Assembly: GCA_049317385.1 (NCBI GenBank)
Contig: JBMOIJ010000001.1
Span: forward strand, 468-64,467
Length of the DNA stretch: 64,000 nucleotides
Direction: 5' to 3'
DNA from: Acidimicrobiia bacterium
GTDB lineage: Bacteria; Actinomycetota; Acidimicrobiia; IMCC26256; JBMOIJ01
In this document: positions 1-64,000 of the stretch, in pieces
Layout: the number at the start of each line of letters is the position of its first letter
How positions within the stretch are numbered: the first letter of the stretch is position 1
Made by a program: the position numbers and the translations under genes
Notes under the pieces: model-generated
What the model was told of the DNA's origin: nothing
The model's input: the letters and a program-made list of their open reading frames with translations, nothing else
The model's database searches: none

Positions 1-76
1 GACGGGTCTTGTACGCGCTCCGGCGGTAGTGCTTGAGCACCGCGCGCGCTTGGGGACGTTCAGTCACAACAGCCAT
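1..76 (-). CDS. rplV: 50S ribosomal protein L22, 5' end only (continues past window start)
   Basis: Minus-strand ATG at 74-76. My translation is MAVVTERPQARAVLKHYRRSAYKTR. It lies 3 nt downstream of the rpsS stop, the normal S10-operon position. Confidence 0.6.
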   Translation of the reverse strand, partial: MAVVTERPQARAVLKHYRRSAYKTR

Positions 77-79
77 CAG

Positions 80-358
80 TTACCGCCGGCTCGACTTCTC
101 TTGTCCGGCGTGGAACTTGAAGGTGCGGGTCGGCGAGAACTCGCCGAGCTTGTGCCCCACCATTGATTCACTGATGAACACCGGAACGTGCTTGCGACCG
201 TCGTGTACCGCAATCGTGTGTCCGACCATGTCGGGGATGATCGTGGAACGACGCGACCACGTCTTGATGACCTTCTTCTCGTTCGCCTCGTTCAATGCGT
301 CGACCTTCTTCATGAGATGGTCGTCGACGAACGGCCCCTTCTTCAGGCTGCGCGGCAT
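80..358 (-). CDS. rpsS: 30S ribosomal protein S19
   Basis: 92-aa [18 protein letters not shown]...[16 protein letters not shown], the typical S19 sequence. It sits between rplB and rplV. Confidence 0.95.
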
Positions 359-361
359 CGA

Positions 362-1198
362 TTACCTCCGAGCGCCGCGGCCACGACGGCGGCGGACGAT
401 CAACTTGTCGGACGGCTTGCCCTTCTTTCGGGTACGGCCTTCGGGTTTGCCCCACGGCGAGACCGGGTGACGACCACCCGAGGTCTTGCCTTCTCCACCA
501 CCGAGCGGGTGGTCGACCGGGTTCATTGCCACACCACGGGTCTGGGGACGCTTGCCCTTCCAGCGGTTACGGCCGGCCTTCCCGATCTTGATCAGAGAAG
601 CCTCGGCGTTGCCGACTTCACCCACGGTGCCACGGCAGTCGATGGACACCCGGCGCATTTCCGTGGACGGCAGGCGCAAGGTGGCGAAGTCGCCTTCCTT
701 GGCCACCAGCTGGATGGCTGAACCGGCCCCGCGACCGAGCTTGCCGCCGGCACCCGGCTTCAGCTCGACATTGTGCACGACGGTACCGACCGGGATGTAG
801 CGCAGCGGCAGCGCGTTCCCGGGACGGATGTCGGACCCGCGACCGCTCTGCAGCATGTCGCCAACCGAAATGTCCTTCGGAGCGAGGATGTAGCGCTTCT
901 CGCCGTCGAGGTAGTGGAGCAGCGCAATACGAGCGTTGCGGTTCGGGTCGTACTCGATGGTTGCGACCTTGGCCGGCACGCCGTCCTTGTTCCGCTTGAA
1001 GTCGATGATGCGGTACTTCTGCTTGTGACCACCACCGCGGTGACGCGAGGTCTTGCGACCGTAGACGTTGCGACCACCGGACTTCGGCTTGGGACGCGTG
1101 AGCGACTTCTCGGGCTCCGACCGCGTGATCTCGCGGAAGTCGGAGCTCGACTGGAACCGTCGCCCGGCGCTGGTGGGCTTGCGCTTACGAATGCCCAT
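362..1198 (-). CDS. rplB: 50S ribosomal protein L2
   Basis: 278-aa [18 protein letters not shown]...[26 protein letters not shown], carrying L2 signatures. Confidence 0.95.
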
Positions 1199-1204
1199 GA
1201 TTCA

Positions 1205-1528
1205 TCAGCCCCCGAGGATGTCGATCTTCTGGCCCGGAGCGAGCGTGACGATGGCGCGCTTCTGCGAAGCGAGCGTCGACATGCCTCCGGTGCGGCGGTT
1301 GCGACGTCGCTTGCCCTTGCGGTTGAGCGTCTTCACACTCGCGACACGCACTTCGAAAATGGTTTCGACGGCCTGCTTGATCTCGATCTTGTTGGCGTCG
1401 CGGCTGACGACGAACGTGTACACGTTGTCGTCCATCGCGGCGTACGACTTCTCGGAGATCACCGGTCGCACGATTACGCTGCGCAGACGTGCGAGGTTGC
1501 GCAGCCGGTCGAGTTCGTTGCCAGCCAT
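1205..1528 (-). CDS. rplW: 50S ribosomal protein L23
   Basis: 107-aa ORF with ...VIVRPVISEKSY...YTFVV...ANKIEIKQAVE. It sits between rplD and rplB. Confidence 0.9.
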   Translation of the reverse strand: MAGNELDRLRNLARLRSVIVRPVISEKSYAAMDDNVYTFVVSRDANKIEIKQAVETIFEVRVASVKTLNRKGKRRRNRRTGGMSTLASQKRAIVTLAPGQKIDILGG

Positions 1529-2208
1529 CAGGCGTCCTCCCCGTTTCCGGTGAAGCGCGCCAACGTGGCGTCGAGCGTGGTCCTGGAGAACACGATCCAG
1601 TCGTTGACCAGCACGTCGTACGCGTTGAGTTCACGCGGCAAGATCAATTGCACGTACTCGCCGAGGTTGCGGAACGAAAGCCACACCGCTTCTTCGGTGT
1701 TGTCGACCACGATCAACACGCGGTCTTCACGCTCGCCCTTCGTGCGCAGACCAAGCGACTGCAGAATTTGGAGCGCCTGCTTCGTCTTGGGCTCGCTGAT
1801 ACCCCAGTCGTCGACCACGACGACCCGCTCGCTGGCCGCCCGGTCGGACAGTGCCGAACGCAATGCGAGCGACACCATCTTCTTGGGGGTTTTCTGCGAG
1901 TAGTCACGCGGCTTCGGGCCGTGTGCAATGCCGCCGCCGCGCCAGATGGGCGAACGGCTCGAACCGGCACGAGCACGGCCGGTGCCCTTCTGCTTCCACG
2001 GCTTGGCTCCACCACCGCTGACCTCGGCCCGCGTCTTGGTGGAGTGCGTTCCCGCACGCTTCGCGGCGAGCTGCGCCGTGACGACCTGGTGCATCACCGG
2101 GATGTTGGGCTCGAGGCCGAACACGTCGCCCGGAAGCTGCACGTCGCCGGCCGCTGCGCCCTTGGTGTTCTTCACCGCCAGCTTCACTGCTTCGCCCGAT
2201 GCGCTCAT
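1528..2208 (-). CDS. rplD: 50S ribosomal protein L4
   Basis: 226-aa ORF with ...[35 protein letters not shown]. Its stop overlaps the rplW start. Confidence 0.95.
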
Positions 2209-2864
2209 GACCCGCTCCCCGACTTGCTGGGCAGCTTGGCGGCGTTGCGCAACAACACCACGCCACCGATGGGACCCGGCACCGAGCCACGCACGAGCAA
2301 CAAGTTGCGCTCGGCGTCGGCTTCGACGATCTCGAGGTTCAGCGTGGTGGTCTTCACGTTGCCGTACTGACCCGCCATGCGCACGCCCTTGAAGACACGT
2401 GCCGGAGTGGCGCAGGCACCGATCGAACCCGGCGCACGGTGGTGCTTGTGGTTACCGTGCGACGCGCCCTGGCCCTTGAAGTTGTGACGCTTCATGCCAC
2501 CGGCAAAGCCCTTGCCCTTGCTGATGCCGGTGACGTCAACGCGCTCACCCTTTTCGAACACGTCGGCCGAGATCACCTGGCCGAGTTCGAAGGACGAGGT
2601 GTCGTCGACACGCAGCTCGGCGAGGTGCTTCGACGCCGGCACGTTCGCCTTGGCGAGGTGACCGAACTTGGCCTTCGTGAGGCGGCTCGGCTTCGTTTCG
2701 TCGAACGCAAGTTGCACGGCGGTGTACCCGTCGCGTTCCGCAGTCTTCACTTGGGCGATGTGGCAGGGCCCGGCTTGGATGACGGTGACCGGTATCACCC
2801 GGTTCTGCCCATCCCACACCTGGGTCATGCCGAGCTTGCGCCCGAGGATGCCCTTACTGGCCAT
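2205..2864 (-). CDS. rplC: 50S ribosomal protein L3
   Basis: The track ORF 2205-3149 is trimmed to the ATG at 2862-2864, which gives [18 protein letters not shown], a canonical L3 N-terminus. AAGGAA precedes the start. Confidence 0.9.
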
Positions 2865-3174
2865 CGTGGTTCCTTGTCCGGTGGCGCATCGGGGTGCGCC
2901 GCACGCGAACGCTCCGCCACTGCAGAGTGCGCAGTGAGCGGAGCGTGGATTCGGTTGTGCCGTCTGGTACCGGACCGAACCGGCCTGGACGGACGTCGTT
3001 TGCGAACTTGTTGACGCGCCACAGCCGGGGCCGGGGCACGGGGACCAAATCGTAGCCGCTCGAGCCGCCGGCGCCAAACGGGCCGGCTCCGCATCGATGC
3101 GAGTGCGGTGCCCTCGAACGAGAGCGGCCGGCCCGCAGGCCGGCCGCATCAGGATTCAGAACCCGCAGCTGGGA
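2865..3174 (-). promoter_or_regulatory. 310-nt structured non-coding spacer between rpsJ and rplC
   Basis: Three hairpins seen in the spacer. One has a 14-bp bulged stem (2910-2945). A second, GGCGCA/TGCGCC, lies just before the rplC SD (2883-2900). A third is listed separately at 3124-3147. The only ORFs here are high-GC artefact frames. Confidence 0.5.
3124..3147 (-). terminator. GC-rich hairpin directly after rpsJ (terminator/attenuator-like)
   Basis: Stem GCGGCCGGCC, loop of 4 nt, stem GGCCGGCCGC, about 28 nt downstream of the rpsJ stop. On the minus strand it is followed by TCTCGTT, a weak U-tract. Confidence 0.4.
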
Positions 3175-3498
3175 TCAGACCTGCTGGATCTTGATCTCGA
3201 TGTCGACGCCTGCCGGCAGGTCGAGCCGCTGGAGCGACTCCACCGTCTTGCCGGTGGGCTCGACGATGTCGAGCAGACGCTTGTGGATACGCATCTCGAA
3301 GTGCTCTCGCGAGTCCTTGTCGACGTGCGGTCCACGGATCACGCACACACGGTGAATCTCGGTCGGCAACGGAACCGGGCCCCGCACCTTCGCCTGCGTC
3401 CGCACGACCGTCTCGACGATCTTCTTCGTCGACTGGTCGATGATCTCGTGGTCGTAGGCCTTGAGACGGATCCGAATCTTTTGCCCTGGAGCAGCCAT
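3175..3498 (-). CDS. rpsJ: 30S ribosomal protein S10
   Basis: The ORF is trimmed to the ATG at 3496-3498, giving [23 protein letters not shown]...RLLDIV, typical of S10. It lies 19 nt downstream of the tuf stop. Confidence 0.93.
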
Positions 3499-3517
3499 GT
3501 AAGTGATCGCGCCTTCG

Positions 3518-4708
<1,191 letters not shown>

Positions 4709-4733
4709 CGGATTTCGCTCCTTACGTATGGTC

Positions 4734-4777
4734 GTCGTTGCGGCTCGGCAGGTTACCTGCCTCGCTTCCGCAACGAC
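4734..4777 (-). promoter_or_regulatory. Composite stem-loop in the fusA-tuf spacer
   Basis: The outer 10-bp stem is GTCGTTGCGG/CCGCAACGAC. It encloses an inner hairpin, GGCAGG-3nt-CCTGCC. TAAGGAG (the tuf SD) follows on the minus strand. Confidence 0.45.
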
Positions 4778-4815
4778 TCCGATTGTTGATAAACGGGGGG
4801 ATTCGGACGGCCGCG

Positions 4816-6924
4816 CTACTCGCCGCGAGCCTTGGCGATGATTTCTTGCGAGACCGACTCGGGTACCTGTTGGTAGGAGTCGAACTGCATCGTGTAGGTC
4901 GCGCGCCCTTGGGTACGTGACCGAAGGTCGGTAGCGTACCCGAACATTTCCGACAGCGGCACGTAGGCCCGAATGGTCTGCGCGTTGCCCCGCTGCTCCA
5001 TGCCCTCGACGCGGCCACGGCGAGAGTTCAAGTCGCCGATGACGTCGCCCATGTAGTCCTCGGGGGTGACCACTTCGACCGCCATGATCGGCTCGAGGAT
5101 GACCGGCTTGGCCATGCGGACGGCTTCCTTGAAGCCCATGGAACCCGCGGTACGGAAGGCCATTTCCGAGGAGTCGACCTCGTGGTACCCACCGTCGGTG
5201 AGGGTCACCTTCACGTCGACCACCGGGAAGCCGGCCAGCACACCCGTGCCCATGGCCTGCTCCACGCCGACGCCCACGGCCGGGATGTATTCCTTGGGCA
5301 CACGACCACCGGTGACGGAGTCGCCGAACTCGTAGCCGTTGCCGGCGCCCGCCGGCTCGAGGTCGAGCACGATCTTGGCGAACTGCCCCGAACCACCCGT
5401 CTGCTTCTTGTGCACGTAGGTGTGGCCCTTCACCGGCGAGGTGATGGTCTCGCGGTAGGCGACCTGCGGCTTGCCGACGTTGGCTTCCACGCCGAACTCG
5501 CGCATCATGCGGTCGACGAGCACCTCGAGGTGGAGCTCGCCCATGCCCTCGATGATGGTCTGGCCGGTCTCTTCGTCGGTGTGGACCCGGAAGGTGGGGT
5601 CTTCATCGGAAAGCGACGCCAACGCCTTGCCCAGCTTGTCCTGGTCGTTCTTGGTCTTGGGCTCCACCGCCACCGAGATGACCGGCTCAGGGAACTCCAT
5701 CTTTTCGAGGATGATCTGGCCCTCTTTGAAGCAAAGCGTGTCACCAGTGGTGGTCTGCTTGAAGCCGATGCCCGCCACGATGTCGCCGGCGTACGCCACG
5801 TCGATGTCTTCGCGGTGGTTGGCGTGCATGCGAAGGATGCGACCGATGCGCTCCTTCTTGTCCTTGGTGGAGTTGAGGACTTCCGAGCCCTTCTCGAGCT
5901 TGCCCGAGTAGATGCGGAAGTAGGTGAGCTTGCCGTGCGGGTCGGCCACGATCTTGAACGCCAGCGCACTGAACGGCTCGCGCACGTCGGCGTGACGCTC
6001 GATGGGCGCACCGGTCTTAGGGTCGGAACCCACGATGGCCGGAATGTCGAGCGGGCTCGGCAAGAAGTCGACCACTGCGTCGAGCATGGGCTGCACGCCC
6101 TTGTTCTTGAATGCCGAGCCACACAGCACCGGCACGAACTCGCCGGCGATGGTGCCCTTGCGAATGGCGTGCTTCACGTCGTCGCCGGTGAGTTCCTCGT
6201 CGGCGAGGTACTTCTCCATGATGTCTTCGTCGGCGGCGGCCACGAGGTCGATCAGTTCGTGGCGGTACTCGTCGGCCTGCGCTTTGAGGTCGTCGGGGAT
6301 GTCGGTGACCTCGAACTTCGCACCCTCTTCCTTGTCGTCGATGGGCCACACGATGGCCTTCATCTGGACGAGGTCGACGATGCCGCGGAAGTCGCCTTCG
6401 GCGCCGATGGGCAGGTTGATGACTGCCGGCGTCGCGTCGAGACGATCCTTGATCATGTCGACACAACGAAAGAAGTCCGCACCAGTGCGGTCCATCTTGT
6501 TCACGAAGCAGAAGCGTGGGACGTTGTACTTGTTGGCCTGGCGCCACACCGTTTCGGACTGCGGCTCCACACCGGCAACCGCGTCGAACACCGCAACTGC
6601 GCCGTCGAGGACGCGCAAGCTGCGCTCCACCTCGACGGTGAAGTCGACGTGACCCGGCGTGTCGATGATGTTGATTTCGTGACCGTCCCACTGACAGGTG
6701 GTGGCCGCCGAGGTGATGGTGATGCCGCGCTCTTGCTCCTGGACCATGTGGTCCATGACCGCGCCACCCTCGTGCACTTCACCGATCTTGTAAGTGCGAC
6801 CGGTGTAGAAGAGGATGCGTTCGGTCGTGGTGGTCTTGCCCGCGTCGATGTGGGCCATGATCCCGATGTTGCGGGTTTGGTTGAGCGGGGTCTTGCGCCC
6901 GGCGCTCGCGGCGGCGTCAGCCAT
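4816..6924 (-). CDS. fusA: Elongation factor G
   Basis: 702-aa ORF ...[25 protein letters not shown]...DTPGHVDF. Confidence 0.98.
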
Positions 6925-6960
6925 TGAATGCCTCGTTCGTGAGTTGGAGTCGCGCGCCGC

Positions 6961-7431
6961 TTACCAGCGGTAGTGCGCGAAGGCCTTGTTGGACTCGGCC
7001 ATCTTCTGGAGGTCTTCCTTGCGCTTCATCGCGGCGCCGATGCCGTTGCTGGCGTCGAGCAGCTCGTTGGCAAGGCGTTCGGCCATCGTGCGCTCGCGAC
7101 GTTGCCGCGAGAACCCAACGATCCAGCGGACAGCCAGCGTGGTGGCCCGACGAGGACGCACCTCGACCGGCACCTGGTAGGTGGCGCCACCAACGCGACG
7201 GCTGCGCACTTCGAGCTCGGGGCGTACGTTCTCGACGGCGCGCTTCATGGTGGGAAGCGGGTCCGAACCCGTCTTCTCTTCGATGCGCTTCAGTGCGTCG
7301 TACACGATGCGTTGCGCCGTGGCGCCCTTGCCGCGCAGCAACACTTTGTTGATGAACTGCGTGACGATGACCGATCGGTAGATGGGGTCGGGTTGAAGTT
7401 CACGACGGGGAGCGGGACCCTTGCGCGGCAT
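6961..7431 (-). CDS. rpsG: 30S ribosomal protein S7
   Basis: 156-aa [21 protein letters not shown]...AFAHYRW. Confidence 0.95.
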
Positions 7432-7433
7432 GA

Positions 7434-7802
7434 TCAGCCCTTCTTCGCGCCGTAGCGACTACGGGCCTGCTTACGGTTGTTGACGCCACTCGCGTCGAGC
7501 GCGCCACGAATGATCTTGTAACGAACACCCGGCAGGTCCTTCACACGACCGCCACGCACCAACACGATGCTGTGCTCCTGGAGGTTGTGGCCTTCACCGG
7601 GGATGTAGGCCGTGACCTCGACGCCCGAGGTGAGCCGCACACGCGCGATCTTGCGCAACGCCGAGTTCGGCTTCTTCGGAGTGTGTGTACGCACCTGCGT
7701 GCACACCCCGCGACGCTGGGGCGAACCCTTGAGGGCAGGGGTCTTCGACTTGTCCTGCTTGGACTGGCGGCCCTTGCGGACCAGCTGCTGAATCGTGGGC
7801 AC
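7434..7802 (-). CDS. rpsL: 30S ribosomal protein S12
   Basis: The track ORF is trimmed to the GTG at 7800-7802, giving (V)[14 protein letters not shown]..., a canonical S12 N-terminus of 122 aa. TAGGAGC lies upstream. Confidence 0.9.
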
Positions 7803-7932
7803 GGTGCTCCTAAGGCACAGATCAATAAAAGAGTCGAACGCGAACGGGGGTCGAAGCGGCGCCCCGGAAGGCAGCCAACTCCTGCGCGACGCCCTGATGA
7901 CAACGCAACAGGGCGCAGAACGCCGGAGGGAA

Positions 7933-7961
7933 AGGATACGGATTTCTGCGACGTCCAGCAA
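7933..7961 (-). promoter_or_regulatory. Candidate sigma-A type promoter for rpsL-rpsG-fusA-tuf
   Basis: On the minus strand, TTGCTG, 17 nt, then TATCCT. It lies about 130 nt upstream of the rpsL start. Pattern match only. Confidence 0.3.
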
Positions 7962-8002
7962 ACGGGCCAGCCGTCGGGGCGATTTGCGGTGTTTACACGA
8001 TT

Positions 8003-8737
8003 TCAGTGATACCGCCCGGGCGCCAAGCTCGATCGCTCGCGTTCGGCCCGCATCGCCGTGGCCAACTCGACGACCCGTTGCCCCAGACCACCCAACGTGG
8101 CATCTGGGAGCCTGTCGAGCCGGGCGAACTGAGCAATCTCCACCTGCTCGTTCGCAACGCCGATACTGAGGACTGCAGCATTGCGAGCCGCACGCACGTC
8201 GAGAACGTTGCTGCTGACGTGGGCCAATACCGGCTGGCGAGGGTTCGCATCACCCACCGCGGCGGCCACGATCATGGGTCGCTCCACCCCATCACCGAAA
8301 CCACCGACCGAGAACCGTTCGGGTGCGAGACCCGCAGCCGCCAACCAGCGGGAGGCCACCGCCCGCGTGGCCCCGGACACCATGCCAAGCGCAAACCGCT
8401 CGGTCTCGGCCGCGTCGAGCACTTCCACCGCACCCGGGACCGCAACCACTTCCGCCCCGTCGGCGAGCAGCTCGGCCCACGCCGCATCGAGTGCGGCACC
8501 GTACTGCTGCGCGAAGCCCACTGGTGCTTTCGATCCGGTGAGGTAGTGCGCGATGCCCCACACCGTCTCGGGCAGCCGACGCTTGGCGCCCACGTCCCAC
8601 TCGATGACGCCCCGACCGCTGAGGTGAAGCGGGGTCGTGGCCCCCACCGCACGCAACGCACGACGATGGGCCTCGAGGTGCAGCGCCGGGTCGATGGACA
8701 CCAACGTGTCGTCGACGTCGAACGTGATCGTGAACAT
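8003..8737 (-). CDS. HAD-superfamily hydrolase
   Basis: The N-terminus [12 protein letters not shown] carries the DxDxT motif I. A later ...GDG...D region is also present. I prefer the ATG at 8735-8737 (AAGGAG 11 nt upstream). The longest ORF starts with GTG at 8749. Confidence 0.7.
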
Positions 8738-8756
8738 GTATTCCAACACTCCTTGT

Positions 8757-8788
8757 CGGAAAGAAGGCCCCGCCGAAGCGGGGCCTTC
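8757..8788 (-). terminator. Intrinsic terminator-like hairpin after rpoC
   Basis: The stem is a perfect 11 bp, GAAGGCCCCGC/GCGGGGCCTTC. The tetraloop is TTCG on the minus strand, followed by TTT. It lies about 26 nt downstream of the rpoC stop. Confidence 0.65.
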
Positions 8789-8813
8789 AATGATTCACCG
8801 ACGGGCAGCCCGT

Positions 8814-12971
<4,158 letters not shown>

Positions 12972-12991
12972 TGAGTTCCTCGATCCCCTGA

Positions 12992-16474
<3,483 letters not shown>

Positions 16475-16740
16475 GGTCACTCCTTCGCCAAAGCGGACGA
16501 TGGGGACGGGCAAGGACCGCGCTCGAAGCCCGCGCGACGCGCGGGACGGCGTAACAGGGAAAACACGCGAGTGTTCAGCGGGCGTACGGGCAGGGAGACA
16601 CGGCGAGGCCGAGCCTAGCTGGCGCCAAGCCCGGTCGCAAACAGTGTCTCCGCCTCTCAGCCCGGGACGGGGCCCACGAGGGGCCGACCCGTTTCGAGTG
16701 GCCGCAGGGTACGACGGGACCCCCGAGAGGTCAATCACCT

Positions 16741-16780
16741 GAACGCAAAAGATCCCGGGCTCAACCCGGGATCTTTGCGT
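16741..16780 (-). terminator. rplL-rpoB intergenic terminator/attenuator
   Basis: On the minus strand, AAAGATCCCGGG-TTGAG-CCCGGGATCTTTT followed by GCGTT. It lies 15-20 nt downstream of the rplL stop, the classical attenuator position. Confidence 0.75.
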
Positions 16781-16794
16781 CGGAATACGACAAA

Positions 16795-17190
16795 TTACTT
16801 GAGTTCGATGGTTGCGCCGGCTTCTTCCAGCTTGGCCTTGGCCGCTTCGGCGTCTTCCTTGGAAACTTTCTCGAGGACCGGCTTGGGAGCACCCTCGACG
16901 AGGTCCTTGGCTTCCTTCAGGCCCAGGCCCGACACGATTTCTCGCACAACCTTGATGACCTGGATCTTCTTGTCGCCAGCGGCGGCGAGGATCACGTCGA
17001 ATTCATCCTTTTCTTCGGCCGCACCGGCGTCGCCGCCACCGGCAACGGCGCCGGGGGCAACGGCCATCACGGCGGCCGGGGCCGCGGCAGTGACGTCGAA
17101 GGTCTCTTCGAACTTGGTCTTGAACTCGGAGAGTTCGAGAAGGGTCATGCCCTTGAACGCTTCGATCAGTTCATCGGTGCTGATAGCCAT
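16795..17190 (-). CDS. rplL: 50S ribosomal protein L7/L12
   Basis: 131-aa [26 protein letters not shown]...[40 protein letters not shown]. Confidence 0.97.
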
Positions 17191-17224
17191 TGCTGTTTCG
17201 CTCCTGGTTTTGCGATCTGGGGAA

Positions 17225-17785
17225 TTACTCGGATTCGGTTGCTTCGCCGCTCTGCTCGCGCTTTTCGATCAGCGCGTTCACGGCGTAGAGCACGTTGCGC
17301 GCGCTGCCTTCGAGAAGCGACGCCATCTGCGACAGCGGCGCCTCGAAAAGGCCGGCGATCTGACTGAGGAGCACTTCGCGCGACGGCAGGTCGGCGAGGG
17401 CCTCGATCTCTTTGGGGGTGACGGCTTTGTCACCGAGGATGCCGCCCTTGAGTACGAACGCGTCGTTGCTCTTGGCGAATTCCTTCATGGCCTTGGCGGC
17501 CGCCGCGATGTCGCCCTTCACAAAGGCGATCGCAGTGGGACCTTCCAGGAACTGGACGAGGTCGGTGGCCCCGACTTCCTCGACCGCCCGGCGGGCCAGG
17601 GTGTTCTTGAAGACCTTGTACTCGGTCTCGCTGGGGCGCAGCGCCGCCCGCAGCTCGGCCAGCGCCGTCACCGAGAGGCCGCGGTACTCGGTCAGCACCG
17701 CAGCTTCGGACTCGCCGAGCTTGGTGCGGATCTCGTCGACCGCCGCTTCCTTGGTGGCGCGAGCCTCAAGGGCTGTTTTCGCCAT
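17225..17785 (-). CDS. rplJ: 50S ribosomal protein L10
   Basis: Trimmed to the ATG at 17783-17785, giving [23 protein letters not shown]...LTEYRGLSV. It lies upstream of rplL. Confidence 0.9.
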
Positions 17786-18046
17786 GGGTGGTTCCAGTCT
17801 CCCGTTCAACGTTCTGGTCGGGGCCTCGACCCAGAGGGAGGCACCACGCGACCGCCGCAGCTCAGCGCTGCACCCGACGCAGGAGCCACCTCGTTCGGCG
17901 GGGCAGGAGCCCCATTACCTCGCCACACCTGAGGGGTGGAGAGACCGAAGGTCTTCGGCGCTCGATTGCGGAACGAGAAGCTAGCAGGCCGGTCCAGCCC
18001 CCGTCACCAGCGGATTCGGCACCGGGCCGAATCGTGCGGCGCGGGG
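17786..18046 (-). promoter_or_regulatory. rplJ 5' leader/promoter region (possible L10 autoregulatory leader)
   Basis: A 261-nt non-coding gap upstream of rplJ with small hairpins: AGACC-3nt-GGTCT at 17942-17954 and ATTCGGC-5nt-GCCGAAT near 18013-18031. The role is assigned by position only. Confidence 0.3.
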
Positions 18047-19192
18047 TCAGCGCCCGACGCCGCCAGCGCTCCCCGGCTGGGGATGCTCGGGCCCGTCGGA
18101 CGCCACGGTCCTCGGCGCGTTGACCACGTAGTCCTTCTCGACGGTGCCGACCTCGGCCGAACCCCGCAGGTACGAACCCTTGTGGACCGTGCCGTGGCGC
18201 CCTGGAATCCCGAACATCGGCCGCTCCGGCGTGTACGTGACGTTGTGGCCCCGCACGGTGTGGAGCGCCTGCGCGAACGACTGGCCGCTGCGCAACGCGT
18301 CCTCGACGACTCGCCGGAGGTCGTCGGTGAGCGTGACCTCTTCGTAGCGACCGAGCGCACCACCGTGCTGCTTGCGGAACTTCTTCGCGAGCTTTTCGCT
18401 CGGGTCGCGCGTGACGCGCTCGACACCCTTTTCGAGATTCAGGAACGCCCATGTGGCCAGGAGCGGTCGCGTCAACCCGCCCACGGTGAGGAGGTTGTCG
18501 GCCTCCAACCCAGCGGTGATGTTGATCTCGTTGTTGTAGCTGGTGGCCGGGATGGCCCACGCCCCCATGGCGTCGAGCCGCAGCACGTCGCCGATCTTGT
18601 CGGTCGCGAACGCGATGGCCCCGAGGAAGACGATGTCGTCCTTCGTGGGCTCGACGTAGAGATCCATTTGGTACGCAAACGCTTCACCATCGACCAAGGC
18701 GGACGGGTCGGATCCATCCACGACGTCGACGACCGCTCGGAACTGAGCCAGATCGAAGTCGCTCACCTTCGCGCCCCACGAGTGATAGCGCTGGAAGTCG
18801 AGGTACTTGAAGCCCGGCACCTGGGTCTCGATCCAGAACTCGTCGTAGGGACGCGCGAGCGGCGGCACCGCTTCAAGGAGGTGACGGTCGATCCCGGCCA
18901 ACCACTTCGGAACCCAGTCGCTGGCGATTGCATGCACGTCGAGGTTGCCGGTCTCGATACGCGGCGCCCGCCGCGCCCGTTGCTGCTCGAGTTCGTAACG
19001 ATCGACCGCTGCCCCCACCTGGTAGTCGCTGGCGTTGGGGGCGAGCCCAGGAAACCGCGAGCCATCAGGGCCCACGGGCGCCAACTTCCCGGCCTGAACC
19101 AGCGGGCCAGCATTGTCGGGGTCGCGCATGAAGTCGGCCAGGCGGGACGGCCGAGCGCCGAAGGTACGGAGGCGATCAATGAGACGGCTCAT
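18047..19192 (-). CDS. Hypothetical soluble protein (~381 aa) inserted between rplA and rplJ
   Basis: A long ORF in the same orientation as the flanking r-protein genes. I prefer the ATG at 19190-19192 (MSRLIDRL...). The longest ORF starts with TTG at 19228. There are no TM segments and no motif I can assign. The C-terminus has ...HTVRGHNVTYTPERPMFGIPGRHGTVHKGSYLRG. Confidence 0.6.
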   Translation of the reverse strand: MSRLIDRLRTFGARPSRLADFMRDPDNAGPLVQAGKLAPVGPDGSRFPGLAPNASDYQVGAAVDRYELEQQRARRAPRIETGNLDVHAIASDWVPKWLAGIDRHLLEAVPPLARPYDEFWIETQVPGFKYLDFQRYHSWGAKVSDFDLAQFRAVVDVVDGSDPSALVDGEAFAYQMDLYVEPTKDDIVFLGAIAFATDKIGDVLRLDAMGAWAIPATSYNNEINITAGLEADNLLTVGGLTRPLLATWAFLNLEKGVERVTRDPSEKLAKKFRKQHGGALGRYEEVTLTDDLRRVVEDALRSGQSFAQALHTVRGHNVTYTPERPMFGIPGRHGTVHKGSYLRGSAEVGTVEKDYVVNAPRTVASDGPEHPQPGSAGGVGR

Positions 19193-19257
19193 GCGCCTAT
19201 TGTCCGGTTTCCTGCAGTTTTGGGGCAAGTCTGGGGCTCAGCGAGCCCCAGACCCCC

Positions 19258-19965
19258 TCACACTGCGGCTTCGGTCTGGATGCGGTTCGGGTCGATCTTG
19301 ATGCCCGGGCCCATGGTGGAGCTGAGCGAGACGCCCTTGATGTAGCGACCCTTCGCGGCCGACGGCTTGGCCCGCACGATCTCGTCGTGCACCGCTTCGA
19401 GGTTCTGGGCCAGCTTGTCGGCGTCGAAGCTCACCTTGCCGATGGGCACGTGCACGTTGCCATGACGGTCGGTGCGGTATTCCACCCGGCCACCCTTGAA
19501 CTCGGTGACCGCCTTGGCGACGTCGGTGGTGACAGTGCCGGTCTTGGGGTTCGGCATGAGGCCACGCGGACCGAGCACTCGACCGAGCTTTCCGACCTGC
19601 GCCATGAGGTCGGGCGTGGCGATGGCAAGGTCGAAGTCCATGAAGCCGCCTTCGACCCGGGCAACCAGGTCTTCGGCACCCACAACATCGGCGCCCGCTT
19701 CTTCGGCCGCGCGCGCCGCGTCGCCCGCGGCGAACACGGCGATGCGCACGGTCTTGCCCGTGCCGTTCGGCAACGCGACGGTGCCGCGCACCACCTGGTC
19801 GGCCTTGCGCGGGTCGACGCCCAAACGGAACGCAACGTCGACGGTCTCATCGAACTTGCGCTTGGCGAAGGACTTCACCTTCTCGATGGCCTCGGGGCCC
19901 GAGAACAACTGTTCGCGGTCGAAGGTCTTCGCCGCGTCGGAGTAGAGCTTTCCGTGCTTGGTCAT
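19258..19965 (-). CDS. rplA: 50S ribosomal protein L1
   Basis: 235-aa [16 protein letters not shown]...[34 protein letters not shown] overlap with the rplK stop. Confidence 0.96.
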
Positions 19966-20393
19966 CAGCCGACCACCTCGATGCCCATCGAGCGCGCCGT
20001 GCCCTCGATCTGCTTCATCGCGCCTTCCATGTCGACCGCGTTGAGGTCGGGCATCTTGGTTTCGGCGATCTGACGCACCTGGTCGCGGGTGACCGAACCA
20101 ACCTTGGTGGTGCGAGGGTTGGACGAACCCTTGTCGAGCCCCGCGGCCTGACGCAGCAGCACCGGCGCCGGCGGAGTCTTGAGAACGAACGTGAACGACC
20201 GGTCTTCGTAGATGCTGATCTCGACCGGCACCACGGTGCCCTTTTGGCCTTCTGTCTGCGCGTTGTACGCCTTACAGAAGTCCATGATGTTGACGCCGTG
20301 CGGACCGAGAGCGGTACCGACCGGCGGAGCGGGCGTCGCGCCTCCAGCTTGAATCTGGATCTTCACGACGGCCGCAAGCTTCTTGCGAGCCAT
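19965..20393 (-). CDS. rplK: 50S ribosomal protein L11
   Basis: Trimmed to the ATG at 20391-20393, giving [44 protein letters not shown]. Confidence 0.95.
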
Positions 20394-20496
20394 GATGCTG
20401 TGTTCCTTTCGCGAACGGATTCGCTCCGACTGGCCGGCCCGGTGGCCGGCTCGACGTTTCCCGCCGTGGCGTCGTCCTCCACGGCGGCCGCCCACA

Positions 20497-20814
20497 CTAG
20501 CCGCTCGGCTTTCCGAGCCCTTTGGGGAGCCGGCGGCGCACATGCCCGAGCGCCCGCTCCGCCCACACCACGTCGCGGGCCAGCAGCGCCAACCCGGCCA
20601 CAATCACCAGCAGCCCGGGACCAGGCAGTACCAGCATGGCAACCCCCGCCAACAGGACAACGAAGCCGGCTCCCATCCGAACCAGCCGGACCACGACGTG
20701 GCTCCGTGCCTGGTCCATCGTCTCCTCGCGAGGCCCGGTCTCGAGTTCGGCCGCAATCGCCGCGTCCCGGAGGCGCTCGGGCAGGTGATCCGCAGAGTCC
20801 GTGTGCGCCGTCAT
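20497..20814 (-). CDS. PGPGW-motif small membrane protein
   Basis: Two hydrophobic helices flank [27 protein letters not shown], the PGPGW-family pattern. The ATG at 20812-20814 lies 2 nt after the upstream stop. Confidence 0.6.
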
Positions 20815-20816
20815 CG

Positions 20817-21869
20817 TCAGTACCGCAGCTTCAAGGCAACCCGCCCGTGGCCGGCGAGTGAACCGTCGGGGACCACGGTGCAACGACCACGTTTGGCCAG
20901 CACGACTTCGATGAGTTCGTCGACGAGGTCGTCGACGACCCCGGGCGCATCACGGTCGATCGCGCGGATCGGGTGTCCCGTGACCGAATCGACGTACGCG
21001 GGGTACTCGAAGCTCTCTTCGACCAGGAGCAGATCACCCCGCCCGTGACTGGCGAGGAGCCATACCTCTTCGATACCGAACGCAATCCGCGTCCCTGCTG
21101 CGGATTCGAGTTCGGCGCGCGCCTCGATCACCTCTTCCGCCAAGAGCTGTTCGACCACAGGTCCGACCAACGCGGCCAGCACAGTCGGGTCGGGGAAGTC
21201 CTTAGTGGCACGCACCACACCCGACACCGCCATGCGGAGTTCGCTGCGCGCCATCACCTGCGACACACGCGGCTCGGCCCCTACCAGCACGATCGGCAAG
21301 GGGTCATCGCGGTGATGCGCACGGAAGATCGCATCGAGACGCCGCACGTAACGCCCTAGGCGCTCGTCCCGATCGAACGAACGCTCGGAGTCGGCCGCAT
21401 CGGGATCGGGGATCAACGGAAACCCTCCCCCTCTCACCTCCGACAGACCGAAGCCGAGCCCTTCGTAGCAACGCGTGACGCGCTCACTCAAGGTCACGAC
21501 GCGGTATCGGGGGCTGCACTGGCGCGCCCGCACCAGGTCTCTGGTCGCGAACGTCTCGTCGACCACCACGCGTTCACGCACTCGGACCGGCAAAGGCTCG
21601 ATCTGCTGCAACCGCTCGTTGACATACACCGCAATCCCGCGCTGGCCGGGTTGCACCTCGACCGACTCGATCAACTTCTCCAGGTCAGCGACCAGGTGCG
21701 CGCAACGATCGTCACCGAACTCGCGTGCCAACCGCCCCGCCGCATCTCGGCCGAGCGCACGGAGCCGCTGCCGCACGATCGACGCCGGTTGGTCGTCGAC
21801 AGGCACGAGCAGCGAAACGGACGGGTACGCCACCGAACCTTGAATGAACGCAACATCGAGAGAGGTCAT
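20817..21869 (-). CDS. eRF1/Pelota-like protein (bacterial aeRF1-like, baeRF-type); no GGQ motif
   Basis: 350 aa. It has an N-terminal ...SLLVPVD.. block and a central ...YRVVTLSERVTRCYEG.. block. The C-terminus reads ...AFGIEEVWLLASHGRGDLLLVEE...VDDLVDELIEVVLAKRGRCTVVP...VALKLRY. This is the layout I associate with baeRF families, recognised by eye only. Confidence 0.45.
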   Translation of the reverse strand: MTSLDVAFIQGSVAYPSVSLLVPVDDQPASIVRQRLRALGRDAAGRLAREFGDDRCAHLVADLEKLIESVEVQPGQRGIAVYVNERLQQIEPLPVRVRERVVVDETFATRDLVRARQCSPRYRVVTLSERVTRCYEGLGFGLSEVRGGGFPLIPDPDAADSERSFDRDERLGRYVRRLDAIFRAHHRDDPLPIVLVGAEPRVSQVMARSELRMAVSGVVRATKDFPDPTVLAALVGPVVEQLLAEEVIEARAELESAAGTRIAFGIEEVWLLASHGRGDLLLVEESFEYPAYVDSVTGHPIRAIDRDAPGVVDDLVDELIEVVLAKRGRCTVVPDGSLAGHGRVALKLRY

Positions 21870-22744
21870 GACCGAACTCCTTCCATCTGCGGACTTCGCA
21901 TCCTGCGGAGACGCTCGACGCGCTCCTCGATCGGGGGATGGGTCATGAACAGCCGCGCGAACTGCACGCGCTTGCCGGTGATCGGGTTGACAATGAACGC
22001 GCTCGCCTGAGCCGGCTGCAGATCCATCGGCACCTGCTGCGAGCGCGCTTCGAGCGTCAGTAATGCTTGGGCCAGCGGCTCCCCATCGCCGATGATCTCC
22101 GCGCCACCTCGGTCGGCCTCGAACTCGCGAGCCCGACTCAGCGCCAACTGCAGGATCGTGGCCGCAACGGGAGCCAGAAACGCAATGAGCAGCGTCGCGA
22201 ACGGATTCTGCCCCTCGTCATCGTCACTGGAACCGAACATGCCAGCGAACAATGCAATGTTGGCCAAGGCCGAAATTCCTGTTGCGATTGCCGCGGCCAC
22301 CGACCCAATGAGGATGTCGCGATTTCGGATGTGAGCCATCTCGTGCGCAAGGACAGCCCGCACCTGGTCCGGTGGGCAGAACGTCATCAGCCCTTCGGTC
22401 ACGGCGACCGCAGCGTGCTTGGGACTGCGACCAGTTGCGAACGCGTTGGGCTGCGGCGACGGCGACACGTACACCCGCGGCTTCGGAAGATTCGCGCGCT
22501 GCGCCAACTCCTCGACCATCGCATGCAGCTGCGGCGCCGACGCTTCGTCGACCTCGTGCGCTCCCGCCGCCCGAACGGCCAGGCGATCGGAGAACCAGTA
22601 GGTGAACCCAACGAGGGCCAAACCAATGGCCAAACCGATCAGCGCACCCGAAGCTCCGCCAACCAAGCTCCCGACGGCCACGAGGAGACCACCGGCCGCC
22701 GCCAGCAGGACGAACGTCTTCACCGTGTTCTTGAACGCCATCAT
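21866..22744 (-). CDS. htpX: Zinc metalloprotease HtpX (M48 family)
   Basis: 292 aa with N-terminal TM helices, the zinc motif HEMAHIRNRD, ...EFEADRGGAEI... and ...MTHPPIEERVERL. Confidence 0.9.
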   Translation of the reverse strand: MMAFKNTVKTFVLLAAAGGLLVAVGSLVGGASGALIGLAIGLALVGFTYWFSDRLAVRAAGAHEVDEASAPQLHAMVEELAQRANLPKPRVYVSPSPQPNAFATGRSPKHAAVAVTEGLMTFCPPDQVRAVLAHEMAHIRNRDILIGSVAAAIATGISALANIALFAGMFGSSDDDEGQNPFATLLIAFLAPVAATILQLALSRAREFEADRGGAEIIGDGEPLAQALLTLEARSQQVPMDLQPAQASAFIVNPITGKRVQFARLFMTHPPIEERVERLRRMRSPQMEGVRS

Positions 22745-22753
22745 CGTGACTCC

Positions 22754-23053
22754 TCAGAAGTCGAAGAGCTCGCCGAGGAAGCTCTCTTTCTTCCTCTTCT
22801 TTCCGTAGTAGCGGTAGTCATCGTCGTAGTGGCGCCGGTCGTCGTAGTGGCGCCGGTCGTCGCGTCGATCCCGGTAGCGGTCATCCCCGCCGCCCCGCGC
22901 GGCCACCGGCTCCGGCGAGGGCACACTGCGCTCAATGAGCTTGTCGAGTTCGCCTCGATCGAGCCAAACACCCCGACACTCCGGGCAGTAGTCGATTTCA
23001 ATTCCTTGACGATCACTGATTGCCAGCTGTCCATGTCCCTGTGGGCACTGCAT
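22754..23053 (-). CDS. TFIIB-type zinc-ribbon protein with Arg/Asp/Tyr-rich tail
   Basis: MQCPQGHG...IDYCPECRGVWLDRGELDKL (two Cys/His pairs), ending in ...KKRKKESFLGELFDF. The longest ORF starts with TTG at 23068. Confidence 0.65.
   Translation of the reverse strand: MQCPQGHGQLAISDRQGIEIDYCPECRGVWLDRGELDKLIERSVPSPEPVAARGGGDDRYRDRRDDRRHYDDRRHYDDDYRYYGKKRKKESFLGELFDF
22821..22856. repeat. Perfect 18-bp tandem duplication inside the Zn-ribbon gene
   Basis: tcgtcgtagtggcgccgg occurs twice in a row, followed by a partial third copy. It is in-frame and encodes DDRRHY DDRRHY. Confidence 0.9.
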
Positions 23054-23064
23054 GGGAGTTCCTT

Positions 23065-25752
23065 TCAAGGTTCGAGATCGATGACCACCGGCTCGGGGTT
23101 ACGCCGGCGATCGATGAACTTCAACACTTCGGAAACCGCGATGATGGAGCTCGCCACCGCAAGCATCAGGAGCCAATCGAGCACCGAAAGCTGCGCAGCG
23201 ATCTCGTCGCCGGTGATGAGCCGCTGCAACGGCGACCACAGCACTGCGAGCACCTGCAGCCCCGCGACGACTGCCAGCGCCCACCAGAGTCGTGCGTTGC
23301 GCAACGTGTGTGAGCCGAACACGCTCAGACGATCGAATCGAGCGTTGAAGAGGTTGAACATCTGGAAGAGCACGAACGTGGTGAACGCCATCGTGGCCGC
23401 TCGAGCGTGCGCAATTTCCGAGATCTCACCAAGCTGGCCCGCGGCGTAGAAGTACACGCCGATCGTTCCCACCATCATCACCGTGGCGAGGGCGACGAGT
23501 CGCCGAATCCGTCGACCGTCGAGGATCTGCGCGTTGGCATTGCGCGGCGCACGGCGCATCGTGTCGGGATCGGGTGGGTCGACACCGAGGGCCAAGGCCG
23601 GGGGCCCGTCCATGATGATGTTCACCCAGAGCAGTGCGACCGGCGTGAAGAACACGCCGCCCCCGGCAGGGATCGCGAACAGGGTGGCAGTGAGAATCGT
23701 GAGGATTGCGCCCATGTTCGTGGCGAGCTGAAAGCGCACGAACTTCGTGATGTTGTCGTAGATCGTGCGTCCGCCCCGCACAGCATCGACGATCGTGGCG
23801 AAGTTGTCGTCGGTGAGCACCATCGCCGCCGCTTCCTTGGTGACCTCCGTTCCCGTGATCCCCATGGCGACGCCGATATCGGCGCTCTTCAGTGCCGGCG
23901 CATCGTTCACCCCGTCGCCAGTCATGGCAACCACATCACCGCGGGCGCGAAGCGCATTCACCAAGCGCACCTTGTGCTCCGGCGCAACCCGTGCGAACAC
24001 GGCGATGTCGTCGACTCGGCGAGTGAGTTCTTCATCGCTCATCTGGTCGAGATCGGCGCCGGTTACGACATCGCCACGAAGCCCCAACGAGCGCCCGATG
24101 ACACCGGCAGTGACGGCGTGGTCGCCAGTGATCATCTTCACGGCAATGCCGGCGCGGCGGCACAACGCAATGGCATCGCGCGCTTCGGGCCGCTGAGGAT
24201 CCTGGATACCGAACAGCCCGTCGAGCTGGAGGTCGGATGCGAAGGCATCGAGTGCATCGGATCGGAAGTCCGCGACTGGGATTCGCCGCGTCGCTACCGC
24301 CAGCACTCGCAGGCCGTCGCCAGCGAAGGCCTCGTTCGCATCCGTCGCTCGACGCCGCATGTCGGCATCGGCCACTCGCCGCAACACGACGTCGGGGGCA
24401 CCCTTGACGATCGCAAGAACGTCGTTGCCGTCGGAATGAAACGTCGCCATGAACTTGTGTGCAGAGTCGAACGGGATCTCGGCGATTCGCGGGAATCGCT
24501 CATGGAGCGCCGGAAGATCGAAGCCGCCAGCTGCTCCGAGCAACGCTCCTTCGGTCGGGTCCCCCACAACCCGACCGTCATCGAGCCGCGCGTCGTTGCA
24601 GAGCGCGCCTGCCCTGACCAGCGCTCGGGCGCTCTCGGGCGGTCCGGCCTCGCCAATCGCGTGCGCATCACCGTCGCGCCAACACGCAACGGCGGTCATC
24701 CGGTTCATCGTGAGCGTGCCGGTCTTGTCGGTGCAGATCACGGTCGTGCAGCCGAGCGTTTCGACAGACGCCAGCCGCTTCACGATCGCGTGACGCTTCG
24801 CCATCTGATGGGTACCGATGGCAAGCGTCACGGTGAGCACCGCAGGGAGCCCCTCGGGAATCGCCGCGACGGCAAGCGCCACTGCCTGCAAGAGCGTGTC
24901 GGAGAACGACTGGCGTCGGATCAGCCCGACGATGGTGACGGCGAAGACGGCCGCACCCGCAATGAGGGTGAGACGCATGGCCAGACGATCGATCTGGCGC
25001 TGGAGCGGCGTCTTGCCCGGATCGGCGTCTCGCAACATCCCTGCGACGCGCCCAATCTCGGTGTCGGCGCCGGTTGCGGTCACGACCATCTCCCCGCGAC
25101 CACGGGTCACGGTGGTGTTCATGAATCCCATCGAGCGCCGCTCGCTCAGCGCCGCCGCCTGCGCGACCGGTTCCGTCTGCTTGGCCACCGGCAACGATTC
25201 GCCGGTGAAGGCCGCCTCGTCGACTTCGAGGTCGGTGGCCGCCACCCACCGACCGTCGGCCGGGACTCGATCGCCCGGCGACACCAAGACCACGTCACCC
25301 GGAACGATCTCCGCAGCGGGAACCTCAATGACGTGGCCATCGCGCCGGACCCGGGCGGTGGTCACGAGCATTCGCTTGAGTGCCGCGAGGCTCGATTCAG
25401 CGCGCGACTCCTGTACGAATCCGAGCAACGCGTTGATGATCACGACCACCGCAATGATGATCGGATCTTTCAGCTCTCCACCTACGACGTAGGCGACCAC
25501 CGCCGCCACCAACAACACGAGGACAAGGCGGTTGGTGAACTGCTCGGCGAGGAGCTTCCACTTCGACTTGGGCGGAGCCGACGCAAGTTCGTTGCGGCCG
25601 TACGCGTCGATCCGTGCAGCTGCCTCGGCCGCCGTCAGGCCGGCAGAAACCGAGACCTGGAGACCGCGTTGCACCGCGTCAGGGGCCTGAGACCACGACG
25701 GGAGCGCGCCGTCGCTCGGGACAGCTGTCGAATCAGTTGCAGTCGAAACCAC
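23065..25752 (-). CDS. P2-type cation-transporting ATPase (Ca2+/CtpF-like)
   Basis: 895 aa with ICTDKTGTLTMNRM (phosphorylation site), AIPEGLPAV in TM4, MITGDH, and VAMTGDGVNDAPALKSADIGVAMG. The start is a GTG with GAAGGGAA upstream. Confidence 0.9.
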   Translation of the reverse strand: MVSTATDSTAVPSDGALPSWSQAPDAVQRGLQVSVSAGLTAAEAAARIDAYGRNELASAPPKSKWKLLAEQFTNRLVLVLLVAAVVAYVVGGELKDPIIIAVVVIINALLGFVQESRAESSLAALKRMLVTTARVRRDGHVIEVPAAEIVPGDVVLVSPGDRVPADGRWVAATDLEVDEAAFTGESLPVAKQTEPVAQAAALSERRSMGFMNTTVTRGRGEMVVTATGADTEIGRVAGMLRDADPGKTPLQRQIDRLAMRLTLIAGAAVFAVTIVGLIRRQSFSDTLLQAVALAVAAIPEGLPAVLTVTLAIGTHQMAKRHAIVKRLASVETLGCTTVICTDKTGTLTMNRMTAVACWRDGDAHAIGEAGPPESARALVRAGALCNDARLDDGRVVGDPTEGALLGAAGGFDLPALHERFPRIAEIPFDSAHKFMATFHSDGNDVLAIVKGAPDVVLRRVADADMRRRATDANEAFAGDGLRVLAVATRRIPVADFRSDALDAFASDLQLDGLFGIQDPQRPEARDAIALCRRAGIAVKMITGDHAVTAGVIGRSLGLRGDVVTGADLDQMSDEELTRRVDDIAVFARVAPEHKVRLVNALRARGDVVAMTGDGVNDAPALKSADIGVAMGITGTEVTKEAAAMVLTDDNFATIVDAVRGGRTIYDNITKFVRFQLATNMGAILTILTATLFAIPAGGGVFFTPVALLWVNIIMDGPPALALGVDPPDPDTMRRAPRNANAQILDGRRIRRLVALATVMMVGTIGVYFYAAGQLGEISEIAHARAATMAFTTFVLFQMFNLFNARFDRLSVFGSHTLRNARLWWALAVVAGLQVLAVLWSPLQRLITGDEIAAQLSVLDWLLMLAVASSIIAVSEVLKFIDRRRNPEPVVIDLEP

Positions 25753-25951
25753 CGGGTTCCCTTCATCAGGTTCCCGGAGGTCTCTCCCGCCACAGCGAAC
25801 TGCGGCCGACGGTGCCGGGCGCTCATAAAGCGCCGAGGTGACGACACCGTTGCAGGGGATACTCCCCTCCGACAGGTTGTGTTCGGCGCAGTATGAAGCT
25901 CCGGATGAATCCCGTCAAGGGAAACCGGAACTTGGCTGCGCCTTTGGGTCG

Positions 25952-26644
25952 CTAGAGCTTGGCGACCTGGCCGAACTCGAGCTCGACGGGAGTCTCGCGG
26001 CCGAAGATGTTCACGAGCACCTTGAGCTTGGACTTGTCGACGTCGATCTCGGAAATTGCGCCGTTGAAGTCCGCGAACGGACCCGCAACCACTCGCACCT
26101 GCTCGCCCACTTCGAACTCGAGACGAGGCCGCACCTTCTTCTCGACGACGATGCCGCCTTCGACTTCGACTTCGCCGGCACCGAGGATGTTCTCGACTTC
26201 CTTGCGTGACAGCGGCGTGGGCTTCGCGCCGTTGCCCACGAAGCCGGTGACACCCGGTGTGTTGCGCACGACGTACCAACTGTCGTCGTTCAGGTTCATG
26301 CGCACCAGCACGTAACCCGGGAAGACCTTCTTCTGGACGACGACCTTGCGGCCCTGTTTGAACTCGATGACGTCTTCCATGGGGATGACGACCTCGTAGA
26401 TGCGCTCCTCCATGTTCATGGAGTGGATACGGTTCTCGAGGTTGGACTTCACCTTGTTCTCGTAGCCCGCGTATGAGTGGATGACGAACCACTTGCCGGG
26501 GCGGTCGTACGGGCTCTCGGCGCGGGGGGCCGGCACTTCGGCTTCGGCTTCCGCCTCGCCTTCGAACTCGTCGGCGAACGTGAGGACCTCTTCGCCCTCT
26601 TCGGTCGCTTCGGCTTCATCGCTGGGTGCAAAAGGATCAGTCAT
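25952..26644 (-). CDS. nusG: Transcription termination/antitermination factor NusG (acidic N-terminal extension)
   Basis: ...[20 protein letters not shown]...[10 protein letters not shown]...[13 protein letters not shown]... with a KOW region at the C-terminus. Confidence 0.95.
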
Positions 26645-26649
26645 CGGGC

Positions 26650-26934
26650 TTACTTGTAGATGAATCGGACAAGTTGGTTGGCGCCGTTGTCGACCAGAAA
26701 GATGAACACCGTCATGAGCACGACGGCGATCATCACCACGATGGTGGAGTTCACGACTTCACGCCGGGTGGGCCAGGCAACCTTGCGGAGCTCTTCGACG
26801 ACCTCGCGGAGGAACTGCCGCGGCGGGGTGCGCTCTTGTTGCGGGGAGTTCGGCGTGGGGCGCGCTTGAGCGGGTCGCCGTTGGTCGGCGCCCTGCTTGG
26901 CCATCATCCGCTTCTGTTCGCGGTTCATGTTCAC
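26650..26934 (-). CDS. secE: Preprotein translocase subunit SecE
   Basis: 94 aa with ...[32 protein letters not shown]... It sits between tRNA-Trp and nusG. The start is either the GTG at 26934 or the ATG at 26928. Confidence 0.88.
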
Positions 26935-26965
26935 GGCGATCGCCTCGTACGCGTGGGGTTGGCAG

Positions 26966-27038
26966 CAGGGCAGGAGGGACTCGAACCCCCAACCGCCGGT
27001 TTTGGAGACCGGTGCTCTACCAATTGAGCTACTGCCCT
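26966..27038 (-). tRNA. trpT: tRNA-Trp (anticodon CCA)
   Basis: I folded a 73-nt cloverleaf by hand. Acceptor AGGGCAG/CTGCCCT, anticodon loop CTCCAAA, T-loop TTCGAGT. CCA is not encoded. Confidence 0.9.
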
Positions 27039-27158
27039 CGGTTGGGCCTCGGCCGGGAGGTCCGGAATCGGCAGGTTAGCAGCGCTTGTGGCGCCACTCC
27101 CCGTCGATCGGCCCTTCGCCCCGGGCCGAGGCGACCCAAGGCCAGGGCGGCCTACGGA

Positions 27159-27323
27159 CTAGCGGGTCTCTTTGTGGAGCGTGTGGCGCCGCTCGAACCG
27201 GCAGTACTTCTTGAGCTCGATGCGCTCACGATCGTTGATCTTGTTCTTGATCGTGATGTAGTTGCGGCGCTTGCAGTCCTGGCACTCCAGGATCACCTGC
27301 ACCCGCTTGTCGTTCTTGGGCAT
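27159..27323 (-). CDS. rpmG: 50S ribosomal protein L33
   Basis: Trimmed to the ATG at 27321-27323, giving MPKNDKRVQVILECQDCKRRNYITIKNKINDRERIELKKYCRFERRHTLHKETR (54 aa). Confidence 0.93.
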   Translation of the reverse strand: MPKNDKRVQVILECQDCKRRNYITIKNKINDRERIELKKYCRFERRHTLHKETR

Positions 27324-27399
27324 TCCGGTTCTGCTCCACTCGCTGGGCCGCCCGGAAACCACCCAGGGGACCTGTTCAATTCGGTTGGTTGTGGGTCGG

Positions 27400-27473
27400 T
27401 AGCGGGGGCGGGACTTGAACCCGCGACACCACGATTATGAGCCGTGTGCTCTGACCACCTGAGCTACCCCGCC
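27400..27473 (-). tRNA. metT: tRNA-Met, elongator type (anticodon CAT)
   Basis: A 74-nt cloverleaf with acceptor GGCGGGG/CCCCGCT and anticodon loop CTCATAA. The anticodon stem lacks the three G-C pairs of an initiator tRNA. Confidence 0.85.
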
Positions 27474-27505
27474 AGGGTGCCTGGGATCGTGAAATCCCAG
27501 GTGGG

Positions 27506-27578
<73 letters not shown>

Positions 27579-27659
27579 ACGCCGCCCCCTGCCGGGAGCG
27601 GTGCGGCGAAGAGCATACTCAGCGCGGGGCCAACGGGGCCGAGGAGTACCGTCCGAGCG

Positions 27660-28145
27660 ATGCATGTCCGGCTCGCCACTGCGCACGACGGCCCTTCGAT
27701 CCTGGCCATCCACAACCATTACGTCGCGCACAGCACGGTCATCTTCGACATGGTGCCCCGCACTGCCATCGAGCAGGACCAGTGGATGGCCGATCACTCG
27801 GGGGCCTACCCCGCGGTGGTCGCCGAGGATGAGGGCGTCGTCATTGGTTTCGGGGCAATTGGCTCGTATCGCCCTCGCCCCGCCTACGCCATGACCGTCG
27901 AGGACTCCGTCTACGTGGCCGAGGGGGCCCAGGGGCGCGGCGCCGGAACCGCGCTGCTCACCGAGCTGGTCGACCTGGCCGCGAGCTTCGGGTACCACTC
28001 GATGATCGCTCGCATCGCGGGTGGCAACGAAGCCTCGGTCGCCCTCCATGCGCGGTGCGGCTTCGCAACCATCGGCGTGGAGCGCGAAGTGGGGCGCAAG
28101 TTCAACACCTGGCTCGACGTGGTGGCGATGCAGCGCATCCTCTGA
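27660..28145 (+). CDS. GNAT N-acetyltransferase, phosphinothricin-acetyltransferase (PAT) type
   Basis: 161 aa: ...ILAIHNHYVAHSTVIFD...YAMTVEDSVYVAEGAQGRGAGTALL...SVALHARCGFATIGVEREVGRKFNTWLDVVAMQRIL, which matches the PAT-family pattern end to end. Confidence 0.85.
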   Translation: MHVRLATAHDGPSILAIHNHYVAHSTVIFDMVPRTAIEQDQWMADHSGAYPAVVAEDEGVVIGFGAIGSYRPRPAYAMTVEDSVYVAEGAQGRGAGTALLTELVDLAASFGYHSMIARIAGGNEASVALHARCGFATIGVEREVGRKFNTWLDVVAMQRIL

Positions 28146-28182
28146 CCGAAGCGGATGCGCCGCCCTGTGCGAGCATGGGGAG

Positions 28183-29571
28183 ATGTTCTTCCGCCAGTAC
28201 TACCTGGGCTGCCTGTCGCAAGCGTCGTACCTGATCGGTGACGAGACCACCGGGCGGGCCGTGGTCATCGACCCCTTGCGCGACGTCGCGCAGTACCTCG
28301 ACGACGCCGCGGCGAACGGACTGACGATCGAGCGGGTCATCGAGACGCACTTCCACGCCGACTTCTTGTCAGGTCACCTCGAACTCGCGGCGGCCACCGG
28401 CGCGGTCATCTCCTATGGCGACGCGGCCGCCGGACGCGCCGAGTTCGACGTGGACTACCTGGCGAACGGTGCGGTCGTCTCGCTCGGCACCGTCGAACTC
28501 GAGATCCGTGCCACTCCCGGCCACACGCCGGAATCGCTCTGCGTCGTGATCCATGACCAGGGTCGCAACCACGCGCCCTTCGGCGTGTGCACCGGCGACA
28601 CCCTGTTCATCGGCGACGTCGGGCGGCCCGACCTGTTGGCCAGCGTTGGGGTGACGGCCGATGAGTTGGCCCGCCAGCTGTACCGCTCGCTGCATACCCA
28701 GCTCCTCACCCTCCCCGACGACACCCGCGTATTCCCCGCCCATGGTGCGGGTTCCGCGTGCGGGAAGCACCTGTCAAGCGAAACCGAGTCGACGATCGGC
28801 GTGCAGCGCCACACGAACTACGCGCTTGCCCCCATGACCGAGGACGAATTCGTCGCTGCGGTCACCTCCGGTCAGCCTGCGGCCCCGTTGTACTTCGCGT
28901 TCGCGGCCCAACGGAACACCGCGCAACGCGACACACTCGACGAACACGCCGACGTCACCGAACTCACACTCGATGACGCCTTGGACCGCAAAGCCGCAGG
29001 CGCCGTCATCGTCGACACGCGCAGCGTCACGTCATTCGCCCACAGCCACCTCGTTGATGCAATCAACGTCGAGCTCGACGGGCGGTTCGCCGAGTACGTC
29101 GGCGAGGTGGTTCCCCCGAAGACCCCCATGATCCTGGTTACCGAACCTGCCCGTGCCCAAGAAGCACGCAATCGCTTGGCCCGCATCGGATTCGATGACG
29201 TGATCGGCGCGCTCGCCGACGTGGAGCGAGCGTTTGCCACACATCCCGACCTGCTGGCGCAGGCGTCGCGCCTCACAGCCGATGCGTTCGACGCGTTGCG
29301 TGCCGCCGACCCGAACATTGTCGTGATCGACGTGCGGGGACCCGGCGAGTTCGAGTTCGGTGCAATTCCGGGTGCGCTCCACATCCCGTTGCCGGAGCTC
29401 CTCGCACGGCTCGACGAACTCGACGCGTCGGCACCCACCGTCGTGTACTGCCAGAGCGGTGTGCGGTCGAGCATTGCCGCCAGTGTGATGCGAGCCCACG
29501 GCTTCACCGACGTGTCCGACATCATCGGCGGCTACGCGAGTTGGGCCAGTCGCGAAGCGGCGGCTCGCTGA
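28183..29571 (+). CDS. MBL-fold hydrolase (persulfide-dioxygenase/glyoxalase II-like) fused to rhodanese domains
   Basis: Trimmed to the ATG at 28183 (MFFRQYYLGCLSQASYLIGD...). It has the HFHADF metal motif. The C-terminal rhodanese carries the active-site loop VVYCQSGVRSS. Confidence 0.8.
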   Translation: MFFRQYYLGCLSQASYLIGDETTGRAVVIDPLRDVAQYLDDAAANGLTIERVIETHFHADFLSGHLELAAATGAVISYGDAAAGRAEFDVDYLANGAVVSLGTVELEIRATPGHTPESLCVVIHDQGRNHAPFGVCTGDTLFIGDVGRPDLLASVGVTADELARQLYRSLHTQLLTLPDDTRVFPAHGAGSACGKHLSSETESTIGVQRHTNYALAPMTEDEFVAAVTSGQPAAPLYFAFAAQRNTAQRDTLDEHADVTELTLDDALDRKAAGAVIVDTRSVTSFAHSHLVDAINVELDGRFAEYVGEVVPPKTPMILVTEPARAQEARNRLARIGFDDVIGALADVERAFATHPDLLAQASRLTADAFDALRAADPNIVVIDVRGPGEFEFGAIPGALHIPLPELLARLDELDASAPTVVYCQSGVRSSIAASVMRAHGFTDVSDIIGGYASWASREAAAR

Positions 29572-29595
29572 GCGAGCCGCCGAACATCGATTCTG

Positions 29596-29676
29596 TGGGC
29601 CGGGTTGGATTCGAACCAACGTAGCTCTCGCAACGGTTTTACAGACCGTCCCCTTTGGCCACTCGGGTACCGACCC
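29596..29676 (-). tRNA. tyrT: tRNA-Tyr (anticodon GTA), long variable arm
   Basis: An 81-nt cloverleaf with acceptor GGGTCGG/CCGGCCC (one G-U pair), anticodon loop CTGTAAA, a 13-nt variable arm and T-loop TTCGAAT. Confidence 0.88.
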
Positions 29677-29783
29677 TTGGGCGCCTCCGGCTGGGCCGAA
29701 GGCGAGGAGCGAGCCTAGCCAACGGCGGCGGATTGGCGTCTCGGATACCGTGCCCGGCGCCAAGTCCACCGAGGAGTGCCACC

Positions 29784-30272
29784 ATGCCGAGTTTCGATGT
29801 CGTCTCCGAGTTCGACGAGCAGGAAGTCCGCAATGCCGTCGACCAGGCTGCTCGCGAGATCGGGAGCCGCTTCGACTTCAAGAACACCGACAGCTCCATC
29901 GAGCTGAAGGACGACAAGATCGAGCTGCACTCGAATTCCGAGTCCCGCCTCACCGCGCTCGTGCAGGTGCTCGAAGAGAAGTTCGTGAAGCGCAAGGTGT
30001 CCCTCAAGTCGCTCGACTACGGGAAGGTCGAGGACGCTTCGAAGGGCACGGTCCGCCAGACGGCCACGCTGGTGCAGGGCATCACCACCGAGAAGGCCAA
30101 AGAGATCGGCAAGTACGTGAAGGAGCATGCCCCCAAGGGCGTGGCCCACCAGATCCAGGGTGACCAGCTCCGCATCAACGGCAAGAAGCGCGACGACCTC
30201 CAGGCCACCATCACGTTGCTCAAAGAGCACGACTTCGGGATCCCGCTCGACTTCAAGAACTTCCGGGACTGA
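29784..30272 (+). CDS. yajQ: YajQ-family nucleotide-binding protein (UPF0234)
   Basis: Trimmed to the ATG at 29784, with GAGGAG 8 nt upstream. It reads MPSFDVVSEFDEQEVRNAVDQAAREIGSRFDFKNT...LDFKNFRD (162 aa). Confidence 0.9.
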   Translation: MPSFDVVSEFDEQEVRNAVDQAAREIGSRFDFKNTDSSIELKDDKIELHSNSESRLTALVQVLEEKFVKRKVSLKSLDYGKVEDASKGTVRQTATLVQGITTEKAKEIGKYVKEHAPKGVAHQIQGDQLRINGKKRDDLQATITLLKEHDFGIPLDFKNFRD

Positions 30273-30275
30273 CCG

Positions 30276-30340
30276 GGCGGCCCGTGGGCCGGTCGATCCG
30301 GGCAGACTGGCCTGCCTTGGACGGGCCGCCGGGCTGTTTG
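30276..30340 (+). terminator. Long hairpin plus T-tract after yajQ
   Basis: GGCGGCCCGT (30276-85) pairs with ACGGGCCGCC (30321-30). An inner hairpin GGCAG/CTGCC lies between them. GGGCTGTTTG follows. Confidence 0.4.
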
Positions 30341-30354
30341 AGTAGAATGTCCGA

Positions 30355-31746
30355 ATGGGTTGGGGTGAGTTCGACGGTCCGCTCTTCGAGTACCTCGAGG
30401 GCCTCACGGTGGCGGTGCCCCGGCTCGTGCCCCAGGACCGCATGTTCCCCGCCGGCTGGCGCCCGAACGCCAAGCGCGGCCACCCGCGGGAGCAGTACTT
30501 CGCCCAGGTCCATGCGGCCCTGCGACGGGAACGGTCGGGCTTCCACCTGACCTTGGCCCCCACGGGCGGTTGGGCCGACCCGCTGGGCGCGCTCCGCCAG
30601 GTCAACGACATCGAACGCGTCGGCACCATGTGGAGTCGGGCCGTGAACCACGCCGTCCACTGGCTGAGCGCACGCACCCGCGCCGACGGCCTCGAACTCC
30701 AAGGCTTCGAGAGCGCGGCGTTCACCCATCGGGCCGACCCCGACGGCACTGCGCAACTCCACACCCACGTGGTGATCCCACGATTCCAACCCACACCTGA
30801 TGACGGCTGGGCCGAACTGGACTCCCACACCATGGCGTGGCACGCGCTCGGGGCCCAGGCCGTTGCCGACGCGATCTTCCGGCACGCGTTGACGTTCAAC
30901 TCTGCGTTGCGCGTCGGCTTTGGAGTGACCGAACCCGACGGCGTGATCCTGCCCGTCGACCGCGACGGGAACCCCGTCGAGCTGGGACCGGTGTGGGTCG
31001 GCGGTCCCGAGGCGCGCTGGGTGACGTCACCCGAATACCAAGACCGCCAGCGCGAACGAGCGAAGTATCCGAGCGCGCACGAGGTGCTGCCCCGACGCCC
31101 GTACGACGTCGCGCTGACCGACGACGCACCCAGCCCTGAGTTCGCCGCCGACGCGACCGCCGACGAACGCGTCCGCGACCTTGCGGCTGCACACGTCAGC
31201 GGGTTCGACCACGTGCGCACGCTGGTGCAGCACCCGGCCATCACGGCGGCCACCCCCGGAGTACCCGATTTCGCCGCCCCCATGGATGCGCCGCTCCCAA
31301 CCCTCGGTGATCTGCACGTGGCTCCGGCCATTGCGATGATGCAACGGCTCGCGAACATGGACGACCCGCCGCGCGATGTGTACGACGCGCGCAAGGCCAT
31401 GCTCGACGCGGCGCGCGATCTGTCGTACTACCGCAGCCTGGGCACCGAACCGCGCTGGATTCGCGGCCTGTTCGGCGCGCCCGTTCCCGAAGAACTTGCC
31501 GTGCGACGCCCGCTCGTCGAACAACTCGTGAAACTTGGCCCCGACCAACCAGCCAACGGTTCTCTTCTGAAAGCGGTGTTGGAACATCGCGCGACGTGGG
31601 GCGCAGGACGCAACAATCCTCCGTCGGCGGTGCTCGACCAGGTGAAGGTCGCCGACACCTCACGCAAAGACCACAAGGAAGCACAGCAACGTCGGAAGGC
31701 CACGCGCGAAGCCAACCGTCAGAATCAACAGACACTGTTCGATTGA
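30355..31746 (+). CDS. TrwC/MobF-like relaxase-domain protein, short (no helicase domain)
   Basis: 463 aa. AFTHRADPDGTAQLHTHVVIPRF, followed by ...GWAELDSHTMAWHALGAQAVADAIFRHALTFNSALRVGFGV, runs parallel to the TrwC histidine-triad region (FRHETSR..DPQLHTHAVI...). There is an in-frame TAG 4 codons upstream. TAGAAT lies 6 nt before the ATG, so a leaderless start is possible. Confidence 0.5.
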   Translation: MGWGEFDGPLFEYLEGLTVAVPRLVPQDRMFPAGWRPNAKRGHPREQYFAQVHAALRRERSGFHLTLAPTGGWADPLGALRQVNDIERVGTMWSRAVNHAVHWLSARTRADGLELQGFESAAFTHRADPDGTAQLHTHVVIPRFQPTPDDGWAELDSHTMAWHALGAQAVADAIFRHALTFNSALRVGFGVTEPDGVILPVDRDGNPVELGPVWVGGPEARWVTSPEYQDRQRERAKYPSAHEVLPRRPYDVALTDDAPSPEFAADATADERVRDLAAAHVSGFDHVRTLVQHPAITAATPGVPDFAAPMDAPLPTLGDLHVAPAIAMMQRLANMDDPPRDVYDARKAMLDAARDLSYYRSLGTEPRWIRGLFGAPVPEELAVRRPLVEQLVKLGPDQPANGSLLKAVLEHRATWGAGRNNPPSAVLDQVKVADTSRKDHKEAQQRRKATREANRQNQQTLFD

Positions 31747-31773
31747 CTTGCGCACTCGGCGTGCGCTGCGACG

Positions 31774-33735
31774 CTATTCCTCGCTCGGCTGCTGGGCCAG
31801 ATAGCGCGCTTTGATTCCTGCCACCACCGCCGGGTCCGCAAGCGTGGTGGTGTCACCGAGTTGGTGATCTTCGGCCACGTCGCGCAGCAGGCGGCGCATG
31901 ATCTTGCCCGAGCGGGTTTTGGGAAGATCGTCAGTGATGAGAATCGTCTTCGGTTTCGCAATCGGTCCGATGGTCGCGCCCACGTGGTCGCGTAGCTCTG
32001 CAATGAGTTCATCACTCGCCTGGTGTCCGGCGCGCAGGATCACGAACGCCGCGATCGCCTGGCCGGTGGTCGGGTCGGTCTTGCCCACCACTGCGGCCTC
32101 TGCCACCGCCGGGTGATCCACGAGCGCGCTCTCCACTTCGGTGGTGGAGATGTTGTGCCCCGCGACCAACATGATGTCGTCGACGCGGCCGAGCAACCAG
32201 AAGTAGCCGTCGTCATCGCGCTTGGCCCCGTCGCCCGCGAAGTAGCGGCCGTCGAAGCGGGACCAGTACGTGTCCTGGTAGCGCTGAGGGTCACCCCAGA
32301 TACCACGTAGCATCGACGGCCACGGCCGCGTCAACGTCAGGTAGCCACCGCCGGGGATTCCCACGGATTCACCGTTGTCGTTCACGACGTCGGCGCCGAC
32401 ACCGGGCAACGGGAACGTGGCACTTCCCGGCTTCAACGTGGTGGCCGCGGGCAACGGGCTGATCATGATGGCGCCGGTTTCGGTCTGCCACCACGTGTCG
32501 ACCACCGGGCACCGCTCGCCACCGATGTGCTGCCAGTACCAAACCCACGCTTCGGGGTTGATGGGCTCACCCACGCTGCCCAGCAGGCGCAGGCTCGACA
32601 GGTTGTGCCGCTCCACGAACTCGGTGCCCCACTTCATGAACGTGCGAATGCTCGTGGGTGCGGTGTAGAGGATGGTGACCGCATACTTCGCGACGATCGA
32701 CCAGAAGCGGTCCTTGTCGGGGAAGTCGGGCGCACCTTCGTAAAGCACCACCGTGGCGCGGTTCGCAAGCGGCCCGTACACGATGTAGCTGTGACCGGTG
32801 ACCCAACCGCAGTCGGCCGTGCACCAGTAGACATCGGTGTCAGGGTGCAGGTCGAACACGTTGCGATGCGTGAACGCGGTCTGCGTGAGATAGCCACCGC
32901 TCGTGTGCATGATGCCCTTGGGCTTGCCCGTGGTACCGCTGGTGTAGAGGATGAACAGCAGCTGTTCCGCGTCCATCGGTTCCGCCGGGCACTCGGCCGA
33001 TTGCTGCGGCACGAGGTCGTGCCACCAGACGTCGCGCCCTGCTTCCATCGTCACGTCGTTGTTCGTTCGTTGGAACACGAGGGTCTTCTCGATGCTGGGG
33101 CACTCGGCCAACGCTTGGTCAGCGATGCCCTTGAGGTCGACGACGTTGCCCCGCCGCCAGGCCCCGTCACAGGTGACGAGCACTTTGGCTTGGGCGTCGT
33201 GGATGCGATCGCGCAACGAGTCGGAGCTGAATCCGCCAAACACCACTGAGTGCGCCGCACCAATACGCGCGCACGCAAGCATCGCAACCGGGAGTTCGGG
33301 AACCATGCCCATGTAGATGGCGACCCGGTCGCCCGTCTGCACGCCGAGGGCTCTCAACGCGTTGGCGGCGCGTGACACTTCGTCTTTGAGCTCGGCGTAG
33401 GTGATGCGCCGGTCGTCGCCGGGTTCGCCTTCCCAGAGGAACGCAACCTGGCCACCGTGGCCGGCCTCCACGTGACGGTCGACGCAGTTGTAAGACACAT
33501 TCAACTGGCCACCGACAAACCACTTCGCGAACGGCAGGTTCCATTCCAAGGTGGTGTCGAAGTCGCGCGCCCAGTGCAGGAGTTCACGGGCCTGGCGCGC
33601 CCAGAAGCCTTCGAAATCCCGCTCCGCCTCGGCGGAGAGGCTGTCGTTCGTGGGGCTGGCCGCGGCGGCTTGGAACTCGGGCGGCGGCGGGTACGTGCGC
33701 CCTTCCGCGAGCAACGACTCCAGTGCCTCGGTCAT
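31774..33735 (-). CDS. acs: Acetyl-CoA synthetase
   Basis: Trimmed to the ATG at 33733-33735 (MTEALESLLAEGRTYPPPPEF...). It has ...YTSGTTGKPKG..., ...WQTETG... and ...LPKTRSGKIMRRLLRD. Length 653 aa. Confidence 0.95.
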   Translation of the reverse strand: MTEALESLLAEGRTYPPPPEFQAAAASPTNDSLSAEAERDFEGFWARQARELLHWARDFDTTLEWNLPFAKWFVGGQLNVSYNCVDRHVEAGHGGQVAFLWEGEPGDDRRITYAELKDEVSRAANALRALGVQTGDRVAIYMGMVPELPVAMLACARIGAAHSVVFGGFSSDSLRDRIHDAQAKVLVTCDGAWRRGNVVDLKGIADQALAECPSIEKTLVFQRTNNDVTMEAGRDVWWHDLVPQQSAECPAEPMDAEQLLFILYTSGTTGKPKGIMHTSGGYLTQTAFTHRNVFDLHPDTDVYWCTADCGWVTGHSYIVYGPLANRATVVLYEGAPDFPDKDRFWSIVAKYAVTILYTAPTSIRTFMKWGTEFVERHNLSSLRLLGSVGEPINPEAWVWYWQHIGGERCPVVDTWWQTETGAIMISPLPAATTLKPGSATFPLPGVGADVVNDNGESVGIPGGGYLTLTRPWPSMLRGIWGDPQRYQDTYWSRFDGRYFAGDGAKRDDDGYFWLLGRVDDIMLVAGHNISTTEVESALVDHPAVAEAAVVGKTDPTTGQAIAAFVILRAGHQASDELIAELRDHVGATIGPIAKPKTILITDDLPKTRSGKIMRRLLRDVAEDHQLGDTTTLADPAVVAGIKARYLAQQPSEE

Positions 33736-33790
33736 GGATCCCCCCGGGTCATTCGGCTGCCGGGAGGCTAACGCTCGGGGCGGAAGGTGC

Positions 33791-34939
33791 TCAGCAGCGG
33801 TTGAACGTGAGGACGCGGTGGGCACCGAGTCCAGCGGGGTCACAGAGCGCGTCGGCTTCGTGCACGAGGCTGCGCGCCTGCAGCGCGGCCAAGTCGCCAC
33901 GAGCGCGCCCGGCGTCCCACGCCGCCGCCGCATCGGCCACGAGCGCGTCGACACCGAGTGCCTGCAACCACTCGCGCTGGGTCACGTCGCCGAACGGTTT
34001 CGCCCCCAAGCGCGCCGCGATCATCGCCACCACGTCGGTGGGCACGTCGATGGTGATGTCGTGCACCCCCGGATCGGCAAGAGGGTCGCTCCCCCGACCG
34101 TGGGCGGCATACGTGCGCAACCACGCGCGGGTCGCCAACTCTGCCGATGGTGCGCCGTAGTCGACGAACGCGAGCACGCCCCGCCGGATACAGCTCGTTG
34201 CGGTCGCCATCCAGGCACGAATGCCGGACACGACCGGAAGTCGTGCGCCCACCGCGCAGTCGGGCAGATCGGCCAGGAGGTCAGCATCGGCCGGCACCAA
34301 CACCTCCACCAACCGGTCGCCGTCGGCGCCCACGCGCACCTCGAGCCATTCATCAGCACCACGCTCGACGATGCGGAACGGCAGGTTGTCGAGCAGCTCG
34401 TTGCTGAAGAGCACTGCGTCGCGAAGACCGACCGCCGGCAGATCGGCGAGCGAGCAGGCCATCGGCCCGCGCCCCGGCTCGATCACCACCGGATCGTCGG
34501 GATCGCCCGTCTGCAGCACCGGGCCGAGGACGTCCTCGGCGCGTTCGAGGTCAACCACCGGTTCGAGGCGCGCCGCGTGCTCGGCCCGCAACGCCTCGGA
34601 CCGTTCCACCAGCACATACCGAAGCGCCGCAGCACAGCCAGGCTCGGCGCGCAGCACGTCCCGGCAGAGCCGGCCGTTGCCGGCACCAGCCTCGACCACC
34701 ACGAACGGATCGGGTTCGCCGAGGTCACGCCACCAGCCATCGAGGGCGCGCGCCACCAGCGCACCGAACAGCGATCCGACTTCGGGACTCGTCACGAAGT
34801 CGTGCCCCGCGCGCCCAGCACCGTGGCCCGACGCGAAGAACCCGCCGTCGGGGTCGTAGAGCGCCGCGTCGACGTACGCGTCGAACGGGATGGGGCCCTC
34901 ACGATGAATGCGCGCCGCAATGCGCGGGGCCAGCGTCAC
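33791..34939 (-). CDS. MidA/NDUFAF7-family class I SAM-dependent methyltransferase (DUF185)
   Basis: 382 aa: GPIPFDAYVDAALYDPDGGFFASG...GHDFVTSPEVGSLFGALVARALDGWW...VVVEAGAGNGRLCRDVL, which matches the MidA pattern. The GTG start lies 12 nt after the nuoN (copy 1) stop. Confidence 0.8.
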   Translation of the reverse strand: MTLAPRIAARIHREGPIPFDAYVDAALYDPDGGFFASGHGAGRAGHDFVTSPEVGSLFGALVARALDGWWRDLGEPDPFVVVEAGAGNGRLCRDVLRAEPGCAAALRYVLVERSEALRAEHAARLEPVVDLERAEDVLGPVLQTGDPDDPVVIEPGRGPMACSLADLPAVGLRDAVLFSNELLDNLPFRIVERGADEWLEVRVGADGDRLVEVLVPADADLLADLPDCAVGARLPVVSGIRAWMATATSCIRRGVLAFVDYGAPSAELATRAWLRTYAAHGRGSDPLADPGVHDITIDVPTDVVAMIAARLGAKPFGDVTQREWLQALGVDALVADAAAAWDAGRARGDLAALQARSLVHEADALCDPAGLGAHRVLTFNRC

Positions 34940-34951
34940 GCCGGCACCGGG

Positions 34952-36547
34952 TCAGCGCGCGCCGAGCGCGAACTTCGCGGTCTCGCCGACCCAGCCAACA
35001 AGGCCGGGGAAGACGCCGAGAACCACAGTGAGCACGATGGTGAGACCGATCGCGAAACTGACTGCCGGCTGCACCTTGACGGGCGCGGTTGCCCCCTCGG
35101 GCACATCGCCGAACACCATGCGGCGCACTGGACGCACGTAGTAATAGAACGCGATGACGCTGTTCACGGCCGCGATGACACCGAGCACCGTCGCCGCCGT
35201 AGTCCCGGCGTCGAACACTGCCCGGAACATCACGAGCTTCGCGAACCAGCCGGCCAGCGGCGGAATACCCGCGAGCGAGAACAAGAACAGCGCGAACACC
35301 ACCGTGAGCGCCGGGCTGCGCTGGTACAGGCCCGAGTAGCTGTCGATCTCAGCCGAACGGGTGACCCGCGAGATCGCGATGACACACGCGAACGCACCCA
35401 GGTTCATGACCGCGTAGATGACCAGGTAGATGAGTACCGCCTGCAACGAGCTGGAGGTGCCCTTGGTGAGCGGATTGTCGCCAGCCACCGCAAGCGGCAC
35501 CAAGATGAATCCGCCTTGCGCAACCGACGAGTACGCGAGCAGGCGCACCATGTTGGTCTGGCGGAGCGCAGTGAGGTTGCCCACGAACATCGAGGCCGCC
35601 GCCAACAGCCACAGCACCGGTTGCCACCAACGCGGCTGCTGCGCGAAGCCCAGGAACACGATGGTGGTCAGCGCAACGAAACCACCGGCTTTGGACGCAA
35701 CCGACAGGAACGCCGTGACCGGGGTGGGCGCGCCTTCGTAGGTGTCGGGAGCCCAGAAGTGGAACGGCACCGCCGAAACCTTGAACGCGAACCCGACCAG
35801 CGTGGCGAACACGGCGAAGACCCAGAGGCCCACCTGACCGCCCGAGGCTTCGGCGACCCGCGGCGCAATCTCACGCAACAACGTGGTGCCCCCGGCCAAG
35901 CCGTAGACGAGCGACATGCCGTAGAGCATGACGGCTGATGCGAGTACGCCGAACAGGTAGTACTTGAGCATCGCTTCGTTCGACTTGGTGTCGTGCTTAC
36001 GCCAACCCGCCAAGATGAAGGTGGGGATGGAGATGGTCTCGAGCGCAATGAAGATGCTGATGAGGTCACGCGCAGTGGCCATGAGCATCATGCCCAGCAC
36101 GCTGGTCAGCAGCAAGAAGTAGTACTCGCTCTGGTAGTAGTCGCCTTCGGCGATGTAATCGAGCGAAATGAACAACGTGACGTACGCAATCACCAGGAAC
36201 AACGCCTGGAACGCGAGCGCATAGCGGTCGACCACGATGGCGCCACCGAACATCACCCGCGGCCCGCGGTTACCAACGGTGTTCCACAACGTGAACACCG
36301 GAACGAGCGACGCCAACAGGCCAACCAGCGCGAGACGCGGACCGAGCACCCGCCGCTGCCGTTCGAACACAAGATCCGCGAGCAACGTGATGATCACCGT
36401 GATCGACAGGATCACCAGCGGCGAGAGCGCGTACCAGTCAAGGGGCCGGAACCCGGTGTACGCACCGGGAGCCGAAATCGGCACCGGCGCCGAGATGGGC
36501 ACCGGCGTGGCGATCGGGGCCGCTGCCTGCGCAAGGAAGTTGATCAC
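34952..36547 (-). CDS. nuoN: NADH-quinone oxidoreductase subunit N, copy 1 (EFG-less cluster)
   Basis: A 531-aa polytopic antiporter-like ORF and the last nuo gene of the cluster. GTGA overlap with the nuoM stop. The N-terminus has a tandem PVPISA repeat, so the exact start is uncertain. Confidence 0.85.
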   Translation of the reverse strand: MINFLAQAAAPIATPVPISAPVPISAPGAYTGFRPLDWYALSPLVILSITVIITLLADLVFERQRRVLGPRLALVGLLASLVPVFTLWNTVGNRGPRVMFGGAIVVDRYALAFQALFLVIAYVTLFISLDYIAEGDYYQSEYYFLLLTSVLGMMLMATARDLISIFIALETISIPTFILAGWRKHDTKSNEAMLKYYLFGVLASAVMLYGMSLVYGLAGGTTLLREIAPRVAEASGGQVGLWVFAVFATLVGFAFKVSAVPFHFWAPDTYEGAPTPVTAFLSVASKAGGFVALTTIVFLGFAQQPRWWQPVLWLLAAASMFVGNLTALRQTNMVRLLAYSSVAQGGFILVPLAVAGDNPLTKGTSSSLQAVLIYLVIYAVMNLGAFACVIAISRVTRSAEIDSYSGLYQRSPALTVVFALFLFSLAGIPPLAGWFAKLVMFRAVFDAGTTAATVLGVIAAVNSVIAFYYYVRPVRRMVFGDVPEGATAPVKVQPAVSFAIGLTIVLTVVLGVFPGLVGWVGETAKFALGAR

Positions 36548-38142
36548 TTCACTGCTTCCTGCTTGGCGCCGTTGGCGCTCGCCGACGCCGCCGGGAACAC
36601 CTTCGTGACCTCAGTGACCTTGGTGTTGGTGGTCTTGAACAGGAGGTTCGGGAAGATCCCGAGCACGACGATGAGCGCGAGCAACGGCGTCCACGCGATC
36701 CATTCCGGCACGTGGACATCGTGGAAGTGCCCCTTGGCGAACTCTTCCTTCGGCGTACCGAACGCCACGCGCTGGTACATCCAGAGGAGATACCCCGCCG
36801 CGAGCACCGTTCCAACCGCCGCCACCACCATGTAGGTGCGGAACACCGGGTCGGAGAGCGCGCCACTCGGCGAATACGCCGAGAGGATGGCCGGGAACTC
36901 GCCCCAGAAGCCGGCCAGGCCGGGCAGACCCAGCGAGGCCATGGCACTGAACCCGAGGATCCAGCCGAGGTGCGGCGTCTGGGTGAGCAGACCACCGAGG
37001 CGGTTCATGTCACGCGTGTGGTAGCGCTCCTGCACCGAGCCGGCGCAAAAGAACAGCATGCCGGTGATGAGGCCGTGCGCCACCATGCCGAAGATGGCGG
37101 CGTTGATACCGAAGCTCGTGAGCGTTGCGATACCGAGCATCACGAACCCCATGTGGGCCACCGACGAGAACGCGATGAGGCGCTTCATGTCCTGCTGCGC
37201 AAGACAGCACAACGCGCCGTAGATGATGCCGATCACCGCCAGGAGCGCGATCCAGGGCGCCCACTTCTCGGCGGCCCGCGGGAGGATGGGCAGCGCGATG
37301 CGCACGAAGCCGTAGGTACCGAGCTTCAGTAACACCGCAGCCAGGATCACCGAACCCACCGTGGGCGCTTCGGTGTGTGCGTCCGGCAGCCAGGTGTGGA
37401 AGGGGAACATCGGCACCTTGATGGCGAAGCCGAGGAACAGTCCCCCAAAGATCAACGTGGCCGTACCGATGCTGATCCCCAAGAATCCGAGCCGGGCCGC
37501 TTCGGACAGCAACGGGATGTCGAAGCTGTGCTGAGCGCCCGCCGCCACCGGGTTGACGTCGCTGAGGAAGTAGATGGCAACGAAGCCCACGAGCATGAGC
37601 GCCGAGCCGAACAACGTGAACAAGAAGAACTTGATGGACGCGTACTGCCGGTTCGGCCCGCCCCACACGCCGATCATGAAGTACATGGGCAGCAGGACCA
37701 CTTCGAAGAACACGAAGAAGAGGATGAGGTCCTGGGCCACGAACGTGCCGTTCATACCTACTTCAAGTACGAGCAGCAACGCGAGGAACGCCTTGGGGTT
37801 GTGCGGCTCAGGGAAGTGGTCCCACGAGTAGATGATCACCAACACCGAGATGAGCATGGACAACGCCAGCAACGGCAACGAAATGCCGTCGAGGCCGATG
37901 TGGTAGCGGCTGTTGATGATGGGGATCCACGACTTGTTCACCACGAACTGCAGGCGACCTTGGTCGTAGTCGAAGTTCGCGAGCAGCAAGACGCCGATGA
38001 ACGCCGTCACCAGCGTGGTGACGAGCGCGGCGATCTTCTGCCACTGCTCCTCCTTCTTGGGCAGCGCCATGACGACCACGGCACCGGCCAAGGGGATGAA
38101 CACCGCAAGGGTGAGACCCCAACCGTTGAGGAACTCCTTCAT
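36544..38142 (-). CDS. nuoM: NADH-quinone oxidoreductase subunit M, copy 1
   Basis: 532 aa with ...YHIGLDGISLPLLALSMLI... and ...PFHTWLPDAHTEAPT..., NuoM/ND4 signatures. Confidence 0.9.
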   Translation of the reverse strand: MKEFLNGWGLTLAVFIPLAGAVVVMALPKKEEQWQKIAALVTTLVTAFIGVLLLANFDYDQGRLQFVVNKSWIPIINSRYHIGLDGISLPLLALSMLISVLVIIYSWDHFPEPHNPKAFLALLLVLEVGMNGTFVAQDLILFFVFFEVVLLPMYFMIGVWGGPNRQYASIKFFLFTLFGSALMLVGFVAIYFLSDVNPVAAGAQHSFDIPLLSEAARLGFLGISIGTATLIFGGLFLGFAIKVPMFPFHTWLPDAHTEAPTVGSVILAAVLLKLGTYGFVRIALPILPRAAEKWAPWIALLAVIGIIYGALCCLAQQDMKRLIAFSSVAHMGFVMLGIATLTSFGINAAIFGMVAHGLITGMLFFCAGSVQERYHTRDMNRLGGLLTQTPHLGWILGFSAMASLGLPGLAGFWGEFPAILSAYSPSGALSDPVFRTYMVVAAVGTVLAAGYLLWMYQRVAFGTPKEEFAKGHFHDVHVPEWIAWTPLLALIVVLGIFPNLLFKTTNTKVTEVTKVFPAASASANGAKQEAVK

Positions 38143-38154
38143 CGACGTGCCCTC

Positions 38155-40248
38155 TCAGACATTCACGTTCACGAGTACGAGCGCAAGGGCGATCACGCCC
38201 ACCGCTCCGAACAACCACAGCGCGTAGCGCTGCACTCGACCTGACTCCCAGAGCCGCAGCACTCCGCCGGTTCCGTCAGTGACTTCACCGATTCCGTTCA
38301 CGGCGTTGTCGACCACGTCACGGTCGACGTAGCGATACGTGGCCCGTCCGAGCGCCGCGGCCCCGAGGCCAGCTCCCCGCACGGTTGCATCAATCACCCT
38401 CTGGTTGACCCAGTAACACGCACGCGCCAAGGGCCCCTTGATGAACCCGACGATGACGTCGGTGTAGAGCCAGTCGAGGTAGTACTTGTTCTCGAGGAAG
38501 CGGTACCCGGCCCGTGCCACGCCATTGCGCTGGGTGATGCCCTGCGGTCCCCATCTCTTCCAGTACCACGCCCAAGCGATGAAGTAGCCCAACGCTGCGA
38601 TGGCGACTGCGATGGCGGCGTTGGTGAAGCTGAACTCGACCTTGGTGATCTCGCGCACCGGGAACGTGAGGAAACCCTCCGACTCAGGCTCGATCCACTC
38701 CTTGAACTTCTCGATCTTCACCGGCGACGCATTGATCCAACCGATGAGCAGCGAGAAGACCGAAAGGATGATGAGTGGCACCGTGATGCGCTTGTTCGAC
38801 TCGTGCGGGTGGCCGTGGCCGCGATATTCGCCGAAGAACGTGAGGTACACGCAGCGGCCCATGTATGCGGCCGTCATGACGGCACCGACGAGTCCGACGA
38901 TCTCGAAGAAGAAGAACCCACCTTGGCCCGCGGCAGTGAGGATCTCGTCCTTGGACCAGAAGCCCGCCAACAACGGGAACCCAGTGAGTGCCGCCGTACC
39001 GATCATGAACGTCCAGAAGGTGACCGGCATGTACCTGCGCAGGCCCCCCATGTCCTTCTTCATGTCGAAGCTGTGGTGCGAACCGGAGTGGCTGATGGAG
39101 CCGGCGCCGAGGAACAAGTTGGCCTTGAAGAACGCGTGCGTGAAGAGGTGGAAGATGGCGCCGAGCCACGCGCCGACTCCGAGGCCCATCACCATGTATC
39201 CGAGCTGACTAATGGTGGAGTACGCGAGCACCTTCTTGATGTCGCGCTGGACGAACGCCAGCGCCGCACCGATCACGATGGTGACGGCACCGATGATGGC
39301 CATGAAGTTGAAGCCACCATTGTTGATGGAAAAGCCCTTCCAGAACACGCCGTAGAGGCGCGCTCCGAGGTACACGCCGGCAACCACCATGGTGGCGGCG
39401 TGGATGAGCGCGCTCACGGGCGTGGGTCCGGCCATCGCGTCGGGCAACCAGGTGTGCAGCGGGAACTGGCCGCTCTTGCCGATGATGCCCACCATGAGAC
39501 ATGACGCACAGGCGAGCAGCAGCAGGTGACTGGGCTTCCCGCTCAGCGCTGACGCGTTCACGGCGTCGATACCGAACGAGAACGCGCGCCCGCTGGTTGC
39601 CGCCGAAACGATGAACGGCGTGATGATCACACCGATGAGCAGACCGACGTCACCGGTACGAGTGGTGAAGAACGCCTTGAGTGCCGCGTTGGAGTTGGCC
39701 TGCTCTTCCCACCAGTGACCGATGAGCATGAACGAGCAGAGGCCGACCAGCTCCCAACCGATCATGAGCTGCAATGTGTTGCTGGCGGTGACGAGCAACA
39801 ACATCGACGCCGTGAAGAGGCTGAGGGCGGCGAAGTACTGGGTGTAACGGCGGTCGTCGTGCAAGTACTCGGTGGAGTACACGTGGACCAGGAGCGAAAT
39901 GAGCGTGACGACGAACAGCATCATCACGGTGAGACCGTCGACGTGGGTGCCGAAGTCGAACTTCACCGTGCCGTTCGACCACAGCACATAGAGCTCATTG
40001 ATGACCGGTGCGCTCTCGCGCTCATGGAACACCCGGATCCACTCGACCGCCGACCAACACGCGAACACGAACGACGTGCCCACGGCGGCGATGCCGATCC
40101 ATGAGCACTTCTCGCCCATCCGCTTGCCGAACAGCAAGATGATCCAGAACGAAACGAATGGAATGGTGAACAGCAGCCATGCGTTCTGCAGCACCCACGG
40201 CGCAGCGTGAACGACGCCTTCGGCGGCTTGTTCGGCAGCAAGGATCAC
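38155..40248 (-). CDS. nuoL: NADH-quinone oxidoreductase subunit L, copy 1
   Basis: 697 aa with ...GWELVGLCSFMLIGHWWE..., ...FPLHTWLPDAMAGPTPVSALIHAATMV... and a long C-terminal extension. Confidence 0.9.
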   Translation of the reverse strand: MILAAEQAAEGVVHAAPWVLQNAWLLFTIPFVSFWIILLFGKRMGEKCSWIGIAAVGTSFVFACWSAVEWIRVFHERESAPVINELYVLWSNGTVKFDFGTHVDGLTVMMLFVVTLISLLVHVYSTEYLHDDRRYTQYFAALSLFTASMLLLVTASNTLQLMIGWELVGLCSFMLIGHWWEEQANSNAALKAFFTTRTGDVGLLIGVIITPFIVSAATSGRAFSFGIDAVNASALSGKPSHLLLLACASCLMVGIIGKSGQFPLHTWLPDAMAGPTPVSALIHAATMVVAGVYLGARLYGVFWKGFSINNGGFNFMAIIGAVTIVIGAALAFVQRDIKKVLAYSTISQLGYMVMGLGVGAWLGAIFHLFTHAFFKANLFLGAGSISHSGSHHSFDMKKDMGGLRRYMPVTFWTFMIGTAALTGFPLLAGFWSKDEILTAAGQGGFFFFEIVGLVGAVMTAAYMGRCVYLTFFGEYRGHGHPHESNKRITVPLIILSVFSLLIGWINASPVKIEKFKEWIEPESEGFLTFPVREITKVEFSFTNAAIAVAIAALGYFIAWAWYWKRWGPQGITQRNGVARAGYRFLENKYYLDWLYTDVIVGFIKGPLARACYWVNQRVIDATVRGAGLGAAALGRATYRYVDRDVVDNAVNGIGEVTDGTGGVLRLWESGRVQRYALWLFGAVGVIALALVLVNVNV

Positions 40249-40249
40249 G

Positions 40250-40564
40250 TCAGCCCCTCAGCTGGTCGACGCGGTCAAGGTCAGAGGTCCGGAAGTTCCG
40301 GTAGATCAGCAACACGATGGCCAGACCCACGCCGACTTCGGCGGCCGCAATCGTGATGACGAAGAGCGTGAACACGATGCCCGACAGCGGTTGACCGCCC
40401 GGCGTTGCGCTGTAGGCCGAGAACGCCACCAAGTTGATGTTCACCGCGTTCAGCATGAGTTCGATGCTCATGAGCACCAGTACGCCGTTGCGGCGGGCCA
40501 GCACCCCGTAGACGCCCGTGCAGAACAGGAACGCAGCGAGCAACAAGAAGTAGTTGAGGCTCAT
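40250..40564 (-). CDS. nuoK: NADH-quinone oxidoreductase subunit K, copy 1
   Basis: 104 aa with [14 protein letters not shown] and [21 protein letters not shown] overlap with the nuoJ stop. Confidence 0.9.
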
Positions 40565-41073
40565 CAGTCACGCCTCGCAATCGCCACGGCGCCGATGAGC
40601 GCAGCGGTGAGGAGCAGGCCCAGCACTTCGAACGGGACCAACCAGCCGCGCAAGAACGTGTCGCCGATGGGCCCCGGTTGGCCAATCTGCAACGCAAATG
40701 CCGCGTCCAAGTTGATCTTCGAGCTGGCCGGGAACGCCCGCAGGATCAACACTCCCAACACGCCGAGCAGGAACACCGAAGCGATGAGACCTGAAAGCCA
40801 CTGCGAGTTGTCCTGGCTCTGGTCGCCTCGCATGGGCGCCCGCGTCAGCATGATGCCGAAGAGGAACAGCACGATGACGGCGCCGATGTAGATCAGCACC
40901 TGCACCCACGCCACGAACTCAGCCGTGAGAAGGATGTACTGCGCGGCCGCGCCGGCGAGGACCACCACCAGGTAGAGCGCGGCGTGCACCACGTTGCGGG
41001 TGGTCACGACCCGGATGGCGGCCGCAGCCATGGCGATGGCCAGCACCCAGAACACGACGTTCTGCGCGATCAC
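40564..41073 (-). CDS. nuoJ: NADH-quinone oxidoreductase subunit J, copy 1
   Basis: Trimmed to the GTG at 41071-41073, which overlaps the nuoI stop (GTGA). It reads (V)[36 protein letters not shown]..., ND6-like. Confidence 0.8.
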
Positions 41074-41567
41074 TTCTTGCCTGCCTTCTTGACTTCGGCA
41101 CCCTCTTCGTAGGGCTCCGGCTCGGGCTTGGTGGCATCCCACTCGCCGAGCTTGTCCTTGTCGTGCAGCAACCGAGCGATGGAGAACTCGGAGTACTCGT
41201 ACTCCGGGCTCCAGTGGAGGGCGTCGAACGGGCAGACCTCGACACAGATTCCGCAGTACATGCAGAGCGCGTAGTCGATGTCGAACCGGTCGAGCACGCT
41301 GACGGTGCGCTCACGCCCACCTTCGCGACGCGGCGGCCGCTTCTCCTTGTGACCTTCGATGTAGATGCACCAGTCGGGGCAGCTGCGCGCACACAACATG
41401 CAGACGGTGCAGTTCTCTTCCTGCAACCCGATCACGCCACGCGCCCGAGTAGGCGGTGCTTCTTTCTCGTGCGGGTACTGCACGGTGACCGCCGGCTTGA
41501 GCATCGTCTTGAACGTGACGCCCAGACCAGTGATGAGACCGGGGACCTTGGGAAGTTTCGGAGCCAT
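41070..41567 (-). CDS. nuoI: NADH-quinone oxidoreductase subunit I, copy 1
   Basis: Two ferredoxin motifs, [12 protein letters not shown] and [13 protein letters not shown] prefer the ATG at 41565-41567, which overlaps the nuoH stop (ATGA). Confidence 0.88.
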
Positions 41568-42604
41568 CAGCGCACCCACGCAACGATCGCGCCGGTCACC
41601 AGGATGTTCCCGAGCGCAATGGGAATGAGGTACTTCCAGGCAATGGCCTGAAGCTGGTCTTCACGGAAGCGCGGGTAGGTGAAGCGCGCCCAGAAGATGA
41701 GGAACGCCACCAACATGATCTTGGCGAACAAGACGATGGGGCCCACCACGTTCATGTAACCCGCCGACATGTCGCCCCATGGAAGCGTCCAACCCCCAAG
41801 GAACAACGTGGCGGCGATGGCCGCAAATGCAAACGCGGTACCGAACTCTCCGATGAAGAAGAACAGGAACCGGAAACCGGTGTACTCGACCATGTATCCC
41901 GAGACGAGTTCCGACTCGGCCACCGGCATGTCGAACGGCGGCTGCGTCAGTTCGGCCTGCGCCGCGATCATAAAGATCACGAACCCGATGAACTGCGGGA
42001 TGATGAACGGCAGGCCGATGCCACCCCATCCGAAGATCGATCCGTTCGACTGTGCCGCAACGATGCCCTGCAGGCTCAACGTGCCGGCCTGGATCACCAC
42101 CCCGACCACCGCGAGCAACAGCGGCAACTCGTAGGCGATGAGCTGGGCCGCTGCGCGCAGGCCACCGAGCAGTGCGAACTTGTTCGCGCTCGCCCAGCCG
42201 GCCATGAGCACGCCGATGACCGACAAGCTCGACACGGCAAGGGCGTAGAAGATGCCCATGTTGAGGTTTTCGACGACGAGCTTCGGTCCGGCGGGAATCA
42301 CGATGAACACCAAAAACGTGCTGACCAACACCACGGCAGGCGCCAACGCGAACACGCGCCGGTCGGCCCCTTCCGGCATGATGTCTTCCTTCTGGAGGAA
42401 CTTCACACCGTCGGCCACCAGCTGCAGCGTGCCGTGCGGGCCGGCCTCCATGGGGCCGAGCCGGCTCTGCATGTGACTCATCATCTTCAACAAGAAGACA
42501 TACCCGAGCACGAGTGCGCCAGTGGGCACGACGGCCAACACGACCACGGCTTTGATGATGGTGAACGACCACCATGGAAGTTCGAGCGCGAGGACAGCGT
42601 TCAC
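41567..42604 (-). CDS. nuoH: NADH-quinone oxidoreductase subunit H, copy 1
   Basis: Trimmed to the GTG at 42602-42604, which overlaps the nuoD stop. It has ...[25 protein letters not shown]...[18 protein letters not shown]..., ND1-like. Confidence 0.88.
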
Positions 42605-43782
42605 CGGTCGATGTCTCCGAGGATGAAGTAGAGCGATCCGAGGATGGTGATGATGTCGGGGACGTATACGCCCTGCAGCAACCACGGAAGGATCGAAACG
42701 TTCGAGAAGCTCGCGGATCGGATCTTTACGCGGAACGGACCGGTCGCCCCCTTCGAGACGACGTAGTAGCCCATCTCGCCGAGTGGGTTCTCGGTCTTCA
42801 CATAGAGTTCGCCCTCGGGCACCTTGATGATGCGCGGGACCTTCGCCATGATCGGCCCGGCCGGCAACTGGTCGAGCATCTGCAACACCATGCGGGCGGA
42901 CTCGCGTGTTTCCTGCAGCCGCACCCAGTAGCGAGCGAACGAGTCGCCGGCGGTGTGCGTCCAGACTTTCCAGTCGAGCTCGTTGTAGACGAGGTACTGC
43001 TCGCCATCACGGCGCAGGTCCCAGTCGATGCCACTGGCGCGCAGGTTGGAGCCCGACACGCCGTAGGAGGCGCCGAGTTCGCCGGGAATGATGCCCACAC
43101 CATCGCAACGCTTACGGAAGATCTCGTTGCCGACCACCAGGTCTTCGAACTGGTCGCAGCTGTCGAAGACGATCTTCATGACTTCGCGCGTCTCGGCGAT
43201 CCAGCCCCACGGCAAGTCGTCCTTCAACCCACCGATGCGGTTGAAGTTGGGGTGGAAGCGACCACCCGTCGCCCCCTCGATGAGGTTGAGCACGTGCTCG
43301 CGGTCACGGAAGCCGTAGAACGCCGGCGTGATGGCACCGACCTGCAGGCCCATCTCTCCGAGGAACAACAGGAACGTGGCGATACGCGACAGCTCGGTGA
43401 GAATTGTGCGGATGTACAGCGCACGCTCCGGCGCTTCGATGTCCATCAGCTTCTCGGCCGCGGCGATGAACGGCACCTCGTTGGCAAAGCTGCTGAGCCA
43501 GTCGATGCGGTTGATGAGCGTGGTGACCTGAGGGTACGTACGGAACTCGGTGAGTTTCTCGTAGCCGCGGTGCATGTATCCGATGACGGGGTCGGCGGCG
43601 AGCACTCGCTCACCGTCGAGCCGCACCACCAACCGCAACGTTCCGTGAGTGGCCGGGTGCTGCGGCCCCAGGTTCAAGATCATGTCGCCGGTGTCGAGCT
43701 CGACATTCATCTGTGCTTCGGCCAAGTGGCGCAGCGCGTTGGGGTCGAGCTCGAAGTCGGGAGCGTTGGTCACGTCGGTCAT
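42601..43782 (-). CDS. nuoD: NADH-quinone oxidoreductase subunit D, copy 1 (HRG variant)
   Basis: 393 aa with LNLGPQHPATHGTLRLVV and VIGYMHRGYEKL. ATGA overlap with the nuoC stop. nuoH follows directly, with no nuoE, nuoF or nuoG. Confidence 0.92.
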   Translation of the reverse strand: MTDVTNAPDFELDPNALRHLAEAQMNVELDTGDMILNLGPQHPATHGTLRLVVRLDGERVLAADPVIGYMHRGYEKLTEFRTYPQVTTLINRIDWLSSFANEVPFIAAAEKLMDIEAPERALYIRTILTELSRIATFLLFLGEMGLQVGAITPAFYGFRDREHVLNLIEGATGGRFHPNFNRIGGLKDDLPWGWIAETREVMKIVFDSCDQFEDLVVGNEIFRKRCDGVGIIPGELGASYGVSGSNLRASGIDWDLRRDGEQYLVYNELDWKVWTHTAGDSFARYWVRLQETRESARMVLQMLDQLPAGPIMAKVPRIIKVPEGELYVKTENPLGEMGYYVVSKGATGPFRVKIRSASFSNVSILPWLLQGVYVPDIITILGSLYFILGDIDR

Positions 43783-44393
43783 TCGCCACCTTCCTCGGCG
43801 ACTTCTTCGCCGGGCATGGGCTCGACGTCGACCAACCCTGGCCAGGGCTTCACGACCCGCGCCAGCAACGGGAAGTCCTTGCGCAACGGGTGGCCTTCGA
43901 ATTCGAACGGCAGGTAGAGCTTGCGCAGGTCAGGATGGCCGTCGAAGTCGATGCCGAACATCTCCCAGCACTCGCGCTCGTGCCAGTCGGCACCGGGGTA
44001 CACCTCGACCCAACTCTGCGCTTGCGGTTGCTGGTCGTCGACGTCGGTCTTCAGCGTGATGCCGTAGTGGTGACGCGTGGACTCGACGTGCGCGAACACT
44101 TGGAACCGACCGCTGGCGCCGGTGAGACCGGGCGTTTGCTCGGTGGGTTGCACCGGCGAACTGGTGTCGCCGCTGGTGTCGTCGCCACCTTCCTTCGGTG
44201 CGGGCATCCAGTCGATGGCCGAAACGAACGACAGGTAGTCGCAATCGAGCGCAGACTTTGCAACCTCAGCCGCCCGCCGCCACGCATCGGGCGCGACGCG
44301 CACTTCGAGCGTTCCGAACGAATCGGCATCAGCGACGATTGCGTCACCGAGTTCGGACTGCAACCGCGAGAGCAGGTCTTGTGTTTCGACCAT
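43779..44393 (-). CDS. nuoC: NADH-quinone oxidoreductase subunit C, copy 1
   Basis: 204 aa with ...YPGADWHERECWEMFGIDFDGHPDLRKL..., the 30-kDa subunit signature. A Gly/Asp/Thr/Ser-rich insertion sits mid-protein. Confidence 0.88.
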   Translation of the reverse strand: MVETQDLLSRLQSELGDAIVADADSFGTLEVRVAPDAWRRAAEVAKSALDCDYLSFVSAIDWMPAPKEGGDDTSGDTSSPVQPTEQTPGLTGASGRFQVFAHVESTRHHYGITLKTDVDDQQPQAQSWVEVYPGADWHERECWEMFGIDFDGHPDLRKLYLPFEFEGHPLRKDFPLLARVVKPWPGLVDVEPMPGEEVAEEGGE

Positions 44394-44399
44394 GACGCG

Positions 44400-44930
44400 T
44401 CACACCCCCGCCGGCTCGACCGACGGCACCACGATGGGTTCGCCCTTCCAGCGTTCGGCCGGGTTCTCGTGCTGGATGCGCTCTTGGAGTAGCACCACAC
44501 CTTGCAACAAGGCCTCGGGGCGCGGGGGACAACCGGGGATGTAGACGTCGACCGGGAGCATCTGGTCGACACCCTTGGTGACCGAATACGAGTCCCAGTA
44601 CGGACCACCACAGTTCGCGCAGCTCCCCATGCTGATGACGTACTTGGGGTCAGGAATCTGTTCGTAGAGCCGCTTGATGGCCGGCGCCATCTTGTCGGTA
44701 ACCGTGCCCGAAATGCAGATGAGGTCGGCCTGGCGCGGACTGGCCGGGAACGGAATGACACCAAGTCGCATCATGTCGTAGCGCGGCGACGCGAGTGCGG
44801 CGCCCATCTCGATGGCACAACACGCCAGGCCCCACTGGAACATCCACAGTGAGTACCGGCGGCTGGAGTTCAACAACCAAGTGAGCGGTTTGATCGGAGC
44901 CTTCCCGCTCTTGCGTGCAACTAGGCCCAC
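44400..44930 (-). CDS. nuoB: NADH-quinone oxidoreductase subunit B, copy 1
   Basis: [21 protein letters not shown] and [10 protein letters not shown] supply the cluster N2 ligands. I prefer the GTG start at 44928-44930, which overlaps the nuoA end. The start is uncertain. Confidence 0.88.
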
Positions 44931-45337
44931 TTCAACAGGCCCTTTCGCCAGTCGTAGAACAACCCGAGCAACAACACGACCATGAAGACGGCAAGCGCCC
45001 CGAAGCCGTACCAACCGAACGCGTCGACCTTCACGGCCCACGGAAACACGAAGATCGCCTCGACGTCGAAGATCACGAAGAGCAACGCAAAGATGTAGTA
45101 CCGAACGTTGCTCTGACCGAACACGCCCACCGGGTCGGAACCCGCCTCGTAAACGAGGTACTTCTGCGGCTGCGGCCGGTGAGGGCGAATGAGCCGGCCG
45201 GCACCGAGCATGGCCCCCACCATGCCGAACGCCACGAGCGTGTAGACGGCAACCGTGACGTAGGACCGGTAGTAGTCGGAGAGCGATACGTATGCGAACA
45301 CCGGCGGGGAGCCTAACCAGGGCGGTCCGGCCAGCAT
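44921..45337 (-). CDS. nuoA: NADH-quinone oxidoreductase subunit A, copy 1
   Basis: ND3-like with three TM helices: ...[12 protein letters not shown]...[23 protein letters not shown]. The start is either the ATG at 45337 or the GTG at 45370. Confidence 0.8.
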
Positions 45338-45417
45338 GAATTCATCGCCCGCCCATTTCGAAGTCCTCACGTCGACGGCAGCCCTGCCGAAACGGATTCA
45401 GTACGAGAGGGCATCCG

Positions 45418-46311
45418 ATGGACGAATCGCGAGTGGCACCAGACCGTCCGACGGTCTTCGTCCTGTCGGGCGGCGGCAATCAGGCCGTGAGCCAGGTGGG
45501 GATGCTGCGCGCCCTCTTCGAGCGCGGAATCGTCCCAGATGTCGTGATCGGAACCTCGGCCGGCGCCCTCAACGGCGCCGTGGTCGCGCACCGACCGACC
45601 ATGGACGCCGTGGATCACCTCGAAGGGGTCTGGCAGTCGATCCAGGGCAAGGAAATCTTCCCTGGGAACCGCGTCACCCGCGCCTGGAACGTGCTGCGCC
45701 GCGGCACCTCCCTCATGCCGAGCGACGGATTGGCCCAGCTCATCGACACCGTTTCGACGGCCCGCACCTTCGCGGACCTGGCCGTCCCCTTGCGCGTGGT
45801 GACCTGCGATCTCACCAGCGGGTCCGAAGTCGTGTTCTGTCGCGGACCGCTCGCGCCACCACTCCTCGCGTCCGCCGCACTACCCGGCGTGTTCCCTCCG
45901 GTGCCGTACGCCGGGCGCCTCCTCGTGGACGGCGGCGTGGTCAACAGCGTTCCCATCTCGCACGCCGCCGCAGGCAAGCCCGCCCGCATCTTCGTGTGCA
46001 ACGTCTCGGGCGGTGGCCGTCCGATGCACCGAGCCCCCCGGTCTCCGCTCGACGTGGTCATGCGGTCGTTCTCGATCGCCCGCAACCAGCGCTTCCAGCT
46101 GGAACTCGCGCACCTCCGCCACACCGCGGAGGTCACGATCCTCCCGCGCCCCACCGACGATCGCGACCTGCTCGACTTCTCAGATGCGCACCGGCTGATC
46201 GACGAGGCCTACCGCATGGCGACCGGAGTCCTCGAGCACCGCCAGCCGGTCGAAACAATGCAGCGGCCGCACCGACGGCGGGTGCCGTGGCGGCGCCGCA
46301 CCGCGGCCTGA
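45418..46311 (+). CDS. Patatin-like phospholipase
   Basis: 297 aa with VLSGGGNQAVSQVGMLRAL (oxyanion Gly-rich loop), GTSAG (GxSxG nucleophile) and LLVDGGVVNSVP (catalytic Asp). Confidence 0.88.
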   Translation: MDESRVAPDRPTVFVLSGGGNQAVSQVGMLRALFERGIVPDVVIGTSAGALNGAVVAHRPTMDAVDHLEGVWQSIQGKEIFPGNRVTRAWNVLRRGTSLMPSDGLAQLIDTVSTARTFADLAVPLRVVTCDLTSGSEVVFCRGPLAPPLLASAALPGVFPPVPYAGRLLVDGGVVNSVPISHAAAGKPARIFVCNVSGGGRPMHRAPRSPLDVVMRSFSIARNQRFQLELAHLRHTAEVTILPRPTDDRDLLDFSDAHRLIDEAYRMATGVLEHRQPVETMQRPHRRRVPWRRRTAA

Positions 46312-46327
46312 GCGAAACCCGTCGGCG

Positions 46328-47911
46328 TCAGAGCGGAAGAATCAGCGTGGCCCGGCGAGCCAGTTCGAGCGCCGGTTCGGGCAGCACGCCCATCACCAAC
46401 GTGACCGTCGCGCACACGAACAGCACGGTGCCAGTGAGCACGTCGATGCGCGCCACCTGCTGCGTACGAGTGGCGACGGCAACACTGCCTGCGGACTCGT
46501 CGGATCCTTCGGCAGCCGTGAGATCGACATCGGAATCGCGCCCGGCCCACATGGTGACCACCACCCGGAGATAGGCGAACGCCGCGATCGCGGCCGAGAG
46601 CAGACCGACCAACACGATCGCGGTCCCCCAGCCCCCGGCCCGAGCCGCCGCACTGAACACGTCGAACTTCGCGATGAAGCCGCTGGTGAGCGGCACGCCG
46701 GCCTGCGCCAACAAGAAGAACGTGAGCAGTGCCGCCAACTGCGGCTCGCGGCCAGCCAACCCGCGATAGTCGTCGAGCAGATGGCCCGAGTCGTGGCGCG
46801 TTGCGATGAGCCCCACGACGGCGAACGAACCGACCACCATGAACGCGTACGCAATGAGGTAGAAGACGGCCGACGACACGCCCTCCTTCGACGCGGCCTG
46901 CACGCCAATGAGGATGAAACCGGCGTGCCCGATCGACGAGTACGCCAAGATGCGCTTCACGTCGGTCTGCACACACGAGGCGATTGCACCCACCAACACC
47001 GTGAGGGCCGACAGCCCCCACACGATGGGCCGCCAGTCCGCACTGAAGGAGAACAGCCCCGTGTAGAGCACCCGGATCAACGCCGCGAAACCAGCTGCCT
47101 TGGTGGCCGACGCCATGAACGCCGTGACCGGTGTGGGCGCACCGTCATAGACGTCGGGCGTCCACTGGTGGAACGGCACGGCCGCGATCTTGAACCCGAG
47201 TCCCACCACCAACATGGCGATGGCAAGCAGGGGAAGGTTGTTGCGCGCCACCACGTTCTGACTGAAGAACGACGCCATGCTCGACGGCCCGCCGACCAAT
47301 CGCGTGCTGCCAGTGGCGCCGTACATCAGTGCCACGCCGTACAAGAAGATGGCCGAACTGAACGCGCCGAGTACGAAGTACTTGAGACCCGCTTCTTGCG
47401 ACTTCACCCGGCGACGGTCCAACGCCGAGAGCACGTACAGCGGAATGGACAACACCTCGAGCGCCACGAACACGACGATGAGATCGTTCGCCGTGGCCAT
47501 GGCCAACATTCCGGTGACCGAGAAACACACCAACGCCACGAACTCGGGCGCCGGTAGTTCGACCCGGCGCAGGTACGGGCCGAGCAAGAGCAACACGAAA
47601 ACGAGCGCGATCACGACCACTCCACCGATCACGATGGAAAACCGGTCGAGTGCGATCATCCCCGAGAACGTGGTGAACCCACGCCGTCCGTTCACAACGC
47701 TGCGACCGTCGAGGTTGCGCCACTGCGCGTACAACAGTCCGCCGGCGACCACGGCGCCCACAAACCCTTCGACAATGGACAACGGCACCAGGAACGCACC
47801 GCGCCGCACGAGCGCCTTCGTCATGACCACCACCAACCCGGTGGCCGCCATCGCAATGACCGGCGCAAGCGCGATCCATTCGATGCCCGGCGTGGGTACC
47901 CCGCGACTCAT
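46328..47911 (-). CDS. nuoN: NADH-quinone oxidoreductase subunit N, copy 2
   Basis: A 527-aa polytopic ORF with ...AAVPFHQWTPDVYDGAPTPVTAFMA... It is the last gene of the 14-gene operon and overlaps the nuoM stop. Confidence 0.9.
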   Translation of the reverse strand: MSRGVPTPGIEWIALAPVIAMAATGLVVVMTKALVRRGAFLVPLSIVEGFVGAVVAGGLLYAQWRNLDGRSVVNGRRGFTTFSGMIALDRFSIVIGGVVVIALVFVLLLLGPYLRRVELPAPEFVALVCFSVTGMLAMATANDLIVVFVALEVLSIPLYVLSALDRRRVKSQEAGLKYFVLGAFSSAIFLYGVALMYGATGSTRLVGGPSSMASFFSQNVVARNNLPLLAIAMLVVGLGFKIAAVPFHQWTPDVYDGAPTPVTAFMASATKAAGFAALIRVLYTGLFSFSADWRPIVWGLSALTVLVGAIASCVQTDVKRILAYSSIGHAGFILIGVQAASKEGVSSAVFYLIAYAFMVVGSFAVVGLIATRHDSGHLLDDYRGLAGREPQLAALLTFFLLAQAGVPLTSGFIAKFDVFSAAARAGGWGTAIVLVGLLSAAIAAFAYLRVVVTMWAGRDSDVDLTAAEGSDESAGSVAVATRTQQVARIDVLTGTVLFVCATVTLVMGVLPEPALELARRATLILPL

Positions 47912-49479
47912 CGAACACTCGCTTTCGTTTCGGCCTTCGCCTTCGCTTCGCTCGTACCCGGTAGAAGGCGGGGCTTCGGCTCGCGGTAGTCGGTGGTGCG
48001 CTCGACGCGTTCGATGACGTTCTGCAACGACGGCTGCACCCGATCGAGCACTGGCTTCGGATAGAAGCCGAGGAACAGGCTGAGCGCCAACAGCGGAACC
48101 ACCGTGAGCAGCTCACGCGCCTTGATGTCGCGGATGCCCACATTCTCGCCTTCGGGCTCGCCGGTGAACGCTCGCTGGAACGCCCACAGCAAGTACACGG
48201 CCGCCAGGATCACCCCCGTGGTGGCCACCACTGCGATCCACCGGTTGGCCAAGAAGGTTCCGAGGAGCGCAAGGAACTCGCCGACGAAACCCGAGAGGCC
48301 GGGCAACCCAATGGACGCAAACATTGCAATCACGAACATTGCGCTGAACACCGGAATGGACTTCCAGAGCCCTCCGAAGTCGGCGATCTTGCGAGTGTGT
48401 CGCCGCTCGTAGAGGATGCCGACGAGCAGGAACAACGCGCCGGTGGTGAGCCCGTGGCTCACCATGGTGAACACCCCACCGGCGAGACCCTGGCGCGTGA
48501 GCGCGAAGATTCCGATCATCACAAAGCCCAGGTGCGCGACCGACGAGTAGGCAATAAGGCGCTTCAAGTCGGGCTGCACGGCCGCCACGATGGCGCCGTA
48601 CACGATGCCGATGACACCGAGGACCAGCAACACCCACGCCAGGTCGACCGCCGCACCGGGGAAGAACCCGAGCGAGAAACGCAGGAATCCGTAGGTGCCC
48701 ATCTTCAAGAGCACGCCGGCCAAGATGACCGAGCCGGCCGTGGGGGCCTCGGTGTGAGCGTCGGGCAGCCACGTGTGCAGCGGGAACAGCGGCACCTTCA
48801 CCGCGAACGCAATGCCGAACGCGACGAACAACCATTTCGCCGTACCGGAGCTCAATCCCTTGGGCGCCCAATCACGCAACGCCTCGAAGCTGAACGTGAG
48901 TACACGCGTGTCGTTCCGATGCAGATATGCCAACACCAAGATGCCAACGAGCAGGAACGCCGAACCCGCCATGGTGAAGATGAAGAACTTCGTGGCGGCG
49001 TACACCTTGCGACCGTGCCCCCATCCGGCGATGAGGAAGTACATAGGCACGAGCACCAGCTCGAAGAACACGAAGAACATGATCAGGTCGAGCGACAGGA
49101 AGACGCCCATCACCGCACCTTCGAGCACCAGCATCCACACGAAGAACTGCTTGGTGCGCGGCTCGTTGAAACTGGCGAGCAACCCGATGGGGAAGAGCAG
49201 CGCGTTCAACACCACCATGAAGACACTGATGCCGTCGACGCCCAGGCGGTAATCGACACCCAGGTCCTGGAACCAGGTGTGCGTCTCGGTGAACTGGAAC
49301 CCGGCGGTGCGAGCGGAGAACTCGAACAGCAACCACGCCGCCAGGCCGAGCGTGGCCATGGAGAACGCGATGCCGAGCGCCCGCGCCAGGTCGGGGCGGC
49401 GGTCGCTGGTGCACAAGATGACGAGCGCGCCGACAATGGGCGTGAAGATCAGCACGCTGAGGATCGGGAAGCTGTTCAT
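47908..49479 (-). CDS. nuoM: NADH-quinone oxidoreductase subunit M, copy 2
   Basis: The track ORF of 1172 aa is trimmed to the ATG at 49477-49479, which overlaps the nuoL stop (ATGA). It reads MNSFPILSVLIFTPIVGALV...YRLGVDGISVFMVVL...PLHTWLPDAHTEAPT. Confidence 0.9.
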   Translation of the reverse strand: MNSFPILSVLIFTPIVGALVILCTSDRRPDLARALGIAFSMATLGLAAWLLFEFSARTAGFQFTETHTWFQDLGVDYRLGVDGISVFMVVLNALLFPIGLLASFNEPRTKQFFVWMLVLEGAVMGVFLSLDLIMFFVFFELVLVPMYFLIAGWGHGRKVYAATKFFIFTMAGSAFLLVGILVLAYLHRNDTRVLTFSFEALRDWAPKGLSSGTAKWLFVAFGIAFAVKVPLFPLHTWLPDAHTEAPTAGSVILAGVLLKMGTYGFLRFSLGFFPGAAVDLAWVLLVLGVIGIVYGAIVAAVQPDLKRLIAYSSVAHLGFVMIGIFALTRQGLAGGVFTMVSHGLTTGALFLLVGILYERRHTRKIADFGGLWKSIPVFSAMFVIAMFASIGLPGLSGFVGEFLALLGTFLANRWIAVVATTGVILAAVYLLWAFQRAFTGEPEGENVGIRDIKARELLTVVPLLALSLFLGFYPKPVLDRVQPSLQNVIERVERTTDYREPKPRLLPGTSEAKAKAETKASVR

Positions 49480-51536
49480 GCGACCCTCACGATCACGTAG
49501 ATGAGCAGGGCCACCAAGCCGGCCAAGATGCTGAGCGCGTAGTTGCGCACCAGGCCGGTTTGCACCCGCCGCAGCCCCACACCACCCAAGCGCACCACGT
49601 TCGCCGTGCCGTTGATGGCACCGTCGACGATGCGCTGATCGAAGACGTTGGCGAGAAAGTTGGCCACGGGTTGCGCCACGTGGTCCACCATCCACGCCAC
49701 GGCGGCGTTCACGTACCACGCGTTGGCGAGCACCGGCGCCAACGGGCCGAGCTTCTTCGGCAACGGGTCGTCTGCAGGAGTGGCGAACCCGCGACGGTAC
49801 AGGCCAACCGCGGCGAAGATCCCGACGAGGCCGAGCGCAACGGTGAGACACGCGAGCAGCACCGCGGGAAGTCCGGCCACTTCGATGACCGGTGCCGGGA
49901 TGGCCGGTTCGAGCCACTCGGCGAGGAACTCCCAGTGGTGGAAGGGCAACGAGAACAACCCGGCGAACATGGCGCCGATTGCCAGGATCACCAACGGAAT
50001 GGTCATCAGCGCCGGCGACTCGTGCGGCGCGTCGTGGTCGCCATGGCCGTGCGCTTCTTCGGCTGCGGGCGCGTCTGCTGCGTGCGTGTCGGTCGGCGCA
50101 GCAACCGGTTCGTCGTCCATACCGCCAGCGACGACCGGCACCACTTCCGGCGCCTGTTCCCAGCGCGCGTTTCCGAAGAAGACCATCCAGACCTGACGCG
50201 TCATGTAGAAGGCCGTGAGGATCGCGGCGGCCAGCCCCAAGAACCACAGCACCTTGCCGCCGGCCACGGTCTCGCTCGACCACACCTTGGCCAGGATCTC
50301 GTCCTTCGACCAGAAACCGGAGAACGGCGGCACGCCGGCAATGGCGAGCCAGCCCACGATGAACGTGGCCGCCGTGACCGGCATGAGCTTGCGCAGCGCA
50401 CCCATCCAGCGCATGTCCTGCTCGTCGAAATGCTTCTTGTGGGCGACCGAATGCATGCCGTGAATGACCGAGCCGGCACCCAGGAAGAGCAACGCCTTGA
50501 AGAACGCGTGCGTGACCACATGGAAGATGCCGGCGCTGAACGCACCGACACCGACCGCCAAGAAGCAGTACCCGAGCTGGCTGATGGTGGAGTACGCAAG
50601 CACGCGCTTGATGTCGGTTTGCACCAGCGCCACCGTGGCCGCGTACAACGCCGTGCCCACGCCGACCCACGCCACCACGTCGTCGGCGTATCCACTGCCC
50701 ACGAGGAACGGCCACGCGCGACACATGAGGAACACGCCCGCCGTCACCATGGTGGCCGCGTGAATGAGCGCGGACACCGGCGTGGGACCTTCCATGGCGT
50801 CGGGCAACCAGATGTGCAGCGGGAACTGCGCGCTCTTCCCCATGGCGCCGACGAAGAGCAGGAGAGCGATCGCGGTACAGGTGCTGGCCGCAATGACCTT
50901 CCCGGCCGTGGGCATCGAGGTGTACGACAACGACCCGTAGGTGGCGACGATCAGGAACATGCCGAGCATGAGGCCGAAGTCGCCGATGCGGTTGGTCACG
51001 AACGCCTTCTTGCCCGCCACTGCGGCCGAGTTCCGCTCGAACCAGAACGAGATGAGGAAGTAGGAGCAGAGACCCACTCCTTCCCAGCCCATGAACGTCA
51101 CGAGCAGGTTCTCGCCGAGCACCAGGATCAACATCGCCGCGACGAACAGGTTCAAGTACGCGAAGAACCGGCTGAACCGCGCGTCGCCGTGCATGTAGCC
51201 GATTGCGTAGATGTGAATCAGCGTGGCCACGAACGTGATGAACAGCACGAACGTGATGCTGAGTGGGTCGGCCAGGAAGGCGAAGTCGACCCGGAAGCTG
51301 CCCACCGGCATCCACTTCCACAACGTGCTGACGTGCGCCCGCTCTTCGACCGGGAGCGAGCGCAGCGCGAAGAACGCAACCGCACCCCAGACGAACGCCA
51401 GGCCGGTCATGAGCGTGGCGATCCAACCCGCGAGGGGCTCGCCGATCCGCTTGCCGAAGAAGAACAAGATGGTTGCGCCCAACAACGGGAGCGCAGGCAG
51501 CAACCAGATGGAATCAAGGATGCGTTCGGTTGTCAC
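49476..51536 (-). CDS. nuoL: NADH-quinone oxidoreductase subunit L, copy 2
   Basis: 686 aa with ...GWEGVGLCSYFLISFWFE... and ...FPLHIWLPDAMEGPTPVSALIHAATMV... Confidence 0.92.
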   Translation of the reverse strand: MTTERILDSIWLLPALPLLGATILFFFGKRIGEPLAGWIATLMTGLAFVWGAVAFFALRSLPVEERAHVSTLWKWMPVGSFRVDFAFLADPLSITFVLFITFVATLIHIYAIGYMHGDARFSRFFAYLNLFVAAMLILVLGENLLVTFMGWEGVGLCSYFLISFWFERNSAAVAGKKAFVTNRIGDFGLMLGMFLIVATYGSLSYTSMPTAGKVIAASTCTAIALLLFVGAMGKSAQFPLHIWLPDAMEGPTPVSALIHAATMVTAGVFLMCRAWPFLVGSGYADDVVAWVGVGTALYAATVALVQTDIKRVLAYSTISQLGYCFLAVGVGAFSAGIFHVVTHAFFKALLFLGAGSVIHGMHSVAHKKHFDEQDMRWMGALRKLMPVTAATFIVGWLAIAGVPPFSGFWSKDEILAKVWSSETVAGGKVLWFLGLAAAILTAFYMTRQVWMVFFGNARWEQAPEVVPVVAGGMDDEPVAAPTDTHAADAPAAEEAHGHGDHDAPHESPALMTIPLVILAIGAMFAGLFSLPFHHWEFLAEWLEPAIPAPVIEVAGLPAVLLACLTVALGLVGIFAAVGLYRRGFATPADDPLPKKLGPLAPVLANAWYVNAAVAWMVDHVAQPVANFLANVFDQRIVDGAINGTANVVRLGGVGLRRVQTGLVRNYALSILAGLVALLIYVIVRVA

Positions 51537-51857
51537 TCAGCCTCGCAGTAGGTCCACGTCGTCGGCGGTCGCACCACGGCGACGCCGGAAGACGGACACG
51601 ATCAACGCCAGCCCCACGGCCACCTCGGCCGCCGCCACCACCAGTACGAAGAACACGATGGCCTGACCGGAACGGTCATTGAGCTGACGGGCATACGTGA
51701 TGAACGTGAGGTTCACGGCGTTCAACATGAGCTCGACACACATGAACATCACGAGGATGTTGCGGCGGACCAGCAGGCCGACCGCACCGATGCTGAAGAG
51801 CACGGCCGCCACGACCAGGTACCACGCCGGGGTCGGGGTCCAAAGTGCGGCGAGCAT
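51537..51857 (-). CDS. nuoK: NADH-quinone oxidoreductase subunit K, copy 2
   Basis: Trimmed to the ATG at 51855-51857, a 1-nt overlap with the nuoJ TGA. It has ...[14 protein letters not shown]...AAAEVAVGLALIVSVFRR. Confidence 0.9.
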   Translation of the reverse strand: MLAALWTPTPAWYLVVAAVLFSIGAVGLLVRRNILVMFMCVELMLNAVNLTFITYARQLNDRSGQAIVFFVLVVAAAEVAVGLALIVSVFRRRRGATADDVDLLRG

Positions 51858-52495
51858 CACGCTTCCACCCCGCCTTTCACCTCTGCAACGGCATCCGCGT
51901 CGTCGGCGTCGTAGACCTCGGCCACCGGATCGCCAACGCTGCGCTTGGCCAAGATGACGGCGCCTACCACTGCGAGCGTGAGCAGCACGGCAGTGAGTTC
52001 GAGCACCCATGCGTAATCGGTGAACAGGGCCTCGGCGACGGTCTTGATGTTGCCGGGATCGCGGACGACGAGCGCAACCCCCTCGTTGGGCCCACCGCCG
52101 CCGCCCTCGATGGGCGTGCTGCCGAGTGCGCCGTTCGCGGAGGTGGCCCCAGTGGTCCAGTTGCCCGCCGCGAGCACCAGCACGAACACCAACGTGGTGA
52201 CGCCCAGCAACACGGCGGCAAACGTCTGCGGCCGGGCGATGTCGGCCACCGACTCACGGCGGTCGACGCCCAACAACATGATCACGAAGAGGAACAGCAC
52301 CACGATTGCGCTGGCGTAGACGATGACTTGCACCGCTGCGACCAATTGGGCGTCTTGTTGCAGGAAGAACACCGCCATGCCGATGAGCGCGCACACGAGT
52401 GACAACGCGCTGTGCACCGGGTTCGCCGCCAGGATGACGCCAAGCGCGCCTCCAATGACGATGAGCGTGGCGATGGAGAAGATGAAGAACGTCAT
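51857..52495 (-). CDS. nuoJ: NADH-quinone oxidoreductase subunit J, copy 2
   Basis: 212 aa, ND6-like: MTFFIFSIATLIVIGGALGVILAANPVHSALSLV... It sits between nuoI and nuoK. Confidence 0.85.
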   Translation of the reverse strand: MTFFIFSIATLIVIGGALGVILAANPVHSALSLVCALIGMAVFFLQQDAQLVAAVQVIVYASAIVVLFLFVIMLLGVDRRESVADIARPQTFAAVLLGVTTLVFVLVLAAGNWTTGATSANGALGSTPIEGGGGGPNEGVALVVRDPGNIKTVAEALFTDYAWVLELTAVLLTLAVVGAVILAKRSVGDPVAEVYDADDADAVAEVKGGVEA

Positions 52496-53145
52496 CAGTC
52501 TTCGTGTCCGTGGTGGATCTCGTCGACCATGTGCTCGACGCCTTCAGGGTTGGGCTCGTACGGACGCTGCGCCGGGTCGGGTTGACGCACCCCGAACCCG
52601 AGCTCACCCGACCAGTTCACGCGACCTTCGAAGGCTGCGTTTCCGCTCGGCGAGGTGGCGCGCATCCACTCACTGGCCTCGTCGTCTTCGTCACCGCGCC
52701 AGTACTCCCACGGGAGGCGCTGGGCGCGCCCGTCGTCGTCGACCACCAATTCGTTCTTGGTGTAGATGGCGTCCTGGCGATTCGTGAACGAGAACTCGAA
52801 CAGCTTCGTCTCGGTGATGGCCTCGGTAGGACACGCCTCGACGCACATGTCGCAGTGGATACAGCGCAGGTAGTTGATCTCGTAGACGAACCCGTAGCGC
52901 TCACCCGGCGACACCGGCGCGTCGGGCGGGTTGTCGGCGCCGCGCACGTAGATGCACTTGGCCGGACACACGCCTGCGCACAACTCGCAGCCGATGCACT
53001 TCTCCATCCCATCCTCGTAACGATTGAGGATGTGACGGCCGTGCTGACGTGGCGGCTTCGGGCGCTTGACCTTGGGGTAGTCAGTGGTGACCTTCGGCTC
53101 GAACATGGTGCCGAACGTGACCTTGAAACCCGAGAAGCGTCCCAT
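52495..53145 (-). CDS. nuoI: NADH-quinone oxidoreductase subunit I, copy 2 (C-terminal extension)
   Basis: Trimmed to the ATG at 53143-53145, which overlaps the nuoH stop (ATGA). It has CIGCELCAGVCP and CIHCDMCVEACP, and an extra acidic/His-rich tail of about 60 aa. Confidence 0.9.
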   Translation of the reverse strand: MGRFSGFKVTFGTMFEPKVTTDYPKVKRPKPPRQHGRHILNRYEDGMEKCIGCELCAGVCPAKCIYVRGADNPPDAPVSPGERYGFVYEINYLRCIHCDMCVEACPTEAITETKLFEFSFTNRQDAIYTKNELVVDDDGRAQRLPWEYWRGDEDDEASEWMRATSPSGNAAFEGRVNWSGELGFGVRQPDPAQRPYEPNPEGVEHMVDEIHHGHED

Positions 53146-54365
53146 CACGCCGCTCCGTGCAGCGATTCGAAGTCGTCGCGGGGCTCGTCGGCGCGCGGCA
53201 TGCAGAGCCGCAGGATGCCGAAGAGCGCAACCGCCCCGACCAGCGCGGCCGGCAGGACCAACCAGAGGTTCCAACGCTGGTCGTGACCGACGAGCACCAC
53301 GATGGTGAACAGCACTGCAAGGAATGCCACCTCGATGAGCACCTTCCAGCTCAACCGCATGAGCTGGTCGTACCGAAGGCGCGGCAGCGACGCGCGCACC
53401 CACACCGTGCAGAACAACAAGATGAGCAACTTCAGCGTGAACCAGAAGATGGGCATGAGCCAGGTGTTCACCACGTTCGAGGCCGAGACGCCTGGAAACT
53501 TGGGTCCGGCCGGACCGCCGAGGAACAACGTGACTGCGATGGCCGACATCGTGATGACGTTCATGAACTCGGCCAAGAAGAAGATGGCGAAGCGGATGCC
53601 CGTGTACTCGGTGTGGAACCCACCGACGAGTTCCTGTTCGGCTTCGACCAGGTCGAACGGCGGGTGGTTCGTCTCACCGATGGCCGCAATGATGAACAGC
53701 ACGAAGAACAGGAATAGCGGCACCACGTTCCAGTTGAGCATCGAGCCGATACCCGTCCACTTCTGGTCGGCCACGATCTTGCTCGTCTCGAGCGAGTTCG
53801 ACATGAACAGGACGCCCACGATCGACAGCCCGAGAATCGCTTCGTAGCTGAGCAGCTGCGCCGACGCGCGCACCGAACCGAGCAACGGGTACTTCGATCC
53901 GGAGCTCCATCCGGCGAGCATCACGCCGTACAGCCCGATACCGCTCATGGCCAGGAGCAACAACACGCCGATGGCGGGATCGGCCAGCTGGAGGCGCGTG
54001 CGCTCGCCAAACATCCAGACCGTGCCGCCGATGGGCACGATCGAGAACGCGATGAACGCCGGCATGATGGAGAGGTACGGCGCCAACCGGAACACCGACT
54101 CGTCGGCGGAATCCGGAATGGACTGCTCCTTGAAGAAGAGCTTGATGCCGTCGGCCAACGTCTGCAGCGCACCGAACGGGCCGGCGCGCTTGGGCCCCAC
54201 GCGGTTCTGCATCACGGCGATGACCTTGCGCATGAACCACACGTAGAACATGACGCCGACCAGCAGGACCGCGAAGACCACCACGGTCTTCACGATCACG
54301 ATGAGCAATGTGGTGGGATCGACTTGTCCGCCGGTGAAGAGCGGATCGATTGCGAGCGTGTTCAC
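53145..54365 (-). CDS. nuoH: NADH-quinone oxidoreductase subunit H, copy 2
   Basis: 406 aa with ...MQNRVGPKRAGPFGALQTLADGIKLF...EAEQELVGGFHTEYTGIRF... Confidence 0.92.
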   Translation of the reverse strand: MNTLAIDPLFTGGQVDPTTLLIVIVKTVVVFAVLLVGVMFYVWFMRKVIAVMQNRVGPKRAGPFGALQTLADGIKLFFKEQSIPDSADESVFRLAPYLSIMPAFIAFSIVPIGGTVWMFGERTRLQLADPAIGVLLLLAMSGIGLYGVMLAGWSSGSKYPLLGSVRASAQLLSYEAILGLSIVGVLFMSNSLETSKIVADQKWTGIGSMLNWNVVPLFLFFVLFIIAAIGETNHPPFDLVEAEQELVGGFHTEYTGIRFAIFFLAEFMNVITMSAIAVTLFLGGPAGPKFPGVSASNVVNTWLMPIFWFTLKLLILLFCTVWVRASLPRLRYDQLMRLSWKVLIEVAFLAVLFTIVVLVGHDQRWNLWLVLPAALVGAVALFGILRLCMPRADEPRDDFESLHGAA

Positions 54366-57031
54366 GACACCGTCTCCACCCGCAGATCGGTGACCACAGC
54401 GCTGAGATCGATGAGATCAGCCGCCGTCAGCTCGTCGGATCCATCGATCACCCGGTTGAACACCAGGAACGCCGTGCCCGACGCAGTGGCGTCGTCGGCG
54501 ACGAGCGGCATCGTGAACGACCCGCGCGCCGTGGTGACGCGAACCCGGTCGCCGTCGTTGACCCCGATGCGCGTGCGGTCGCTCGGATTGACGAGCAACG
54601 ACACGCGATCGGCAAGGGTCGCCGTGGCCGACGACCGTGCCGCAATCACTCCGGAGTCGTACATCGCGCGTCCCACCACGAGGCGCAGAGCGTACGCATC
54701 GGGTGCCGGCGGCGCAGTGTTGTCTGCGGCGGCGTTCCATTCGAAGCACGCCGGGGCGTTCGCGCTCTGTGCTTCGGCGACCGCGTCGGCCACCACTTCA
54801 TCGGCAGATGCCACGGCGTCGTCGATGTCGGCATCAGCTTCGGCTTCGGGCGCCGGGGCGATGGGCTCCCAAGACAGGTCGGCACCAGTGCTGGGCCGCC
54901 GTTCCACGGTGATCTCTTCGGGGAACGCCGCAATCGGCACCACCGCACCGTCACGAGCGCGCCGCACGAGCGTGGCGTCGACGCCGGCGTAGGCGGGTGC
55001 GACGCGTGCAATCTCGTCGATCACCTCGTCGGCGGATTCGAAGTCGAAGTCGACCCCTTCACGCAACGCGAGCTCGGCCGCAATGCGCCAGTCGGGCATC
55101 GTGGTGCCTTCCGGCGAGAGCTTCTGCGCCAACCGCTGGACGCGACCCTCGATGTTGGTAGCACTCCCACGGGTCTCGCCCCACACGCTGGCGGGCAGCA
55201 CGACATCGACCCGCCGACTGGTCTTGTCGACGAATGCACCGACCAACACCGTGAACGGCACCGCGTCGAGCGCTTCGCGCACGAGCGTGCGATCGGGGAC
55301 GTCGGCGAACGGATCGGATCCGAGCACCACGAGCGCGCCGATGCGGCCGTTGCGCGCCGCCTCGAGGATGCCGGCGGTGTCGAGCCCTCGCTCGGCCGGA
55401 ACCGCACCCCAGTGTTCGGTGAACCAGTCACGGGCGTCGTCGAGCGAGACGCGCCCGGGCAGGAAGCCAGGAGTGCAACCCATGTCGAGCGCACCGTGCA
55501 CGTTGCCGCGGTGCAACGCCGAGAGGAACCGTGTTCCCGGGACCTTCGACAATGCTGCCGCTGCGCGTACGACCGAGTCGGCCGCCTCGGCCATCGACGG
55601 ACGACCCAACACCACGACGACCTCGCCGCTGCGACCGGACAACTGGTCGGCGATGGCATCGAGCGCTTCGTCGCCAGATTTGGTGCCGGTCAGTGCCGCG
55701 GCCACCCGCTCGGCAGCAATCCCGGATTCGCCCGGACGAGCATGCACCACGTGGGCGGCGTACGGCGTGAGTCCGTTCGCACGCGGCGAGATGTCGATGA
55801 GCGGAACTCCCAACTCGGACGCGGCGCGCCGCAGCCGGAGATAGAGCACGGGAAGCTCTTCTTTGCAATCGGGGGCCAACAGCACGATGGCCTTCGCCCG
55901 ATCGGCGTCGGCGATGCGCGCCTTGGGCAGACCCAGGACCACCTCGGCCGGCAGCCCGTCGCCCAACTGGGCATCGACGTTGTCGGTCTTCCACACGCTC
56001 TTGGCCAACTTGGCCCAGGAATACGCGCCTTCGTTGGTGCCGCGCGCACCGCCGATGACCGCGACCCCGGTCGGACCATGCAGTTGCAGCGCCTTGCGAA
56101 TGCCGGCTGCGGCTGCGTCGAGCGCCTCCGGCCACGACGCGGCGGTCAGGTCCTCGCCGTCACGCACCAAGGGCGACCGCACACGATCGGCCTGGTGCAC
56201 CCAGTCGAGCCCGTAACGGCCCTTGTCGCAGAGCCACCCGTGGTTCACCGGCTCGCTGTCGACACCGAGCAGGCGCACCAGGCGGTTGCTCGACGACTGC
56301 AACGCGCCGCGGCACTGCACCGCACAGGTGGTGCAGCTGGTCTCGACGGTGTCGAGGTCCCAGGGACGCGCGCGGAACCGGTAAGGCTTCGCAGTGAGCG
56401 CACCGACCGGACAGATCTGCACGGTGTTGCCCGAGAAGTGCGACGCAAACGGGTCGTCGGGGAAGTTGAGCACCTGCGTCTGGCCACCGCGTTCCACGAA
56501 CGTGATGAGCGGGTCGCCGGCGATCTCGTCGGCGAAGCGAGTGCAACGCGCGCACTGGATGCAGCGTTCCCGGTCGAGCAACACGTGGTCACTGATCGGA
56601 ATGGGCTTCGCGTAGTGCCGCTTCTCTTCGACGAAGCGACTCTCACCCGGACCAAACGCAACCGTCTGGTCCTGCAACGGGCACTCACCGCCCCGGTCAC
56701 AGACCGGGCAGTCGAGCGGGTGGTTGATGAGCAGGAACTCGAGTACGCCGTCCTGGGCCTTCTCGACGTTGTGCTGCTGGAAGTGCACGACCATGCCGTC
56801 GGCGACGGGCGTGGTGCAGGCGGGCGGTAACCCGCGCACCCCTTCGATCTCGACCAGGCACATGCGACACATGCCGACCGGCTTCATGCGCTCGTGCCAA
56901 CAGAACCGCGGAATGAAGATGCCTGCGTCCTGGGCCGCGCGGATGAGCAGCGTGCCCTTCTCGGCCTGCACCTCTTTGCCATCGATACTTATGGTTACGA
57001 GTTCGCTCGTCTTCGCTCGCTCGCCCGTCAC
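54362..57031 (-). CDS. nuoG: NADH-quinone oxidoreductase subunit G
   Basis: 889 aa with an N-terminal 2Fe-2S/4Fe-4S region (...RFCWHERMKPVGMCRMCLVEI..., HPLDCPVCDRGGECPLQD) and a molybdopterin-like domain. An Ala/Asp/Glu-rich linker lies near 54750-54860. Confidence 0.93.
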   Translation of the reverse strand: MTGERAKTSELVTISIDGKEVQAEKGTLLIRAAQDAGIFIPRFCWHERMKPVGMCRMCLVEIEGVRGLPPACTTPVADGMVVHFQQHNVEKAQDGVLEFLLINHPLDCPVCDRGGECPLQDQTVAFGPGESRFVEEKRHYAKPIPISDHVLLDRERCIQCARCTRFADEIAGDPLITFVERGGQTQVLNFPDDPFASHFSGNTVQICPVGALTAKPYRFRARPWDLDTVETSCTTCAVQCRGALQSSSNRLVRLLGVDSEPVNHGWLCDKGRYGLDWVHQADRVRSPLVRDGEDLTAASWPEALDAAAAGIRKALQLHGPTGVAVIGGARGTNEGAYSWAKLAKSVWKTDNVDAQLGDGLPAEVVLGLPKARIADADRAKAIVLLAPDCKEELPVLYLRLRRAASELGVPLIDISPRANGLTPYAAHVVHARPGESGIAAERVAAALTGTKSGDEALDAIADQLSGRSGEVVVVLGRPSMAEAADSVVRAAAALSKVPGTRFLSALHRGNVHGALDMGCTPGFLPGRVSLDDARDWFTEHWGAVPAERGLDTAGILEAARNGRIGALVVLGSDPFADVPDRTLVREALDAVPFTVLVGAFVDKTSRRVDVVLPASVWGETRGSATNIEGRVQRLAQKLSPEGTTMPDWRIAAELALREGVDFDFESADEVIDEIARVAPAYAGVDATLVRRARDGAVVPIAAFPEEITVERRPSTGADLSWEPIAPAPEAEADADIDDAVASADEVVADAVAEAQSANAPACFEWNAAADNTAPPAPDAYALRLVVGRAMYDSGVIAARSSATATLADRVSLLVNPSDRTRIGVNDGDRVRVTTARGSFTMPLVADDATASGTAFLVFNRVIDGSDELTAADLIDLSAVVTDLRVETVS

Positions 57032-58344
57032 GCAAGCGCCCTCTCTACGGAACCCGCACCGCAGCGCGTTTCAACCTCGGCGCGGAAGTACTTGTTGAGA
57101 CTCACCACTGCACTGACGGCGCTGGGACCCAGCGGGCAGATGGTGGTCTGCGAGAACGGCGCGTTGAGACCGGGCGAGATGTTGTCGCCCACGTCGAGCA
57201 ACATATCGAGGTCTTCGGGGCGACCCTCACCATGGCTCATCCGGTACAACACCTTCTCGATCCAACCTGTGCCTTCCCGGCACGGCGTGCACTTGCCGCA
57301 GCTCTCGTGCGCAAAGAACTTCGCCAACCGCCACGCAACCGATATCGGGTCCGTGGTCTCGTCGAACACCATGACCGCACCTGACCCGAGCATGGCGCCA
57401 AACGCCGGGCCGATCGCGTCCATGTCGAGGGGCAGGTCGAGCGCCTCGTCGGTGGGCGGCATCCACTGGCTGGATGCGCCACCCGGAATGATGAACTTGA
57501 TGGCGCGGTCTTCGCGGATACCGCCGGCCAATCCGTAGAGCAGGTCACGGAAGGTCATGCCGAGTTCGACTTCGTAGTTGCCCGGTTTCTTCACATGACC
57601 CGACACGCTGAAGATGCGCGTGCCGGTGCTCTTGTTCACGCCGAGCTTGGCGTACTCCTCGCCGCCCATCTGCACGATGTGCGGAACGGTGGAGAGCGTC
57701 TCGATGTTGTTGACGACCGTGGGCTTGGCGTAGAGACCTGCGACCGCCGGGAACGGCGGGCGCAAGCGCGGCATGCCGCGCTCACCTTCGAGACTCTCGA
57801 GCAGCGCAGTCTCTTCGCCGCATATGTATGCGCCCGCCGCGCGGTGCATCACGATGTCGCAGTCGAACCCGGAGCCGGCGATGTTGGTGCCGACGAATCC
57901 CTTGGTGCGCGCGTCTTCAATGGCGCCGACCAGCCGGTCGTAACCGAGACCGAACTCACCCCGCAGGTACACGAAGCTCTGATGACACCCAATGGCGTAC
58001 GCCGCAATGAGGATGCCTTCGACGATCTGGTGCGGGTCGCCTTCGACCAGCATGTGGTCCTTGAACGTGGACGGTTCGCCTTCGTCGCCGTTCACCACGA
58101 GGTAGCGCGGAAAGCTGTCGGCCGGCAGGAACGACCACTTGGTGGCCGCCGGGAACCCGGCGCCACCGCGACCCCGCAGTCCCGACGACTTCACCTCGGC
58201 CTGTACGGCGTCGGGCGTCATGGCCAGCGCCTTCTTCAAGTTCTCGTAGGCACCATCGGCAATGGCACGCTCGATGGTCCAGGAGTCCTCGGGGAACTCA
58301 CGCAACCGCCGGGTGAGCAGACGAGTCTCTTTCACTTCGGTCAT
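57028..58344 (-). CDS. nuoF: NADH-quinone oxidoreductase subunit F
   Basis: 438 aa with GLRGRGGAGFPAATKW (FMN/NADH site) and ESCGKCTPCREGT (cluster N3). Confidence 0.95.
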   Translation of the reverse strand: MTEVKETRLLTRRLREFPEDSWTIERAIADGAYENLKKALAMTPDAVQAEVKSSGLRGRGGAGFPAATKWSFLPADSFPRYLVVNGDEGEPSTFKDHMLVEGDPHQIVEGILIAAYAIGCHQSFVYLRGEFGLGYDRLVGAIEDARTKGFVGTNIAGSGFDCDIVMHRAAGAYICGEETALLESLEGERGMPRLRPPFPAVAGLYAKPTVVNNIETLSTVPHIVQMGGEEYAKLGVNKSTGTRIFSVSGHVKKPGNYEVELGMTFRDLLYGLAGGIREDRAIKFIIPGGASSQWMPPTDEALDLPLDMDAIGPAFGAMLGSGAVMVFDETTDPISVAWRLAKFFAHESCGKCTPCREGTGWIEKVLYRMSHGEGRPEDLDMLLDVGDNISPGLNAPFSQTTICPLGPSAVSAVVSLNKYFRAEVETRCGAGSVERALA

Positions 58345-58844
58345 GACTGCACTCCAACGGTTGAACCCGAGATGGTGCGCGCGATCAGCCGACCCGACTT
58401 GTAGTCGTTGACGATGGCTTCACCAGATTCGGGCGTGAGGTTGAGGTGATACTCGTAGTTGACCTGCAAACACGGCGCGCCGTCGCACGCGGCGAGACAT
58501 TCGACCTCTTCTACGGTGACGTCGGCATCATCGGCGTACTGGTCACGCAAGTGCTCGTAGAGCTCGGGCCCGCCATTGACCAAACACGACACGTTCGTGC
58601 ACACACTCACCAGGTACTTGCCCACTGGTTCGCGTTTGAACATCGTGTAGAAGCTGACCGTGCCCTGCACCTCGGCAGGGGTGACGCCAACGAGTTCCGC
58701 AATCGCTTCCATGGCTTCTGCGCTCACCCAGCCGTCCTGGTCTTGCGCCAGGTGGGCGAGCGGCAGGATCGCCGACTTCGGACGTGGGTACTGAGCAACG
58801 ATTTCTGCGGCCTTCGGCGCAAACGTTGCGTTGAAGTACGTCAT
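58341..58844 (-). CDS. nuoE: NADH-quinone oxidoreductase subunit E
   Basis: 167 aa with ...VCTNVSCLVNGG...ECLAACDGAP..., the 2Fe-2S N1a ligands. Confidence 0.92.
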   Translation of the reverse strand: MTYFNATFAPKAAEIVAQYPRPKSAILPLAHLAQDQDGWVSAEAMEAIAELVGVTPAEVQGTVSFYTMFKREPVGKYLVSVCTNVSCLVNGGPELYEHLRDQYADDADVTVEEVECLAACDGAPCLQVNYEYHLNLTPESGEAIVNDYKSGRLIARTISGSTVGVQS

Positions 58845-60118
58845 CGGTCGACCTCGCCCATGATCGGGTCGATGGTCGAGATGATCGCGACACCGTCGGC
58901 CACGAGTTCGCCTTCCATCATGGGCGCCAATGCCTGCAGGTTGTAGAAACTCGGCCCCCGGATGTGCATGCGCACCGGCTTGGCCGTGCCGTCGCTCACC
59001 AAGTAGCAGCCGATCTCGCCGCGCGGCGACTCGATGGCGGCATACGTTTCGCCGGCCGGCACCTTGAAGCCTTCGGTGAACAACTTGAAGTGGTGAATGA
59101 GCGCTTCCATCGACTCGTCGATGCGCGCACGCGGCGGCGGCGTGACCTTGCGGTCCTGCACTCGGTAGTCGCCGAGCGGCATCTTCTCAACGCATTGGCG
59201 CACGATCTTGATGCTCTCGAGGATCTCGTAGAGCCGAATACGGAAGCGGTCGTAGACGTCGCCGTTGTCGGTGTAGACGATGTCGAAGTCGAGCTCGGGG
59301 TACGCCAGGTACGGCATGGCCTTGCGCAGGTCCCACGGGTAGCCGGTGCTGCGCAGGATGGGACCGGTCAGTCCGAGTTCGAGGCACTGGTCGGTGGTGA
59401 GTTTGCCCACGCCCACCGTGCGCTCGAGCCAGATGGGGTTCTCGTTCAAGATGGTTTCGTACTCAGCGACACCAGCTTCGACGGTGTCACACAGGGCGAG
59501 CGCGTGGTCTTCCCAGCCGGGCGGCAAGTCGGCAGCGACACCGCCCGGGCGCACGTAGTTGTGGTTCATGCGCAGCCCGGTGACGGTTTCGAGAAAGCGC
59601 AGGACTTCCTCGCGTTCACGCCAGCCGTACAGCATCATCGACACTGCGCCGAGGTCCATGCCGTTGGTGGCTTGGAACAGCAAGTGCGACGCCATGCGGC
59701 TGATCTCGAGCATCAGCGTGCGGATCCACACCGCGCGCGGCGGCAGCTCGACGTCGAGCAACTGCTCGACCGCCATCGAGAACACGACTTCGTTCGCGAT
59801 GGGACTGGCGTAGTCCATGCGCGTCACGTTGGTGGAGCCCTGAATGAACATGAGCTCTTCGGCAGTCTTCTCCATGCCGGTGTGGAGATAGCCGATGACC
59901 GGCTTTGCCCGCACGATGGTCTCGCCTTCGAGTTCCATCATCACGCGTAACACGCCGTGCGTGCTGGGGTGCTGGGGCCCCATGTTGACGATCATGGTTT
60001 GCCCGGAGTCTTCGGGCTCGGGCCACGGACCACCCGTGAGCACCACTTCATGCATGGGGCGGAGTTGCTGGTTGCCTTCGTCGGTCTGACGCTCGAGACG
60101 CGCTTCTTCTTCGATCAT
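58841..60118 (-). CDS. nuoD: NADH-quinone oxidoreductase subunit D, copy 2 (HTG variant)
   Basis: 425 aa with VNMGPQHPSTHGVLRVMM and VIGYLHTGMEK. Confidence 0.93.
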   Translation of the reverse strand: MIEEEARLERQTDEGNQQLRPMHEVVLTGGPWPEPEDSGQTMIVNMGPQHPSTHGVLRVMMELEGETIVRAKPVIGYLHTGMEKTAEELMFIQGSTNVTRMDYASPIANEVVFSMAVEQLLDVELPPRAVWIRTLMLEISRMASHLLFQATNGMDLGAVSMMLYGWREREEVLRFLETVTGLRMNHNYVRPGGVAADLPPGWEDHALALCDTVEAGVAEYETILNENPIWLERTVGVGKLTTDQCLELGLTGPILRSTGYPWDLRKAMPYLAYPELDFDIVYTDNGDVYDRFRIRLYEILESIKIVRQCVEKMPLGDYRVQDRKVTPPPRARIDESMEALIHHFKLFTEGFKVPAGETYAAIESPRGEIGCYLVSDGTAKPVRMHIRGPSFYNLQALAPMMEGELVADGVAIISTIDPIMGEVDR

Positions 60119-60690
60119 CGCGGTACCGGGTCGCCTTTGAACGTGACGGGCACGCGCGCCGGCGCGTCGTCTTTGCGCAACGGATGCCCGTCCCAGTCGT
60201 CGGGCATGAGGATGCGAACCAACTCGGGGTGCCCCTCGAAGCGGATGCCGTAGAGGTCGAAGACTTCGCGTTCGCCGAAGTTCACGCCGGGGTACACCGG
60301 CGTGAGGCTCGCCACGGTTTCGTCGCCGTTGGGAACCTGGCAGATGGCACGAATACGCCGTGCGCGGGTGTGGCTGATGAAGTTGGCCACCACTTCGAAC
60401 CGCTCGGGCGCGACGCCCCCCGGCACCGCCGGCCGCTCGACGTCGACGAGGTGGTCGACCGCGGTGACGTCGAGACAGATCACGAATTCCTGTTCGTCGC
60501 GCAAGAACTCGGCGACGTCGCGCCAGAGGTCACGCGGCACGTACACCACCGCTTGGCCGTGCGACTCGTGGCACGCGCAACCGGCGAACTTCTGGAGCAC
60601 CGCTGCGGCAACTTCGTCGGATGGCACTGGCGGCTCGAGTGGCGTCTCCACCACTGCTTCTTCACCGGACTCGGGGGCTTCGTCGGACAC
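60115..60690 (-). CDS. nuoC: NADH-quinone oxidoreductase subunit C, copy 2
   Basis: 191 aa with ...YPGVNFGEREVFDLYGIRFEGHPELVRILMPDDWDGHPLRKD. Confidence 0.9.
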   Translation of the reverse strand: MSDEAPESGEEAVVETPLEPPVPSDEVAAAVLQKFAGCACHESHGQAVVYVPRDLWRDVAEFLRDEQEFVICLDVTAVDHLVDVERPAVPGGVAPERFEVVANFISHTRARRIRAICQVPNGDETVASLTPVYPGVNFGEREVFDLYGIRFEGHPELVRILMPDDWDGHPLRKDDAPARVPVTFKGDPVPR

Positions 60691-60708
60691 GAAACTGTTC
60701 TCGCAGAC

Positions 60709-61290
60709 TCAGGAATGGACTCGGGAAATGGATACCGGCACCTCTTGTTGGCCCCCACCACGCGCCTCGACCACCTCGATGGCTGCACCGCCGGTGGACG
60801 ACTCGCCGCGCCGACGCATGATCTCGCCGGTGCGGACCATTTCGTGGAGCGTGAGGATGCCGTGCATCAACGTTTCGGGACCAGGCGGGCAGCCCGGGAT
60901 GTAGACGTCGACCGGAACGATCTGGTCGACGCCTTGCACGATGGCGTAGTTGTTGAACATGCCGCCGCTGCTGGCGCACACACCCATGGAGATGACCCAC
61001 TTGGGCTCGACCATCTGGTCGTAGACCTGGCGCAACACCGGCGCCATCTTCTGACTCACGCGACCCGCGACGATCATGAGGTCGGCCTGGCGCGGTGACG
61101 CACGGAAGACCTCCATGCCATAGCGCGCCAGGTCGTAGTGCGCAGCACCCGTGGCCATCATCTCGATGGCACAACACGCGAGGCCGAAGGTGGCCGGCCA
61201 CATGCTGTTCTTACGCGCCCACTTCACCAGGCCTTCGAGCGTGCCGGTGAGGAAGTTGTGGCTCCAGTTGTCGAGCGAGACGTCGGGCAT
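60709..61290 (-). CDS. nuoB: NADH-quinone oxidoreductase subunit B, copy 2
   Basis: The track ORF of 608 aa is trimmed to the ATG at 61288-61290, which overlaps the nuoA stop (ATGA). It has [22 protein letters not shown] and [10 protein letters not shown]. Confidence 0.92.
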
Positions 61291-61754
61291 CAGGCAGCTT
61301 CCTCGGAGTCGCCACGAGCGAATGATGGGAGCGTCGACGTGCGGCGCACCGGTGCGATGACGCGACCGGCGACTTCCTTGATGGAACCCCACTCGAGCGC
61401 GCCCGACGACAGCAGGTAGGCAAACGGAACGAGCAACACCAACAAGAACGCACCGATCACTGCGAGTCCGTACCCACCCAGCGAACGGAACACCGTGGCG
61501 AACGGGTACAAGAAGACGATCTCGACGTCGAGCACGATGAACGCCATCGCCACCAGATAGAACTTCACCGGGAAGCGCTCGGCCGGTTCGTACTCGGGGA
61601 CGATGCCACACTCGTACGGTGCGCGCTTCGCCGTGGTGGGGCGCTTGGGTCCGAGCAACGTGGACGCCACGAACGACACCGAGATGAACAACACCACCAG
61701 CACGATCATCGTGAGGATCGGCAGGTAGTCGGCCACCTCGTTGCTCCATTCCAC
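61290..61754 (-). CDS. nuoA: NADH-quinone oxidoreductase subunit A, copy 2
   Basis: 154 aa with ...[12 protein letters not shown]...[21 protein letters not shown]... and a hydrophilic C-terminal tail of about 30 aa. Confidence 0.9.
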
Positions 61755-61859
61755 TCGGCGCCCACAGGCGCGCCACCGACCCGTACAAGTCCCGGGCTCC
61801 GGGGCCGAAACTAACGCGCGCCACGCAGGAAAACCGGATTCGCCGTACCGGTTGCGGCG

Positions 61860-62246
61860 TCAGCGCAGAGTGACCAGCACCAATCCCGCGAGGGCCATCA
61901 GCCCCCCGTTCCGGGCGACCCCCCACCACGTGATCTGAGTCGCGCCGCCGAAACAGGGACACTCGCCGCGTCTGCCGGTGAGCAACCGGCCCGCGAGGAA
62001 CAGGGTGAACACGCCGAGGAGCAGCAGCGCGACCCACGCACCGGGCTGCGGCGCGACGACCAGGGTGATGGCATCGAGGATCTCGAACCCGGCGACCACG
62101 ACGGCGGTGCGCTGGGGCGAGGGAACCCCGAGCGCCGCCATCGCCTCCGCGGAGCGGGCGAGGTTGGCGAGTTTCGCCACCCCCGAGAACACGAGCACCG
62201 CCGCCAACACCCAGGCGGCGGCGAGTCCGACCCAGCCGGTGTCCAC
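61860..62246 (-). CDS. MauE/DoxX-like small membrane protein
   Basis: Trimmed to the GTG at 62244-62246, with GGAGGG about 10 nt upstream. It has four hydrophobic helices and an ECPCFGG motif resembling the MauE-family CxCFG. Confidence 0.5.
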
Positions 62247-62274
62247 CGTTCGCTGCCCTCCGTTCGCTCCGACT

Positions 62275-62292
62275 TCGTGATTTCGTGCACGA
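62275..62292. promoter_or_regulatory. Candidate Rex operator (ROP-like inverted repeat) in the mauE-like/rex divergent region
   Basis: TCGTGA-TTTCGT-GCACGA has the GTGA-N6-(T/G)CAC spacing of the TTGTGAA-N4-TTCACAA consensus, with 10 of 14 specified positions matching. It overlaps the perfect palindrome TCGTGCACGA (62283-62292). A further TCGTGA lies at 62300. Confidence 0.35.
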
Positions 62293-62330
62293 GTGCGTAT
62301 CGTGAGGGCACCCCCTGTGAAAGGACCCTC

Positions 62331-63029
62331 GTGGCCGTCGAACACCCGGCGTTCGCCCACTTCCCCCGGTCGCTCGGCGGTGGTCGGCGCATCCCCGAGG
62401 CCACCGTGTCGCGGCTTCCTCTCTACTACCGCGCGCTCCTCGACCTGGGCGAGCACGGGGTGGAAACCATCTCGTCGGACCAACTCGCCGCCAGCACTGG
62501 GGTGAATGCGGCAAAGGTCCGGAAAGACCTTTCATATCTCGGAACGTACGGAACTCGCGGGGTTGGCTACACCGTCGACGAGCTGCTCCACGAGATCGGC
62601 CGGGAGCTCGGCCTCACCCGCGAGTGGCCGGTCGCCATCGTGGGTGCCGGGAACCTGGGCCAGGCGCTGGTGGGGTACGGCGGGTTCGGCGCGCGGGGCT
62701 TCTCGATCGTGGCGATCCTCGATGCCAACCCGGCCAAGGTGGGTATCGAGATCGGATCCCTGGCCGTCGAGCCGGTGGACGAACTCGCCCGCATCGTGAG
62801 CGACCGCAACGTGGCCATCGGCGTGATCGCCACCCCCGGCGACGCCGCCCAGTCCGTCGCCGATGGCCTCGTGGCCGCCGGAGTGGGAGCCGTACTGAAC
62901 TTCGCACCCACGGTGGTGACGGTCCCCGACGCCGTTTCGCTCCGGAAGGTCGACCTGGCCACCGAACTGCAGATCCTGTCCTTCTACCAACTCCGCAAGC
63001 CCACCACCTCCGAGGAGCCCCGCCCATGA
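62331..63029 (+). CDS. rex: Redox-sensing transcriptional repressor Rex
   Basis: ...[19 protein letters not shown]...[34 protein letters not shown]...[14 protein letters not shown] prefer the GTG start at 62331, with AAAGGA upstream. The longest ORF starts at 62277. Confidence 0.88.
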
Positions 63030-63664
63030 CCGGCCGACGAGCACTCCGAGGGTTCCCGGTCAACCTGTTGGTGAGCGGCCGACGATGCGTGGTGGTGGGG
63101 GCCGGCCGGATCGCCGAACGCAAGATCGCGAACCTGCTCGACGCGGGGGCCGACGACGTCCACGTCATTGCGCCATGGGCCTGCGAGGCCGTCGAAGCGC
63201 TCGCGGCCGAAGGGCGCGTCGCGCTCGAGCTCCGGGAGTTCGCCCCCACCGACCTCGACGACACGTGGCTGGCCATCACTGCCACTGACGTCCCCGCCGT
63301 GAACGCCGCGGTCTACGCGGCAGGACAAGAACGACGCGTATGGGTCAACTCGGCTGACGACCCGGCCAACTGCGCGTACACGCTGGTGAGCGTCGTGCGC
63401 CGTTCCGACATCACCGTCACCATCGGAACCGGCGGGCGGAGCCCGGCGCTGGCAACATGGCTGCGCAAGCACGTGCAACAGGAGATGGGGCCGGAATACG
63501 AAGTGTTGCTCGACCTGCTCTCCGAAGCCCGCGAAGAACTCCGGGCCAGCGGCCAATCCAGCGAGGACGCCGATTGGCAAGCCGCCTTCTCATCTGGAAT
63601 CGTTGACCTCGTACGCGCCGGACGCACCGACGAGGCGAAGGAGTTGCTCCGCTCGTGTCTCTGA
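63026..63664 (+). CDS. Siroheme-synthase N-terminal-domain protein (precorrin-2 dehydrogenase/sirohydrochlorin ferrochelatase, SirC/Met8-like)
   Basis: The ATG at 63026 overlaps the rex stop (ATGA). It has FPVNLLVSGRRCVVVGAGRIAERKIANLLDAGADDVHVIAP (Rossmann fold) and ...TIGTGGRSPALA... Confidence 0.75.
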   Translation: MTGRRALRGFPVNLLVSGRRCVVVGAGRIAERKIANLLDAGADDVHVIAPWACEAVEALAAEGRVALELREFAPTDLDDTWLAITATDVPAVNAAVYAAGQERRVWVNSADDPANCAYTLVSVVRRSDITVTIGTGGRSPALATWLRKHVQQEMGPEYEVLLDLLSEAREELRASGQSSEDADWQAAFSSGIVDLVRAGRTDEAKELLRSCL

Positions 63665-64000
63665 TTGCCGTTGGGCTCCACCACCGCACCGTTCCGGTCG
63701 ACCTCCTCGAACGCGTTGCGATCAACGGCGACATGCTGCCCAAGGCCCTCGACGATCTCGTCCGTCGCGACCACATCTCGGGCGCAGTGATCCTCTCCAC
63801 CTGCAACCGCACCGAGGTGTACGCGCACGCCTCGCGCTTCCACCCCGGCGTCGGCGCGATCACCGAGTTCCTGGCCGATCTGGCGCGTGTCGACCCCGCG
63901 CTGCTCGAACCACATCTCGTCACGTACTTCGACGACGGGGCCGTCGCGCACCTCTTCACCGTGGCGGCGGGGGTCGACTCGTTGGTCGTCGGTGAATCCG
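63655..64000 (+). CDS. hemA: Glutamyl-tRNA reductase, 5' part (runs off window end)
   Basis: This gene is not in the ORF track. My translation from the GTG at 63655 is VSLIAVGLHHRTVPVDLLERV...AVILSTCNRTEVYAH...HLFTVAAGVDSLVVGES, carrying canonical HemA motifs. Confidence 0.85.
   Translation, partial: MSLIAVGLHHRTVPVDLLERVAINGDMLPKALDDLVRRDHISGAVILSTCNRTEVYAHASRFHPGVGAITEFLADLARVDPALLEPHLVTYFDDGAVAHLFTVAAGVDSLVVGES

Follow-up and report, generated by a model that had tools for sequence, protein, structure and literature searches.

The DNA analysed was a 64-kb window (64,000 nt) in which a string of five genes on the minus strand takes up the 5.56 kb between nusG (25952-26644; Pfam NusG and KOW domains; TAG stop at 25952-25954) and rplK, coding for L11 (19965-20393; Pfam Ribosomal_L11_N and Ribosomal_L11), the upstream and downstream flanks of the insertion. 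In order of reading these encode a P-type ATPase (23065-25752, 895 aa, GTG start), a Zn-ribbon protein (22754-23053, 99 aa; Pfam PF13453, E 2.8e-17), an HtpX-type M48 membrane zinc protease (21866-22744, 292 aa; PF01435, E 4.8e-38), a Balon-family protein (20817-21869, 350 aa) and a PGPGW-family small membrane protein (20497-20814, 105 aa; PF09656, E 1.6e-15). All coordinates of an initial annotation were confirmed to the base, and the minimal spacing it described was reread directly as 11 nt from the ATPase stop to the Zn-ribbon start, 9 nt from Zn-ribbon to htpX, -4 nt from htpX to the 350-aa ORF (ATGA at 21866-21869) and 2 nt from there to the PGPGW gene. The Zn-ribbon ATG at 23053 has an AAAGGAA ribosome-binding site, and 99 aa was also the length given by an independent gene call. 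The coding strand between the five genes was scanned and contained no promoter-like or terminator-like sites; the annotation had been right to regard the genes as packed into one translationally coupled unit. Spacers of 199 nt and 103 nt separate the string from nusG and rplK, respectively. A promoter-like site on the minus strand (TTGACG-17 nt-CATACT, 25890-25918) lies in the first of these. It is a consensus match only, the sole sigma-70-like match in 18000-27600 with 0.7 expected by chance, and is a candidate for the inserted operon's own promoter.

Relatives were sampled from metagenomes as the 80 loci with the closest NusG, 69 of which extended far enough downstream. In 69 of 69, rplK begins 0-226 nt after nusG and none of the five genes lies between them. 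The two genes are thus normally contiguous and the position of the string is exceptional, as had been proposed. The insertion is lineage-specific, confined to this Acidimicrobiia lineage. The order of the canonical secE-nusG / rplK-rplA cluster (rpmG, tRNA-Trp, secE, nusG...rplK, rplA, rplJ, rpoB, rpoC) is otherwise kept, but the window differs from it in the 5.56-kb putative foreign operon between nusG and rplK and in a 393-aa phage-family ORF between rplA and rplJ, both missing from all sampled relatives.

The 350-aa ORF was assigned from profiles and a predicted fold to the Balon-family ribosome hibernation factors (baeRF family 3). The profile search suggested in the annotation gave PF18845 baeRF_family3 at E 1.5e-17, and NF052287 (‘ribosome hibernation factor’) was matched at E 1.5e-56, below the NCBIfam equivalog cut-off (192 vs 330). 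Against PDB Balon (8rd8_B) the single sequence gave E 2.7e-11 and the family profile E 1.3e-62 over the full length, the same profile giving only E 4.8e-11 against Msmeg1130; on these scores the protein is placed in the Psychrobacter-type clade. An AF2 model (pLDDT 89) was compared by Foldseek, as had also been suggested, and its best matches were Balon, Msmeg1130 and Rv2629 (TM 0.71-0.77). With these factors of P. urativorans, M. smegmatis and M. tuberculosis, respectively, the protein shares the aeRF1-like three-domain fold, two extra strands inserted into the C-terminal domain and the lack of GGQ and NIKS, both motifs being absent when the sequence was read directly. The earlier description of the ORF as eRF1-like and GGQ-less therefore holds, profiles and fold placing it in the Balon family. 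Stress-response operons are the usual setting of Balon genes, and RaiA, Hsp20, OsmC/OsmY, HdeD, MarC, EmrB and RtcB are listed as neighbours (Helena-Bueno et al. 2024, PMC10901736); that paper makes no mention of riboswitch, metal, TerC, cation, calcium, manganese, zinc, protease, HtpX, ATPase or PGPGW. Unlike the genes it describes, the window's gene sits in the secE-nusG | rplKA cluster behind a metal-type riboswitch.

The ATPase carries the Pfam domains Cation_ATPase_N, E1-E2_ATPase, Hydrolase and Cation_ATPase_C. Its best NCBIfam match was the PMR1-type Ca ATPase TIGR01522 (746 bits vs cut-off 798); it is a putative P2A-type (PMR1/SERCA-like) cation transporter, of uncertain substrate because the PMR1 equivalog cut-off was missed. 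Orthologues 50-59% identical to it adjoin Balon in eight loci. The Zn-ribbon protein, which we take to belong to the COG3809 family, has an R/D/Y-rich tail ending KKRKKESFLGELFDF, and homologues stand beside Balon in nine loci. HtpX carries an HEMAH motif and scored 319 bits against NCBIfam HtpX (cut-off 369). The PGPGW motif reads PGPGL in the window's protein. Recurrence of the htpX-baeRF-PGPGW adjacency, a check put forward in the annotation, was found in part: in six loci Balon is directly preceded by a PGPGW gene, but htpX is a rare partner, present in one other locus (L014) as a divergent pair. The order riboswitch, Zn-ribbon, HtpX is also seen in L014, and an M50 protease was confirmed in one Balon locus (L088).

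The spacer between nusG and the ATPase gene also holds a controlling element missed in the initial annotation, a yybP-ykoY (Mn2+)-type riboswitch aptamer (25771-25873, minus strand), identified with the covariance model R1, Rfam RF00080 and covariation. The spacer folds far better than its shuffles (MFE, z -5.5), as does the leader (z -4.5). The aptamer consists of P1, L1 (GGAGUA / GAGA), P1.1, P2 with a bulge and hairpin P3, and hairpin P4; its P1 begins ~17 nt from the end of the promoter-like site. R1 scored the element at 70.8 bits (E 7e-15), by construction, the element being among the 24 sequences from which R1 was built. RF00080, the sole meaningful Rfam match of the spacer, gave 25.2 bits (E 2.2e-5 in a 241-nt search) and did not reach its gathering score of 45; riboswitch copies in L014 and L040 had no RF00080 match even at E 10. 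Sub-threshold scores carry little weight here, because with the same tool two validated leaders, those of E. coli mntP and alx, likewise fall below gathering. The 7-nt P2 bulge reads UCACCUC in the window, and the bulge sequence UCAnCAC differs from the Rfam consensus AACAUAC, so that specificity could differ; class membership suggests a ligand of the Mn2+ type. MFE folds of spacer and leader place a predicted expression platform at 25745-25784 (minus strand), where switching would occur: in the predicted ligand-free fold the aptamer 3' strand GAGACCUCCGGG pairs with CCCGGUGGUUUC, covering the ATPase GTG start.

R1 was searched against 1.18 Mb of Balon loci (threshold E <= 0.01), with 322 kb of NusG loci as control. 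The 51 matches obtained all fall in Actinomycetota Balon loci (37 of 42) and only one of them in the window; the control loci gave no match below E 0.1. In E. coli loci the two best matches of R1 were exactly the mntP and alx leaders. Across 47 copies there is no variation in the L1 strands GGGAGUA and AGACC or in the bulge dinucleotide CA, and this CA is tentatively taken as the equivalent of the Mn-binding A41. The structure is conserved, with strong covariation. In the MAFFT-based alignment A4 with a manual structure, 88.5% of cells paired (79.1% in shuffles) and 65 cells were changed on both sides (25 in shuffles). In A5, made from the 51 matches by fitting them to the model and so biased towards the structure, the values were 89.6% against 71.9% and 236 against 84, with compensatory changes in 19 of 24 pairs and slid controls pairing at 34-50%; the A4 test is the weaker and still positive.

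Elsewhere in the Actinomycetota these families are again found close together, but behind separate copies of this one riboswitch; TerC often replaces the ATPase, and DksA-like zinc fingers also occur. The first gene behind the riboswitch is TerC in 17 copies (12 continuing into Balon), Balon in 12, Zn-ribbon in 7, P2 ATPase in 6 (2 more via another ORF, which in L088 is an M50 protease), PGPGW in 3 and DksA-like in 2. Balon, TerC, ATPase, Zn-ribbon and PGPGW, sharing a riboswitch, therefore travel together, and Balon, Zn-ribbon and PGPGW belong to one regulon because each has its own riboswitch copy in other genomes. yybP-ykoY riboswitches control TerC, MntP and the P-type ATPases YoaB and MgtA (PMC8632737), the mgtA switch responds to Ca2+ as well (PMC11672702), and COG3809 genes are common behind Mn2+ riboswitches (PMC5737381). 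In our literature search no paper was found linking yybP-ykoY to Balon. The element resembles the known units (E. coli mntP and alx, B. subtilis ykoY, L. lactis yoaB, S. pneumoniae mgtA) in its L1 and bulge signature sequences, in the reciprocal model matches to the mntP and alx leaders, in the 5'-UTR position before TerC-family and P-type ATPase exporters in the window and its relatives, and in being a predicted ON switch at translation initiation. Unlike them, it has the bulge UCAnCAC and Rfam scores that are sub-threshold or absent, it heads a unit carrying a ribosome hibernation factor along with a membrane protease and two small proteins, and in related genomes it stands directly before Balon without a transporter.

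The best explanation, which we hold to be probable, is a single riboswitch-led, inserted operon of five genes coupling divalent-cation stress to ribosome hibernation. The operon would have been inserted directly after nusG, upstream of the old rplK leader, and would be led by a riboswitch of the Mn2+-sensing class, one studied member of which responds to Ca2+ too. Without ligand, the aptamer 3' strand would pair with the stretch that contains the ATPase start codon; ligand binding would let P1/L1 form, freeing the start codon so that the ATPase is translated. The four downstream genes, presumably co-transcribed, would follow through translational coupling and/or polarity relief. The output would be a PMR1-like P-type ATPase exporting the cation, the HtpX membrane protease, a Balon-type factor occupying the ribosomal A site and parking ribosomes, and, as two small partners, the Zn-ribbon protein and a PGPGW membrane hairpin. 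Since the same families stand behind separate riboswitch copies elsewhere, the window would represent a fused, single-switch form of a metal-responsive regulon with Balon among its members, and the riboswitch in most Actinomycetota Balon loci points to a metal signal for ribosome hibernation.

An unlikely alternative is that the riboswitch controls the cation ATPase only, the four other genes being hitch-hikers of a single insertion with no shared function, expressed by read-through or internal promoters. Between the aptamer and the ATPase start there are 19 nt, and the predicted platform masks that start alone. The inserted genes also have a slightly low GC3 (0.73-0.79 vs 0.82-0.88 in the flanks), consistent with recent acquisition. 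However, the gaps are too short for promoters, neither these nor terminator-like sites were found between the genes, and Balon, Zn-ribbon and PGPGW each have the same riboswitch elsewhere. It is extremely improbable that the string is an assembly chimera, not truly placed between nusG and rplK. The source is a metagenome-assembled genome, and the nusG|ATPase junction is present in its contig alone and was not found in a second assembly; however, four contigs from as many other samples match window 19783-23815 at 99.8-100% identity, three of these independent assemblies cross the PGPGW-rplK junction in the order Balon, PGPGW, rplK, rplA, and base composition is even across both junctions. As far as could be checked, the string is not an artefact.

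The annotation had offered two readings of its own, rescue and dormancy. Ribosome or translocon rescue, in which the eRF1-like protein frees ribosomes stalled on membrane-protein mRNAs and HtpX degrades the nascent chains, would agree with the ATGA overlap of the two genes and with the membrane proteins flanking both, and is one possibility raised by Burroughs and Aravind for baeRF-1 proteins (PMC6514570). It is very unlikely here: the protein matches Balon over its full length and in fold, without GGQ or NIKS, and Balon, Rv2629 and Msmeg1130 inhibit translation and, instead of releasing peptides, keep the peptidyl-transferase centre inert (PMC10901736). The htpX-Balon adjacency on which rescue was built has no counterpart beyond the divergent pair in L014. 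Dormancy is the better of the two and is supported. Its parallel with CtpF and Rv2629 of M. tuberculosis is established knowledge: DevR boxes are found there at ctpF, the Rv2628-Rv2629 operon, the Rv2626c operon with the M50 protease Rv2625c, and Rv0079 (PMC3177182). The DosR (DevR) regulon co-regulates the same set of functions, Balon homologue (Rv2629), P2 ATPase (CtpF), membrane zinc protease (Rv2625c) and hibernation factor (Rv0079), but by a protein regulator over scattered operons, where the window has an RNA switch and physical fusion in one operon. Although these genes cover the functional classes of the string, an island for hypoxia or dormancy governed by a DosR-like transcription factor, with the riboswitch irrelevant to Balon, is improbable. 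The whole 64-kb window contains no Dev box even when 3 mismatches are allowed, and a DosR link in this genome is not supported; the window's Balon is of Psychrobacter type, in a different subclade from Rv2629; and the riboswitch recurs in 37 of the 42 Actinomycetota loci of its clade, in 12 of them directly before Balon.

The spacer between the PGPGW gene and rplK folds as a whole no better than shuffles (z -1.6). It contains a hairpin (CCGCCGUGG-AGGACGACG-CCACGGCGG, 20461-20487, minus strand) whose loop is the same in the nusG-rplK spacer of one relative (L089), the stem there having compensatory changes; from this comparison the hairpin looks like a retained element of the ancestral nusG-rplK spacer.

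The genes on the minus strand of the window run in the order rpmG, tRNA-Trp (26965-27038), secE (26650-26934), nusG (25952-26644), five inserted genes, rplK (19965-20393), rplA (19258-19965), a 393-aa ORF, rplJ, rpoB and rpoC. The inserted genes encode a P-type ATPase (23065-25752, 199 nt after nusG), a Zn-ribbon protein (22754-23053, 11-nt gap), HtpX (21866-22744, 9-nt gap), a 350-aa ORF (20817-21869, overlapping htpX by 4 nt in an ATGA) and a PGPGW protein (20497-20814, 2-nt gap), and rplK begins 103 nt beyond the last of these. The five-gene string and its minimal spacing, both described in the initial annotation, were confirmed from these coordinates. The Zn-ribbon gene likely starts at the ATG at 23053, which is preceded by an AAAGGAA ribosome binding site; the resulting length of 99 aa was also obtained from an independent gene call. 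Independent promoters or terminators between the genes, raised at the outset as evidence against one unit, were sought on the coding strand, and no promoter-like or terminator-like site was seen between the five genes.

The 350-aa ORF was compared with sequence and structure databases. It matched PF18845 (baeRF_family3) with 64.9 bits (gathering score 31.5) and NF052287 ('AOC03_06830 family ribosome hibernation factor') with E 1.5e-56 and 192 bits; the latter lies below the equivalog cut-off of 330, so the protein is a member of the family and no equivalog of the P. urativorans protein. The single sequence matched the P. urativorans Balon PDB chain with E 2.7e-11, and a profile built from 33 relatives matched Balon (8rd8_B) end to end with E 1.3e-62 and Msmeg1130 with E 4.8e-11. 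An AF2 model (pLDDT 89, pTM 0.80) was searched with Foldseek, yielding 8rdw_B, 8rdv_B and 8rd8_B at E ~1e-25 to 1e-23 (TM 0.72-0.74), Msmeg1130 (TM 0.76-0.77), Rv2629 (TM 0.71) and archaeal/eukaryotic RF1 at only ~0.5. The predicted fold, aeRF1-like with three domains, is closest to the solved Balon structures. Neither GGQ (the peptide-release motif) nor NIKS (the stop-codon motif) occurs anywhere in the 350-aa translation. A C-terminal beta-hairpin insertion was modelled (strands 291-293 and 300-302), and segment 291-302 aligned unbroken with Balon residues about 310-330; in Balon, the beta-hairpin insertion of the C-terminal domain is the contact with EF-Tu (PMC10901736). For the HP motif, through which Balon contacts the decoding centre, the candidate region reads ...KTHREHPAND... 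in Balon and ...PVDDQPASIV... in the window protein, and this column showed no conservation in the 33-sequence family alignment. Judged by sequence and predicted structure, the 350-aa ORF belongs to the Balon family of hibernation factors. The Pfam, NCBIfam, PDB-profile and Foldseek matches, together with the missing GGQ, thus bear out the original guess of an eRF1-like family. Proteins of the Balon type sit in the A site and inhibit translation, with the catalytic centre remaining inert (PMC10901736); this fits the dormancy module proposed in the initial annotation and does not fit the stalled-ribosome rescue module proposed beside it.

Every P2 domain was present in the ATPase, as were the DKTGT and PEGLP motifs, and its best NCBIfam match was TIGR01522 (746 bits, short of the cut-off of 798). 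Its M6 segment, NIIMDGPPALALG, is taken by us to be PMR1-like. HtpX belongs to M48, with a PF01435 match of 131 bits, a HEMAH (HEXXH) motif and membrane segments, and scored 319 bits against the NCBIfam HtpX equivalogs, below their cut-off of 369.

Control loci were drawn from metagenomes as the 80 with a NusG closest to that of the window (70-85% identity), and 69 of these had enough downstream sequence. In all 69, rplK followed 0-226 nt after nusG, compared with 5,558 nt from nusG stop to rplK start in the window, and ATPase, Zn-ribbon, Balon and PGPGW genes were absent between the two; the contiguity assumed as the norm for this junction was therefore upheld. In the reverse test, nusG or rplK was found near a homologue of the 350-aa ORF in 0 of 82 loci (up to 8-10 kb on each side). 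Window positions 19783-23815 were matched at 99.8-100% identity by contigs from four other samples, three of which span the junction from Balon through PGPGW to rplK. For the junction between nusG and the ATPase gene, exact-protein look-ups for the ATPase and NusG gave no second assembly. As far as these contigs reach, the insertion between nusG and rplK is real; it is lineage-specific, and it interrupts a gene junction that ranks among the best conserved in bacteria and is rarely broken.

A hairpin (20461-20487, minus strand) persists in the 103-nt spacer before rplK. Its 9-nt loop, AGGACGACG, is identical to that of the nusG-rplK spacer hairpin in the closest relative (L089, 8622-8800), and the stems of the two sequences compared differ by compensatory changes. 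From these sequences, the hairpin may serve rplKA of the sub-lineage as a conserved leader or attenuator, and its presence in both spacers suggests that insertion took place immediately downstream of nusG, with the original rplK leader retained. Origin from a mobile element was considered and rejected: no notable repeats, direct or inverted, were found at the flanks, integrase and transposase genes were not seen, and PADLOC gave no match. GC3 was 0.73-0.79 in four of the inserted genes and 0.84 in the PGPGW gene, with flanks at 0.82-0.88; the values of the four reach at most the lower limit of the range for the genes of the window (0.79-0.91). The slightly low GC3 fits acquisition from elsewhere or low expression.

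The 199-nt spacer between nusG and the ATPase gene folded far better than shuffled sequences (z -5.5), and comparison by eye of the regions upstream of orthologous ATPases gave common blocks, GGGGAGUAUCCC ... GGCGGGAGAGACC. A focused Rfam search (241 nt) yielded the Mn2+ (yybP-ykoY) riboswitch RF00080 as the sole meaningful match (25.2 bits, E 2.2e-5, gathering 45); a 13-kb Rfam scan at E <= 1 missed it entirely. The window element has the L1 strands GGGGAGUA ... AGAGACC and a 7-nt bulge with an invariant CA, and the RF00080 consensus carries the same GGGGAGUA and GUC..CA blocks. The CA presumably corresponds to A41 of the yybP-ykoY riboswitch. The latter, an invariant bulge adenosine, contacts Mn2+ (PMC11672702). 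A pattern search of Actinomycetota Balon loci returned about 50 elements (48 deduplicated) with 75-110 nt between the two motifs. GGGAGUA, the CA in the 7-nt bulge and AGACC were invariant across copies; in window element numbering, G15-A21, C41, A42 and A98-C102 were invariant in 47 copies.

The architecture comprises P1, an internal loop, P1.1 and a junction with one arm of P2, bulge and P3 and another formed by hairpin P4. The variable lengths of P3 and P4 kept RNAalifold, run on MAFFT alignments, from recovering more than part of the helices, and the structure was therefore assigned by hand. In the MAFFT alignment of 24 copies (A4), 88.5% of cells were paired (79.1% in shuffles) and 65 cells were changed on both sides (25 in shuffles), each value being reached by 0 of 500 shuffles. 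A covariance model (R1) was derived from this alignment; used to search the window and 1.18 Mb of Balon loci, it gave 51 matches at E <= 0.01. All were in Actinomycetota loci (37 of 42), and the window contained exactly one, at 25771-25873 on the minus strand with 70.8 bits; nothing below E 0.1 was found in 322 kb of NusG control loci. In the alignment of the 51 matches (A5), which is fitted to the model and so leans towards the structure, 19 of 24 pairs had compensatory changes and pairing was 89.6%, compared with 34-50% when partners were slid. The riboswitch helices are backed by covariation.

R1 was built solely from actinobacterial copies, without proteobacterial sequence. Applied to 8 kb of E. 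coli DNA, it placed the mntP leader first (21.7 bits, E 2.8e-4) and the alx leader next (19.8 bits, E 8.8e-4), at 1964-2076 of the mntP locus (L173) and 1874-1977 of the alx locus (L174). With Rfam 15 at the gathering level, RF00080 called neither of these validated E. coli Mn2+ riboswitches in the tool used here, nor any actinobacterial copy in 10 related loci. Since the validated controls also fail, the Rfam negatives for the actinobacterial copies are uninformative, and the proposal that absence from Rfam marks a new RNA class was dropped. By reciprocal similarity, the window element is assigned to the yybP-ykoY family. COG3809 is presumably the PF13453 Zn-ribbon family. The usual cargo of yybP-ykoY riboswitches consists of TerC, MntP and the P-type ATPases YoaB and MgtA (PMC8632737), the mgtA switch responds to Ca2+ (PMC11672702), and COG3809 genes are common behind Mn2+ riboswitches (PMC5737381).

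The genes behind the 51 copies were then tabulated by the first gene downstream. TerC was first in 17 copies, 12 of which run on to Balon ~1.1 kb downstream, and Balon itself in 12. A Zn-ribbon gene was first in seven (four on to Balon within the 1.5 kb scanned, one to HtpX), a P2 ATPase in six, PGPGW in three (two on to Balon) and a DksA/TraR zinc-finger gene in two (one on to Balon). In two further copies a ~400-aa ORF precedes the ATPase; this is an M50 protease in L088 and is classed by length only in L006 (both Balon loci). The first gene was unknown or unclear in the remaining two. Counting that of the window, 32 of the 51 units contain a Balon gene. As the same families stand behind separate copies elsewhere, the window string is a fusion of up to four units under one copy.

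The two DksA/TraR C4 zinc-finger genes lie at 7394-7849 of locus L062, behind a riboswitch at 7317-7413 and directly upstream of Balon, and at 3341-3802 (minus strand) of L088, behind a riboswitch at 3846-3957. A family of RNA-polymerase-binding factors (DksA-like) may thus share the regulon. L062, a single Actinomycetota contig, has four copies of the riboswitch in a 6-kb stretch (1236-7413), preceding the ATPase, the Zn-ribbon gene, a 465-aa ORF without a Pfam match, and the DksA-like gene followed by Balon.

In Acidimicrobiia and other Actinomycetota, close homologues of the window Balon adjoin the same families in varying order. The arrangements were ATPase, Zn-ribbon, Balon (L085); ATPase, PGPGW, Balon (L034); ATPase, Balon (L019 and L048); Zn-ribbon, PGPGW, Balon (L001); PGPGW, Balon (L083); Zn-ribbon, Balon (L025); Zn-ribbon, HtpX, divergent from Balon (L014); and M50 protease, ATPase, opposite Balon (L088). 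The ATPases of these loci are 50-59% identical to that of the window; the L014 ATPase was left out as no orthologue, being of the heavy-metal P1B type with an HMA domain. HtpX was rejected as a general partner of Balon, as the L005 protein flagged by an iterated HMM is TerC and only L014 stands. A TerC-family protein neighbours Balon in 23 further loci, mostly of Actinomycetes such as Nocardioides and Mycolicibacterium. Outside Actinomycetota, any partner was found in just two loci, with an ATPase 6.8 kb from Balon in a cyanobacterium (L012) and 1.8 kb in Abditibacterium (L050). None of these partner families is mentioned in the Balon paper (PMC10901736). In the Acidimicrobiia relative represented by L001, a heliorhodopsin gene (8267-9046) directly follows the unit of Zn-ribbon, PGPGW and Balon.

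Upstream of the riboswitch, a promoter-like TTGACG-17-CATACT (25918-25890) ends ~17 nt before P1 and is the sole such match in 9.6 kb. A long imperfect hairpin (25885-25942, minus strand, GGCGCAG...CUGCGCC) directly follows the nusG stop and contains the promoter-like hexamers; it could act as a nusG terminator or attenuator, or as a fold competing with promoter use. The 3' end of the aptamer is 19 nt upstream of the ATPase GTG. The predicted MFE fold without ligand forms P2, P3 and P4, and in it the 3' strand GAGACCUCCGGG pairs with CCCGGUGGUUUC, covering the start codon. Stabilisation of P1/L1 by ligand would, on this folding model, free the ATPase start codon, giving an ON switch, as is expected with an exporter as target. 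The distal genes would be reached by a 5' translational switch only through translational coupling or polarity, a need that would account for the minimal spacing of the string.

A wider reading, speculative and in our estimate rather improbable, is that an RNA sensor of free divalent cations switches on Balon hibernation in Actinomycetota and induces a coordinated shutdown set. On this reading, an increase in free Mn2+ (or Ca2+/Mg2+), which could be caused by metal stress or by the run-down of ATP, the main cation chelator, would be sensed by the yybP-ykoY-type riboswitch. Balon would then park ribosomes, DksA-like factors would retune RNA polymerase, TerC or a PMR1-like pump would export the cation, and the membrane would be cleared by HtpX or M50 proteases. 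The Zn-ribbon and PGPGW proteins would in that case act as Balon cofactors that have so far escaped recognition, tethering parked ribosomes to the membrane, for instance, in analogy to YqjD/ElaB.

The M. tuberculosis DosR regulon contains Rv2629 (a Balon homologue), CtpF (a P2 ATPase), Rv2625c (an M50 protease) and Rv0079 (PMC3177182), and the window string covers these same functions with another controller. The DosR connection suggested in the initial annotation is not supported in this genome: the whole window was scanned and no Dev box with up to 3 mismatches was present anywhere, and DosR control of the string was rejected.

Balon and the yybP-ykoY riboswitch class are both already known, and the ligand chemistry of the class is well understood. 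What appears to be new is a regulon of a metal-type riboswitch containing a hibernation factor, its Zn-ribbon and PGPGW partners, DksA-like proteins and membrane proteases; the fused form of this regulon, lodged in the nusG-rplK junction, likewise appears new. Full-text searches gave no paper tying yybP-ykoY to Balon, hibernation, eRF1, Rv2629 or release factors, although the supplements of two primary 2015 riboswitch papers may mention such a link. Riboswitches and metals are unmentioned in both the Balon paper (PMC10901736) and the Burroughs-Aravind baeRF paper (PMC6514570). The former showed the action of Balon on the ribosome and left the switching signal unnamed (PMC10901736); the position of Balon genes behind a metal-sensing riboswitch class, in the window and 37 related loci, makes Mn2+ or Ca2+ a candidate trigger. 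The regulon also provides a list of candidate hibernation partners, comprising the Zn-ribbon (PF13453), PGPGW and DksA-like proteins and the HtpX and M50 proteases, and, beyond metal exporters, brings control of the translation machinery into the yybP-ykoY regulon.

The 393-aa ORF between rplA and rplJ (18047-19228, minus strand) has a GC3 of 0.85 and gene-like GC by codon position. It gave no Pfam, NCBIfam or PADLOC match, and matched the phage family phrog_20769 (function unknown) with E 2.7e-9. The rplA-rplJ gap of 29 relatives measured 115-790 nt and held no homologue of this ORF, making it another lineage-specific insertion, the second in this super-operon.

Follow-up and report, generated by a model that had tools for sequence, protein, structure and literature searches.

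The 64,000-nucleotide stretch of Acidimicrobiia DNA analysed here (the window) carries on its minus strand, at 34952-45370, what by its gene sequences is a second, intact, conserved and structurally EFG-less complex I-like nuoABCDHIJKLMN cluster of the NUO11 kind. Enzymes of this kind are already known and have been reported in Actinobacteria (PMC3144371), but here the cluster comes with its own gene of an arginine-methyltransferase family and an unusually altered quinone pocket. The reading that we prefer, to which we give a probability of about 0.5 as a whole, is that the second nuo cluster is a unit of 12 cistrons (nuoABCDHIJKLMN and an NDUFAF7-like methyltransferase gene) with its own promoter, whose product, a functional second respiratory enzyme, would take electrons from a dissociable donor and pass them to quinone by the route set out below.

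Gene content of the 11-gene operon

Pfam and NCBIfam models assign the 11 open reading frames to NuoA, B, C, D, H, I, J, K, L, M and N, which bears out the gene content, without nuoEFG, that an earlier note on this DNA had proposed.

nuoA2, 44921..45301, minus strand: about 126 aa from GTG 45301; PF00507, 1.7e-30
nuoB2, 44400..44930, minus strand: 176 aa; NF005012, 214 bits (cut-off 116); four N2 cysteines
nuoC2, 43779..44393, minus strand: 204 aa; PF00329, 4.6e-36; low-complexity insertion and acidic tail
nuoD2, 42601..43782, minus strand: 393 aa, short-form NuoD; PF00346, 1.6e-79
nuoH2, 41567..42604, minus strand: 345 aa; NF004741, 316 bits (cut-off 305); GTG start
nuoI2, 41070..41567, minus strand: 165 aa; two CxxCxxCxxxCP motifs; charged C-terminal tail
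nuoJ2, 40564..41073, minus strand: 169 aa; PF00499, 7.9e-36
nuoK2, 40250..40564, minus strand: 104 aa; NF004322, 133 bits (cut-off 128); membrane glutamates E34 and E75
nuoL2, 38155..40248, minus strand: 697 aa; NF005141, 595 bits (cut-off 556)
nuoM2, 36544..38142, minus strand: 532 aa; TIGR01972, 571 bits
nuoN2, 34952..36547, minus strand: 531 aa; TIGR01770, 390 bits (cut-off 332.6)

Position 45370 is the start of the longest nuoA2 reading frame only; GTG 45301 is the likelier start, and in the long frame the NCBIfam alignment for NuoA starts near residue 29. All junctions are tight, as had been noted before: nuoA2 and nuoB2 overlap by 10 nt, a 6-nt gap separates nuoB2 from nuoC2, ATGA joins nuoC2 to nuoD2, GTGA is found at nuoD2/nuoH2, nuoI2/nuoJ2 and nuoM2/nuoN2, 1-nt overlaps at nuoH2/nuoI2 and nuoJ2/nuoK2, and gaps of 1 nt and 12 nt at nuoK2/nuoL2 and nuoL2/nuoM2 respectively. 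The nuoD2 gene ends in ...GAC ATC GAC CGG TGA (stop at 42603-42601) and nuoH2 opens with GTG 42604-42602, a start with which the onset of the NuoH model alignment agrees, giving at 42604-42601 the overlap of stop and start that had been claimed. The accompanying claim that EFG is absent by gene structure also holds; nuoD is followed directly by nuoH both here and in 77 of 77 related loci (from 80 Acidimicrobiia genomes).

The sequences retain all three 4Fe-4S sites of the Q-module, N2 in NuoB2 (C37, C38, C104 and C134, in CC...GSCANCGG...GCPP) and N6a and N6b in the two NuoI2 motifs, as the earlier note had read them. NuoH2 keeps the quinone-channel and E-channel acidic motif (AELTQPPFD...ESELVSGY), and the proton-pumping Lys/Glu/His residues are intact in NuoL2, NuoM2, NuoN2 and NuoK2, the first three each retaining TM5 Glu, TM7 Lys and TM8 His, with TM12 Lys in NuoL2 and NuoN2 and TM12 Glu in NuoM2. 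Other NUO11 enzymes share the gene order with nuoD directly before nuoH, the lack of NuoEFG, the N2, N6a and N6b ligands, a NuoD without NiFe ligands (these cysteines are absent from NuoD2) and the full antiporter-like subunit set; unlike them, the present cluster stands in tandem with a 14-gene operon, includes a co-operonic NDUFAF7-family methyltransferase and has a W/Q/Y triad in its quinone site.

The methyltransferase gene and Arg72 of NuoD2

A twelfth co-directional gene, which had gone unnoticed in the earlier note, lies 12 nt after the nuoN2 stop.

Methyltransferase gene, 33791..34939, minus strand: twelfth cistron, NDUFAF7/MidA-family SAM-dependent methyltransferase, 382 aa; PF02636

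Its product matches PF02636 (Methyltransf_28) with E = 1e-34 and 120.5 bits (cut-off 23.3), carries the SAM-binding motif VVEAGAGNG and has the PDB relatives 1ZKD, 4F3N and 5ZTZ, the last a Dictyostelium NDUFAF7 homologue; JGI labels its homologues "NDUFAF7" or "MidA family". Of 56 informative relatives, 44 have this gene after nuoN2.

In mitochondria NDUFAF7 (MidA) methylates Arg85 of NDUFS2, and the equivalent Paracoccus arginine is dimethylated (PMC3829151, PMC8042128). NuoD2 keeps this arginine of the HRGxE motif beside N2: Arg72 (HRGYE) is present in 81/81 and 120/120 NuoD2 sequences, whereas 119/120 sequences of NuoD1, the NuoD of the neighbouring canonical operon, have threonine (HTGME) and so NuoD1 cannot be the target of the methyltransferase. 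No description of this difference was found in the literature searched. In our preferred reading, the co-transcribed methyltransferase would dimethylate Arg72 of NuoD2, beside cluster N2, during assembly. The bacterial gene differs from its mitochondrial counterpart in lying inside the operon of an enzyme without an N-module, its activity and substrate are putative and its product is distant from the eukaryotic protein (Dictyostelium MidA, E = 1.5e-12, N-terminal part only).

Lineage and conservation of NuoD2

The closest solved relatives of NuoD2 are Thermus Nqo4 (332 bits) and cyanobacterial NdhH (328 bits), with only 255 bits for M. smegmatis, whose NuoD is the best solved relative of NuoD1 (440 bits). 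As NuoD1 and NuoD2 are only 39% identical and have different closest relatives, the NuoD2 operon is, by these comparisons, not a recent copy of its 14-gene neighbour. NuoD2 lacks about 25 residues found in canonical NuoD and can be aligned over its full length with short models and chains (NF008974, with 430 bits, below the cut-off of 522; FpoD; MBS; MBH). It is a member of a deep "short NuoD" lineage. All five short-form representatives whose context could be read have nuoH directly after nuoD, while the one long-form representative checked has nuoE there; because nuoD precedes nuoH in every short-NuoD relative that could be checked, the absence of EFG, conserved throughout the class Acidimicrobiia and in deeper short-NuoD relatives, is probably ancestral.

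NuoD2 identity is 69-86% across the 80 genomes, metagenomic homologues number in the thousands, and for 6 of 7 subunits the 11-gene proteins are more conserved than their 14-gene counterparts from the same genomes. All of the data are genomic, and the source organism is an uncultured MAG.

The neighbouring canonical operon

The earlier note had seen no electron-input gene flanking the cluster and only a patatin gene upstream, but beyond that gene lies a complete nuoA-N operon with nuoEFG.

Patatin-like phospholipase gene, 45418..46311, plus strand: PF01734; divergent from nuoA2, convergent with nuoN1
Canonical 14-gene complex I operon nuoA1-N1, 46328..61754, minus strand, comprising:
nuoA1, 61290-61754, minus strand
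nuoB1, 60709-61290, minus strand
nuoC1, 60115-60690, minus strand
nuoD1, 58841-60118, minus strand
nuoE1, 58341-58844, minus strand
nuoF1, 57028-58344, minus strand
nuoG1, 54362-57031, minus strand
nuoH1, 53145-54365, minus strand
nuoI1, 52495-53148, minus strand
nuoJ1, 51857-52495, minus strand
nuoK1, 51537-51860, minus strand
nuoL1, 49476-51536, minus strand
nuoM1, 47908-49479, minus strand
nuoN1, 46328-47911, minus strand

The end of this operon begins 16 nt past the patatin stop, and its nuoEFG genes (54362-58844), the sole NuoEFG source in the window, lie about 9-13.5 kb upstream of nuoA2 on the same strand. The earlier note had held that nuoEFG genes elsewhere, co-purifying with this membrane arm, would tell against an enzyme without NuoEFG; a full set of these genes does exist close by, in the adjacent operon. 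The patatin gene has been inserted between the two nuo operons; it is present in only 14 related loci and missing in many relatives, where nuoN1 and nuoA2 are 97-170 nt apart. The tandem is kept in 38 of 61 informative loci, in both the 81-86% and the 72-75% identity groups, and the other 23 have no nuo-14 gene directly upstream of the 11-gene cluster. Both operons, which belong to one organism and are very similar in GC3, encode the 11 core Q- and P-module subunits of canonical complex I (M. smegmatis NuoA-N, PDB 8E9G); canonical NuoD differs from NuoD2 in its long form, its HTGME threonine, its Tyr87, Asp139 and Asp401, and its operon with nuoEFG.

A putative promoter upstream of nuoA2

Putative promoter of the 11-gene operon, 45310..45340, minus strand: TTCATG at about 45340-45335 (-35-like) and TAGGCT at 45315-45310 (-10-like)

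The TAGGCT element sits only 8 nt before GTG 45301, which suggests a leaderless or near-leaderless nuoA2 mRNA. A generic promoter scan found nothing. The pattern TTGnCn-N17-TAnnCT precedes nuoA2 in relatives with or without the patatin gene, including those with nuoN1 only some 100 nt distant, and we infer that the 11-gene operon has its own promoter. Of 71 loci, 12 have Rex-box-like sites (GTGAA-N4-TTCAC, at most one mismatch) at the nuoA2 promoter, where about 0.4 were expected, which suggests control by the NADH/NAD+ ratio; this window has no such site. In Streptomyces, nuo operons are known to be under Rex control (PMC5355995).

The electron donor

In our preferred reading NuoI2 would receive electrons from a dissociable low-potential donor, not from enzyme-bound NuoEFG, and they would travel via N6a, N6b and N2 to menaquinone in the remodelled NuoD2 pocket, the reduction of quinone driving proton pumping via NuoH, A, J, K, N, M and L. 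Analogy with cyanobacterial NDH-1 and Fpo-like enzymes would make reduced ferredoxin the likeliest donor, ferredoxin being the accepted or proposed donor of other N-module-less enzymes (PMC11238625, PMC3144371). This assignment is pure analogy since the cluster has no linked donor gene: neither among the scanned window ORFs nor among the conserved neighbours of the 80 loci was a gene for a ferredoxin, a flavodoxin, an FrhB/FpoF-like protein or a hydrogenase found, in keeping with the earlier note, which had left the donor unnamed.

Cyanobacterial and chloroplast NDH-1, whose donor is ferredoxin, also has no N-module, NuoD2 has NdhH among its best matches of solved structure, and the top NCBIfam match of NuoN2 is an NdhB-type model, below cut-off. 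However, NDH-1 requires NdhS, NdhV and NdhO for ferredoxin binding, genes of these types were not found here, NDH-1 genes are scattered, NdhH is a long-form NuoD with Tyr87 kept, and all Ndh-specific NCBIfam models score below their cut-offs for the 11-gene proteins. Archaeal Fpo/Fqo (F420H2 dehydrogenase) and the FpoF-less, ferredoxin-dependent Fpo-like enzymes share the short-form D subunit and an input module that is absent or encoded elsewhere, and some archaeal NuoCD relatives have Trp at the Tyr87 position, as NuoD2 does; against this, Fpo models fall far below their cut-offs here (for example FpoD, 354 against 600), FpoF and FpoO were not found here, and the actinobacterial host presumably uses menaquinone, not methanophenazine.

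It is possible, if rather doubtful, that the 11 genes encode a Q+P "chassis" that recruits NuoE, NuoF and NuoG from the adjacent operon, giving two NADH:menaquinone oxidoreductase isozymes with one NADH-oxidising set and with differing quinone sites and N2 environments. The 14-gene operon is the only conserved redox neighbour of the cluster, which favours such sharing over an independent donor, as do its nearness on the same strand, the tandem with its often short nuoN1-nuoA2 spacing, the Rex-box-like sites of related loci and the failure to find another conserved candidate partner gene; there is also a precedent in Syntrophobacter fumaroxidans, with one nuoEFG and the other genes in two copies (Spero et al., PMC4453560). 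Against sharing, the checked members of the NuoD2 lineage never have EFG in the operon, NuoD2 is without the segment of about 25 residues seen in the compared canonical N-module-binding NuoD sequences, and it is doubtful whether the NuoG docking surface is conserved, given Q-module paralogues with an identity of only about 39%. The loci without an upstream nuo-14 gene, the cluster's own putative promoter and the window's lack of a Rex box also speak against it, and the adjacency may be mere inherited synteny. A donor independent of the neighbouring operon, for example ferredoxin, is a little likelier than a borrowed NuoEFG.

The altered quinone pocket

When NuoD2 was mapped onto T. thermophilus Nqo4, Tyr87, Asp139 and Asp401 were found to be replaced by Trp95, Gln147 and Tyr385, while the His38 equivalent is kept (His46). 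The three replacements are invariant in 80-81 of 81 NuoD2 orthologues, and nearly all other representatives, short- or long-form, keep Y/D/D or a close variant (Y/D/D in 41 of the short-form representatives compared); no description of the W/Q/Y replacement was found in the literature searched. Because model enzymes lose normal quinone reduction when Tyr87 and Asp139 are replaced (literature cited in PMC4758237), quinone reduction at the remodelled site of NuoD2 is assumed here; Tyr385 may stand in for the lost tyrosine.

The exchange of Tyr87 for Trp is found in NuoD of piericidin-producing Streptomyces and in laboratory mutants strongly resistant to rotenone and DQA, and position 401 is a known piericidin-resistance site (PMC4758237). 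The cluster could then be an inhibitor-resistant spare engine, its pocket insensitive to piericidin- or rotenone-class toxins of competing actinomycetes and myxobacteria, retained as a back-up respiratory entry whatever its donor, which would fit the invariance of the triad and the abundance of the clade in soil, freshwater and sponge metagenomes. We think this unlikely, as the same mutations severely cut quinone reductase activity in model enzymes and resistance may thus be a by-product of a different catalytic design, the substitutions, which an arms race should have left patchy, are fixed throughout an old class-wide clade, the operon has no linked toxin gene cluster or resistance context, and the missing N-module and the methyltransferase are left unexplained.

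The change from Y/D/D to W/Q/Y, together with an N2 environment altered by Arg in place of the Thr of the canonical paralogue, might also indicate that the enzyme is not a forward quinone reductase and mainly works in reverse, with pmf-driven, menaquinol-dependent reduction of a low-potential carrier, or uses a non-quinone acceptor. This is very unlikely, given that the His38 equivalent, the NuoH motif and all pump residues are kept, which fits a normal coupled quinone enzyme, and that no acceptor or donor gene is linked. Finally, the idea that the cluster is a decaying or unexpressed copy of the complex I operon, which the earlier note had named as what would overturn its reading and for which only the lack of nuoEFG speaks, is rejected at the level of sequence, the 12 open reading frames, their tight junctions, the cofactor ligands and the pump residues being intact, and the conservation of NuoD2 across genomes and metagenomes, the greater conservation of the subunits relative to their canonical paralogues and the conserved promoter-like element all contradicting it.

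Gene content of the cluster and its surroundings

Eleven ORFs at 34952-45370 on the minus strand of this metagenome-assembled Acidimicrobiia bacterium (window GC content approximately 65%) correspond, in gene order, to the Pfam and NCBIfam models of NuoA, B, C, D, H, I, J, K, L, M and N, with NuoH2, NuoK2, NuoL2, NuoM2 and NuoN2 each passing the curated cut-off of at least one NCBIfam model (suffix 2 denotes this cluster and suffix 1 a neighbouring fourteen-gene operon). The nuoD2 ORF ends GAC ATC GAC CGG TGA, with its stop codon at 42603-42601, and nuoH2 starts with GTG at 42604, leaving no space for nuoE, nuoF or nuoG. The remaining junctions are tight (A/B, 10-nt overlap; B/C, 6-nt gap; C/D, ATGA overlap; H/I, 1-nt overlap; I/J, GTGA overlap; J/K, 1-nt overlap; K/L, 1-nt gap; L/M, 12-nt gap; M/N, GTGA overlap), and so the earlier note was right that this is a nuoABCDHIJKLMN operon without nuoEFG in which neighbouring genes overlap or are separated by at most 12 nt. 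Its account of the cofactor ligands also held, as NuoB2 has the four N2 cysteines (C37 and C38 in tandem, C104 and C134) and NuoI2 has two CxxCxxCxxxCP motifs for 4Fe-4S clusters. NuoL2, NuoM2 and NuoN2 keep the TM5 glutamate, TM7 lysine and TM8 histidine, with lysine, glutamate and lysine respectively in TM12, while NuoK2 keeps both membrane glutamates and NuoH2 its acidic loop motif. NiFe-ligand cysteines are absent from both sites in NuoD2 (the N-terminal motif being RIDWL and the C-terminal motif also lacking cysteine). The cluster has the gene set, Fe-S ligands, NiFe-ligand loss and antiporter residues of NUO11, the complex I-like enzyme without the NADH-oxidising N-module (NuoEFG).

Features flanking the eleven-gene cluster
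31774-33735, minus strand, acetate-CoA ligase gene, 56 nt downstream of the methyltransferase gene
33791-34939, minus strand, methyltransferase ORF (382 aa, GTG start), 12 nt past the nuoN2 stop
45418-46311, plus strand, patatin gene, divergent, upstream of the cluster
46328-61754, minus strand, canonical nuoA-N operon of fourteen tightly packed genes, including nuoE, nuoF and nuoG
46328-47911, minus strand, nuoN1
54362-57031, minus strand, NuoG (2Fe-2S, 4Fe-4S and molybdopterin-like domains)
57028-58344, minus strand, NuoF (FMN and 4Fe-4S domains)
58341-58844, minus strand, NuoE
61290-61754, minus strand, nuoA1
61860-62245, minus strand, MauE/DoxX-like membrane protein gene, between rex and nuoA1
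62277-63999, plus strand, rex (gene of a redox-sensing repressor, above its NCBIfam cut-off) then hemA, divergent

The fourteen-gene operon lies on the same strand as the cluster, with nuoN1 ending 16 nt past the patatin stop, and encodes an NADH-oxidising module 9-13.5 kb away. The earlier statement that the flanks contain no candidate electron-input gene is therefore wrong, and the wider proposal of a known N-module-less enzyme with an unknown donor survives only in part: the assignment to the EFG-less NUO11 kind stands and the premise about the flanks does not. In canonical complex I (NUO14) NuoE, NuoF and NuoG are encoded together with the Q-module, whereas the eleven-gene operon lacks them and the separate upstream operon is their only source in the window. 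The hemA ORF is the N-terminus of glutamyl-tRNA reductase, extending beyond the end of the window, and we take the rex-hemA arrangement to match the Streptomyces rex-hemACD operon. The acetate-CoA ligase gene, a neighbour in 10 related loci as well, may be co-transcribed with the methyltransferase gene or merely syntenic.

Conservation and ancestry

Every protein of the window was mapped onto 80 genome loci that each encode a relative of NuoD2 at 69-86% identity. All come from Acidimicrobiia or unclassified Actinomycetota, with Desertimonas flava, Ilumatobacteraceae, Microthrixaceae and sponge symbionts among them. nuoH2 was directly 3' of nuoD2 in 77/77 loci, and the fourteen-gene operon was directly upstream of the cluster in 38 of 61 informative loci, with no nuo-14 gene in that position in 23. 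The spacing from nuoN1 to nuoA2 was often just 97-170 nt among relatives, and the patatin gene is an insertion present in only 14 related loci. In genomes where both paralogues could be compared, the H, I, J, L, M and N subunits were more conserved in their eleven-gene than in their fourteen-gene copies (NuoM 69% versus 59%, NuoN 56% versus 48%), K being the sole subunit slightly less conserved in the eleven-gene operon. Judged from the conserved loci, the intact pump residues and this higher subunit conservation, decay of the cluster, which had been named as a possible refutation, is excluded.

NuoD2 and NuoD1 are 39% identical and differ in their best solved relatives, which are M. smegmatis NuoD (440 bits) for NuoD1 and T. 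thermophilus Nqo4 (332 bits), cyanobacterial NdhH (328 bits) and M. smegmatis NuoD (255 bits) for NuoD2. Two segments totalling 25 residues around the canonical '...EALIHHFKLFTEGF' stretch are missing from NuoD2, which therefore matches canonical models in two pieces, with end-to-end matches to NF008974 (a 366-position NuoD model), FpoD, MBS and MBH. A recent tandem duplication of the fourteen-gene operon followed by loss of EFG was rejected on the identity, the differing structural relatives and this short-form architecture. When 1.84 billion cluster representatives were searched exhaustively, the nearest full-length NuoD2 neighbours outside the clade were 58% and 51% identical, and all others were at 45% or less. 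Among representatives whose context was read, nuoD was followed by nuoH in 5/5 with the short form (P0121, P0131, P0133, P0136 and P0140) and by nuoE in the sole long-form representative checked (P0154), and so the lack of EFG is probably ancestral to the short-NuoD lineage and not a local deletion.

Comparison with known systems

Moparthi & Hagerhall counted Actinobacteria among NUO11 hosts and did not find a common partner protein (PMC3144371), Degli Esposti also described the kind (PMC4758237) and Willemin et al. 2024 still regarded its electron donor as an open question (PMC11238625). Eleven-gene nuo operons without EFG are already well documented, Actinobacteria included, and the core observation is ordinary; the features setting this variant of the known NUO11 apart are the tandem canonical operon, a dedicated NDUFAF7-like gene and a remodelled quinone site. 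A literature search on nuoEFG in Acidimicrobiia returned no papers.

Ech, Mbh and Hyc hydrogenases have the NiFe-ligand cysteines that NuoD2 lacks, and NuoD2 matched MBH and FHL chains at only 146 and 132 bits. Unlike the Fpo/Fqo F420H2 dehydrogenase, the cluster fell well under the cut-offs of the FpoC, D, H, I, J, K and L models, and no FpoF- or FrhB-like ORF was present among the scanned window ORFs. It also differs from cyanobacterial-type NDH-1, falling below the cut-offs of the NdhH, NdhI, NdhJ and NdhB-type models, and its tight junctions leave no room for small genes of the NdhS/NdhV/NdhO type, which encode ferredoxin-binding subunits. The partial nuoAHJKLMN operons known from marine actinomycetes (PMC6676996) were set aside as a different thing, since B, C, D and I are missing from them.

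A putative NDUFAF7-type methyltransferase as twelfth cistron

The methyltransferase ORF scored 120.5 bits with PF02636 (Methyltransf_28), whose cut-off is 23.3, and carries the class I SAM-binding GxGxG motif as VVEAGAGNG. Its solved relatives are 1ZKD (DUF185), 4F3N (COG1565) and 5ZTZ (a Dictyostelium NDUFAF7 homologue), and its homologues at JGI are named 'NADH dehydrogenase [ubiquinone] 1 alpha subcomplex assembly factor 7' or 'MidA family methyltransferase', placing it by sequence in the NDUFAF7/MidA family. It directly follows nuoN2 in 44/56 informative loci. Mitochondrial NDUFAF7 symmetrically dimethylates the HRGxE arginine of NDUFS2, 3.7 Å from cluster N2, a modification which is present in Paracoccus and absent in E. 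coli, while Thermus has threonine at this position (PMC3829151, PMC8042128). NuoD2 has HRGYE in 81/81 locus orthologues and 120/120 database homologues, and NuoD1 has HTGME in 119/120 homologues. The gene is attached to the operon whose NuoD carries the arginine and not to that of NuoD1 with its threonine, from which we infer that the putative methyltransferase matures NuoD2 specifically. Nothing relevant emerged from literature searches on an association of bacterial MidA, COG1565 or DUF185 with nuo operons. To our knowledge the effect of the dimethyl-arginine on cluster N2 is at present studied only in mitochondria; if confirmed, the NuoD2 arginine with its adjacent NDUFAF7-like gene, set against the NuoD1 threonine, would offer a clean bacterial system for it.

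A remodelled quinone site in NuoD2

Quinone-site residues were mapped by aligning NuoD2 to T. thermophilus Nqo4.

Quinone-site positions of Nqo4 and their NuoD2 counterparts
Nqo4 His38: NuoD2 His46 (kept)
Nqo4 Tyr87: NuoD2 Trp95
Nqo4 Asp139: NuoD2 Gln147
Nqo4 Asp401-Pro402: NuoD2 Tyr385-Phe386

Trp95, Gln147 and Tyr385 are invariant in 80-81 of the 81 NuoD2 orthologues, and NuoD1 keeps Tyr, Asp and Asp at the three positions. Across the cluster representatives Y/D/D predominates in both short-form (41) and long-form (21) proteins and W/Q/Y is restricted to the NuoD2 clade, its nearest neighbours having W/E/D and W/E/F. As aligned, NuoD2 departs from the canonical quinone-site residues within the NUO11 family, and this does not exclude it, since it is the gene set that defines the family. 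Y87W occurs in NuoD of piericidin-producing Streptomyces according to Degli Esposti, laboratory Y87W mutants had reduced decylubiquinone activity and strong inhibitor resistance, and position 401 is established as a site of piericidin resistance (PMC4758237). We infer that the NuoD2 quinone pocket works differently, with Tyr385 perhaps replacing the lost quinone-site tyrosine, and the pocket may be intrinsically inhibitor-resistant. If confirmed, a conserved and abundant clade without the 'invariant' Tyr87 and Asp139 would challenge the generality of the model of quinone-site chemistry, and loss of these residues may mark natural inhibitor resistance.

Predicted promoter and Rex-like boxes at nuoA2

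A generic promoter scan of 33500-46500 gave no promoter-like sites, and terminator-like sites in the same region were at chance level; only when upstream regions of relatives were aligned did a TTGnCn-N17-TAnnCT element emerge, conserved upstream of nuoA2 with or without the patatin gene. The window copy is TTCATG...TAGGCT, with the -10-like hexamer at 45315-45310, 8 nt before GTG 45301, and several relatives have identical -10-to-start geometry. This suggests that the nuoA2 mRNA is leaderless and that the true nuoA2 start is 45301, in agreement with the NuoA model alignment. The cluster has its own, independent predicted promoter.

No Rex operator was found upstream of nuoA2 or nuoA1 in the window, either as TTGTGAAN4TTCACAA (up to 3 mismatches) or as TGTGAN6TCACA (up to 1 mismatch), and the core GTGAAN4TTCAC (up to 1 mismatch) matched the window only at 19865, 24128 and 33574, none of them at a nuo promoter. 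Among relatives, a Rex-operator-like GTGAA-N4-TTCAC box (0-1 mismatch) lies within 150 nt of nuoA2 in 12 of 71 (L025, L027, L031, L040, L042, L044, L055, L057, L060, L061, L070 and L077), which is approximately 30-fold more than the 0.4 or so expected from the density of such boxes across all loci. These boxes overlap the nuoA2 promoter, often between -35 and -10. An Rfam scan of the whole window gave four tRNAs only, with nothing near the eleven-gene operon.

The electron donor

With a Q-module and P-module that are complete in sequence, the default reading is that the eleven-gene enzyme would be a coupled, proton-pumping menaquinone reductase. What donates electrons to bacterial NUO11 enzymes is a long-standing question, and no electron-donor gene linked to the cluster was found among the scanned window ORFs or the conserved neighbours in the 80 loci. 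The only conserved partner families in more than 5 of these loci were nuo-14, methyltransferase, acs and patatin; other recurring neighbours, in 5 loci or fewer each, were DegV, STAS, a Na+/H+ exchanger, inositol-phosphate synthase, TetR, Fpg, LigB and DUF6049, none of them redox proteins. We favour an independent donor, for which the analogy of NDH-1 and Fpo-like enzymes would suggest ferredoxin, and give this a probability of about 0.5, counting towards it the absence of EFG deep in the ancestry of the cluster, its short NuoD, its separate predicted promoter and the 23/61 loci with no nuo-14 gene directly upstream.

These same four points weigh against the alternative that the enzyme shares the NuoEFG of the adjacent fourteen-gene operon, which we consider rather unlikely, although the tandem arrangement is conserved (38/61 informative loci), no other conserved partner gene appeared in the 80 neighbourhoods, Rex-like boxes occur at nuoA2 in some relatives and Syntrophobacter fumaroxidans offers a precedent, having a single nuoEFG alongside two sets of the remaining genes (PMC4453560). 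Inhibitor resistance of the quinone pocket would be compatible with either donor. In this lineage most genomes have NUO11 and NUO14 side by side and others have them apart, which provides a natural test of N-module sharing versus independent donors, and experiments are feasible thanks to cultured carriers of the cluster, such as Desertimonas flava (locus L065) and Ilumatobacter.

Less probable still is a joint reading in which the Acidimicrobiia enzymes would form an N-module-less subclass combining the Trp95/Gln147/Tyr385 site, an N2 environment dependent on an NDUFAF7-type arginine methyltransferase encoded in the operon and an interchangeable Q+P chassis. In such a subclass the catalytic Tyr/Asp pair, supposedly universal, may be gone, with the tyrosine moved to a C-terminal loop, and the chassis may plug into a shared NuoEFG or take another donor, beside the canonical enzyme. 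If true, electrons would enter respiration through a natural pair of engines, one of them intrinsically insensitive to piericidin- or rotenone-class toxins.

Outgroup loci and the rest of the window

The closest outgroup locus (L083, NuoD 58% identical, also with nuoABCDHIJK...) has a heliorhodopsin gene at 3795-4598, approximately 1.2 kb upstream of nuoA. A 380-aa NuoD-like gene whose motifs include HRGAE, RHDWL and a degenerate first motif, 'PAGHPAGHG', occurs in Dermatophilaceae and other Actinomycetales (L081/L082, 10001-11143). It lies next to a cytochrome P450 gene and is surrounded by nadB/nadC-like and folate genes with no other nuo gene nearby, and by sequence is an orphan NuoD homologue.

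Two window ORFs of high GC3 were not readily assigned: one of 393 aa between L10 and L1 (18047-19228, minus strand) had no Pfam match and one of 463 aa (30355-31746, plus strand) had only a weak, partial TrwC-relaxase match (E = 1.5e-8). The four tRNA genes lie at 26966-29676. Positions 1-26644 hold a conserved housekeeping cluster in which L10, L1, L11 and NusG were identified by scan and EF-Tu-, EF-G- and rpoC/rpoB-sized ORFs were assigned by size only, with a P-type cation ATPase gene (23065-25752) between L11 and NusG.
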